Shown here: one piece after another, positions 1 through 33,433 of the stretch
How positions within the stretch are numbered: the first letter of the stretch is position 1
How the letters are laid out: every line of letters begins with the position of its first letter
Assembly: GCA_964563735.1 (NCBI GenBank)
Contig: CAZLXS010000002.1
Coordinates: 8,005 to 41,437 of the forward strand
Source of the DNA: an uncultured Candidatus Saccharibacteria bacterium
GTDB lineage: Bacteria > Patescibacteriota > Minisyncoccia > UBA6257 > 2-01-FULL-56-20
Length of the DNA stretch: 33,433 nt
Direction of reading: 5' to 3'
The notes under the pieces: generated by a model
Told to the model about the DNA's origin: nothing
The model's database searches: none
The model's input: the letters and a program-made list of their open reading frames with translations, nothing else
Translations under genes and position numbers: made by a program

Positions 1-2
1 AA

Positions 3-1418
3 GAGTTGGGCTTGAAAATTGATTATGTGAGCGTGTTCTCCTCCGAAGGAGGATCTGCCTTCGGCGGAGAAGGTAATTTCAATGTGCCTAGTGATAGGGA
101 GTCTGAGGAAATTTGGCGGGGACTCGGTGTAAGTGAGGTTCGCAAATTTGGACGGGCGGATAATTTTTGGGGACCCACTGGAGTAGAGGGACCGTGTGGG
201 CCAACAACGGAGATTTATGTGGACGGAGTGGAGATCTGGAATTTAGTTTTTAATGAATATTTTTTGAGTCGAGACGGGAAATTGGAACCTCTACCTCAAA
301 AAGGGATTGATACGGGAATGGGTTTTGAAAGATTGGTTTCGAAGGTGCAGGGAGTAAAAAATATTTTTGAAACTGATTTGTTTATACCAATTATTGATTT
401 AATTCCATCTACTAATTTAAAAACGAAGAGGATTTTTGCGGATCATTTTCGCTCCGCGATTTTTTTGGTAGCAGATGGAGTTTTACCCTCGAATCAGGGG
501 CAGGGCTATATTCTGCGAAGAATTTTGCGGAGAGTGATTAGGTTTTCTAAATTAGAAAATATTAATTTTGATTTTTATAAAGAAGTAGTAGAAAAAATAA
601 TTGATTTATACGGAGATTTTTATCCTGAACTAAAGAATAGAAAGACAGCTATTTTTGAAGTTTTTGAATCCGAAAAAGATAAATTTTTAAAAGTTTTGGA
701 AACTGGCGTCAAAGAATTTAATCGATACATTGAGAAGGGCGATTTAAGTGTGGATGAAGTTTTTAATTTATACCAGAGTTACGGTTTTCCATTTGAATTG
801 ACCGAAGAGTTGGCAAAAGAAAAGGGCATAACAGTTGATATGCAGGCGATTAACGAAAAAAGAAAAATTCACCAAGAAACTTCAAGAGCTGGACTAGAGA
901 AAAAATTTGGTGGACACGGATTAATTTTGGACACGGGGGAGTTAAAAGCGGGGAGCGAGGAGGAGCTAAAAAAAGTTTTAGCACTGCACACAGCTACGCA
1001 TTTACTCCAACGGGCGCTTCGAGAGATTTTGGGACCAGAGGTTCGGCAGGCAGGATCGGATATTACATCAGAGCGAACCAGATTTGATTTTATGTTCCCA
1101 CGAAAACTAACAACCGAAGAATTAAAACAAATTGAGGATTTAGTGAATCAAAAAATTAAAGAAGATCTGCCAGTTAATTTTGTTGAACTGCCAAAAAATG
1201 AAGCTGAAAAAACAGGAGCTTTATTTTTCTTTCGCGAAAAATACCCAGAGATAGTGAAAGTTTATTTTGTGGGACGTTCGATTGAGGAAGCATGGAGTAA
1301 AGAGTTTTGTGGTGGACCCCATGTGAAGCATACTGGAGAAATTGGGCACTTTAAAATTGTAAAAGAGGAATCAGTAGCGGCTGGAACAAGGAGGATTAGA
1401 GGCGTGGTAGGGCTTTAA
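3..1418 (+). CDS. alaS: alanine--tRNA ligase, 5' end cut by the window edge; ends just after the editing domain
   Basis: Frame is open from the window start. Class II AlaRS core motifs NFWGPTG..GPCGPTTEIY and GIDTGMGFERL; editing-domain motifs HTATHLL, CGGPHV and GTRRI. Confidence 0.9.
   Translation, partial: ELGLKIDYVSVFSSEGGSAFGGEGNFNVPSDRESEEIWRGLGVSEVRKFGRADNFWGPTGVEGPCGPTTEIYVDGVEIWNLVFNEYFLSRDGKLEPLPQKGIDTGMGFERLVSKVQGVKNIFETDLFIPIIDLIPSTNLKTKRIFADHFRSAIFLVADGVLPSNQGQGYILRRILRRVIRFSKLENINFDFYKEVVEKIIDLYGDFYPELKNRKTAIFEVFESEKDKFLKVLETGVKEFNRYIEKGDLSVDEVFNLYQSYGFPFELTEELAKEKGITVDMQAINEKRKIHQETSRAGLEKKFGGHGLILDTGELKAGSEEELKKVLALHTATHLLQRALREILGPEVRQAGSDITSERTRFDFMFPRKLTTEELKQIEDLVNQKIKEDLPVNFVELPKNEAEKTGALFFFREKYPEIVKVYFVGRSIEEAWSKEFCGGPHVKHTGEIGHFKIVKEESVAAGTRRIRGVVGL
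40..65. repeat. GC-rich two-hairpin repeat, copy A (inside alaS)
   Basis: CCTCCGAAGGAGGATCTGCCTTCGGC matches 14497-14522 at 25 of 26 nt. Hairpins are CCTCC-GAA-GGAGG and CTGCC-TTC-GGCGG. Confidence 0.8.
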
Positions 1419-1431
1419 TTTATCTTCACAC

Positions 1432-2703
1432 CTACCAGCTGGATCTGCGGGTGAGGGTTTCTATCTCGCTATGCCATTTGGTTCTTAATTCACCGGCTAG
1501 GAAGAAGGATCCGGTGACTAAGATTAGATCTTTTTTTGTGGCTAATTTTTGAGCTCGTTCTAGAGCCGTCCAGGGATCCAGATAGGTTTCGACGGGTACT
1601 TTTTTGATGGTACGAGTGATCTTGCTTAAAACTAGGGGATTAGCACATTTTCTTTCTTTGATTTCAAAACGAGTGGCAAAAACGTGATCAGCTTTTGGAA
1701 TTAAGATTTTTAAGATTGAACTAGCGTCTTTGTTTTCCGCCATGCCTAAAATTAAAAATAGCTTTTGATATTTTAACTTAGCTAAATTAGAAACGGTGCT
1801 TTCCATTTTAGATTCGTTATGGGCTCCATCTAAAATAATTAATGGATTCTTCTTTATAATTTCAAAACGGCAGGGGAGGCGAGCTGACTTAATACCCTGA
1901 TTAATAAAGGATTCTTTAATACCAATTGAGTTCGAGATTGTGCGAACAAGGTTGTTGTTGGTTTCTAGATAGTCCTTAGAGTTTGGAACTAGGTTGAAGT
2001 TGGCCCCCACTTTTGTGCATTCAGACTTAAAAATTTTTAGAAGAGCTGGTCTTTTTTCGGTGGTGAAAAAAAGGCTACCACTTTTAACGATACCGATTTT
2101 GTCTTTGGCGATCTTACTTAGAGTTTTACCTAGGATATGAGTGTGATCATAGCCGATATTGGTGATGGCGGTGATGATAGGATTTTTGATCACATTAGTT
2201 GAGTCATAACGCCCACCCAATCCAACTTCTAGAACCACCCAGTCGCAGTGCATTTTTTTAAAATACAAAAAAGCGATGGCAGTGAAAATTTCAAAATAAG
2301 AAACTCCGCCGTAGGGTCCTTTCTCATAGGTTTGATCAATGAATGGTTTTAAATTCTCGACAATTTCTGCAAGATCCTTTGGTGCGATTAATTTGTCGTT
2401 AACTTTGATCTTTTCGATGGAGGTGGTGACGAAGGGTGAGGTGAAGAGTCCGGCATTTCGACCAGATTTTACTAGAACAGAATGGACGGCATTAGCAACC
2501 GAACCCTTGCCAGAGGTTCCGGTAATGTGGATGAATTTAAAACCTTTTTCTGGATTTCCGATAAGATCCAGAAAATATCGCATTCGTTTAACGTAGATTT
2601 CTGGATTTTGATGAGGACCTCTCGTGTACTCAGAGGCGAGGGGAAGATTATAGAGACCCTCCAAAAATTTAATGACCTTAAAATAGGACTCAAAATTTTG
2701 CAT
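1432..2703 (-). CDS. folC: folylpolyglutamate synthase/dihydrofolate synthase family (Mur ligase fold)
   Basis: P-loop HITGTSGKGSV, then EVGLGGRYDSTNV, ITNIGYDHTHILG and ILDGAHNE. 423 aa. Confidence 0.8.
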   Translation of the reverse strand: MQNFESYFKVIKFLEGLYNLPLASEYTRGPHQNPEIYVKRMRYFLDLIGNPEKGFKFIHITGTSGKGSVANAVHSVLVKSGRNAGLFTSPFVTTSIEKIKVNDKLIAPKDLAEIVENLKPFIDQTYEKGPYGGVSYFEIFTAIAFLYFKKMHCDWVVLEVGLGGRYDSTNVIKNPIITAITNIGYDHTHILGKTLSKIAKDKIGIVKSGSLFFTTEKRPALLKIFKSECTKVGANFNLVPNSKDYLETNNNLVRTISNSIGIKESFINQGIKSARLPCRFEIIKKNPLIILDGAHNESKMESTVSNLAKLKYQKLFLILGMAENKDASSILKILIPKADHVFATRFEIKERKCANPLVLSKITRTIKKVPVETYLDPWTALERAQKLATKKDLILVTGSFFLAGELRTKWHSEIETLTRRSSW

Positions 2704-2752
2704 TTAAATAACTTTAGCTAATTATTCTTGGTTTGTAAAAAGATATTTTTTT

Positions 2753-2761
2753 TGCTATTTT
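2753..2761 (+). promoter_or_regulatory. extended -10-like box TGCTATTTT, 6 nt before the rseP ATG
   Basis: Shares the TGCTA context with boxes upstream of gltX, ctpA and three surface-cluster genes. Confidence 0.3.
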
Positions 2762-2767
2762 GAAGCA

Positions 2768-3823
2768 ATGCTTACTGGAATTTTTGTTTTTATTGGTTTA
2801 TCAATTTTGATTTTAGGACACGAAGCGGGACACTTTTTTGCCGCTCGATTTTTTAAATTAAAAATTGATGAATTCGGTTTTGGTTTTCCTCCTCGAATTT
2901 TTGCTTGGCGACCAAAAAATAGTGAAACCGAATATAGTTTAAATTGGTTACCCTTTGGAGGATTTGTAAAAATTGCCGGAGAGAATGATCGGATGAACGA
3001 GGACGTGGCTAAATTAAAAGAATTACCGGAAGCAGAAAGGAAGAGAATTTTTTTGTTTCAACCGGCGTGGAAAAGAGCAGTAGTCCTTTTAGCTGGGGTG
3101 GCGGTTAACTTTTTAATTGGATGGATCTTGATTACAGCAATTTTCATGGTTGGAGTTCCTCGGGCGATCGTAGTTTCTGATGTGGTTTCTGGATCGCCAG
3201 CCGAAACTGCTGGTTTTAAAAAGAATGACGTGATTTTGCAATTCTCTGAAGCAGAATTATTTACAAAATTTATTAATGATAATAAGGGTAGGCCCACTGT
3301 CTTTGAGGTAAAGCGAGGAGACGCGGTAGTGCAACTTACTGCTACGCCTAATATTGATCCGAAACCGGGAGAGGGGGCTTTGGGGGTGCAGTTTGTACCA
3401 ACCGGATTTCCGAAGGAGAGTTTTTTTTCAGCGATCTTTAGTGGTTTTACAAGAACCTTTGAGTTGGCTTGGGGGATCGTCCTTGGATTTTTGATGATTA
3501 TAAAAAACATACTGACAACGGGAACCTTGCCTGATGATGTGGTTGGTCCAGTGGGAATTTTTGGTGTTGCTAGTGATGTGGGCAAGTTGGGTGTGGTTTA
3601 TTTGATTCACTTGATCAGTTTGATCTCCATTAATTTAGCGGTAATTAATCTTCTGCCATTTCCAGCGCTTGATGGGGGGAGATTCTTCATGCTTTTGATT
3701 GAGAAAATTAAGGGATCTCCAATTCCAATAAAGGTGGAGGGGATTACTAATGCGATTGGATTTGGAATTTTGATTTTACTCATGCTTGTCGTTACGTTTA
3801 AGGACATCGTTAAGCTCTTCTAA
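2768..3823 (+). CDS. rseP: site-2 (RIP) zinc metalloprotease, M50 family with PDZ domain
   Basis: HEAGHFF (HExxH) in the first TM helix, a central PDZ-like segment, and NLLPFPALDGG near the C terminus. Confidence 0.85.
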   Translation: MLTGIFVFIGLSILILGHEAGHFFAARFFKLKIDEFGFGFPPRIFAWRPKNSETEYSLNWLPFGGFVKIAGENDRMNEDVAKLKELPEAERKRIFLFQPAWKRAVVLLAGVAVNFLIGWILITAIFMVGVPRAIVVSDVVSGSPAETAGFKKNDVILQFSEAELFTKFINDNKGRPTVFEVKRGDAVVQLTATPNIDPKPGEGALGVQFVPTGFPKESFFSAIFSGFTRTFELAWGIVLGFLMIIKNILTTGTLPDDVVGPVGIFGVASDVGKLGVVYLIHLISLISINLAVINLLPFPALDGGRFFMLLIEKIKGSPIPIKVEGITNAIGFGILILLMLVVTFKDIVKLF

Positions 3824-3834
3824 TATTAAAAAGG

Positions 3835-4704
3835 ATGAAATTTAAACATCCTATTTTATTTCTAATAGTTTTACTTTTGCTTTTTACTGGTTTTGTTTGG
3901 TGCCAGATTATTTTTGATGGACCAAATAAGTTGGCTGAAGCCTACTTTTTGGATGTGGGGCAGGGTGATAGTGAACTAGTTCGACTTGAAGGAGGGGTTT
4001 CGATCTTGACTGATGGGGGTCCGGATTTTAAGGTGGTGACGGAACTAGATAAAATTTTTAAATCTGGAAGTCGCTATATAGATTTAGTGTTTGTGACGCA
4101 TCCTCAAACTGATCATTTTGCTGGATTAGTGCATATGCTCTCTAGATACGAAGTGGGTGCTGTTATTTTTAATGGGAGAACTTCTTCGGCTAAAGAGTGG
4201 GAAGCTTTCATTGGTTTAATTAAAACAAAGAAAATTCCGCTCTTAACGGTTTTAGCTGGAGATTTGATTAGTTTTAGAGATTCAGTGATATCGATTCTTT
4301 CGCCAACTTCAGAATTTTTGATGAGTGGAGAGCCGAATGACGGAAGCGTGGTTGAGAAAATTAAGACTTCAAAAACCTCGATTCTTTTAACTGGAGACAT
4401 TACTTCGAGGGTGGAGGAGTATTTGCTTAAAAAATATTCTAAAGAAGAGTTAGAGGCGGATATTTTGAAGGTACCCCACCATGGATCTAAATATTCTTCG
4501 ACAGATAATTTTATCAAAGCGGTTAACCCAAAAGTGGCGATGATTGAGGTGGGAGAGGGTAATAGATATGGACATCCTGCGCCTAATACTTTAGAGAGAT
4601 TAAATTCTTCTGGAGTTTTAAAAATCTTTAGAACTGATTTGGACGGAACTATTCGAGCATTGGGCAGTGAGTCAGCGATTAATTTTTTTGTAGAGAAAAG
4701 ATGA
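3835..4704 (+). CDS. ComEC/Rec2-type metallo-beta-lactamase domain protein (one N-terminal TM, no channel domain)
   Basis: FLDVGQGDS, VTHPQTDHFAGL, LLTGD and KVPHHGSKYS, as in the C-terminal MBL domain of ComEC. 289 aa. Confidence 0.75.
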   Translation: MKFKHPILFLIVLLLLFTGFVWCQIIFDGPNKLAEAYFLDVGQGDSELVRLEGGVSILTDGGPDFKVVTELDKIFKSGSRYIDLVFVTHPQTDHFAGLVHMLSRYEVGAVIFNGRTSSAKEWEAFIGLIKTKKIPLLTVLAGDLISFRDSVISILSPTSEFLMSGEPNDGSVVEKIKTSKTSILLTGDITSRVEEYLLKKYSKEELEADILKVPHHGSKYSSTDNFIKAVNPKVAMIEVGEGNRYGHPAPNTLERLNSSGVLKIFRTDLDGTIRALGSESAINFFVEKR

Positions 4705-4705
4705 T

Positions 4706-4734
4706 TTGAATTATTTTATTCTTTTGGATATAAA
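4706..4734 (+). promoter_or_regulatory. sigma70-like promoter TTGAAT-17 nt-TATAAA for the small ORF
   Basis: Hexamers at 4706-4711 and 4729-4734 with 17-nt spacing, about 30 nt upstream of the ATG at 4764. Confidence 0.4.
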
Positions 4735-4763
4735 TATAATTAGAAACTCAAGGAGGATATTTT

Positions 4764-4931
4764 ATGAATATTGGAAAAAATCTAGGAGAAGAAGAGAAGC
4801 GAGTAGTTAAAAGTTTCTTCGATCAGATTAATGAGCATTGGAAGATGTTCACAAGGTTGACCGAGGAACGTTTCAGAGTTGGACTGGTTCGATTTAATAA
4901 GAAAAAGAACCGTCCAGTGCAAGTACATTAA
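4764..4931 (+). CDS. hypothetical small basic protein (55 aa), absent from the ORF track
   Basis: Strong SD AAGGAGG at 4750-4756, 7 nt before the ATG. It has its own promoter-like box and a downstream hairpin plus T-run. No homology recognised. Confidence 0.5.
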   Translation: MNIGKNLGEEEKRVVKSFFDQINEHWKMFTRLTEERFRVGLVRFNKKKNRPVQVH

Positions 4932-4961
4932 GCCCCAAAGTGGCCTTGATGTGAAAATAGT

Positions 4962-4998
4962 AGAGGGGGTGACGGATAAAAACGTTACCTCTTTTTTT
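4962..4998 (+). terminator. rho-independent terminator candidate
   Basis: Imperfect stem of about 10 bp (GGGGGTGACG / CGTTACCTCT with G-U pairs), an 8-nt loop, then T7. Confidence 0.55.
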
Positions 4999-5052
4999 GT
5001 CCACTTTTTTATAGGTATATCAATTGATCTAAATAATTTATAATTAAGCGGT

Positions 5053-6561
5053 ATGACGCTTCTTTTGAAGAATGTTCGGGTTTTGGGTAGTGACCAAGAT
5101 CTTCCAGATAAATTGGATGTTTTTGTAAATGGAAAAAAGATCAGCGCGATTGGTCGGTTTCCGAATAAAAAAGCCGATACAACGATTGATGGACAGGGTG
5201 CCTATCTTTCGCCTGGTTTTATAGATCTCGATACGGAATCTGATCATTATTTGAGTATTTTTACTAATCCATCGCAAGAGGATTTTTTAAAGCAGGGAGT
5301 GACCACTATTTTGGGTGGTCTTTGTGGAGCATCTCTTGCACCACTCATTTATGGAAGCTTGGAATCGATGGAAGAGTGGACTTCCACTAATCAGATCAAT
5401 GTTGACTGGCATACGACCAAAGAATTTTTAGATTTACTGGAAAGACGACCCCTGGGAGTTAACTTCGCTACTTTAACTGGGCATACTACGATCAGGCAGG
5501 CCATAATTGGAAAAGTTCCCCGAAATTTAACGAAGAACGAGATAGTGGTTTTTTCTGACACCATTAAGAAATCGATAGAGGATGGATCGTTTGGTTTTTC
5601 TACGGGACTTGGATATGCGGCGGCAATCGATACTCCTTATGCTGAAATAAAAAATTTAGTGGAGATAGTTGCTAAAAAGAGAGGTCTTTATACTACGCAT
5701 CTTCGAAAAATGGGAGGTGGATTGGTTAACTCAGTTGAAGAAACCATAAAACTATCAAAAGATACTGGAGTTAAAACTATTATTAGTCATTTCTCTCCAA
5801 TTATTGGACAGGAAAAAGAGTATGAGCAAGCCATAGAATCAATCGGAGCATTACCCAAAGAGACTGATTTTAGTTTTAGTTTATATCCTTTTAAGAAGAG
5901 AATATTAAAACTTTACACTTTTTTGCCGGAGTGGGCTCAGAAAGATGATTTGAGAGTTATGACGAAAAGTATTCAAGATGAGTGGCTTCGAGAAAAGATT
6001 TTAAAAGATCTACCAGAGATTAAGCCGGATGATTTTGTGGTGGCCCAGGCGATTAATAATGATTCACTAGTGGGGCTTTCTTTGGGAGATATTAGAAAGT
6101 TGTATTCTTTGAAGAGTTTTAAGGAGGCGTTGCTCAAATTAATGATTACCACAAATTTACAGGCGATTATTTTTTATAAGAACATTAATGAGGATTTAAT
6201 GAAAAAGGCTTTGGCGAACCCTCGATCTTTAATTGCTTCAAATGCGGCTAGTTTGAACGAAAACCAGAAGCATAAAGCCCTAAAACCAGATCGTGCTACC
6301 TCAACCTTTACTAGATTTTTAAGATTTGTAGAAGAAGAGAAGATTTTGCCGATTGAAGAGGCAATTAAAAAGATTACGTTGTTTCCGGCTCAAAAATTAG
6401 GATTGAAAGATCGAGGAATTATTCGCCCCGGTTTTGTGGCGGATTTGACTGGATTTAAAAACGGAGAAGTTAATTTTGTGATTGTGGGCGGTCAGGTAGC
6501 GGTTTTAGATAAAAACTATACAGGCCTTTTGGGAGGGAAGGTATTGCGAAGTAGTGATTAA
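5053..6561 (+). CDS. amidohydrolase-superfamily protein, N-acyl-D-amino-acid deacylase-like
   Basis: N terminus LLKNVRVL..GKKISAIG..IDGQGAYLSPGFID, then GGLCGAS, TTHLRK and ISHFSP. The canonical HxH after PGFID is missing. Confidence 0.65.
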   Translation: MTLLLKNVRVLGSDQDLPDKLDVFVNGKKISAIGRFPNKKADTTIDGQGAYLSPGFIDLDTESDHYLSIFTNPSQEDFLKQGVTTILGGLCGASLAPLIYGSLESMEEWTSTNQINVDWHTTKEFLDLLERRPLGVNFATLTGHTTIRQAIIGKVPRNLTKNEIVVFSDTIKKSIEDGSFGFSTGLGYAAAIDTPYAEIKNLVEIVAKKRGLYTTHLRKMGGGLVNSVEETIKLSKDTGVKTIISHFSPIIGQEKEYEQAIESIGALPKETDFSFSLYPFKKRILKLYTFLPEWAQKDDLRVMTKSIQDEWLREKILKDLPEIKPDDFVVAQAINNDSLVGLSLGDIRKLYSLKSFKEALLKLMITTNLQAIIFYKNINEDLMKKALANPRSLIASNAASLNENQKHKALKPDRATSTFTRFLRFVEEEKILPIEEAIKKITLFPAQKLGLKDRGIIRPGFVADLTGFKNGEVNFVIVGGQVAVLDKNYTGLLGGKVLRSSD

Positions 6562-6564
6562 AAT

Positions 6565-7680
6565 ATGTTTGGAAAAATAAAAAAAACTGGTCACGCTCCT
6601 GATTATTTTTTATTAGCGGCTATTTTTCTTTTGACTATTTTTGGGTTGGCTATGATTGCGAGTGCTTCTTCAGAACTTGGAAAAATTAAATTTAACGACA
6701 CTTATTATTTTTTTAAACATCAGATTATGAATGGTTTGATTTTGGGCCTCTTGGGAGGATTTGTAGCTTACAAGATTAATTATCAGCGCTATAAGGTTTT
6801 GGCTTTGCCCCTTTTGATTGTTTCAGTGGGGGTGTTGGCTTTAGTTTTTACAAAATTTGGAGTGACGGCTGGAGGAGCTAGTCGGTGGCTTTCGATTGGA
6901 CCCGTCACATTTCAGCCGGCCGAAATATTGAAATTAACTTTCATTCTTTATTTAGCGGCTTGGTTTAGTAATCCAAAAATTAATCGAGAGGGACGCTTTC
7001 TAGAGGGTCTCTTGCCGTTTCTGGTTGTGACTGGGGTGGTGGCAACTCTGCTCTTACTTCAGCCAGCAACGAGTATGGTGGTGATTATTATTGGAGCGGC
7101 TGTGGTGATTTATTTTGTAAGTGGGGCCAAGCTTTCTTATGTTTTTGGTCTTTTTGGTATTGGAGCGGTGGCTTTGACTTTGATAGTAGTTTTTACACCA
7201 TATCGATTTGAGAGGATTAAAACATTTTTGAATTTAAACGAGGATCGTTTGGGTTCGAGTTATCATGTTAATGAAGCTCAGATTGCTTTGGGCTCGGGGA
7301 GACTTTTGGGAGTAGGTTATGGAGAGTCAAGAACTAAAACTAATTATTTACCGGCACCGATTGACGACTCTATCTTTGCGGTTACCGGAGAAGAGCTTGG
7401 CTTTGTGGGAGCTGGAAGTTTGATTGCTCTTTTTGGTACACTAACTTTTCGCCTCTTCTGGATTGCTAAGAATTTGCGAGATAAGTTTGGCCAGCTTTTG
7501 CTTATTGGCTTTGGAACAATTATCGCGGCTCAAGCGGCTATTAATATTGGAGCCATTTCTGGATTGTTCCCACTAACCGGTGTACCGCTACCTTTTATTA
7601 GTTATGGAGGTACGGCTTTGGCGGTCTTTTTGGTGATGGGCGGGATAGCCTTAAATGCTTCAAGGTATACTTCCCGTTAA
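6565..7680 (+). CDS. ftsW: SEDS-family peptidoglycan glycosyltransferase (FtsW/RodA)
   Basis: Polytopic membrane protein with RWLSIGPVTFQPAE, DDSIFAVTGEELGF and PLPFISYGGT. Lies directly upstream of murG. Confidence 0.8.
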   Translation: MFGKIKKTGHAPDYFLLAAIFLLTIFGLAMIASASSELGKIKFNDTYYFFKHQIMNGLILGLLGGFVAYKINYQRYKVLALPLLIVSVGVLALVFTKFGVTAGGASRWLSIGPVTFQPAEILKLTFILYLAAWFSNPKINREGRFLEGLLPFLVVTGVVATLLLLQPATSMVVIIIGAAVVIYFVSGAKLSYVFGLFGIGAVALTLIVVFTPYRFERIKTFLNLNEDRLGSSYHVNEAQIALGSGRLLGVGYGESRTKTNYLPAPIDDSIFAVTGEELGFVGAGSLIALFGTLTFRLFWIAKNLRDKFGQLLLIGFGTIIAAQAAINIGAISGLFPLTGVPLPFISYGGTALAVFLVMGGIALNASRYTSR

Positions 7681-7693
7681 ATTAAATTTTTTT

Positions 7694-8845
7694 ATGAATC
7701 AATTATTAAAAATTGTTTTTACCGGCGGGGGGAGTGGGGGACACGTTTACCCACTTTTAGCAGTGGCCGAAGAGTTGAAAAAAATATCCAACGAGAGAGG
7801 AATTAATTTGGATTTACATTATGTGGGAATTTATGCAAATGATCACGATGTTTACTTTCAAGAGGGAGCGATTGCGGTCCATCCAATTTGGGCGGCAAAG
7901 TTTAGAAGATATTTTTCAATTTTAAATATTATTGATATTCCGATTTTTTTTATTTCAATTATTCAAGCTTTTTTTAAATTGTTTTGGTTGATGCCGGATG
8001 TAGTTTTTTCGAAGGGTGGACCGGGAGCTTATCCAGTTGTTTTGGCGGCTTGGTTTTATCGAATTCCAATTTTTATTCATGAATCGGATGCTGTTCCTGG
8101 TTTAACCAACTTGCTTTCGAGAAGATTTGCTACGAGAATAGCAGTTAGCTTTGAAATAGCGGCTCGTTATTTTGATCCGAATAAAACTGCTGTAACTGGA
8201 AATCCGGTGAGAAAATCTTTAATTCAGAATATGATGCCTAGTAATATCGCGAAAGAAGAATTAGGTTTTAATGGAGAGGAACCTTTGCTCTTGGTTTTGG
8301 GTGGTTCTCAAGGAGCAAGACGGATTAATGATTTTATTTTGGTTAATTTGGAACAGCTGGTTGGAGAGACTCAAATTTTGCACCAAACTGGAATTGCTAA
8401 TTTTATTGATGTGAAAAATTTATCGCGAGCGGCGCTTATTGATATGCCGATTCAAACGGAATTACAACATCGTTATGAGGCGGTTTCTTATTTCGAGCAA
8501 AACTTAGCAACGGCTTTGTCGGCAGCAGATTTAGTAGTAGCGAGAGCTGGTAGTGGAACAATTTTTGAATTAGCTGCTTTTAAGAAGCCGGTTATTTTAA
8601 TCCCACTTGCTGAAGCAGCTGGAGATCATCAAAGAATCAACGCCTATGAATTCGCTAAATTGGGCGGAGGGGTGGTGATTGAGGAGAGTAATCTATTTCC
8701 TGGAATTTTTATTAATCAAATTAAAGAAATTTTGGGGAACTTAATGAAGATCCAGAAAATGCAAGAAGCATCTTATAAATTTTATAAACCGGAGGCGGTT
8801 TCTATGATTGCGGAAGAGATAGTTGGAATAAGTGTGAATGACTAA
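7694..8845 (+). CDS. murG: UDP-GlcNAc:lipid I N-acetylglucosamine transferase
   Basis: KIVFTGGGSGGHVYP glycine loop, HESDAVPG, GGSQGA and AGDHQRINA. The ATG at 7694 is preferred over the track start at 7655. Confidence 0.85.
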   Translation: MNQLLKIVFTGGGSGGHVYPLLAVAEELKKISNERGINLDLHYVGIYANDHDVYFQEGAIAVHPIWAAKFRRYFSILNIIDIPIFFISIIQAFFKLFWLMPDVVFSKGGPGAYPVVLAAWFYRIPIFIHESDAVPGLTNLLSRRFATRIAVSFEIAARYFDPNKTAVTGNPVRKSLIQNMMPSNIAKEELGFNGEEPLLLVLGGSQGARRINDFILVNLEQLVGETQILHQTGIANFIDVKNLSRAALIDMPIQTELQHRYEAVSYFEQNLATALSAADLVVARAGSGTIFELAAFKKPVILIPLAEAAGDHQRINAYEFAKLGGGVVIEESNLFPGIFINQIKEILGNLMKIQKMQEASYKFYKPEAVSMIAEEIVGISVND

Positions 8846-8914
8846 TTAAGAATTTTTAATTTCTAAATATTTTTAAAATTAATTATTGGGATTTGATTAG
8901 AAATTAGTAATTAC
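8834..8914. repeat. AT-rich stop-codon-abutting hairpin repeat, copy X1
   Basis: Its reverse complement matches 15308-15411 and 14397-14441. Internal inverted arms are TAATTTCTAA (8857-8866) and TTAGAAATTA (8897-8906). Confidence 0.8.
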
Positions 8915-8965
8915 AAATTTGTCATTTTAATCAAGCGGTGGAGGTTGGAAGGATTGATTTTTAAA

Positions 8966-8973
8966 GCTATAAT
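8966..8973 (+). promoter_or_regulatory. GCTATAAT box 8 nt before the gltX ATG
   Basis: GCTATAATTAGAGA nearly matches GCTACAATTAGAGA upstream of the giant gene. Confidence 0.45.
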
Positions 8974-8981
8974 TAGAGATC

Positions 8982-10427
8982 ATGGCATCTGATCTTGAGG
9001 GTGGGGTGAGGGTGCGAATGGCGCCATCTCCCACTGGACAATTGCATATAGGTACAGCTAGAACCGCCCTTTTTAATTGGCTTTTTGCTAGAAAAAACAA
9101 GGGAGTTTTTGTTTTGAGAATTGAAGATACCGATACAGAAAGATCAAAAAAAGAGTTTGAACAGGAAATTTTTGAGGGTTTTAAATGGCTAGGTATTGAT
9201 TGGGATGAGGGGCCAAGTGAAACTGGGTTTTCTGGTAAATACGGTCCTTATCGACAGAGTGAGCGGACAATTATTTATAGAAAATATTTAGAACAACTTT
9301 TAGCGGAAAAAAAAGCCTATTATTGTTATTGCACAAAAGAAGAATTAGAGGCGGCTAGGAATTCAATGCTCACTGATGGATTGCCTCCAAAATACAATGG
9401 ACATTGTCGAAATTTAGAGAGTGCTCCGACTGATCGATCGGCTAATTTAATACGTTTTGTCGTCTCGGGCGAGAAAGTTCGATTTGTAGATTTGATTCGA
9501 GGCGAGGTTTCTTTTGATTCGGAACTTTTTGGAGACATAGTTATCGCGAAGAGTTTGGACGAACCACTTTATAATTTTGCAGTGGTCGTGGACGATGAAC
9601 TTATGAAGATTTCCCACGTTATTAGAGGAGAAGATCATCTATCAAACACCCCAAAGCAGATTTTGATTCAGAAGGCACTTGATTTTAAGGTGCCGGTTTA
9701 TGCTCATTTGCCACTTATTTTAGCACCGGACAAAAGCAAGCTTTCTAAGCGCTACGGAGAGACCTCGTTGCTTTTATATCGAGAGAAAGGATATCTGCCG
9801 GAAGCCTTATTGAATTTTATGGTGCTTTTGGGTTGGCACCCAGAAAATGATCAAGAGATTTTTAGCGTTGAAGAATTAGTCCAGAAATTTGAAATGGAGA
9901 GGGTTCAAAAGTCTGGTGCCGTGTTTAATGAAGATAAATTGGATTGGTTGAATGGAAATTACATCAAGAGCAAAGCAAGTGTTGATCTGGTGGAGTTGCT
10001 TTGGCCGGAAATAGAAAAAAGAGGTATTCAGACGACAAAAGATTTTGTTTTAAAAATTATTGAGACAGAAAAAGAACGTCTTAAAACTTTAGCTGATTTT
10101 TTTGAAATGGCCGATTTCTTTTTTGTTTTACCAGAATACGAAAAAGAACTTTTAATTTGGAAAGAATCTAATAATGAGGAAGCAAAACAAATTTTGCAAA
10201 AAATTAAAGATAGATTAAGTGAAATTCCAACAGAGATATTTAATAAAGATCACATCACCCCAATACTAGAAGAACTTTCCGGAGAAGGGGGGAGGGGACG
10301 ATTTTTTTGGCCCTTCCGAGTAGCTCTTTCCGGAAAGAAGGGATCGCCAGATCCGGTGACGATTGCCGAGATTTTGGGGAAGAATGAGGTTTTAGAGCGG
10401 TTAAATTTCTCTATTGACAAATTATAA
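8982..10427 (+). CDS. gltX: glutamate--tRNA ligase
   Basis: RMAPSPTGQLHIGTARTALFNW (HIGH motif), KLSKR (KMSKS motif) and VIRGEDHLSNTP. Confidence 0.9.
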   Translation: MASDLEGGVRVRMAPSPTGQLHIGTARTALFNWLFARKNKGVFVLRIEDTDTERSKKEFEQEIFEGFKWLGIDWDEGPSETGFSGKYGPYRQSERTIIYRKYLEQLLAEKKAYYCYCTKEELEAARNSMLTDGLPPKYNGHCRNLESAPTDRSANLIRFVVSGEKVRFVDLIRGEVSFDSELFGDIVIAKSLDEPLYNFAVVVDDELMKISHVIRGEDHLSNTPKQILIQKALDFKVPVYAHLPLILAPDKSKLSKRYGETSLLLYREKGYLPEALLNFMVLLGWHPENDQEIFSVEELVQKFEMERVQKSGAVFNEDKLDWLNGNYIKSKASVDLVELLWPEIEKRGIQTTKDFVLKIIETEKERLKTLADFFEMADFFFVLPEYEKELLIWKESNNEEAKQILQKIKDRLSEIPTEIFNKDHITPILEELSGEGGRGRFFWPFRVALSGKKGSPDPVTIAEILGKNEVLERLNFSIDKL

Positions 10428-10432
10428 TCATT

Positions 10433-11728
10433 ATGTTTTTAAGCAAAAATAGTTTTTTAGCTTTGATCTTCGGAGGGATTTTTCTTTTGGGCTTGTTTTC
10501 TTTCGGCTCAGTTTGGGCTCAGAGTCTTAATAATGAAGACTTAAATAATTTAAAATCTGATTTGGAGTCAAAAATAAAAATTCAAAATCAAGAATTAGAA
10601 AGTTTGAACCGACAGATGGCTGAAGTTCAAGCAAAGCTAAAAAATACCAAAGACGAGCGCCAAACTCTACAGAAAGAGTTAACAAGGATAAGATCGAGTA
10701 TTGATCAGCTTAATTTAAATATTAAAGCGGATGAAGCTAGTATTAAGAAACTCAATCTAGAAATTGAGTCCTTGAATTTAGACATTAGCGACATTCAGAG
10801 ATCGATGTTGAACAAAGAAGAAGGTATTGCTAGTTTGCTTAAAAAAATTCAAAAAAACGATCGACAGAATTTTTTGATTACTTTTTTGAGCGAGAAAAGT
10901 TTAGTGGATGTAGTTTTTGCGGCTAATTCGATTTCGGAAATCAATAATCAATTGCTTTTAGAGATAGAAAATTTAGATAATTTAAATAAAGATTTATCGA
11001 ATAAGGTGGTGATCGTGAGTAATAAAAAATCAGAAATAACTTTGCGAAGACAGAACTTGGAAGCAAGAAAATTTATCGTTGAAGATCAGGAGGGAGAAAA
11101 AGCCACCTTGCTCGCTAATACTAAAAACAAAGAGAGTACTTATGAACAAGAATTGGCGGAGTTACGAAAAAAACAAGACGAAATAGCTGACGAGATTGAT
11201 CGAATCGAGAGTCAATTAAAAGCGAAATTTGATTCTAATCTATTGCCGACAGAACGAACCGGTTTTTTTGCTTGGCCAGTTTTACTTCGAAGCAATGGGG
11301 GACTTGGAACACTAACTCAGCATTTTGGTGAGGTTTCTGGCCTCTACAAGGGCAAACCTCACAATGGAATGGACATAGGTGCACCGGTGGGTACTCCAGT
11401 TGTGGCAGCTCAAGGTGGAAAAGTTATTGCGGTTGATGACAACGATTTGAGTAAATCTAGAAAATATCAGTACGGAAAATACGTTTTAATCGCGCACGAT
11501 AATAATTTCACAACACTGTATGCGCACTTGTCGCGCCAATCGGTGCGAGTGGGTGATGTGGTGAAATTGGGAGATTTAATTGGATATTCTGGGAGCACCG
11601 GATATAGTACTGGACCGCATTTGCATTTTGGACTTTATTGGGGGCCGAGTGTAAAAATGCAATCGGTGCCACCAGCAGCCGGACTTGTACCGGTCGGTGT
11701 GGTAATTGATCCGGAAAAATATTTATAA
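10433..11728 (+). CDS. secreted coiled-coil M23 (LytM-type) peptidase, EnvC-like architecture
   Basis: Signal peptide, about 250 aa of heptad-rich sequence, then HNGMDIGAPVGTPV and GSTGYSTGPHLHF. Metal ligands are retained. Confidence 0.85.
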   Translation: MFLSKNSFLALIFGGIFLLGLFSFGSVWAQSLNNEDLNNLKSDLESKIKIQNQELESLNRQMAEVQAKLKNTKDERQTLQKELTRIRSSIDQLNLNIKADEASIKKLNLEIESLNLDISDIQRSMLNKEEGIASLLKKIQKNDRQNFLITFLSEKSLVDVVFAANSISEINNQLLLEIENLDNLNKDLSNKVVIVSNKKSEITLRRQNLEARKFIVEDQEGEKATLLANTKNKESTYEQELAELRKKQDEIADEIDRIESQLKAKFDSNLLPTERTGFFAWPVLLRSNGGLGTLTQHFGEVSGLYKGKPHNGMDIGAPVGTPVVAAQGGKVIAVDDNDLSKSRKYQYGKYVLIAHDNNFTTLYAHLSRQSVRVGDVVKLGDLIGYSGSTGYSTGPHLHFGLYWGPSVKMQSVPPAAGLVPVGVVIDPEKYL

Positions 11729-11739
11729 AAAACAAATTT

Positions 11740-12120
11740 ATGAAAATTAAAAATATAATATACGCGGTGATTTTTATAACCTTGCTTAGTAATTTTTATT
11801 TGCCAATAGAAAGAGTGTTGGCGCAAATGGATTCCGAATTATACCCGAAAACAGCTGATCAGGCCCTTGAGGAGATTCTAGAACCAACGAAAACTGGCCT
11901 CTTTTCAAAAATTAAAGAATTTATAGTTGATCTACCAAACAAGATTACAGAATTAGGTTTTGATAAGATTAAAAATTTCGCTCTAAATATTTTTGAGATA
12001 ATAAGTGAATGGTTTGAAAATACAACTGGAATAAGTTTAGGAGAAGTGTGGGGGCTCGTGTCAAAGTTATTAATCTGGATATTTGAATTTGTAAAAGGTC
12101 TGATTGATAGGATCATTTAA
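11740..12120 (+). CDS. hypothetical small membrane/secreted protein
   Basis: N-terminal hydrophobic helix. Packed into the operon 11 nt after the M23 gene. No recognisable motif. Confidence 0.5.
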   Translation: MKIKNIIYAVIFITLLSNFYLPIERVLAQMDSELYPKTADQALEEILEPTKTGLFSKIKEFIVDLPNKITELGFDKIKNFALNIFEIISEWFENTTGISLGEVWGLVSKLLIWIFEFVKGLIDRII

Positions 12121-12145
12121 ATGAAGCGGATGAGTTTATATATAG

Positions 12146-12177
12146 ATATGTCGCAAAATCTACATTGTGCGACATAT
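12146..12177. repeat. perfect 10-bp inverted repeat ATATGTCGCA-N12-TGCGACATAT
   Basis: Read directly from the sequence, 17 nt upstream of the murC ATG. No T-run follows. Confidence 0.7.
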
Positions 12178-12193
12178 ATAGTAATGGAAAACC

Positions 12194-13588
12194 ATGCCTA
12201 AAACAGCTTCCCCTCTTAAACCAGCGGCTCATTTTATTGGGATCGGTGGAATTGGAATTAGCGCTTTAGCGCGCTGGTTTTTGGCTCAAAATTGGGCTGT
12301 GACGGGCTCGGATATCCAAAATAGCACCCTAATTGAAGAACTTCGAAAAGAAGGCGTAATTATTAAAATTGGACATAATGCTAAAAACCTTCCCAAAAAA
12401 CTGGAAATGGTGATTTTTAGTCCAGCAATTAAGGAAGATAACCCCGAGATAATAGAAGCAAAGAAGAAAGGAATTAAGCCACTTTCCTACCCCGAAACAG
12501 TGGGTTGCTTAACGAAGGTTTATAAAACAATCGCTATTGCCGGAAGCCATGGAAAGAGTACAACAACGGCGATGCTTGGCTTGGTTTTAATTGAGGCTGG
12601 ATTGGATCCCAATATAATTGTCGGAACAAAATTAAAAGAGCTCGACAACTCTAATTTTCGTTTTGGCAAATCGAAATGGTTGCTTTTGGAAGCCGATGAG
12701 TGGCAAGCTTCTTTTTTGAATTACTTTCCCACCCTTCTTGTTATTACGAATATTGATTTAGAGCATTTGGATTTTTATAAAAATTTAGAAGCGGTGAAGA
12801 AAACTTTTTTAAAATTTATTAATAACGTGCAAAGTGGTGGTGCTTTGATTCTGAATAAAGACGATAGAAATATTAGAGCTCTAACTCCACAGATCGAAAA
12901 AATTACCAAAGACAAATCAATTTCGATCTATTGGTATAGTTCGAAAAATTCTCTTCGTTCAAAAAACGATTTTAAAGATAAATTAAAGAAAAGTTTAAAT
13001 ATTCCCGGAGAGCATAATTTTTCCAATGCTCTTGCGGTCTTTACTTTGGCTAGAACAGTATTAGAGATTGAACCAAAGACGATCTATAATGCTTTGAATT
13101 CATACAAGGGCGCTTGGCGGAGGATGGAATACAAGGGTGAGTTTAAGACGAGGAAAATGAGCATTCCGATTTTTGATGATTATGCTCATCATCCAACAGA
13201 AATTAGGGCTACCCTACAAGCTTTTCGAGAGAAATACCACCAATCCCCGCTTGTAGTTGTTTATCAGCCCCATCAGGCCAAACGATTAAAAAATTTATAT
13301 TCAGAATTTATAAAATCTTTTGATCAGGCTGATTTCCTAATTTTTACTCCAATTTATGAAGTGGCTGGACGAGACAAGCAACCATCTGTTTTCACCTCAG
13401 AAAAACTCTCTAGAGATTTACTTAAAATTTATCCGAAGCGAAAAATTTATTATTTAAGCGAACCTAAAAAAATAAAAGAATTTTTGATTAATGAATTGGG
13501 AACGGATTTAGAAAAAAAGAAACCGATTATCATAATGATGGGGGCGGGAGACATCGCTAACTATACTCCCCTACTTTTGTCTAAGTAG
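12194..13588 (+). CDS. murC: UDP-N-acetylmuramate--L-alanine ligase
   Basis: HFIGIGGIGISALARW, IAGSHGKSTTTAM, NIDLEHLDFY, PGEHNFSNALA and DDYAHHPTE. Confidence 0.9.
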   Translation: MPKTASPLKPAAHFIGIGGIGISALARWFLAQNWAVTGSDIQNSTLIEELRKEGVIIKIGHNAKNLPKKLEMVIFSPAIKEDNPEIIEAKKKGIKPLSYPETVGCLTKVYKTIAIAGSHGKSTTTAMLGLVLIEAGLDPNIIVGTKLKELDNSNFRFGKSKWLLLEADEWQASFLNYFPTLLVITNIDLEHLDFYKNLEAVKKTFLKFINNVQSGGALILNKDDRNIRALTPQIEKITKDKSISIYWYSSKNSLRSKNDFKDKLKKSLNIPGEHNFSNALAVFTLARTVLEIEPKTIYNALNSYKGAWRRMEYKGEFKTRKMSIPIFDDYAHHPTEIRATLQAFREKYHQSPLVVVYQPHQAKRLKNLYSEFIKSFDQADFLIFTPIYEVAGRDKQPSVFTSEKLSRDLLKIYPKRKIYYLSEPKKIKEFLINELGTDLEKKKPIIIMMGAGDIANYTPLLLSK

Positions 13589-13600
13589 ATTTTTTGGTTT

Positions 13601-13609
13601 TGATATAAT
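13601..13609 (+). promoter_or_regulatory. extended -10 box TGATATAAT, 11 nt before the ATG
   Basis: TGnTATAAT read directly from the sequence. Confidence 0.4.
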
Positions 13610-13620
13610 GGTAGGAATTT

Positions 13621-14382
13621 ATGATTGACTTTAAAGATGTTCACGAATTTAGAGAGAAATCTGGTTATGAGATCGAAGGAGTTTGGTATCCCCGTGTAAC
13701 TAAAATCGTAGAGATAAAAGCCAAGCCAGCTCTCTATAGGTTTTATGCTGGACTAAAAAATTTTGCCGAAGGAGAAATCATCAAGGAGAAATCGGCTTCT
13801 CATGGAACGATGGTGCACGAAGCGGTTCAGGCTATTATGCTTGGTAAAAAACCAGAATTTGATTTAGAAATAAAACCGGCAGTGTTGGCTTTCGAAAAAT
13901 TTTTAGAAAATAATCCAATTAAGGTCTTACCGGAGATGATCGAGCGCCGAGTGGTTAGTCACGATTATAGATATGCTGGAACAGTGGATGCAATCTTAGA
14001 AATGAATGGGAAATTTGGAGTTCTAGATATTAAAACTTCACAGTCAATTTATCGAGACTACAACCTCCAAACTGCGGCATATATGGAAGCTCTAAAAAAC
14101 AACTTTCATAATTTGCAAACGAGATGGATTCTTAAAATTGATCAACATCAAATTTGCGGACTTTGTTCTGCAAAGCGAAGAACGAAAGGTGGTAGAGAAA
14201 AAATAAAAACTAATTGGGGAGGTATTAATTGCAAAACTCACGAGTGGAATGAAGTAGTTGGTGACGTTGAGCTCCAAGAGTTTCCTTTTTGGCAAAGTGA
14301 TTTTGAAGCTTTTTTGGGAGCGAAGAAGTTGTGGGAATGGGAGAACGAATATTGGTTGAAGAAGATGGGGTACTTAGCCTAA
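13621..14382 (+). CDS. PD-(D/E)XK nuclease, RecB/Cas4-like core with a Cys-rich insert
   Basis: GTVD..VLDIKTS (D..DxK) followed by QTAAY (QxxxY). CxxC..CxxH insert at aa 179-207. Confidence 0.6.
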   Translation: MIDFKDVHEFREKSGYEIEGVWYPRVTKIVEIKAKPALYRFYAGLKNFAEGEIIKEKSASHGTMVHEAVQAIMLGKKPEFDLEIKPAVLAFEKFLENNPIKVLPEMIERRVVSHDYRYAGTVDAILEMNGKFGVLDIKTSQSIYRDYNLQTAAYMEALKNNFHNLQTRWILKIDQHQICGLCSAKRRTKGGREKIKTNWGGINCKTHEWNEVVGDVELQEFPFWQSDFEAFLGAKKLWEWENEYWLKKMGYLA

Positions 14383-14449
14383 GAATTTCTAATGTCTAAT
14401 TACTAATTTCTAACCAAATCCCAATAACTAATTTTAAAAATTTAAAATT
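14380..14449. repeat. AT-rich stop-codon-abutting repeat, copy X2
   Basis: TAAGAATTTCTAA starts at the stop codon. 14397-14441 matches the reverse complement of X1 with 2 mismatches. Confidence 0.75.
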
Positions 14450-14496
14450 GTTGAGATGGTTCTAGATATTGGATCCCTTCGATCGTTTTAATTTTT

Positions 14497-14522
14497 CCTC
14501 CGAAGGAGGATCTGCCTCCGGC
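14497..14522. repeat. GC-rich two-hairpin repeat, copy B
   Basis: CCTCCGAAGGAGGATCTGCCTCCGGC in AT-rich spacer between convergent genes. Confidence 0.8.
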
Positions 14523-14653
14523 ATAATAACTTCTGAATTTTTAATTCAAAAACATCCGATACTCGCCTCATTTAGAACACTTAGAACATCTCACATCCAA
14601 CTTCTTAAAAGAATTTTATACCCTAAACCCTAGTGGCTATACCCTATCTTTAC

Positions 14654-14812
14654 TTATGGTGTGGAGCATTTTTGGATAATAATGGGGGCGTGGTTTAATT
14701 CTCGGCTGATTAAATAGCCGGAGCCAAAACTTAAAAAAACAACCAAAAAAGTAATGATTAGGAGGGTAATTTGACGTTTGTTTTTGGAGGCCCACTCCCC
14801 TACTTTTGACAT
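14654..14812 (-). CDS. hypothetical 52-aa single-TM protein, absent from the ORF track
   Basis: MSKVGEWASKNKRQITLLIITFLVVFLSFGSGYLISRELNHAPIIIQKCSTP. TATAAT lies 8 nt upstream of the ATG. Charged N terminus followed by one hydrophobic helix. Confidence 0.35.
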   Translation of the reverse strand: MSKVGEWASKNKRQITLLIITFLVVFLSFGSGYLISRELNHAPIIIQKCSTP

Positions 14813-14938
14813 TTCCCTAGATTATATAATATAATAGTCTGGACTTAAAACTGTAAAGGAGTGTGGTATTTTGCCTTTTTTAGACTAATGGAGATTGGTG
14901 AGGTACCCAAATTTATTAAATAAAAAATTTAGAAAAAT

Positions 14939-15211
14939 ATGGCACATACTCAATCGGGCGGCTCTACTAAGTTAGGTCGCGACTCTCGATCCAAGAGATT
15001 GGGAGTAAAAATTCAGGATGGAGAAAGGGTTTTAACTGGTCAGGTTATTATTCGTCAGAGAGGAACAAAATATTTGCCCGGTAAAAATATCGGCCGTGGA
15101 GGCGATGATACTCTTTTTGCACTTCGAGATGGAGTAATTAAATTTACTTCTAAAATCAAGCAGAGGTTTGATGGAAAATCTAGAAGAGCGACGGTGGTGA
15201 ATGTGGTGTAA
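14939..15211 (+). CDS. rpmA: 50S ribosomal protein L27
   Basis: [24 protein letters not shown]...[26 protein letters not shown]. Confidence 0.95.
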
Positions 15212-15242
15212 GAATTAGCCAATAGCCAATTCCCCTGGAGGA

Positions 15243-15307
15243 GCCTGCCTGTCCCTGCCTACCGGCAGGCAGGCGGTAGGCAGGGATCCGCCTCAGGCGG
15301 AAATCCC
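15243..15307. repeat. GC-rich palindrome (family 2) fused to a family-1 second hairpin, copy D
   Basis: CCTGCCTACCG-GCAGGCAGG-CGGTAGGCAGG (15254-15284), then CCGCC-TCA-GGCGG (15288-15300). Lies between convergent rpmA and rplI. Confidence 0.8.
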
Positions 15308-15411
15308 TAATTACTGATTTCTAATCTCTCGACAAAGCTCGGGACAAGTGAAACTCCAATAATTAATTTTAAAAATATTTAGAAACTAAAAATTCTTAGT
15401 TAGTCATTCAC
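15308..15411. repeat. AT-rich stop-codon-abutting repeat, copy X3, with a 24-nt internal insertion
   Basis: Matches the reverse complement of 8834-8914. The extra 24 nt TCTCGACAAAGCTCGGGACAAGTG lie at 15327-15350. The repeat overlaps the rplI stop codon. Confidence 0.8.
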
Positions 15412-15857
15412 GCTTCTTTCTCTACTCTAATCTTTAGGGTTGCGGAGACTCCTTTTTTAAAATGAACTTCGATTTCGTGTTCGCCGAAGGTTCTAATGGG
15501 GCGCTCTAGTTTTATCTCGATTTTAGTGCTATCTAATAATTTATTTTTTTGGAGAGCTTTTTGGATCTGATCTTTGGAAACAGAGCCAAAGGGATGATTT
15601 TTGTCGTCGGCTTTTAACTTAAAAATCAGCGGAGCTTTTTTTAAATTAAGAGCAACCGCTTTTAAATGCTCTAAAAAATCTTGTTCTTCTTTTTTGGTGG
15701 TTTGGAGAATTAGGTTTATTTTTTTAACCGAAATTTCATCGGCTGGAACGGCTAATTTTTTGGGGAAAAGCATATTCCTAGCATAACCATCAGAGACTTC
15801 CTTGAGATCAAATTTTTTTCCTAATTTTGGAATATCTTGATTCAAAATAACCTTCAT
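15408..15857 (-). CDS. rplI: 50S ribosomal protein L9
   Basis: MKVILNQDIPKLGKKFDLKEVSDGYARNMLFPKKLAVPA. 149 aa. Confidence 0.9.
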   Translation of the reverse strand: MKVILNQDIPKLGKKFDLKEVSDGYARNMLFPKKLAVPADEISVKKINLILQTTKKEEQDFLEHLKAVALNLKKAPLIFKLKADDKNHPFGSVSKDQIQKALQKNKLLDSTKIEIKLERPIRTFGEHEIEVHFKKGVSATLKIRVEKEA

Positions 15858-17060
15858 TTATTTAATTTTTGTTTTTATGATCTCAAAAGCTTTGTCTAGT
15901 TGAGGATCTTTTTCTGGATCTTCTGATTCCCCTACTTCGATGTCTGGAGCAATGCCGTCGCCTTCTAGAATTTTTCCACTTGGTAAAACCCAGTGAGCAA
16001 TAGTTATCTTTAATTTAGATCCGTCGATTAAGTCTTCAAGTGTTTGGACAGTCCCTTTGCCATAAGTTTTTTCTCCAATTAATTTAATGGAACGATTATC
16101 GTGAAGGGCTCCGGCTAAAATTTCGGAAGCTGAGGCAGAACCACCATTCACTAGAATAACAACTGGGAAGTCCTTTAATTCTCCGTCTTTGGATGCTTTG
16201 TAAACCCTAGATTCTTCTTTGATTCGTGACTCTTCTTTAACAATAATATCCCCTTTCTCAAGGAAGGCGCCAGCTAGATCAACTGCAACATCAAGATATC
16301 CGCCTGGGTTGTTGCGAAGATCAAGGATAATTCCTTTCGCACCCTGGCTTAGGGCATTGTTAATTTCCGTTTCGGTCAAGCTTAAGGTGTTTTGATTGAA
16401 GCTGAAGATAGAAAGATGAGCAATATTATTTTTCAGCTCTAATTCAACTGTTGGGACTACGATCGTATTTCGCTTAATGGAAAATTCTTTGGGCTTATCC
16501 CAATCATCTCTAAAAATTAAAAGATTAACCGTGCTACCAATTGGTCCTCGAATCATGCTAACGGCTTGGTCAATGGTTAATCCATAACTAGCCTCTTTGT
16601 TGATTTCTATGATTTTGTCTCCTGGTTTTAAGCCGGCTTGGCTAGCGGGAGAATTTTTAAGGGGAGAGATGACGGTGAGTTGATCCTTCCTAATGCCAAT
16701 TTCAGCTCCGATTCCACCAAAATGACCCTGAACATCTTCTTCGAATTTTTTGCCGTCTTCCGGGCTAAAAAATTGAGAATATGGATCCCCCATCGAGGCA
16801 ATCATACCGGAGATGGCTCCATAAATCCTGTTTTCTGAAGAAATTTTTTCGCCAGAAATATGAAATTTGCTGATTTTATCCCAAGCTTGCCAAAAGAGTT
16901 TGAAGTCAGCGGGAGTGCTGCTGGAGTTAATATTTTTAACTTCGGAGATCTGGATATTTTGAGGAAACCTCTCTCCTGATTTAAAACCAATAAAAAATGA
17001 TCCGATCACTAGAATGGTGACCGAGACAATGACAGCGGTGGTGGTTAGATTTTTTTTCAT
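15858..17060 (-). CDS. ctpA: carboxy-terminal processing protease, S41 family with PDZ domain
   Basis: GGIGAEI, PDZ segment GLKPGDKIIEIN, LVNGGSASASEILAGAL and GKGTVQ. Confidence 0.85.
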   Translation of the reverse strand: MKKNLTTTAVIVSVTILVIGSFFIGFKSGERFPQNIQISEVKNINSSSTPADFKLFWQAWDKISKFHISGEKISSENRIYGAISGMIASMGDPYSQFFSPEDGKKFEEDVQGHFGGIGAEIGIRKDQLTVISPLKNSPASQAGLKPGDKIIEINKEASYGLTIDQAVSMIRGPIGSTVNLLIFRDDWDKPKEFSIKRNTIVVPTVELELKNNIAHLSIFSFNQNTLSLTETEINNALSQGAKGIILDLRNNPGGYLDVAVDLAGAFLEKGDIIVKEESRIKEESRVYKASKDGELKDFPVVILVNGGSASASEILAGALHDNRSIKLIGEKTYGKGTVQTLEDLIDGSKLKITIAHWVLPSGKILEGDGIAPDIEVGESEDPEKDPQLDKAFEIIKTKIK

Positions 17061-17074
17061 GAGCTTTAAGCCCG

Positions 17075-17082
17075 ATTATAGC
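17075..17082 (-). promoter_or_regulatory. GCTATAAT box 14 nt before the ctpA ATG
   Basis: The minus strand reads TTGGCTATAATCGGGCTTAAAGCTCATG. Confidence 0.4.
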
Positions 17083-17152
17083 CAAAATTCTTTAATCTAA
17101 CAAATCCGGGGTTAATTTGATCTTGATTTGATTATGCAATACAATCTTCTTA

Positions 17153-17479
17153 GTGATAACCGGAGACGATTATATAGCAAATCTAAAGAAAAAGGCCAAA
17201 GAATCAAGGGTTTATCAGAAGCACCAGTTGGTGGGTTTGCAGATTGCAGAGATTTTAAACGACAACAGACATAAAGCTTTATATATAAAATTAGCCAAAG
17301 AAAAGGACCAAGATAAACTAATCGGATTAGCTAGATCGGTGGCTGAACGAAAGAATATTAAAAATCTGGGAGCCTACTTTATGAGAATTATAACTAGCGA
17401 TGAAACTAGATCAAAACTTAAAAAAAATAATCACAGTCCAAAATCCAAAAGAAACAAAGATTTTAAGGGCAAAAACTAA
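17153..17479 (+). CDS. hypothetical basic protein (GTG start)
   Basis: 108-aa ORF with TACAAT 7 nt upstream. No motif recognised. The last 80 nt overlap def. Confidence 0.45.
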   Translation: MITGDDYIANLKKKAKESRVYQKHQLVGLQIAEILNDNRHKALYIKLAKEKDQDKLIGLARSVAERKNIKNLGAYFMRIITSDETRSKLKKNNHSPKSKRNKDFKGKN

Positions 17480-17951
17480 AGAATTTGTTTTTTCAAAACT
17501 TGGTGGAGCGGAGATTGATGGAAAAATTCTCTCAAAGAACGACTTAAATCTTTTGATTTTGGAGATGCGTAGATTGATGCGCGAAGCAAGAGGCGTTGGG
17601 CTCAGTGCTAATCAAGTGGGACTTAGTTGGAGAATGTTTGTGGCTGAAGTTCCGGATAATGATGGAGTTTTAAAATTATATGCTATTTTTAATCCGAAAT
17701 TAGAAAAAACACCGAAGGCCAAAAAAATTATCTTTGAAGAAGGTTGTCTAAGTGTTCCAAAAAAATACGGAAGAATTGAACGATTTTCTGAAGTTAAATT
17801 ATCTGGATTGAATAAGTTGGGAAAACCCCTAAAGATAAAGGCTTGGGGTCTTTTGGCTCATGTTTTTCAGCACGAGGTGGAACATTTAGATGGAAAGCTA
17901 TTTATTGATCGAGCGATTGATATTTTCGATACGAAAAACCAAAAAACTTAA
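17400..17951 (+). CDS. def: peptide deformylase
   Basis: GVGLSANQVG, EGCLSVP and HEVEHLDG. Confidence 0.9.
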   Translation: MKLDQNLKKIITVQNPKETKILRAKTKEFVFSKLGGAEIDGKILSKNDLNLLILEMRRLMREARGVGLSANQVGLSWRMFVAEVPDNDGVLKLYAIFNPKLEKTPKAKKIIFEEGCLSVPKKYGRIERFSEVKLSGLNKLGKPLKIKAWGLLAHVFQHEVEHLDGKLFIDRAIDIFDTKNQKT

Positions 17952-17959
17952 AATTTAGG

Positions 17960-18802
17960 ATGGATAACTATGTTTTTTTTGGGAGCCCTCGTTTTGCTTC
18001 GATTGTTTTGGAAAAATTAATTGCAAATAATCTAGCCCCGAAGATTTTAATTGCTAATCCAGATCGACCCTTCGGCCGAAAAAAAATTCTAACTAAACCA
18101 CCGACCAAAGAGGTAGTCTTAAAATTAAAACCAGAGATAGAAGTTCTGCAACCGGAAAATCTGAGAGGATTCGACCTTAAAAAGGCTAATCCCCTTTTCG
18201 GCGTAGTGGCGGCTTATGCAAAAATTATTCCACAAGCCCTGATCGATCAATTACCTCTTGGTGTTATTGGCGTACACCCATCACTCTTACCCTTGTGGCG
18301 AGGTCCTGCGCCAATCCAAGCGGCTATTTTAAATGGTGACAAGCAAACCGGAGTGTCACTCTATAAATTAGGAGCCGGAGTTGATGATGGTCCAGTATTG
18401 ATTCAAGAAAAATTTGATTTAAATCATAATTTTGATTATTTGGAGTTAGAATCTGCTTTGGCAAATTTAGGAGCAGATTTACTCCTAAAAACTATCCCCA
18501 AATTTAAAGAGGGCTTAATTAAACCACTAGAGCAAGACAAACAATCGGCTACTTCTACAAAAAAATTCTCCACTGCGGATGCTTTTTTGACTGAAACAGA
18601 TTTAGAAAAAGCATTTTCTGGGGCTGATCATAAATTAGCTCTTCTACTTGATCGAAAAATTAAAGCTTTTAATCCAGAACCCGGAGCTTGGACGCTAAAA
18701 AATGGCAAGCGAATGAAACTTATTGAGGCTTCTGTGTTTGAAGGAAAACTAAAGCTTAGAAAAATTCAATACGAGGGGAAGAAGGTGGTTGAACTCATCT
18801 AG
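17960..18802 (+). CDS. fmt: methionyl-tRNA formyltransferase
   Basis: FFGSPRFA, HPSLLPLWRGPAPIQAAILNGDKQTGVSLYKL and DDGPVL. Confidence 0.85.
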   Translation: MDNYVFFGSPRFASIVLEKLIANNLAPKILIANPDRPFGRKKILTKPPTKEVVLKLKPEIEVLQPENLRGFDLKKANPLFGVVAAYAKIIPQALIDQLPLGVIGVHPSLLPLWRGPAPIQAAILNGDKQTGVSLYKLGAGVDDGPVLIQEKFDLNHNFDYLELESALANLGADLLLKTIPKFKEGLIKPLEQDKQSATSTKKFSTADAFLTETDLEKAFSGADHKLALLLDRKIKAFNPEPGAWTLKNGKRMKLIEASVFEGKLKLRKIQYEGKKVVELI

Positions 18803-18806
18803 ACAT

Positions 18807-20888
18807 CTAGAGTTCTTTCTCAATATCCCAAACTTCTTTGCCAATATAAGCAGTAACCGTTTCTAAGTCTTTTAAGAGTTGTTCTTCCCTTAGCTTTTCT
18901 TCGGTGGCCAATTCTTTGGTAGCTTTCATTCTACGAACTAAACTCAATTCGGCTTCGATATCGCGACGAAGAACAACAAAACCTCTTCGGACTGATTCTT
19001 CGGCTTCACGAACTTCTTTTAAGATTTTACGCTTTTTGGTTTTTTGGCCAATTAGGTGGTAGAGAATAAAAATTATTAGGATGAGAAGAATAAGGCCACC
19101 AACACCCAAGATGACTAAGTAGAGCTTCTCGAAACTAACCCTACTTTCTCCGATTTGGATGGCGGTTTTGGATATTTCTAATTCATGTTTAGAGCTAGGT
19201 GGACTTAATTCTTCGCCCTGTTTTAATTGGGTCCAAATTTCGTACTTACCAGCTTCTAGGAATTTGGGAGCAGAGTAGAACCAAGCACCCTTGGAATCGG
19301 TCTTGATGCTCTGACTTTGAGCGGTGCCGGTTTCAATGTTTTGAATGTAAATAATTACTTCGGCTTCTGGTACATTAGAAAAACCTCCAATATAAAGGAT
19401 TTCATCGTTGGAGATGTTCTTGGGGAACAAGCTAACGATGGGCGGTTCAACCCGAAGAGGATTGGATGTTTCGGTCTGAGCTGAGGTATTTTTTATATTG
19501 CCATAGAACAAACTCCCCAAGATAAGACCAAGGATAATAATTTTGATCAGATTGTCTGATTTGTAATTTTTTTGTTTTTCGCGCAAGAGCTCAACTTTAT
19601 TGATTAGATTTGGATGTTTTAGGGGTCCAGCTTGGAGCAACTCTTCGATCTGGCGGTGCCAGCCCCAAACTTTTTTACCTAGATAGCCGAGAAGAGCAAT
19701 AATGAGAAGAAGGATAACCCAAACGATAGGCCAATCTATGGTGAAATTGCCTTTGATTCTTACGCCTTGGCCATTAATAATTTCTAAAGTCTTATTGGTG
19801 ATAGTTAATTTTTTAGAATTTTCAAAATAATTCCCAGCTTCGTCATAGGCTCTCGTAATAATTTCGTATTTGCCTAATTCAAATTTTTGAGTATAGGGCG
19901 AGGTGGCCTCGATGAAGAATGGGGTTAAGTTTTCCGTATCCTTATTGTTTGTAAGAGAAATGATTTTTATCTCGTAGTGATTAATTCCAGATGATTTGTC
20001 AGTAGTAATGAAGTTTAAAATTGGATATTGATTAATAGTTCGATCACTGGGAGAAATTTCGGTTTCAAATTCGGCTGGTGGAGTGTTATCTATTTTTATA
20101 GCATAGCTAGTGACTCCTCCCCAAGCTCCTTCGCGCAGAGATTTAATATGGAAATAATAAATTCCATCAGCTAGATCGTTGTAGGTAATAGAAGTTTTTA
20201 ATCCCTCGGAGATGTCGTCTGGATCGTCAATTGGCGAATTGTTTAAGACATAACTAAACCCAGTGGTGGCGGGAATGCCATCCCAGCGTAAAACAACCGA
20301 TTGATTCCTATACCATTTTTCTTGATCCGGATTAGTGGGAGAGACAACAACTGGGCCAGCTGGCGGAGGCAGGATAAGGTTATAAACTCCACCAGTTCGT
20401 TGACCCAAGATATCAGTCCCCTGCCCGTCGTTTAGAAGGACCCTAGAAGAATCCAAAACTTTTATAATGGCTGTTCCAGTATCTTTAACTCGGAAGGTGA
20501 CCGTAGAGATGACCCCTGATTCGGTATTAATACCGGGGGTTGGAATGGCGCCCTGAAATTTAAGCGTTCCTTCAGAATTAGAGAAACTGGGTTGATTAAC
20601 CCAGATCTGAATAAGAGATTTACCGGCTGTCGGATTAACTACTTGTATCTTGTCGGCTGGAAAACTTAAGTTGGCTTCGATTGCATTAACCGAACGTCCA
20701 CCGGTATTCACGTAAATCGAAACTGTAAAGGTGCTACCCACTGTGTAGGTTCCATCTGCACGACCAAGAAAAATAGAGGCCTGCCCACTCCCCGCTCCAC
20801 TAGTTTGATGAAAATTAAAAAATACAAAAAACAGAGCTAGAAAAACGCTCAAAAAGATTGAGTGCGGCGGAAATAGATTACGCCTCAT
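18807..20888 (-). CDS. polytopic surface protein: cohesin-like module, Ig/FN3-like domains, three further TM helices, cytoplasmic coiled-coil tail
   Basis: Cohesin-like GSTFTVSIYVNTGGRSVNAIEANLSFPADKIQVV (about 20394-20795). PDQEKWYRN...GIYYFHIK module. TM helices at about aa 386-404, 447-463 and 589-612. Charged heptad tail at aa 613-693. Confidence 0.6.
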   Translation of the reverse strand: MRRNLFPPHSIFLSVFLALFFVFFNFHQTSGAGSGQASIFLGRADGTYTVGSTFTVSIYVNTGGRSVNAIEANLSFPADKIQVVNPTAGKSLIQIWVNQPSFSNSEGTLKFQGAIPTPGINTESGVISTVTFRVKDTGTAIIKVLDSSRVLLNDGQGTDILGQRTGGVYNLILPPPAGPVVVSPTNPDQEKWYRNQSVVLRWDGIPATTGFSYVLNNSPIDDPDDISEGLKTSITYNDLADGIYYFHIKSLREGAWGGVTSYAIKIDNTPPAEFETEISPSDRTINQYPILNFITTDKSSGINHYEIKIISLTNNKDTENLTPFFIEATSPYTQKFELGKYEIITRAYDEAGNYFENSKKLTITNKTLEIINGQGVRIKGNFTIDWPIVWVILLLIIALLGYLGKKVWGWHRQIEELLQAGPLKHPNLINKVELLREKQKNYKSDNLIKIIILGLILGSLFYGNIKNTSAQTETSNPLRVEPPIVSLFPKNISNDEILYIGGFSNVPEAEVIIYIQNIETGTAQSQSIKTDSKGAWFYSAPKFLEAGKYEIWTQLKQGEELSPPSSKHELEISKTAIQIGESRVSFEKLYLVILGVGGLILLILIIFILYHLIGQKTKKRKILKEVREAEESVRRGFVVLRRDIEAELSLVRRMKATKELATEEKLREEQLLKDLETVTAYIGKEVWDIEKEL

Positions 20889-21769
20889 TACTTGTTTATT
20901 ATAGCTTGTTTTTTCCGAATAATCCTGTTTATAACTATTATAACGAAGATAAGGAGCAAAATAAGAACAGGCAGAAGATTAATCCAAAAAGCTAGCCAAT
21001 TATATACAATGGTTTCGGTTTTATTCCCAGACCAATCAACTACGATAATCCTAACAGACCAGACATTTTTAGAGATTGAAGTTGGATTTATGATCTCTTG
21101 TGCTTTGCTCCAACTAAACCACTGCTTTCTTTCTGCGGTTATTGATTTAATTCCTGAATCTAGATCGTTAACTTTAAAAATTAAAAGATTTTGACTGGGG
21201 GTGATGGGGTCTTTAGAGATTTCTGCGAATTCTATGATGGGAGCAACCCTATCTATACTTGTTTCTTCTTGATTAATGTTGTTTGAATTTTTAGCATTGA
21301 ATGTAATCTTTTTAAGATTGGGAATAATTTTAGTCCCTTTTCCATTAGCTAGATAAAGGGAAGCATTTTTTATTTGAAGATCGATAGATCCTTGTTTGAT
21401 TGGTAGAACATTAAGACTAAGCAGGAGCCCTTTTTGTCCAGAAAAGGGGTTTGTACTGCCCCCACTCACATTAATTTTTCCATCCCCGTTTATTTTTGGT
21501 TCGCTTTGTTTTACATCAATAATAGATCCACCAGTATTCACGCTTTGAATATGAATTTCTTCGGGATTATATAAAATTTCGAACAAATAAGCGTTGATCG
21601 GTTGAGTTGAATCGATTAGCACGCTTATTTCTGAAATCCGATTGATTTCTGGGTTTACTTCGGTTTTGAAATAAATCGAAGCGTAGTTTTCTAGAGCAAA
21701 AACTTTTAAACCAAAAAACAAAGCAATAAAAAATAGGGCGTAGATAATTTTTTTAAATATTTGGATCAT
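20888..21769 (-). CDS. C-terminally membrane-anchored protein with cohesin-like module and Ig-like domain
   Basis: ISEISVLIDSTQPINAYLFEILYNPEEIHIQSVNTGGSIIDV (about 21320-21694). C-terminal TM followed by RIIRKKQ. Confidence 0.5.
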   Translation of the reverse strand: MIQIFKKIIYALFFIALFFGLKVFALENYASIYFKTEVNPEINRISEISVLIDSTQPINAYLFEILYNPEEIHIQSVNTGGSIIDVKQSEPKINGDGKINVSGGSTNPFSGQKGLLLSLNVLPIKQGSIDLQIKNASLYLANGKGTKIIPNLKKITFNAKNSNNINQEETSIDRVAPIIEFAEISKDPITPSQNLLIFKVNDLDSGIKSITAERKQWFSWSKAQEIINPTSISKNVWSVRIIVVDWSGNKTETIVYNWLAFWINLLPVLILLLIFVIIVINRIIRKKQAIINK

Positions 21770-21770
21770 C

Positions 21771-22715
21771 TTATTTTGTCCAGTAGTACATCATAATGGA
21801 AATATCTGGAAAATCGACAATTCGGTTGCTGTTAAAATCGAATCTAGAAATGGAGCTTCCAGTTTTTTTGTAATAATACAGAAGAATTGAGAGATCAACG
21901 ATGTCAACTCGACAATCTCCATTTAAATCAACGATCTGGAGCTTGAGATTATCGCAGGGTGATCGTGGTTTAGGTTTTACAATATCTGGCTCTGGATTTA
22001 TTGGAGAAATGTAGCCAGTGCTTCCACCGCTATTACTCCCCCCTCCCCCGCCACCACCAGATCCTCCACCACCGCTAGGAGTAGTGGTGCTTGCTGCAAT
22101 GAGCGTTGGGTATCGATTGTAGGCGCTAAGCAGGGTGCCTGAAGAGTAAACAACCCTAAAATACCAATTAGAATCTTGATTGGCTGAATTGTTTTGGATA
22201 ACCCAATCCCACTCTCCGTATTCAGTGGGGTTGATAGCGGATGGACTAGCGGCGGATGGATTAGATTCTCCATAAGACTCTCCGACGGTAGAGTTAGAGA
22301 GTAGATTGTCAACAATAATCTGGCCGTCAGCTACACTAGGGTTATCAAAAAAAATCCAAGCGCTAGAGCTACTTAGATCGGTATAAGTTCCACCTAAGAC
22401 GTCAGAATATTGGAGCTTAAGAGTGGTTCCGGCACCAATTAACTCTCCAGCGGCGAGATTGATCCTTAGGCGAAGCGTTCCATTTGTAGTTGGGGTGCTA
22501 GTTCCTGTATTTTCACTCGAGAGAGGAATTGTGGGCGTGAGAGCATCCTCGTTTCTATACCAACGATAATTAGCCTGAGTTAAAACGGCTGTCGAGGAAA
22601 CAATAGCAGAGGTGTTGACGTTGATGTTGTTTTGGGATTTAACTTCAAAAGAAGATAGAAGAATAATTCCTACCGATACTATTAGGAATAAAAACCATCT
22701 ATCTTTTTGGTTCAT
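21771..22715 (-). CDS. secreted beta-sandwich module, Gly linker and C-terminal dockerin-like repeat pair
   Basis: VDLNGDCRVDIVDLSILLYYY and FDFNSNRIVDFPDISIMMYYW (21774-21968). The N-terminal module (YRWYRNEDAL..LRLRINL..WYFRVV) is paralogous to giant-protein aa 1267-1460. Confidence 0.65.
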   Translation of the reverse strand: MNQKDRWFLFLIVSVGIILLSSFEVKSQNNINVNTSAIVSSTAVLTQANYRWYRNEDALTPTIPLSSENTGTSTPTTNGTLRLRINLAAGELIGAGTTLKLQYSDVLGGTYTDLSSSSAWIFFDNPSVADGQIIVDNLLSNSTVGESYGESNPSAASPSAINPTEYGEWDWVIQNNSANQDSNWYFRVVYSSGTLLSAYNRYPTLIAASTTTPSGGGGSGGGGGGGSNSGGSTGYISPINPEPDIVKPKPRSPCDNLKLQIVDLNGDCRVDIVDLSILLYYYKKTGSSISRFDFNSNRIVDFPDISIMMYYWTK

Positions 22716-23632
22716 CTACCTTTTTTATTTTTGAATCTTCGATAGAAAATAAAGGCGATTATTAATACACCCAAGACGCCCAGATAGTAAATCTTGAATC
22801 TACTTAGGTGATTAATAATTTTAGAGAATGGCCCAGAAAGAGATCCGGCCTTCAAAACTTTAAAAACTGTTCTTTGTTGACCAATAACCTTGCCTTCTTT
22901 AACGAAACTTACTGAGCCCCAATAATCCCCTACCCCCAAATAGAGATTAATCGGAAATTCAAAAAGAAATTCTTCACTTGAAAATGGTTCGACTTCTTTA
23001 AATCCTTCATTTTTTTGAATATAGGCGAGACGAATACTCCCAAATTGGTCAAAAAGTTCATAGGTGGCGCTATCAATTGCTTCGGGAACGTTTCCATTAT
23101 TAACAAACTTAACCTGAACTCGAGGAGACCAACCTTCTTCAATATCCAAGAGATTTACAACGGGCATCTCGTACTCTCGAAAAATCCCCTCGCCCACTGT
23201 AAAACCGATCTTAACCTCTACGCCTAAAGCAATAGTGATTTGACCAGTTTTATCCAGAGGCATTCCAGAAAAATTAACTAAACCCTTATAAACTCCTAAA
23301 TCAGCTCCTTTGGGAACATTAATAACCACTTCAACCGGATACTGTCGAACTCCCTTGGGGATGATCATTTCTTTTCCGCCATTTATCACAAACCAATTTT
23401 TAACTCGGTCGTTAATTTGAAGATTAGTTATAATCCTCAAATCTTCGGATGGATTATCTTGAACCAGATAGATGGTTTGGATGTATTTTGATCCCGGAAC
23501 AAGGTGCCCACTACCAACGAATGGCGGAGAAACTCCGAAAGCAGCCGAAGTTAGGGTCGGATTTAGAGCGAACAAAACCAGAGACACCAGCCCGATCAAT
23601 AAAATGATCGCTTTTTTTAATTCAAAAGGCAT
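22712..23632 (-). CDS. surface protein with signal peptide, two Ig-like beta domains and a C-terminal TM anchor
   Basis: AAFGVSPPF after the signal peptide, ...VPKGADLGVYKGLVNF..., and C-terminal IYYLGVLGVLIIAFIFYRRFKNKKGR. ATGA overlap with the next gene. Confidence 0.55.
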   Translation of the reverse strand: MPFELKKAIILLIGLVSLVLFALNPTLTSAAFGVSPPFVGSGHLVPGSKYIQTIYLVQDNPSEDLRIITNLQINDRVKNWFVINGGKEMIIPKGVRQYPVEVVINVPKGADLGVYKGLVNFSGMPLDKTGQITIALGVEVKIGFTVGEGIFREYEMPVVNLLDIEEGWSPRVQVKFVNNGNVPEAIDSATYELFDQFGSIRLAYIQKNEGFKEVEPFSSEEFLFEFPINLYLGVGDYWGSVSFVKEGKVIGQQRTVFKVLKAGSLSGPFSKIINHLSRFKIYYLGVLGVLIIAFIFYRRFKNKKGR

Positions 23633-23692
23633 CGTTCTTATAGGAGAATTTTATACCTTTATAGCTTAGGGTGCAAATTCTCTTTTTAATTA

Positions 23693-24691
23693 TTAACCTG
23701 ACCAAGCCGAGGTAAAGAGATTAACTCCAGTGTAAGTACCGGTTGCGGTGGCTGGTGGTACAGCTAAACCCCAAAATGTAGTTTTCGTGACGTTGGTGGT
23801 GCTGGTTGGAATGGCCATAGTGGAACCAGTGACATCGGTAGCGGTTTCTTGAAGGAGTTGTTCAGCTCCACCATAGGTGAATGTGGAGGTGGCGTAGTGT
23901 TGGGAAGATGTGCTAATGCTATTGGACCCATTAGTTAAAGTGGAGATGGCAGAGAGCTTGAGGGTGGTGGTTGAGTTTCCGGCATTGGTACTCGTGGCCG
24001 TTTGATTGGTAGACCCAGTATTAGTGTTAGCTGGAACAGTTCCATAATTGATTGACGAAGTGGTGACATTAATAGCGGTTAAAACATTTAATTCCACCCC
24101 AGAAGAATCTGCGCTTCCCGTTGCATTGGTTGGATCTTTGAAGACGAGTGTAGCCATCCAGTTTTGAGACGGATAGGTAGAGCTAGCACCATTGGTTGCA
24201 TCGGCGAAATAATATATTCCAAAGGTGGTGGTGACGTTTTGGGTTCCAGCACTGCAGGAGCTTGAGGCAGTAAACGTAGTTAGTATGTAACAATTTCGAT
24301 TATCTGCAGTTGTCATACAGGTTGAGGAGGTAACCCCAGAACGATAAACCAAGATGGTGCTAGTGCCTCCGGTGATATCAGTACAACCATTGTAGTCGGT
24401 GATGGTGGCGGCAACGCTAATCGCAGTAGTGGCGTTTGGAGTAAGCGTGATTGTTCCACCATTATTAAGGGTGACGGCTGTGACGAGCGGGCTTGCATTT
24501 CCGACTATAACGGTGGTACTGGCTGTGACGGTACTCGAAGCGGCTTGCGCTATAGCATAATTGATACTGTTTTGATTCTGATTTAAATCTATAAAGAAGG
24601 TTTGAAAAATTCCCAAGAAACTAATAATGCCGATTGAAAATATAATAAACAAACCGGCCTTTCCAGATTGGTTTTCTATGAATTTTTTCAT
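23693..24691 (-). CDS. secreted Thr/Ser/Asn-rich beta-sandwich protein, paralog of giant-protein aa 1461-1689 plus its last ~30 aa
   Basis: Four conserved Cys (GCTDI..STCM..NCY..SCSAG vs GCSDV..FDCS..NCY..NCAGG). Shared SGVELN, SSINYG, TSSQH(Y/F)ATSTF and FWG(L/V).VP..TGTY(T/S)G. Confidence 0.6.
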   Translation of the reverse strand: MKKFIENQSGKAGLFIIFSIGIISFLGIFQTFFIDLNQNQNSINYAIAQAASSTVTASTTVIVGNASPLVTAVTLNNGGTITLTPNATTAISVAATITDYNGCTDITGGTSTILVYRSGVTSSTCMTTADNRNCYILTTFTASSSCSAGTQNVTTTFGIYYFADATNGASSTYPSQNWMATLVFKDPTNATGSADSSGVELNVLTAINVTTSSINYGTVPANTNTGSTNQTATSTNAGNSTTTLKLSAISTLTNGSNSISTSSQHYATSTFTYGGAEQLLQETATDVTGSTMAIPTSTTNVTKTTFWGLAVPPATATGTYTGVNLFTSAWSG

Positions 24692-24700
24692 CTTAGTTTT

Positions 24701-24709
24701 ATTATAGCA
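24701..24709 (-). promoter_or_regulatory. extended -10 box TGCTATAAT, 9 nt before the ATG
   Basis: The minus strand reads AGTGCTATAATAAAACTAAGATG. Confidence 0.45.
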
Positions 24710-24741
24710 CTTTGTGGTTTGCGGAATATGTGGATAACTAT

Positions 24742-27700
24742 TTAAGGACTATAAGATCCAGAAAAAGTAATGGTTCCCGAGTAGGTTCCGGTTGGATTTC
24801 CGGCTGGAACTTCAACACCCCAGAAAATATCACTGCTACTTCGGTCATTAAATGTAGGCGCGTAAAAAACTGATGAGGTAGCTAGATAATTTTCTCCACC
24901 ATCTGTATACGCTCCCCCACTGACATAAGAATATCCATTGTAAGTGACTAAAGCTCGATCAAGAAAGTTTGAATTAGGAAAAATAGGAACTGGGGTACTG
25001 GTGGCCCAGTTAAAACTTGTCCCAGATATAGTTGAGAGATAAGCATAAGTAGAGGTTGATCCAGGAGCTCCTAAGCTATAAAAAGAATCTTTAGAATTCG
25101 AAAGAATATTGAAGGTGGTATATGCGGATGGAAGAGGCGTGCTGGCAGTAACCCAACTTCCCAGAGTCCCATCCGAATTAATGGGGGCGTAAATTATAGA
25201 CGAAGTGACAGCAGACGGCGCTCTCCCACCAAACACATAAATATTCCCGTTTCTTTCGTAGGAAGTATGATCCTTTCGAGCTACGGGTAGAGCGGTGGTT
25301 GTGGACCAAGTACCAATCAACCCACTAGAGTCAATTGGAGCATAGAGAACTGTGGAGGTGGCAGTACTCCCAACAGGAGTTCCTCCGATCGCATAGATAT
25401 AGCCGTTTTTTGCGACGATACTATGATTACCTAGGGCATTAGGTAAATCATCTAAAAGGGAAGCGTTCCAGAAACCAATGGTTCCGTTGGAATTTATATC
25501 TGTAACATAAACTCCTGCGGTGTGGGTTGGCGAAGTGGAGGTACTTCCTCCGACTAAATATAACCTCCCATTGTACACAGTAAGAACCGGACGAATTAAT
25601 GCGGCTGGAAGCTTGGTAGTATTACTCCAAGATGAAATGGCTCCGGTAGAACTATTTATAGATCCATAGAGAATTGTTGATGTAACACCACCTGAGACTC
25701 CAGTGTCACCTCCAAAAATATATAGATAGTTATTATATGCCAAAGAAGAATGTTGAGCATTTATATAAGGCAAAACCGTAGTAGTAGACCAAGAACCAAG
25801 ATGGTTGAGGATTTTTTGATAGGCCGGCAAAGAAATTCCACTAATTGTGCTATTGGTTCCACTTAGTTGTTGTTCTGTTCCGCCAAAGATAAAAGTTGAA
25901 GTGGCAAAGTGTTGCGAGGAGGTGACGATAGAGTTGGCGTTAAAATTAAGAGCGGTACCTCGAACCAGTGCAGACGACGTTGCATTGCCGGCATTTTTGA
26001 TTGGAGCTATTTGATTTTTCTGACCAGTATTGGAATTAGAATTTACTTGGCCATAGTTTATGCTACTAGTTCCAACTTCTATAGCAACGAGAGTATTTAA
26101 CTCAACTCCACTGGCAGTACTACTGGTTTGATTACTACTCGAATCTCTAGCTTCAACTTTGGCGATCCAATTTTCGCCGGAAAAAGACGAGCTGGTGTCG
26201 GTTGGTTGAGCAAAATAATAAATATCTACAGTGGCGGTTGCATTAGCAGAAGCTCCACCAGCACAGTTATTGGTAGTAGTGGTAACTCGATAGCAGTTTA
26301 AGGGATCTTCTGAGCAATCAAAACTAAGCCCAGAGCGATAGACGGTGGTAGTGACATTGCCACTCGTAAAAACATCGGAGCAACCACTGCCATCGGTTAA
26401 TGTAAAATTAACCACGATAGTAGTGGTAGTGTTTGGGGTTAGGGTGATAACATTTCCATGATTTAACGAAGTGGCAGAAAGATTGGGATTTGTGTCTGTG
26501 GCTGATGTGTAGATAGATGGGTAGGTACAGACACTATTATCAACACACGGGGTGGCTGGCCAGCTGGTTTGTTGACGATAGACTGGAGAATCTTGACCTA
26601 CATCATACATCCTAAAAAAATAAATCTGGTTACTTTCGGTATTGTTAGCTTCAATGGAAAATTCTAGTTCAAGAATAGTGGTTGAGGCGTGATCCATATT
26701 AGCGTTCGCTGCGGCATTATTACTTGTGGTCCACCAACCACTTACCGTTGAGCTACTAAGCAGAGTTCCTCCGGTTATTAATTCTCCATCATCGCAAGTA
26801 GCAGCTCCAGTATTACAGTCAAAATATCGCCATATAGTTGAGCTGCCGACATTACCAACATCCGTCCAAATTGTTGACGATGCATCAGGGGTAGTACTGG
26901 AAGTGAATTGCAATTTTTTTCTGGAATCGGTTTGACTGTTTCCCCCTAGCTCTGCCATATTAAAACGTAATCTAACCTGACCAGCTACGCCACTTATAGT
27001 AGCCGAAGTGTTTTCTGCTGCTAGGGCTGGAGAAGGACTTCCCGCAGTAGAAGTTCCACTGTATAGTCGCCAGTTTAAAGACCATGGGGAATATGGCTTG
27101 TAGGCAAAATCAAATCCATTATTTTCCCAGATAACAGTATTGCTATCCCCAGAACTAGCGACTCGAGTACCCAATTCGGCAGATAAACCACTAGTAGTGA
27201 ATGCCCCACCATCCCACCTATGAGTTCTTAGATCATTATCACTATCTACTCCAACCCGCATCATTTCATCATCATTAGGCGATGGAATTAATTTTCTATT
27301 TGCTCCGTCATCGGTCCAGCCACTTGCTATATCAGCAACGGCTGAAAATCCACCGCCTGGAGTCCAGGTTACAAAATCAGCTGCATCGGCTGCGGCATCA
27401 TCGTTGTAAATAATTAGAGCAGTGGAGGTACTATTGCCAGTCCCAAATCTTTCCCAAGCCACAGTTACGCCTACTGCGGCTTTGTCTTCTAATGATGTAT
27501 CTCCTGTCCCTAAATTCCAGGCTGCAGTGCCGGTGGCCTTCCAGATCGCTGGCCAGCCCATCGTAGCTGTTGAGCTGGAAGTTAAACCAACAGCTACTCT
27601 GTCACTTTGTGGATCTCCATCCATAACAACCCAGATACCACGACTAGCTGTGATTGCAGGCATAAGAGTGCTGGTTGTGTCCCAAACCCCGTTTACTAAT

Positions 27701-30700
27701 TTTTTATACGAGAAGGGGGTAGTAGAAGTGGCTGAGCTTGAAGCAAAAACTACGACAGCGTTTCCTGATAGAGTTTCCCAAGCGCCATCAAATGGACGCC
27801 CACTAGCAGAAAAAGCATTCACCGTGATTGTTGTTGTAGAGATAACACTAGAACCATCCCAAACTCCGGCATAGATATCCTTAGCATTACTAATGTTCAA
27901 AATTAATATCTCATTAGAACGATTGTTGGTTAGATGTTCTCCCTTTGGCACCAAACGAACCCAACCAGGAGAAATAAGAGAAGAACAGCTTCCCGCAACG
28001 AAGCAAAAATTAAAACTATTTTCTGTGCTCGATACATTTCCATCCCAAGTTATATAATAAAGACTTTCTGCTACTGCCCCTGTAGCTCTCGCTACATCTT
28101 TTGTGTATACAATAAATGCTCGACCGGATAATTGTTCATAGGCGATGTCAAATGATTGATTACATGACCCAAATACGGTATTACAGACCTGAGTATAGGT
28201 TGTAGAAGCAATACTTATGATACTAGACCAACTAGTTCCGTTGTATCTTGTAATATCGAGTCGTCCATTGTCTTTAAGATTTCCAACTAAATATTCATTT
28301 CTGGTTGGAGAAGCGCGAACAACAACGTGTTGTACCTGAGATGTTTCTGCTGTCGTATCTATTGAGGTAGCTTCTGCGCTCCATGTGCTTGTTGTTGTTA
28401 GGAAGCGAACGTTAACGTTGTCAACATCAGTAGTATCACTATAGGCGAGCAAACTTCCAGTGTTGACCACAGCATCCGAGGCGATTTGCCATTGCCTTGA
28501 TTCTTGCCAGACTTCAATGTCGGGATCATTATTTTTTAATTTTAATGCACCGAGCTTAAATAATTCCGGACTGATGTCGGGGCCTTTAAATTCATAAACC
28601 AAATCCCTGCCTTCTCCTGACTTTAAATCTAGATTCCACTGGAGCACCTTGGTTTCCGAATTATCCTTCTCCCCCCTTATATTAAAATCATTGGAATCAG
28701 TGATTTCAAAAAGTGCTGGGACAAATTCTTCTACTATGCCGTCAAAATCTTCGTTGGCTTTTATTTTTATCGTGACAGTATATTTGTCGGGGGGGTAGGT
28801 ACGCGTCGGAGCGCTTCGTTCTACATCAAAACGCGGTGGATTTTCTACGGAGAATTGTTCCTCAATGGAACGAGGGCCGTTCTTAGTTTGCGCATTGATG
28901 TTTAAACGATAGATTCCGATTTCGGATAGATTGGAAATGGAAGTTTTGTAATCTGGAATTGGACTTCCCCCACTATTCGGACCACAGGAAGCTGATCTTT
29001 CTATGGAGCCATCATTAGTATTTCGAAAAATTTTTAAACCTGCAGGAGTTGTAATGGTTAGATTTATTTCTGCATCGCAAATAGTGTGACCTCCGTCATC
29101 TAGAACTCCAAAATGAAGCTCCGCTTCATCGCCAAGACTAAAAATGGATTTATTACTATTTACCGCTAAAACTCCCCAAGAAAAATCCGATTCGGTGGTA
29201 TAAACCACACCGTTCCGTAAAATCCAAATTTTCATTTTATATTTTCCTGGGCGAAAAAATCTTTCTGGCTCAGCAACACTAATCCGTAGTCGATTGTTGA
29301 CAGTAAGAATAGTGGGGTGGAAATTAGTAGATTTATTTTTGGGATCAAAAATTTGAACGGCAATGGGGTTGTCGGCGGTAAGAAGTTCGCCCTCTCCTGT
29401 TTGAGCGGTAGCTTTTTTAACTTTAAAAAAATCGAGTAATCCCCGACCATCGCGCACTAATTGCCATAATTGTTTTTGAACCGAAGGACGCGCCGATACC
29501 GGCGCGTTTAGAATTTCAGGATTTTCTGGATGATTATCGCCTCCTTGATCTAATTGATTATTCGAATCCTCTTCGGGAATTGGAGCTTCGATTGATGGTG
29601 GAGCTGGAAGAGCGTCTAGATCTAAATCAAAACTTGGGTTTTCGTTTGATCCATAGGTTCCGCCTTCTCGGACCGGTGAGAGATCTTGATTTTCCGGAAG
29701 AGTGATGACCTGAACTCCGTTTGGAAGAATAACATTGGTAATGACCTTTCCGGTTTCGCTTGGTTTTTTGTTTTCTGGATTAATGATGGATGGAATCTCG
29801 TAATTAACTTCTATGAACATTCCATCTAGATAAACTTTAGGTAGTTTCTCCAGAGTGGTGTCGATTCCGATAAGACTAATTTGAATTTTTGATAACTCCG
29901 CCCAACTTAATTTTGGCAGAGGAAGAGTGAGATTCTGAAAATTAAGAGGATTAACCTTGCCCACGGAGAGCCAATTTGAACCATCTAGACTATAACGAAC
30001 TTCAAGAAAATTATTATCTGGCGCCGGTGGAATATATTCTGGAAGTGGAATCTGATTCTCTACAACCGGTTCGATTGAGGTAGCTGATTGATCACCTTGA
30101 TCTTCTTTTAGCTCTACTGGTTCGAGTGGAGCGATAATAGACGGTATCACAACTGGATCACTTGATTGGTCTAGTTCGTTTGACTCGGGTTTTTCTCCTG
30201 GTTTTTCCTCTGGAACTTCGGGATTTTGTGGAGCTATGGAGCTTGGTTCTTCTTTTTGGGTGATGACCGGCGTATCACTACTTGGCTCTGATTCTTCGGC
30301 GAGTGCATGAGATACGAGAGGAATTCTCCAGAGCGCTGATTTTTCCGAATCTTCGCTTACAGGCTCTATTTTTTCATCAACTTTATTTTCATTACTTTCA
30401 ATAACTTCAAGCGATTCATTAAACAATGTTTCTGCTTCTACTAGATTTTCAGCTCGCCAAACCAAGGTTAAGCCGGCGCTCACAACGTTGCCTTGTCCAC
30501 TAAAATTATCTGGCAAAAATTGACCGCAAAAAATTTGGTCAGTCTTGTTTTTCAAAACAGCAGAATTATCTTCGGTTAAGGCAATCTCGGAGTTTTTTAT
30601 ACTTTCGGATTCGCCCTGAGCTTTCTCTGGGTTTTCCCAACTACCTAAACAGGTTTGAGGACTAAAATCAGCAATTTCGGCGTGAGTGAAAACTTTATTG

Positions 30701-30885
30701 GCTAAGATAATAATAATTAATCCGACGAGAACACTGCATCCGATAAAGGCGGCTTTTTTGTAAGGTAAAAATTTATTTTTCCTTAAATCAACGACGTGAG
30801 AATCGTTTTCTCCTAACAAGAATTTTGAGATTTTTTTCAAATCAAAAAAGCCCGTTTTTTTTCTTTTGTCTAGAAAAGACGGCAT
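24742..30885 (-). CDS. giant (2047 aa) N-terminally anchored surface protein with two propeller-like regions
   Basis: Uninterrupted ORF. TM at aa 45-64, Pro/Glu-rich linkers, and a Trp-punctuated roughly 7-repeat region at aa 799-1266. Six Kelch-like blades (YLYIFGG, RLYLVGG, YIYAIGG, NIYVFGG, SFYSLG, YSYVSGG) at aa 1690-2011. Confidence 0.75.
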   Translation of the reverse strand: MPSFLDKRKKTGFFDLKKISKFLLGENDSHVVDLRKNKFLPYKKAAFIGCSVLVGLIIIILANKVFTHAEIADFSPQTCLGSWENPEKAQGESESIKNSEIALTEDNSAVLKNKTDQIFCGQFLPDNFSGQGNVVSAGLTLVWRAENLVEAETLFNESLEVIESNENKVDEKIEPVSEDSEKSALWRIPLVSHALAEESEPSSDTPVITQKEEPSSIAPQNPEVPEEKPGEKPESNELDQSSDPVVIPSIIAPLEPVELKEDQGDQSATSIEPVVENQIPLPEYIPPAPDNNFLEVRYSLDGSNWLSVGKVNPLNFQNLTLPLPKLSWAELSKIQISLIGIDTTLEKLPKVYLDGMFIEVNYEIPSIINPENKKPSETGKVITNVILPNGVQVITLPENQDLSPVREGGTYGSNENPSFDLDLDALPAPPSIEAPIPEEDSNNQLDQGGDNHPENPEILNAPVSARPSVQKQLWQLVRDGRGLLDFFKVKKATAQTGEGELLTADNPIAVQIFDPKNKSTNFHPTILTVNNRLRISVAEPERFFRPGKYKMKIWILRNGVVYTTESDFSWGVLAVNSNKSIFSLGDEAELHFGVLDDGGHTICDAEINLTITTPAGLKIFRNTNDGSIERSASCGPNSGGSPIPDYKTSISNLSEIGIYRLNINAQTKNGPRSIEEQFSVENPPRFDVERSAPTRTYPPDKYTVTIKIKANEDFDGIVEEFVPALFEITDSNDFNIRGEKDNSETKVLQWNLDLKSGEGRDLVYEFKGPDISPELFKLGALKLKNNDPDIEVWQESRQWQIASDAVVNTGSLLAYSDTTDVDNVNVRFLTTTSTWSAEATSIDTTAETSQVQHVVVRASPTRNEYLVGNLKDNGRLDITRYNGTSWSSIISIASTTYTQVCNTVFGSCNQSFDIAYEQLSGRAFIVYTKDVARATGAVAESLYYITWDGNVSSTENSFNFCFVAGSCSSLISPGWVRLVPKGEHLTNNRSNEILILNISNAKDIYAGVWDGSSVISTTTITVNAFSASGRPFDGAWETLSGNAVVVFASSSATSTTPFSYKKLVNGVWDTTSTLMPAITASRGIWVVMDGDPQSDRVAVGLTSSSTATMGWPAIWKATGTAAWNLGTGDTSLEDKAAVGVTVAWERFGTGNSTSTALIIYNDDAAADAADFVTWTPGGGFSAVADIASGWTDDGANRKLIPSPNDDEMMRVGVDSDNDLRTHRWDGGAFTTSGLSAELGTRVASSGDSNTVIWENNGFDFAYKPYSPWSLNWRLYSGTSTAGSPSPALAAENTSATISGVAGQVRLRFNMAELGGNSQTDSRKKLQFTSSTTPDASSTIWTDVGNVGSSTIWRYFDCNTGAATCDDGELITGGTLLSSSTVSGWWTTSNNAAANANMDHASTTILELEFSIEANNTESNQIYFFRMYDVGQDSPVYRQQTSWPATPCVDNSVCTYPSIYTSATDTNPNLSATSLNHGNVITLTPNTTTTIVVNFTLTDGSGCSDVFTSGNVTTTVYRSGLSFDCSEDPLNCYRVTTTTNNCAGGASANATATVDIYYFAQPTDTSSSFSGENWIAKVEARDSSSNQTSSTASGVELNTLVAIEVGTSSINYGQVNSNSNTGQKNQIAPIKNAGNATSSALVRGTALNFNANSIVTSSQHFATSTFIFGGTEQQLSGTNSTISGISLPAYQKILNHLGSWSTTTVLPYINAQHSSLAYNNYLYIFGGDTGVSGGVTSTILYGSINSSTGAISSWSNTTKLPAALIRPVLTVYNGRLYLVGGSTSTSPTHTAGVYVTDINSNGTIGFWNASLLDDLPNALGNHSIVAKNGYIYAIGGTPVGSTATSTVLYAPIDSSGLIGTWSTTTALPVARKDHTSYERNGNIYVFGGRAPSAVTSSIIYAPINSDGTLGSWVTASTPLPSAYTTFNILSNSKDSFYSLGAPGSTSTYAYLSTISGTSFNWATSTPVPIFPNSNFLDRALVTYNGYSYVSGGAYTDGGENYLATSSVFYAPTFNDRSSSDIFWGVEVPAGNPTGTYSGTITFSGSYSP

Positions 30886-30892
30886 TTCTCTA

Positions 30893-30901
30893 ATTGTAGC
30901 A
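30893..30901 (-). promoter_or_regulatory. extended -10 box TGCTACAAT, 7 nt before the ATG of the giant gene
   Basis: The minus strand reads GTGCTACAATTAGAGAAATG. Confidence 0.45.
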
Positions 30902-30963
30902 CTAAAACACTCAATCCAGATTCTTTGGACTGTGGATTATTCTTCTTTAAAACTAGATTAGGT

Positions 30964-33171
30964 TTAACTGCAAACCGGAGTTGGTCCACTACTAAAAATA
31001 TAGTTGATTAGATAGACAGCGTCCGAGATGTTAATCATGCCGTCGCCATTCGCATCGGAATAATTATCCCCTCTTGGAGCAGGACCGCCGTTAAAAATAT
31101 AGTTGATTAAGTAAACAGCGTCGGAGATATTCACCCCATTATCACCATCAGCATCGCCACAAACTCCTATAGGACCTTCGATTACAGTGAGTGGAATTCC
31201 CATGGAAACCCCCTTGTTTCCAGCTAGATCAGTGGCTTCGGCATAGATGGTTTTTGCGCCAATAGTTGGGAAATGGACTAGAGCTTCAAATGGAAAAATA
31301 TTGTCTAGCGCGAGGAAACCATTCTCCCCAAATCCAACTATTTGAAAAAATTCTACCTTACTAATTCCACCCTGATCTGTAGCTGAAACCTTGATAGTTG
31401 CGTCTTGGGGAACGGAGCTATTGGAAATTGGTTCGGTAATTGATACAACCGGAGAGGTAAAATCTGTTTTGATCAAATTAACATCTAGAGTGACGTGCTC
31501 TGGATCAGCACTTAAAACCCCGATAATGTTTCCGCTCAGTGGATCAACGAACACTCCACCAGCCTCAAGCGCTACGTTTAAATTACTGCCGGGTGGTGTT
31601 GGATCAATAAGCAGGGATTGATTCGGTGCGAAACCAGATGCGGTTTTTATTGTGTGCATAGTGACACCAGAGAACACATTACTATTAGTGCCGATAGAAT
31701 TGTCTGCTCCAATTGGTTGGCGATATTCTATAAAAAGATAATCGTTCGCTGACCTCTGGATTTTTAAAGCTTTAAACCCACCTAGATTAGTTTCAATTGG
31801 TTCTAGGGTGTAAGTTCCACTTTGAGTGACATTTTGAATTCGTCCGCCACCCATCCAACCAACATATTCCTTATGAAGGGCATTGAAGTGGCCAGGAATA
31901 AAAGATCCGCCCATTACATCATAGAGATCGCCGTATTCATCAATTAAACAATTGCTGTTGATCGGATTACTACCACAAGACCAGAAACTAGCATGCCTCT
32001 CACCGAAAGCGTGCCCAATTTCGTGAGAAAAAACAAAGTGATTTGTCATATAGCTCGCAAGCATAAATGATGTTCCAATAGAAACTGGACCTTCATTAGT
32101 TTCCACGGTTATTTTGCCAATGGTAGAAATTCCAGACCACCCACAAGCTGGACCGAACGGAGACACTACGGCTAAATAGTCGTACTGATGGAAATCTACG
32201 GTTGAATCAATTAGAGGAATAAGCGCGTTTAAAACAGAGTTAAAATCGCAAGTTTGATTGATTGGAATAGTATACCAATCACTTCCCGATGGCCCCGCCA
32301 AAACAGTACCAGTTAAACTAGCTTGGCCGTAAGAATTTTCTTGATAATAGTTTTTAGAATTAGTGAAAATTAGGTTATTAACTCCTGATCTTGTGAGATT
32401 CGGCTGAGGAGATCCTTGGAAGTTAGCTAATACAGCTAAGACTCTTTGATTGCCAAGAATTGGATCACCGGCCTGAGAGCCACCAATCTCAATATCAGAC
32501 CTACTAGGCCCATTATCACTGATTATTTCATTAGGAATAATGTAGTCATCAATCTGAGTACCCCTTACCTTTATACTAGATCCACCTTTTGATTTGGTGA
32601 TAGGAGAATTAGGATCGCTTACTAAAATATTAAAAACTTCTCCAGTACTAGTTCTTAATTTATAAGTTTCAGTTGATTTCTTGCTATCAGGAAAGTCCGC
32701 GATAAGGATTTCTAATTTTCCATTAAGCTCTTTGGTTTTTTCTAGACAATTCCTAAAAAGATTTTCAATCGTTACTGTTTCTTGATTTGACAACTTATAG
32801 GATCCGGCGCTGGCAGATTCGATCTTAGAGAGGTGACCCAAGGCCTGCTTTCGATTGACTAAAAGACTTAAGAGGTTGTTTTTATCGGTGACGCTTTGAG
32901 TTTTTTGATAGAGCGCAAGCTTCTCCGAAATACTAGTATTTAAAGATTTTAAAACATTTTTCGATTCGTCGATGCTTAATTTAAGCAAGGCTGGTTTATT
33001 AATTAATTCAAAACTATTTTCAAGCGCAATTGGGCAACTGCTATTATCTATCACCGCTGGAGCGTTCCTAGCTTCGGTGAGATTAGACGAGCTTAATCTT
33101 GCGACGGCTAAAACTAAAACTATGGCTACAACGAAAAGCCCTTTCCTTAGATTATTAGATTGATAATTCAT
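30964..33171 (-). CDS. secreted metzincin-type zinc metalloprotease with Ig-like domain and C-terminal dockerin pair
   Basis: HEIGHAFGERH (31993-32025) fits HExxHxxGxxH. An M6-like upstream segment reads VLAVLANFQG..YYQENSYGQASLTG. Dockerin repeats GDADGDNGVNISDAVYLINYIF and SDANGDGMINISDAVYLINYIF lie at 30967-31167. Confidence 0.7.
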   Translation of the reverse strand: MNYQSNNLRKGLFVVAIVLVLAVARLSSSNLTEARNAPAVIDNSSCPIALENSFELINKPALLKLSIDESKNVLKSLNTSISEKLALYQKTQSVTDKNNLLSLLVNRKQALGHLSKIESASAGSYKLSNQETVTIENLFRNCLEKTKELNGKLEILIADFPDSKKSTETYKLRTSTGEVFNILVSDPNSPITKSKGGSSIKVRGTQIDDYIIPNEIISDNGPSRSDIEIGGSQAGDPILGNQRVLAVLANFQGSPQPNLTRSGVNNLIFTNSKNYYQENSYGQASLTGTVLAGPSGSDWYTIPINQTCDFNSVLNALIPLIDSTVDFHQYDYLAVVSPFGPACGWSGISTIGKITVETNEGPVSIGTSFMLASYMTNHFVFSHEIGHAFGERHASFWSCGSNPINSNCLIDEYGDLYDVMGGSFIPGHFNALHKEYVGWMGGGRIQNVTQSGTYTLEPIETNLGGFKALKIQRSANDYLFIEYRQPIGADNSIGTNSNVFSGVTMHTIKTASGFAPNQSLLIDPTPPGSNLNVALEAGGVFVDPLSGNIIGVLSADPEHVTLDVNLIKTDFTSPVVSITEPISNSSVPQDATIKVSATDQGGISKVEFFQIVGFGENGFLALDNIFPFEALVHFPTIGAKTIYAEATDLAGNKGVSMGIPLTVIEGPIGVCGDADGDNGVNISDAVYLINYIFNGGPAPRGDNYSDANGDGMINISDAVYLINYIFSSGPTPVCS

Positions 33172-33178
33172 GTTTTAA

Positions 33179-33187
33179 ATTGTAGCA
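33179..33187 (-). promoter_or_regulatory. extended -10 box TGCTACAAT, 7 nt before the protease ATG
   Basis: The minus strand reads TTTGCTACAATTTAAAACATG. Confidence 0.45.
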
Positions 33188-33242
33188 AATTGTTGATTTT
33201 TTGAGTAGGTTCACCTAAAGTAGAAGCTGTTTAATCACTGAG

Positions 33243-33261
33243 TTTATTATTTACATTGCTG
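33243..33261 (+). repeat. 19-nt direct repeat TTTATTATTTACATTGCTG, copy 1
   Basis: Identical to 33379-33397, which runs into the first 2 nt of tRNA-Gln. Confidence 0.85.
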
Positions 33262-33335
33262 ATAGGGTCGCCTGCCTGCCCTGCCTACCGGCAGGCAGGC
33301 GGTAGGCAGGTCTAACGGTAGGACAGCGGCCTTTT
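33260..33335 (+). pseudogene. tRNA-like 5' fragment interrupted by a 40-nt GC palindrome
   Basis: TGATAGGGTCG[40-nt insert]TCTAACGGTAGGACAGCGGCCTTT parallels TGGGGGATCGTCTAATGGTAGGACATCGCCCTTT of the adjacent tRNA-Gln. No T arm or 3' acceptor strand follows. Confidence 0.5.
33270..33310. repeat. GC-rich palindrome (family 2), copy E
   Basis: GCCTGCCTGCCCTGCCTACCGGCAGGCAGGCGGTAGGCAGG matches 15243-15284 except for one indel. 11-bp stem with a 9-nt loop. Confidence 0.85.
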
Positions 33336-33363
33336 CCTTCGGAGAAGGATCTGCCTCTGGCAG
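33336..33363. repeat. GC-rich two-hairpin repeat, copy C
   Basis: CCTTC-GGA-GAAGG, ATC, then CTGCC-TCT-GGCAG. Stem changes relative to copies A and B are compensatory. Confidence 0.75.
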
Positions 33364-33378
33364 TAGAAGCATCTTATT

Positions 33379-33397
33379 TTTATTATTTACATTGCTG
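33379..33397 (+). repeat. 19-nt direct repeat, copy 2
   Basis: Identical to 33243-33261. Confidence 0.85.
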
Positions 33398-33433
33398 GGG
33401 GATCGTCTAATGGTAGGACATCGCCCTTTGAAG
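33396..33433 (+). tRNA. tRNA-Gln (anticodon UUG), 5' part only, cut by the window end
   Basis: Hand fold: acceptor TGGGGGA, U8, D arm GTCT/AATGGTA/GGAC with G18-G19, anticodon stem TCGCC, loop CTTTGAA (U33, TTG, A37). U1 and the overall 5' end resemble E. coli tRNA-Gln. Confidence 0.75.

What the first reader, a model, noticed from the sequence alone, without database searches (positions are those of the whole stretch)
39..71. GC-rich two-hairpin repeat apparently inserted in frame in alaS
The 26-mer CCTCCGAAGGAGGATCTGCCTTCGGC at 40-65 matches the intergenic copy at 14497-14522 at 25 of 26 nt. It is related to 33336-33363. The second hairpin alone recurs at 15288-15300. Stem differences between copies are compensatory: CCTCC/GGAGG vs CCTTC/GAAGG, and CTGCC/GGCAG vs CCGCC/GGCGG. 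That argues for selection on structure. In alaS the element encodes SSEGGSAFGGE, sitting between ..YVSVF and GNFNVPSDRESEEIW. In AlaRS sequences I remember, those two segments are contiguous (..VF.GD.NxPxDxE..IW). The 33 nt are about 60% GC in an AT-rich gene. This pattern matches the Rickettsia palindromic elements, which insert in frame into ORFs. Hairpin 1 pairs an SD-like GGAGG with an anti-SD-like CCTCC.
Basis: partly seen in the sequence, partly recalled or inferred. Interest (0 to 1): 0.65.

Follow-up and report, generated by a model that had tools for sequence, protein, structure and literature searches.

The report
Tiny double-hairpin insert inside alaS
A 30-base DNA element made of two small hairpins has been inserted in frame into the alanyl-tRNA synthetase gene of an ultra-small (Patescibacteria/CPR) bacterium. 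The same element is scattered through essential genes, intergenic DNA and broken tRNA genes across the whole CPR superphylum, apparently undescribed.

Summary

- **The insertion.** Window 39-68 (30 bp, not 33) is an exact in-frame insertion in alaS. A 93%-identical AlaRS gene lacks it (GTGTTT|GAGGGA). A 99.7%-identical one keeps a 12-bp remnant.
- **The unit.** It is two abutting 15-nt hairpins, T-CCNCC-NNN-GGN'GG-A, twice.
- **Copies in the window.** There are four: 39-68; 14496-14525; 15231-15243 plus 15285-15301 (split by another nested palindrome); and 33335-33364, in the anticodon loop of a dead tRNA-Gln.
- **Distribution.** A row-capped scan of species-representative genomes found the motif in 102 loci of 51 Patescibacteria assemblies, from Saccharibacteria to Kaiserbacteria. 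Elsewhere only chance 20-mer matches lacking hairpin 2 appeared.
- **Coding context.** 68 of 97 full copies lie in long ORFs (GyrA/B, UvrD, DnaK, LigA, RNR). 56 of those are in the one phase per strand that reads Ser/Gly/Ala, against 38% expected.
- **Structure.** Stems covary (0/500 shuffles).
- **Targeting.** Insertion is 3' of TTN with no target duplication. The same alaS site was hit in at least 4 lineages, and anticodon position 35^36 in seven broken tRNA copies.
- **Effect on AlaRS.** It adds SSEGGSAFGG to a low-confidence loop.

Best reading: a REP/RPE-like non-autonomous hairpin element whose mobilising enzyme is unknown.

The parts
39..68 (+). Copy 1 of the 30-bp double-hairpin element (TCCTCC-GAA-GGAGGA | TCTGCC-TTC-GGCGGA). 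It is inserted in frame in alaS between Phe125 (TTC) and Glu (GAA) and encodes SSEGGSAFGG.
   Evidence: The site is empty in L007 and a 12-nt remnant sits there in L006. Folding. The family consensus gives boundaries T...A.
3..1418 (+). alaS, the 3' 472 codons of a short 584-aa CPR-type alanyl-tRNA synthetase; this is the host gene.
   Evidence: Pfam tRNA-synt_2c + tRNA_SAD; full gene in L008; PDB AlaRS, E 1e-65; AlphaFold model.
14496..14525 (+). Copy 2 (TCCTCC-GAA-GGAGGA | TCTGCC-TCC-GGCATA). It is intergenic, 114 nt downstream of a PD-(D/E)XK-like gene and upstream of rpmA.
   Evidence: Identical in the independent assembly L132.
15231..15243 (+). Copy 4, left 13 nt (TCCCCTGGAGGAG; 2 mismatches in hairpin 1). 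It lies 20 nt downstream of the rpmA stop.
   Evidence: read against the family consensus.
15244..15284 (.). Nested double palindrome of a second family: CCTGCCTGT[CCCTGCCTACCGGCAGGCAGG]CGGTAGGCAGG. It interrupts copy 4 between its positions 13 and 14.
   Evidence: (D10, I3).
15285..15301 (+). Copy 4, right 17 nt (GA | TCCGCC-TCA-GGCGGA).
33335..33364 (+). Copy 3 (TCCTTC-GGA-GAAGGA | TCTGCC-TCT-GGCAGT), both stems with compensated changes. It is inserted after C-T-T-T of the anticodon loop (position 35^36) of a decayed tRNA-Gln copy.
33262..33334 (+). Decayed 5' part of a tRNA-Gln gene (acceptor, D arm, anticodon stem). It also carries a 40-nt nested CCTGCC palindrome at 33271-33310, where conspecific contigs have only 20 nt.
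33396..33433 (+). 5' part of the intact tRNA-Gln(TTG), cut by the window end. Its upstream 18 nt duplicate the sequence upstream of the broken copy.
   Evidence: ARAGORN and Rfam find the complete gene in L004/L002.

Best explanation
Window 39-68 is one copy of a dispersed, non-autonomous 30-bp DNA element specific to Patescibacteria (CPR).

**The unit.** It is a head-to-tail dimer of 15-nt hairpin modules, T-CC-N-CC / 3-nt loop / GG-N'-GG-A. The canonical sequence is TCCTCC-GRA-GGAGGA | TCCGCC-TNN-GGCGGA.

**How it inserts (shown).** It enters DNA as an exact 30-bp block immediately 3' of TTN, with an A/G-rich right flank, and makes no target-site duplication.

**Why it survives in genes (shown in outline, inferred in cause).** It is 30 nt long, free of stop codons in all six frames, and quasi-palindromic. 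In one phase on either strand it reads Ser/Gly/Ala (SSxGG-SAxGG or SAxGG-SSxGG). Insertions in genes therefore survive mainly when they fall in that phase and in a surface loop. In the gene-dense CPR genomes most surviving copies are inside housekeeping genes.

**Effect in alaS (inferred).** It adds a flexible 10-residue loop between a beta-strand (residues 121-125) and a helix (145-153) of the aminoacylation domain and is probably neutral.

**Mechanism (inferred).** The element moves, or is copied, as single-stranded hairpin DNA handled by a trans-acting enzyme not encoded by the element. The closest precedents are HUH/Y1 transposases of the IS200/IS605 and RAYT type. The enzyme is unidentified.
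For: **Exact 30-bp presence/absence without duplication.**
- alaS in the window/L008 against L007.
- alaS in L128 against L131.
- The broken against the intact tRNA-Ser copy in L047.

**Family size and range.** 97 full copies were found in 102 CPR loci from 51 assemblies. Position 1 is T in 97/97 and position 30 is A in 96/97. The 17 non-CPR matches all lack hairpin 2, as expected for chance 20-mer matches.

**Target.** Flank position -2 is T in 89/97 copies, -3 is T in 66/97, and the right flank is A-rich.

**Recurrent hits.**
- The VF^EG site of alaS in 4 separate clades, each with empty nearest relatives and different element subtypes or orientation.
- Anticodon position 35^36 in seven broken tRNA copies.

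**Coding bias.** 68/97 copies lie in long ORFs. 56/68 are in phase 0, against 38% expected from target preference alone (p = 7e-14). Hosts include RNR, GyrA, GyrB, UvrD, DnaK, LigA and Mur ligases.

**Structure.** The two-hairpin model has 97% of cells paired and 6/12 pairs with double changes, reached by 0/500 shuffles. The single long-hairpin model is no better than shuffles.

**Lineage-specific subfamily.** All three intact window copies share T18, which is C in 94/97 of the family.

**Decay and instability.** There is a 12-nt remnant allele (L006), several alleles in one sample, and mismatched stems in L128/L129.

**Loop location.**
Against: - **No mobilising enzyme found.** There is none in the window. 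No family recurs beside 41 non-genic copies; two GIY-YIG ORFs appear, both in tRNA-Glu loci.
- **Conservation is unusual for selfish DNA.** Near-identity of the consensus across lineages as distant as Saccharibacteria and Kaiserbacteria could instead point to a function. Four orthologous pairs keep 28-30/30 element bases while their flanks are 61-81% identical, although that sample was selected on the motif.
- **No transposition event observed directly.** Presence/absence could in principle reflect precise loss.
- **Whole-genome copy number unknown.** It could not be obtained for the window's organism.
Confidence: 0.75

Rival explanations
1. The 30-mer is a functional cis-acting signal, for example a DNA-uptake sequence for the CPR competence machinery, a binding site for a conserved nucleoid, replication or repair protein, or an RNA structure. 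Selection or molecular drive would hold it constant, and its Gly/Ser-coding design would let it reside inside genes of very compact genomes. Insertion would then be only the way it arrives.
For: - The consensus is nearly invariant over the whole superphylum.
- Orthologous copies are conserved above their flanks, though in a biased sample.
- Stems covary, so a folded single strand matters.
- Both orientations occur, and many hosts are replication or repair genes, as reported for USS/DUS and for intragenic REPs (PMC3733652).
- Saccharibacteria are naturally competent (PMC10633639).
Against: - Copies appear as clean 30-bp indels, not by substitution.
- Density is only about 1 per 8-11 kb (window; extra copies in sampled loci).
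- Copies decay, with mismatches, deletions and interruption by other palindromes.
- Insertions destroy tRNA gene copies.
- No uptake sequence is reported for Patescibacteria.
Confidence: 0.15
2. The block is filler DNA captured during break repair or template switching from a conserved source sequence, such as a piece of a conserved RNA gene. It would then not be a mobile element with its own recognition system.
For: - The insertions are short and exact, without target duplication.
- Conservation would follow from a conserved source.
Against: - No Rfam family matches the element, including rRNA, RNase P, tmRNA and SRP RNA.
- The target (TTN^) and the boundaries (T...A) are defined.
- The same sites are used recurrently.
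- Lineage-specific subfamilies with compensated stems fit copying from element copies, not from one gene.
Confidence: 0.05
3. The extra residues are an adaptive, lineage-specific AlaRS loop or a local low-complexity expansion unrelated to the other copies. Alternatively, they are an assembly or contamination artefact such as a synthetic Gly-Ser linker.
For: - The peptide resembles engineered GS linkers, and GGATCC is a BamHI site (sequence itself).
- Literature hits for the peptide are all synthetic linkers.
Against: - Nucleotide identity with intergenic and tRNA-embedded copies, and with copies coded on the opposite strand.
- Presence in independent assemblies from many studies and environments, and only in CPR.
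- Alleles are seen in several public runs.
Confidence: 0.02

Closest known systems
Rickettsia palindromic elements (RPE)
   Same: Palindromic repeats inserted in frame into unrelated housekeeping genes. The encoded peptide is retained and presumed to sit where the fold tolerates it. Copies also occur in non-coding DNA (PMC10969869, PMC3733652).
   Different: - RPE-1-type elements are about 150 bp and restricted to Rickettsia; this unit is 30 bp and spans a whole superphylum.
- Its structure is two side-by-side 6-bp hairpins rather than one long palindrome.
- No sequence relationship was tested.
REP elements (GTAG/CGTC-tagged REPs, BIMEs, REPINs) and their RAYT transposases
   Same: GC-rich palindromes of 20-40 bp, present in tens to hundreds of copies. 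Intragenic copies are known, notably in DNA synthesis and repair genes. Some families (CGTC) lack a known transposase (PMC3733652).
   Different: - There is no GTAG or CGTC tag; the flanks are TTN and A-rich.
- The unit is a head-to-tail dimer of two different hairpins, not a single hairpin or a head-to-head doublet.
- About 70% of copies are intragenic rather than mostly extragenic.
- No RAYT was seen, though the test was limited.
IS200/IS605-family single-strand transposition and derived palindrome-associated elements (my own knowledge of the family)
   Same: No target duplication, hairpins at both ends, and insertion 3' of a short fixed target sequence. This is the only well-understood mechanism that fits the anatomy.
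   Different: - Those elements are hundreds of bp or encode TnpA.
- No Y1 transposase was identified here.
- The target TTN is shorter than the known 4-5-nt targets.
MITEs (Correia/NEMIS, RUP, ERIC and others)
   Same: Non-autonomous, dispersed elements, sometimes fused in frame to ORFs (PMC10969869).
   Different: MITEs are 70-300 bp with 15-30-bp terminal inverted repeats and target-site duplications (PMC3733652). This element has neither.
DNA uptake sequences (USS/DUS) of Pasteurellaceae and Neisseriaceae (my own knowledge)
   Same: A short motif conserved across a large clade, present in both orientations, often inside genes in tolerated frames, and found in naturally competent bacteria.
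   Different: USS/DUS arise by substitution and occur about once per kb. Here there are clean 30-bp insertions at about 1 per 10 kb.
PARCELs, palindromic amphipathic repeat coding elements of Mollicutes (PMC2996958; title and abstract only)
   Same: Palindromic coding DNA that gives similar peptides from either strand and is spread among unrelated genes and organisms.
   Different: PARCELs are described as intragenic tandem repeats of surface proteins. They are not single 30-bp insertions in housekeeping enzymes.

Membership tests
Rickettsia palindromic elements (RPE) | Palindromic repeat inserted in frame in ORFs of unrelated functional genes | tested here: met
   alaS. 56 phase-0 copies in RNR, GyrA/B, UvrD, DnaK, LigA and others.
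Rickettsia palindromic elements (RPE) | Length about 100-150 bp, encoding a conserved peptide of tens of residues (PMC10969869) | tested here: not met
   The unit is exactly 30 bp, or 10 residues.
Rickettsia palindromic elements (RPE) | Sequence similarity to RPE consensus sequences; host genus Rickettsia | not tested
   No RPE sequences were at hand. All full copies are in Patescibacteria.
REP (GTAG/CGTC super-families) | 20-40-bp GC-rich palindrome in many copies | tested here: met
   30 bp. 4 copies in 33 kb of the window. At least 10 loci in one Kaiserbacteria assembly in a capped scan.
REP (GTAG/CGTC super-families) | Unpaired GTAG or CGTC tag at one end (PMC3733652) | tested here: not met
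   Flank profile: left ..T-T-[T/G/C], right A-rich. No GTAG or CGTC.
REP (GTAG/CGTC super-families) | Predominantly extragenic, downstream of ORFs | tested here: not met
   68 of 97 full copies lie inside long ORFs.
REP (GTAG/CGTC super-families) | RAYT (Y1 transposase) gene flanked by the repeats | tested here: inconclusive
   None in the window. None recurred among 76 ORFs next to non-genic copies. Only about 8-kb pieces of each genome were available.
MITE | Terminal inverted repeats of 15-30 bp and length 70-300 bp | tested here: not met
   30 bp in all, organised as two adjacent hairpins.
MITE | Target-site duplication | tested here: not met
   Three filled/empty comparisons show none.
IS200/IS605-type single-strand elements | No target duplication; insertion 3' of a fixed short sequence | tested here: met
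   TTN^ with position -2 T in 89/97. The empty sites already contain TTT/TTG.
IS200/IS605-type single-strand elements | Hairpins at both ends that are needed as folded single strands | tested here: met
   Two hairpins supported by covariation and folding. That they are needed for movement is inferred.
IS200/IS605-type single-strand elements | HUH/Y1 TnpA encoded in the genome; lagging-strand insertion bias | not testable with these tools
   Only fragments of the host genomes could be read, and replication strands are unknown.
DNA uptake sequences (USS/DUS) | Copies arise in place by substitution; density about 1 per kb; biased uptake | tested here: not met
   Clean 30-bp indels. Density about 1 per 8-11 kb. 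Uptake bias is not testable here.
CRISPR repeat | Regular arrays of repeats separated by unique spacers | tested here: not met
   Copies are solitary or irregularly spaced. Only sub-threshold Rfam CRISPR-DR scores (18 bits against a gathering score of 38).

The most novel reading that the evidence does not exclude
The 30-bp unit is a new kind of site-specific element moved, or at least recognised, by a conserved CPR housekeeping enzyme rather than by its own transposase. This would explain why one sequence persists across the whole superphylum.

Its natural target would be TTN in an exposed hairpin loop, with U34 tRNA anticodon loops as the best sites. Its length, stop-free sequence and Gly/Ser reading on both strands would be adaptations for living inside essential genes of genomes that have almost no intergenic space. 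It would then be a general source of loop insertions in CPR proteins, and possibly a cis-signal the cell uses.
Probability: 0.2. Interest if true: 0.85.

Novelty: new variant of a known kind. Interest (0 to 1): 0.7.

Why it matters
CPR/Patescibacteria make up a large share of bacterial diversity, have about 1-Mb genomes and are regarded as streamlined. A conserved 30-bp element was found at roughly 1 per 10 kb in the sampled stretches. It sits mostly inside essential genes (gyrase, DnaK, ligase, RNR, aminoacyl-tRNA synthetases), and this bears on several matters.

- **Protein alignments.** It explains a class of Gly/Ser-rich indels in CPR protein alignments. These can mislead phylogenies, structure prediction and annotation.
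- **Selection in tiny genomes.** It gives a natural experiment on which protein loops tolerate 10-residue insertions, and it shows frame-specific purifying selection on selfish DNA in very small genomes.
- **An unknown enzyme.** It points to an unidentified hairpin-recognising activity shared across the superphylum. Its target preference (TTN^) also matches U34 tRNA anticodon loops.
- **Strain typing.** Presence/absence alleles, such as those at alaS in wastewater populations, offer strain markers.
- **Testability.** Saccharibacteria can now be transformed, so mobility or function can be tested directly.

Tried and rejected
- **Known RNA family.** Rfam at gathering threshold on the whole window gave 0 hits. 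Permissive scans around copy 2 and the tRNA locus gave only sub-threshold noise and the tRNA itself. Rejected.
- **tRNA genes in the window.** ARAGORN finds none, because the intact tRNA-Gln is cut by the window end and the other copy is broken. This was resolved using L004.
- **Phage vector.** There were 0 matches in 2.9 M IMG/VR contigs.
- **Literature.** The exact sequence, the peptides, and co-mentions of CPR with REP, RPE, MITE or RAYT gave no relevant paper. Peptide hits are synthetic linkers.
- **Associated transposase.**
  - The window ORFs are ordinary housekeeping and cell-wall genes.
  - The 76 ORFs beside non-genic copies show no recurrent nuclease or recombinase except two small GIY-YIG genes, both tied to tRNA-Glu loci rather than to the element in general.
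- **Genome-wide count in the window's organism.** The metagenome scan for the window-type subfamily returned 60 loci. None came from this organism, about 20 were true family members from other CPR, and the rest were chance matches in GC-rich genes.
- **Single long hairpin or cruciform as the selected structure.** There is no covariation support, although it is the minimum-free-energy fold of the alaS copy.
- **Split or intron-containing tRNA.**
  - I considered that the tRNA fragments flanking tRNA-Gln form a functional split or intron-bearing tRNA.
  - I rejected this for the window because the acceptor halves do not pair and no 3' anticodon-stem strand exists.
  - They are best read as a decayed duplicate.
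- **Conservation of orthologous copies above their flanks.** Observed but not used as evidence of function, because the sample was selected on the motif and hot-spot reinsertion is demonstrated at alaS.
Full report
**What is in the window.** The window is a chromosomal stretch of a Patescibacteria (CPR) bacterium. Its AlaRS is most similar to proteins labelled Paceibacterota, Liptonbacteria or Parcubacteria. The same sequence occurs in wastewater and activated-sludge metagenomes. GC content is about 38%. The genes are ordinary: alaS, Mur ligases, RseP, FtsW, MurG, GluRS, L27, L9, Def, Fmt and large surface proteins. The motif CCTYCGRAGRAGGATCYGCC occurs three times (40, 14497, 33336) against 0 expected by chance. 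The repeat finder reports the same three copies. alaS (3..1418) reads straight through copy 1.

**The alaS insertion.** A search of 5.8 billion proteins gave three informative close relatives.

| Protein / locus | Identity to window AlaRS | Sequence at the site |
|---|---|---|
| P0001 / L008 | about 100% | VF-SSEGGSAFGG-EGNFNVP |
| P0002 / L006 | 99.7% | VF-SSGG-EGNFNVP |
| P0003 / L007 | 93% | VF-EGDEQVP |

- At DNA level the empty site is GTGTTT|GAGGGAGAT.
- The filled site is GTGTTC[TCCTCCGAAGGAGGATCTGCCTTCGGCGGA]GAAGGTAAT.
- The insert is therefore exactly 30 bp (window 39-68, 10 codons) with no duplicated target. The Glu at 69-71 belongs to the gene.
- The L006 allele (TCCTCTGGCGGA) looks like an 18-bp internal deletion between CCTC repeats.
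- Contigs from public runs show a branch point at position 66, meaning several alleles coexist in one sample.
- A metatranscriptome contig carries yet another allele with a 21-nt CCTGCC-type hairpin at the same spot.

**Location in the protein.** Solved AlaRS structures align with a gap exactly here. An AlphaFold model built on 56 homologues (mean pLDDT 84) places residues 126-135 in a coil between strand 121-125 and helix 145-153, with pLDDT below 50 at 132-137.

- 102 loci, from 51 assemblies, are Patescibacteria: Saccharibacteria, Kaiser-, Harrison-, Lipton-, Jorgensen-, Nomura-, Doudna- and Uhrbacteria, Paceibacteria, Minisyncoccia, and unclassified MAGs.
- The 17 matches in other phyla all lack the second hairpin. 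My estimate from database size is about 17 chance hits.
- The 97 full copies define a 30-nt unit: T-CCTCC-GRA-GGAGG-A | T-CCGCC-TNN-GGCGG-A. Its first T is present in 97/97 copies and its last A in 96/97, although neither was part of the search pattern.
- It is a tandem pair of 15-nt hairpins, each with a 6-bp stem and a triloop. The whole 30-mer is a near-palindrome centred on GGA|TCC.

**Structural evidence.**
- Structure-blind and sequence-blind rescans of the fetched loci found variants with compensated stems: TCCACC/GGTGGA, CCCTCC/GGAGGG, CCCGCC/GGCGGG, TCTGCC/GGCAGA, and T+T and G+G dimers.
- On 56 distinct sequences the two-hairpin model has 97% of cells paired, 6 of 12 pairs with changes on both sides, and 22 such cells. 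No shuffle out of 500 reaches these values.
- The single long hairpin is indistinguishable from shuffles.
- The window's three intact copies share T18, which is C in 94/97 of the family. In copies 2 and 3 this is compensated by A28. In the alaS copy it is not, where A28 would turn Gly into Arg. They therefore form a lineage-specific subfamily.

**The fourth window copy.** It is degenerate in hairpin 1 and is split after its position 13 by a 41-nt nested palindrome of another family.

**Where copies sit.**
- 68 of 97 full copies lie in long open frames.
- 56 of these are in phase 0: 23 on the coding strand (SSxGGSAxGG) and 33 on the opposite strand (SAxGGSSxGG).
- A target model built from the non-genic copies predicts only 38% in phase 0 (binomial p = 7e-14). 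Frame-specific survival, not target choice alone, shapes the distribution.
- Host ORFs are bona fide conserved genes: class II RNR, GyrA (3), GyrB (2), UvrD (3), Mur ligases (3), DnaK (2), LigA (2), translational GTPases and SpoU methylases.

**Target and hot spots.** The flanks show T at -2 in 89/97 copies, T at -3 in 66/97, T/G/C at -1, and an A-rich right side. These bases pre-exist in the empty sites.

The alaS site is a hot spot. Among 120 AlaRS homologues, four separate clades carry a family member exactly after the Phe codon of YV(S/T)VF:
- the window clade;
- P0010;
- P0026 with P0083;
- P0006.

Their nearest relatives (77-93% identity) are empty. Their DNA shows different subtypes and, in L128, the opposite orientation.

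The same preference, TTT^GAAGG, is found in the tRNA-Gln anticodon loop. In the window, copy 3 follows C-T-T-T of a decayed tRNA-Gln 5' fragment that lies just upstream of the intact tRNA-Gln. The same layout occurs elsewhere:
- tRNA-Gln in L027 and L028;
- tRNA-Ser(TGA) in L047 and L075;
- tRNA-Glu in L067 and L035.

In every case the insertion is between anticodon nucleotides 35 and 36, and always in the broken copy next to an intact duplicate. In L047 the broken and intact copies differ by exactly the 30 nt. In L067 and L035 an 82-86-aa GIY-YIG gene lies between the broken and intact tRNA-Glu. This suggests the duplication comes from a separate cassette, with the element then occupying a harmless optimal target.

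**Mechanism.**

Shown:
- exact 30-bp unit;
- defined ends;
- TTN^ target;
- no target duplication;
- structure under selection;
- recurrent site use;
- frame-biased survival;
- decay and nested interruption.

Inferred:
- copying or movement as folded single-stranded DNA by a trans-acting enzyme.

The only well-understood precedent with these properties is HUH/Y1 single-strand transposition (IS200/IS605, RAYT-REP). This rests on my own knowledge plus PMC3733652. I found no such gene, but could read only fragments of the host genomes. I put about 0.35 on this enzyme class and about 0.9 on the statement that the alaS segment is an inserted copy of a dispersed element.

**Rivals.**
- **Functional cis-signal (uptake sequence, protein-binding site or RNA structure).** This remains possible because the consensus is so constant across phyla, and four orthologous pairs keep 28-30/30 bases with flanks at 61-81% identity (a biased sample). 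Against it stand the clean indels, the modest density, the visible decay and the destruction of tRNA copies.
- **Filler DNA from a conserved gene.** Unsupported.
- **Artefact or adaptive protein loop.** Excluded by independent assemblies and by the non-coding and opposite-strand copies.

**Comparison with known systems.**
- The behaviour matches RPEs and intragenic REPs: in-frame palindromes in housekeeping, often DNA-metabolism, genes (PMC3733652, PMC10969869).
- Membership fails for each family tested: RPE on length, REP on the GTAG/CGTC tag and extragenic bias, MITE on terminal inverted repeats and target duplication, USS/DUS on mode of origin and density.
- I found no description of this sequence or of such elements in CPR in the searchable library. 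That library omits most subscription journals.
- I therefore class it as a new variant of a known kind: a REP/RPE-like intragenic palindromic element.

**Limits.**
- Whole-genome copy number for the window's organism could not be obtained.
- RNA retention rests on one metatranscriptome contig that may contain DNA.

Noticed in passing
window 15244-15284 and 33271-33310; L002-L004, L093, L100, L104: A second family of tiny GC-rich palindromes, CCTGCCT-N6-AGGCAGG (20-21 nt). In the window both occurrences are 'Russian dolls': one copy sits inside the loop of another in opposite orientation. Conspecific contigs (flanking 735-aa protein identical) carry only the single 20-nt copy at the tRNA site, so this is a very recent indel. 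A 21-nt copy appears inside alaS at the same hot spot in a metatranscriptome contig.
   Followed up: partly
window 33262-33433; L004 740-1100; L027, L028, L047, L075, L067, L035: Broken 5' parts of tRNA-Gln, tRNA-Ser(TGA) or tRNA-Glu lie directly upstream of an intact copy of the same tRNA with duplicated upstream flank. In L004, L028 and L075 a 3' tRNA remnant follows. The 30-bp element always sits at anticodon 35^36 of the broken copy. In L028 and L075 the outer 5' and 3' remnants still have complementary acceptor strands.
   Followed up: partly
L067 7736-7993 (+); L035 1795-2040 (-): Small GIY-YIG nuclease genes (86 and 82 aa; Pfam E 1e-16 and 6e-13) lie between a broken tRNA-Glu 5' part and the intact tRNA-Glu in two unrelated CPR genomes. 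This looks like a homing-endonuclease-type cassette that targets and replaces tRNA-Glu.
   Followed up: partly
window 15328-15350; alaS of P0006 (L130) and P0037: A third short repeat, TCGACAA(A)GCTC(A/G)GGNCAGG. It is intergenic in the window and sits in frame in alaS of two other CPR lineages as PSTSSGQA, a few codons downstream of the 30-bp hot spot.
   Followed up: no
window 8827-8926, 14384-14441, 15351-15418: An AT-rich intergenic repeat of about 60-100 nt (TAATTTCTAA-rich; 88-91% complementary between copies). It flanks the rpmA region in inverted orientation relative to the copy downstream of murG.
   Followed up: no
L015, L049, L035, L038, L013, L126: Copies of the 30-bp element often cluster within 40-900 nt of each other, sometimes several in one gene. 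This suggests local hopping or self-generated targets.
   Followed up: no
window 24742-30885 and 30964-33171 (- strand): Very large secreted-type proteins: one of 2047 aa with Kelch/beta-propeller repeats, and one of 735 aa with reprolysin-like metalloprotease, Big_7 and dockerin domains. A cohesin-domain protein lies at 18807-20888. Together these resemble a cellulosome-like cohesin-dockerin surface system in a CPR genome.
   Followed up: no

Follow-up and report, generated by a model that had tools for sequence, protein, structure and literature searches.

Layout of the locus

The question raised by this locus is what is built by seven consecutive genes that together encode two cohesins and two dockerins. 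No description of the locus was found in the literature searched. All coordinates are positions in the window, the whole stretch of 33,433 nucleotides that was analysed, and the genes, all on the minus strand, are numbered g1 to g7. An earlier note on this DNA had read the cluster as a non-cellulosomal cohesin-dockerin surface apparatus. The positions of its seven consecutive minus-strand ORFs were matched exactly, the presence of two cohesins and two dockerins in one locus was supported, and the non-cellulosomal claim held, as none of the seven proteins gave a Pfam match to a glycoside hydrolase or carbohydrate-binding module. The observational part of the note was thus confirmed, while its interpretation of the cluster was supported only partly.

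The hydropathy scan confirmed a hydrophobic N-terminal segment in all seven ORFs and located further membrane helices, one at the C terminus of each of g4 and g6 and three more in g7, so that these three proteins have membrane anchors of their own. In g1, g2, g3, and g5 the N-terminal segment is the sole hydrophobic one and is presumably a signal peptide; each of these four proteins carries either a dockerin or the double Ig-like module described below for g3. The close packing of g4 to g7 (a 4-nt overlap, a 1-nt gap, and a 1-nt overlap) could be read directly from the coordinates. The note had also assigned a TGCTAYAAT box to each of g1, g2, and g3, and the pattern scan agreed, with the extended −10 box TGCTATAAT lying 9 nt before the ATG of g3 (24701..24709, minus strand) and TGCTACAAT lying 7 nt before the ATG of both g2 (30893..30901, minus strand) and g1 (33179..33187, minus strand). 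Exactly three copies of the pattern are present in the window, where 0.47 would be expected, and no shuffle out of 100 produced as many. Since these distances are too short for a normal leader, the boxes imply leaderless mRNAs. An extended −10 box was similarly placed ahead of g3 homologues in related loci.

Cohesin and dockerin proteins

The g7 product (693 aa; 18807..20888, minus strand) comprises a signal peptide, a cohesin, Ig-like domains, membrane helices at approximately residues 382-400, 447-465, and 591-609, and a charged C-terminal tail; a Big_13-like domain with a weak Pfam match lies between the last two helices. Its cohesin (aa 41-156; 20421-20768, minus strand) matched PF00963 with an E value of 3.6e-10 and 40.6 bits against a Pfam cut-off of 24.1. 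The g6 product (293 aa; 20888..21769, minus strand) has a signal peptide, a cohesin, an Ig-like domain, and a C-terminal membrane helix (aa 262-280). It gave no Pfam match itself, and its cohesin (approximately aa 25-161; 21287-21697, minus strand) was deduced from hhalign, in which the g6 family aligned to the g7 cohesin family with a probability of 99.9% (E 9.6e-34, 139 columns). This was supported by Pfam Cohesin matches in 6 of 29 positional relatives of g6. The g7 family gave a profile match to the solved cohesin 4uyp and the g6 family weak ones to 5aoz and 5m2o; the NagJ cohesin of Clostridium perfringens, from glycosidase complexes, was also among the weak profile matches. Cohesin identity is therefore borne out for both proteins. 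The scaffoldin role proposed for them is not, since each has a single cohesin held by membrane helices and neither is a multi-cohesin scaffold.

The g1 product (735 aa; 30964..33171, minus strand) is a secreted M6/M11-like metzincin followed by a Big_7 Ig domain and a C-terminal dockerin. The dockerin (aa 672-725; 30997..31158, minus strand) has two DxDGD/DxNGD calcium loops and matched Dockerin_1 (PF00404) with an E value of 1.6e-10 and 41.4 bits against a cut-off of 22.9. The metzincin assignment, likewise sustained, rests on a Reprolysin_4 match above cut-off and the motif HEIGHAFGERH, with a Big_7 match in Pfam and a weak NCBIfam match to the M6 domain.

The second dockerin protein, g5 (314 aa; 21771..22715, minus strand), is secreted; a Gly-rich linker connects its beta-sandwich, termed 'rwy' (aa 40-204), to a dockerin at the C terminus (aa 258-314; 21774-21944, minus strand). 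In this copy the Dockerin_1 score was sub-threshold (17.2 bits, cut-off 22.9), but the two calcium-loop repeats, DLNGDCRVDIVD and DFNSNRIVDFPD, are legible, and Dockerin_1 was matched by 27 of 34 positional relatives (best E 7.4e-9). Furthermore, the family HMM scan found a terminal dockerin at the g5 position in every locus of sufficient extent. No catalytic domain was found in this invariably present dockerin protein. Its description as lectin-like was not supported, as the N-domain matched no known family and is instead homologous to residues 1271-1381 of g2 (BLASTP, E 2e-6). The dockerin of g1 was not among the matches (E <= 1e-3) of an HMM built from g5-type dockerins, and for this reason it probably belongs to a different subtype.

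Conservation of the cluster

The locus was compared with 33 species-representative Patescibacteria loci, gene order being judged where the sequence extended far enough; their genomes are recorded as Parcubacteria, Paceibacteria, Liptonbacteria, or Minisyncoccia. In every one of the 33 loci with enough sequence, and also in L001 to L003, the genes follow the order (g2-like)n, g3, g4, g5, cohesin, cohesin, fmt/def/ctp, which is thus kept in at least 33 species of these tiny, uncultured bacteria. A five-gene core was missing from none of the related loci that were long enough to judge; in many species the cluster adjoins genes for fmt, def, a ctpB-like protease, L9/L27, and Mur/FtsW. Variability was confined to the g2 slot, which ranged from one to four copies and from about 345 to 2140 aa, with differing N-terminal parts and with domains such as Kelch and Laminin_G.

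Synteny in relatives therefore holds for the core from the g2-like genes to g7 and fails for the metzincin, which the earlier note had included in the unit. A g1 homologue lies beside the cluster in only one of the 33 related loci and is accordingly regarded as optional cargo. Relatives of g1 carry Peptidase_M11, but only the closest have a dockerin and most of the wider ones lack it. From this distribution, g1 would be at best an accessory, lineage-specific cargo.

The g3 module and its proposed membrane receptor

The giant protein g2 (2047 aa; 24742..30885, minus strand) is a variable, putative surface protein with a hydrophobic N terminus and a long region without family assignment, followed by an 'rwy' beta-sandwich at aa 1272-1427 (family HMM scan). 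Its C terminus is a double Ig-like module of the g3 type, in two halves (aa 1465-1686 and 2003-2046) that are separated by a Kelch beta-propeller lodged in one of its loops. The propeller, claimed from the outset, was recovered by Pfam at aa 1701-1959 (25009..25785, minus strand; PF24681, E 3e-13; Kelch_1 above cut-off). Kelch repeats split the module in the same way in at least eight related loci (L001, L004, L005, L008, L010, L014, L015, and L033). BLASTP of g2 against g3 gave 47% identity (E 2e-42) and a second segment with an E value of 2e-4.

The secreted g3 product (332 aa; 23693..24691, minus strand) consists of this module alone. It is Thr/Ser-rich, and the family alignment shows that four Cys residues and an N-terminal VxVGNxxP stretch are conserved. 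None of 40 family members gave a Pfam match, and all 285 related clusters are unannotated. The AF2 model (pLDDT 78) contains two beta-sandwiches, for which the fold matches in the PDB were generic Ig only. Identity with the WxL domain was ruled out, with an hhalign probability of 0.7% and no WxL fold match.

The g4 product (306 aa; 22712..23632, minus strand) has a signal peptide, two tandem Ig-like sandwiches, a C-terminal membrane helix, and a basic tail, and its family numbers 1271 clusters at 50% identity. The AF2 model (pLDDT 86) reproduced the two sandwiches and the helix. With this model Foldseek placed the Enterococcus faecium WxLIP structures 9i1y/9i25 at ranks 2, 4, and 5 (E 2.5e-9), among many generic tandem-Ig proteins and with TM-scores of about 0.3. 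The hhalign probability against the WxLIP family was 70.6% over 41 columns only, and DUF916/DUF3324 gave no Pfam match in 29 g4 family members. Homology of g4 to WxLIP is therefore unproven, although the layout is alike.

We propose g4 as the membrane receptor for the g3 module. This pairing is suggested by three observations: at L016 a g3-module gene and g4 are duplicated together as a pair, the g4 copies being 50% identical; the order of a large protein, a small protein, and a membrane-anchored Ig protein matches that of WxL clusters; and the g4 model combines Ig sandwiches and a helix, with WxLIP among its top PDB matches. In the WxL/WxLIP (Csc) clusters of Lactobacillales and Bacillales a large and a small protein likewise have a C-terminal module in common, and the next gene encodes a product of approximately 300-360 aa in which two Ig-like domains lie between a signal peptide and a C-terminal membrane helix (PMC10599100). 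The WxL clusters retrieved for comparison have the same order as the g2-g3-g4 triad. The common module in Patescibacteria, however, is a double Ig-like sandwich rather than a WxL domain, the sequence link of g4 to DUF916/DUF3324 is unproven, and the locus lacks an LPXTG protein and sortase and adds cohesin-dockerin genes. Rather than being merely two further surface proteins, as first described, g3 and g4 belong to the most conserved core and have the appearance of a second anchoring pair.

Proposed display platform and alternatives

The locus is interpreted as a two-anchor, two-tag display platform of the cell envelope, conserved in a clade of Patescibacteria, and the chances of this reading are judged to be a little better than even. 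The cluster most likely forms this platform on the cell surface, through binding that we infer from its modules. The first type of anchor would be the membrane-held single-cohesin proteins g6 and g7, which may capture proteins ending in a dockerin. The constant client would be g5, with either 'rwy' or an fn3/Ig N-domain, and g1 would be a second client in this lineage. The second type of anchor would be the membrane-anchored tandem-Ig protein g4, holding the double-Ig module that makes up the whole of secreted g3 and the C terminus of g2. The ligand-binding, diversifying part, facing outward, would consist of the variable N-terminal regions of g2 and its inserted Kelch propeller. The two halves may be bridged by g5, linking g3-module proteins to the cohesins, because many giant proteins have 'rwy' in direct fusion with the g3 module, while g5 has it joined to a dockerin. 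At L035 the g5 slot encodes half a g3 module with a dockerin.

An improbable alternative is a surface fibre or pilus-like polymer assembled by beta-strand complementation, in which g3 would be the repeating subunit donating its VxVGNxxP stretch, g2 the tip adhesin, binding through large N-terminal domains, g4 an assembly factor or base that resembles a chaperone and is tethered to the membrane, and the cohesin-dockerin pair the tie to the membrane. It is consistent with the strong conservation of the mature g3 N terminus (V61, V63, and P68), which does not form a strand in the AF2 monomer (pLDDT is <50 for residues 40-60, and strands begin only at residue 69), with the divergence of g2 from VxVGNxxP at this position, and with the extended −10 promoter of g3. 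The chaperones CfaA, DraB, FimC, and CsuC and fimbrial subunits were among the g4 fold matches (E ~1e-7), and two g4 family members gave weak PapD-like Pfam matches. These fold matches are, however, generic tandem-Ig ones with low TM-scores, both g3 sandwiches look complete, and domain searches of the cluster with Pfam and NCBIfam yielded neither an usher nor a sortase or pilin-type signal. Chaperone-usher pili do resemble the locus in their two-Ig-domain periplasmic chaperones and in adhesins whose large binding part precedes a C-terminal module resembling a subunit. They differ in having an usher, the membrane tether of g4 is a further difference, and the similarity of fold is generic. An outer membrane, moreover, is not expected in this phylum.

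It is also unlikely that the cluster is a housekeeping envelope structure, such as an S-layer-like lattice attachment or a cell-wall organiser, that serves cell integrity and is not host-specific. Such a structure would accord with the fixed chromosomal place beside translation and cell-wall genes, the invariable core, and a Thr/Ser-rich g3 with a separate promoter. The g2 slot, however, is highly variable and carries adhesin-type Kelch and Laminin_G domains, typical of binding to outside partners, and the cell-wall-binding families SLH, LysM, and SH3b gave no Pfam match in the seven proteins, SH3b occurring in distant g4 relatives only. These organisms are assumed to be host-associated from knowledge of the phylum. 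A host-contact role for the display platform would be conceivable, but the position near fmt/def and the cell-wall genes fits a housekeeping structure equally well. A cellulosome-like complex for the breakdown of polymers from a host or the environment, in which the metzincin would be one docked enzyme among several, is very improbable: cohesin-dockerin systems classically organise enzymes and a dockerin-tagged metalloprotease lies directly upstream, but this sole enzyme is missing from 32 of the 33 related loci, glycoside hydrolases and carbohydrate-binding modules are absent, each cohesin protein has one cohesin, and the constant dockerin protein lacks a catalytic domain.

Relation to known cohesin-dockerin systems

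The closest solved relatives of the g7 and g6 cohesins are those of cellulosome anchoring scaffoldins (ScaC, 4uyp; Ruminococcus flavefaciens, 5aoz/5m2o), with matches that are weak (E 0.0025 to 0.015). As proposed for the display platform, a cell-bound cohesin there captures a dockerin-tagged protein; in contrast, the Patescibacteria locus is without multi-cohesin scaffolds, SLH or sortase anchoring, and carbohydrate-active enzymes. It agrees with non-cellulosomal systems in encoding bona fide modules together, with neither a glycoside hydrolase nor a carbohydrate-binding module, and in placing the dockerin at the extreme C terminus of secreted proteins. It differs from them in that integral membrane proteins carry the cohesins, one each, the constant dockerin protein is non-enzymatic, and five or six genes keep together across many Patescibacteria as one fixed, operon-like unit, to which a second module independent of cohesins, g2/g3/g4, is coupled.

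Organization and conservation of the cluster

The seven consecutive minus-strand ORFs proposed from a first reading of the sequence were found exactly at the positions then given. They encode a dockerin-tagged metzincin (g1, 30964-33171, 735 aa), a giant variable protein (g2, 24742-30885, 2047 aa), a double Ig-like module protein (g3, 23693-24691, 332 aa), a tandem-Ig membrane protein (g4, 22712-23632, 306 aa), a putative dockerin adaptor (g5, 21771-22715, 314 aa), and two single-cohesin membrane proteins (g6, 20888-21769, 293 aa, and g7, 18807-20888, 693 aa). The close packing described for the last four genes (a 4-nt overlap, a 1-nt gap, and a 1-nt overlap) matches these coordinates. A hydropathy scan bore out the N-terminal hydrophobic segment claimed for all seven proteins and located further membrane helices, a single C-terminal one in g4 and in g6 and three in g7.

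The remaining genes of the window are ordinary bacterial housekeeping genes, namely alaS, those for Mur ligases, ftsW, murG, gltX, and those for an M23 peptidase, L27, L9, and a CtpB-like S41 protease, and also def and fmt. A 108-aa ORF without a Pfam match (17153-17479, plus strand) lies just upstream of def and overlaps its predicted start at 17400; an unannotated ORF of about 98 aa occupies the same place in two related loci (L001 and L002). Since the def Pfam match starts only at residue 40 of the ORF, the real start codon of def probably lies downstream of the predicted one.

The conservation scan used one genome per GTDB species and gave 33 loci, in which the seven window proteins and five family HMMs were mapped on all ORFs. 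Co-conservation of all seven genes, on which the earlier note had depended, held for the order g2-like, g3, g4, g5, g6, g7, present in every locus with enough sequence, and failed for g1, which lay beside the cluster in only 1 of the 33 loci (L008), plus near-identical contigs. The conserved order begins with one to four large proteins that have a g3-type module at the C terminus, and it continues with g3, g4, a dockerin-ended protein, and two (sometimes three) single-cohesin membrane proteins, with fmt, def, and the S41 protease gene usually found downstream. Three metagenome contigs show the same cluster order, and complete genomes with the cluster include OY970382.1, OY970175.1, and OZ246418.1. 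Chance co-location of the cluster genes is excluded. A tandem duplication of the pair formed by a gene ending in the g3 module and g4 was observed at L016:1-4803, and it was deduced to be old and retained because the two g4 paralogues are 50% identical.

Cohesins and dockerins

The two cohesins and two dockerins recognized in the first reading were all upheld. The g7 cohesin was matched directly by PF00963 (40.6 bits against a cut-off of 24.1). No Pfam match was obtained for g6 itself, and its cohesin was deduced from a comparison of an alignment of 29 positional relatives with the first 200 residues of the g7 family (hhalign probability 99.9%, E 9.6e-34, 139 columns); PF00963 was matched directly by six of these 29 relatives. 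Solved cohesins were weak profile matches for both families. The g1 dockerin was matched by PF00404 (41.4 bits against a cut-off of 22.9). The g5 copy in the window scored 17.2 bits, below the same cut-off of 22.9, and its dockerin was supported by matches to PF00404 (Dockerin_1) in 27 of 34 positional relatives (best E 7.4e-9) and by the presence of both D-x-N-x-D...D calcium loops. Cohesin and dockerin genes were co-located in all loci, which is only circumstantial as regards the proposed binding of the two modules to each other.

The view that the cluster is not a cellulosome was also sustained, as no glycoside hydrolase or carbohydrate-binding family was matched in any of the seven cluster proteins (Pfam). 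Dockerin-tagged carbohydrate-active enzymes together with a carbohydrate-binding module, by which a cellulosome is defined, were thus not found among these seven. A multi-cohesin scaffoldin was rejected since no locus has a carrier with more than one cohesin. Neither an SLH nor an LPXTG match was found in the cluster proteins (Pfam), and hydropathy indicates that the cohesin carriers are anchored by predicted membrane helices rather than by SLH domains or a sortase signal.

Some variation was observed around these genes. In L007 (3972-4505, 11858-13150) and L032 (3882-4475, 11824-13197), a third cohesin gene lies between g5 and g6, and a small dockerin-ended ORF (177 to 197 aa) is found upstream of the giant gene. 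In some g6 orthologues, the cohesin is preceded by about 135 to 170 additional N-terminal residues (L002:11900-13204, L024:12131-13432, and L023:2075-3211). The L002 orthologue carries PDDEXK_3 in the precomputed Pfam annotation, a nuclease-like assignment that is odd for a surface protein and may represent a gene fusion or a gene-calling artefact.

A module shared by the giant and the small protein

Residues 68-292 of g3 align with residues 1467-1686 of g2 (47% identity, E 2e-42), and the last 44 residues of g3 align with the last 44 of g2. Since both segments of g3 align there, the C terminus of g2 was deduced to be a g3-type module with the Kelch propeller in one of its loops. The 332-aa g3 had been regarded as merely a further surface protein, and this must be corrected because its module makes up the C terminus of the giant protein. 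The Kelch-split module was also found in at least eight related loci. The propeller noted earlier in g2 was confirmed by PF24681 (50.0 bits, at the cut-off of 50) and by Kelch_1 in three stretches (31.2 bits against 20.1). The AF2 model of g3 (pLDDT 78) comprises two Ig-like sandwiches, and its Foldseek matches were limited to generic tandem-Ig proteins of antibody-like or RbmA-like type. PDB sequence searches with g3 and with g4, each used singly and as a family profile, returned nothing useful.

A second domain is shared between the giant protein and the adaptor. The N-terminal beta-sandwich of g5, termed "rwy," is homologous to residues 1271-1381 of g2 (E 2e-6), and in the large proteins of at least 10 related loci it stands directly ahead of the g3 module, as it does in g2. 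In a Liptonbacteria locus (L035:10962-11825), the g5 slot encodes a dockerin to which the first half of a g3 module is fused in place of "rwy." The g2-like proteins vary in copy number, length, and domains (Kelch here, Laminin_G in L003), while the core is constant. This contrast fits an invariant platform on which a binding protein that diversifies is displayed.

Comparison with the WxL/WxLIP system

The WxL clusters of Firmicutes encode two proteins, one small and one large, that have a WxL domain in common; beside them is encoded WxLIP, which consists of a signal peptide, DUF916, DUF3324, and a membrane helix (PMC10599100). The comparison set comprised seven such clusters taken from Firmicutes plasmid records (L040 to L046), and their gene order was large WxL protein, small LPXTG protein, small WxL protein(s), and WxLIP. 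The organization of g2, g3, and g4 parallels that of these clusters in that a large and a small paralogue with a common C-terminal module are encoded beside a membrane-anchored Ig protein; the order large, small, g4 was found in all loci.

In the AF2 model of g4 (pLDDT 86), a pair of Ig-like sandwiches leads into a long helix at the C terminus, a layout like that of WxLIP. Structures of Enterococcus faecium WxLIP, either by itself or in complex with a long WxL protein (9i1y and 9i25), ranked 2, 4, and 5 among the Foldseek matches of g4 (E 2.5e-9, TM-scores of about 0.3); numerous further tandem-Ig proteins, chaperone-usher chaperones among them, were matched as well. Comparison of the g4 and WxLIP families gave an hhalign probability of 70.6% over only 41 columns, and a distant g4 relative had a sub-threshold match to WxLIP_HBD (E 0.038). 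Neither DUF916 nor DUF3324 was matched among 29 g4 family members, of which eight had a weak match to Alph_Pro_TM (best E 1.3e-4) (Pfam). As far as can be read from sequence and model, g4 is at most a possible distant homologue of WxLIP.

For g3, the comparison was negative. The hhalign probability of the g3 family against the WxL family was 0.7%, by which g3 was rejected as a WxL domain, a domain with dual Trp-x-Leu motifs; there was no WxL match in 40 g3 family members (Pfam), and none of the 50 best fold matches of g3 was a WxL structure (Foldseek). The possibility that the locus is a divergent Firmicutes WxL cluster was likewise rejected for g3 by the profile-profile comparison. The resemblance is treated as a functional analogy because the profile-profile and Pfam tests gave no family membership.

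No NCBIfam match was obtained for g3, g4, g5, or g6. The homologues of g4 were all from Patescibacteria-type metagenome genomes and lacked Pfam annotation; a profile search of a representative library, counting the strong matches listed, placed the family in more than 1000 sequence clusters. Distant g4 relatives (P0315, P0321, P0289, and P0324) are fused to FG-GAP repeats and PKD domains or have a bacterial SH3 domain behind the part that contains the membrane helix, which suggests that the g4 fold is reused in other envelope contexts.

Proposed architecture and alternatives

Only g4, g6, and g7 have a membrane anchor of their own, the other four proteins having an N-terminal hydrophobic segment alone. 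Dockerins are present in g1 and g5, and the g3 module is present in g2 and g3. In the simplest wiring, the g6 and g7 cohesins would bind the dockerins, and g4, as the sole anchor without a cohesin, would bind the g3 module. Counted toward this wiring were the duplicated pair in L016, the fusion of "rwy" to either a dockerin or a g3 module, and the half g3 module joined to a dockerin in L035. We infer the binding steps, the surface exposure of the platform, and its role in host contact.

Read jointly, g2, g3, and g4 would form a Patescibacteria-specific anchoring system, independent of or very distant from Firmicutes WxL/WxLIP, in which a tethered tandem-Ig protein captures a dedicated double-Ig tag, possibly by beta-strand complementation. 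Through the g5 adaptor and the membrane cohesins, it would constitute the main host-attachment organelle of a large uncultured clade, and the giant protein would be its exchangeable adhesin. This joint reading is offered as speculation that we consider improbable as it stands.

The alternative of a surface fibre built by strand complementation is suggested by the N-terminal stretch of mature g3, which is conserved but unstructured, and by the chaperone-like fold matches of g4; however, those matches are generic, and the cluster contains neither an usher nor a sortase. A chaperone-usher pilus in particular would involve an usher, and no usher family was matched in the cluster (Pfam); g4 further differs from such systems in being membrane-tethered and in its weak PapD-like signals. 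A housekeeping envelope structure fits the fixed chromosomal position of the cluster but leaves the variable g2 slot unexplained. A cellulosome-like enzyme complex is unlikely because the only enzyme, g1, is not conserved.

The attachment of Patescibacteria to other cells, and their interaction with them, is to our knowledge largely unknown beyond a few cultured Saccharibacteria. For the attachment question, the locus offers a defined conserved gene set of five core genes and a variable giant in at least 33 species-level lineages, including two core families without a Pfam model, and the proposed wiring makes explicit binding predictions that can be checked. With receptors that are integral to the membrane and carry a single cohesin, cohesin-dockerin biology would reach into a lineage that is monoderm and non-cellulolytic, and by analogy the locus may point to a surface-anchoring logic parallel to that of the Firmicutes WxL system.

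Since cohesin-dockerin modules outside cellulosomes are known in general, the kind of system is not new. In literature searched for cohesin or dockerin in Patescibacteria, Parcubacteria, or CPR, the locus was not described. New here are the conserved operon-like unit in Patescibacteria, the predicted single-cohesin receptors integral to the membrane, the non-enzymatic and always present dockerin adaptor, and the coupling to a WxL-like triad made of families without Pfam models. Southlakia epibionticum has an essential dockerin protein, SEML1_0315 (Wang et al. 2023, PMC10633639). Its placement in a similar cluster was rejected, the neighbours being an alpha/beta hydrolase and a tRNA, and the Southlakia genetic data are not transferable to the present locus because of this different genomic context.

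Promoter boxes and the region upstream of g1

The TGCTAYAAT boxes reported for the first three genes were recovered, three being found in the window against 0.47 expected. These extended -10 boxes lie on the minus strand before g3 (24701-24709), g2 (30893-30901), and g1 (33179-33187). The boxes are only 7 to 9 nt before the ATG with no Shine-Dalgarno sequence in between, which implies leaderless or near-leaderless mRNAs. Among the related loci (L001 to L036), 49 of 110 occurrences of TGnTAnAAT on the gene strand lie 4 to 12 nt before the start codon of an ORF encoding 100 aa or more (g2, g3, g4, g7, ctp, and others), so that leaderless transcription looks common in the clade.

The zinc-binding motif of g1, HEIGHAFGERH, fits HExxHxxGxxH, and Reprolysin_4 (28.2 bits against a cut-off of 22) and Big_7 both scored above their cut-offs (Pfam). 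These features identify g1 as a putative metzincin metalloprotease, and its distribution marks it as a lineage-specific add-on. Its relatives carry Peptidase_M11, and the wider ones are M11/M6-like proteases, mostly without a dockerin. Among the nearest dockerin-less relatives is P0349 (35% identity), from a genome of Candidatus Aenigmarchaeota, a DPANN archaeon; this likeness hints that secreted proteases may be exchanged among ultra-small symbionts.

Upstream of g1 (33243-33433), TTTATTATTTACATTGCTG occurs twice, both copies being exact, and after each copy the plus strand continues with a sequence resembling the 5' part of a tRNA (25-nt repeat, 88% identical). The first tRNA-like sequence follows a perfect 12-bp GC-rich hairpin and gave no ARAGORN call. 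The window end truncates the second, which is a tRNA (Rfam tRNA, 19.7 bits, 3' end missing). Two (L037 and L038) of the three other assemblies with g1 end about 240 to 350 nt upstream of that gene.
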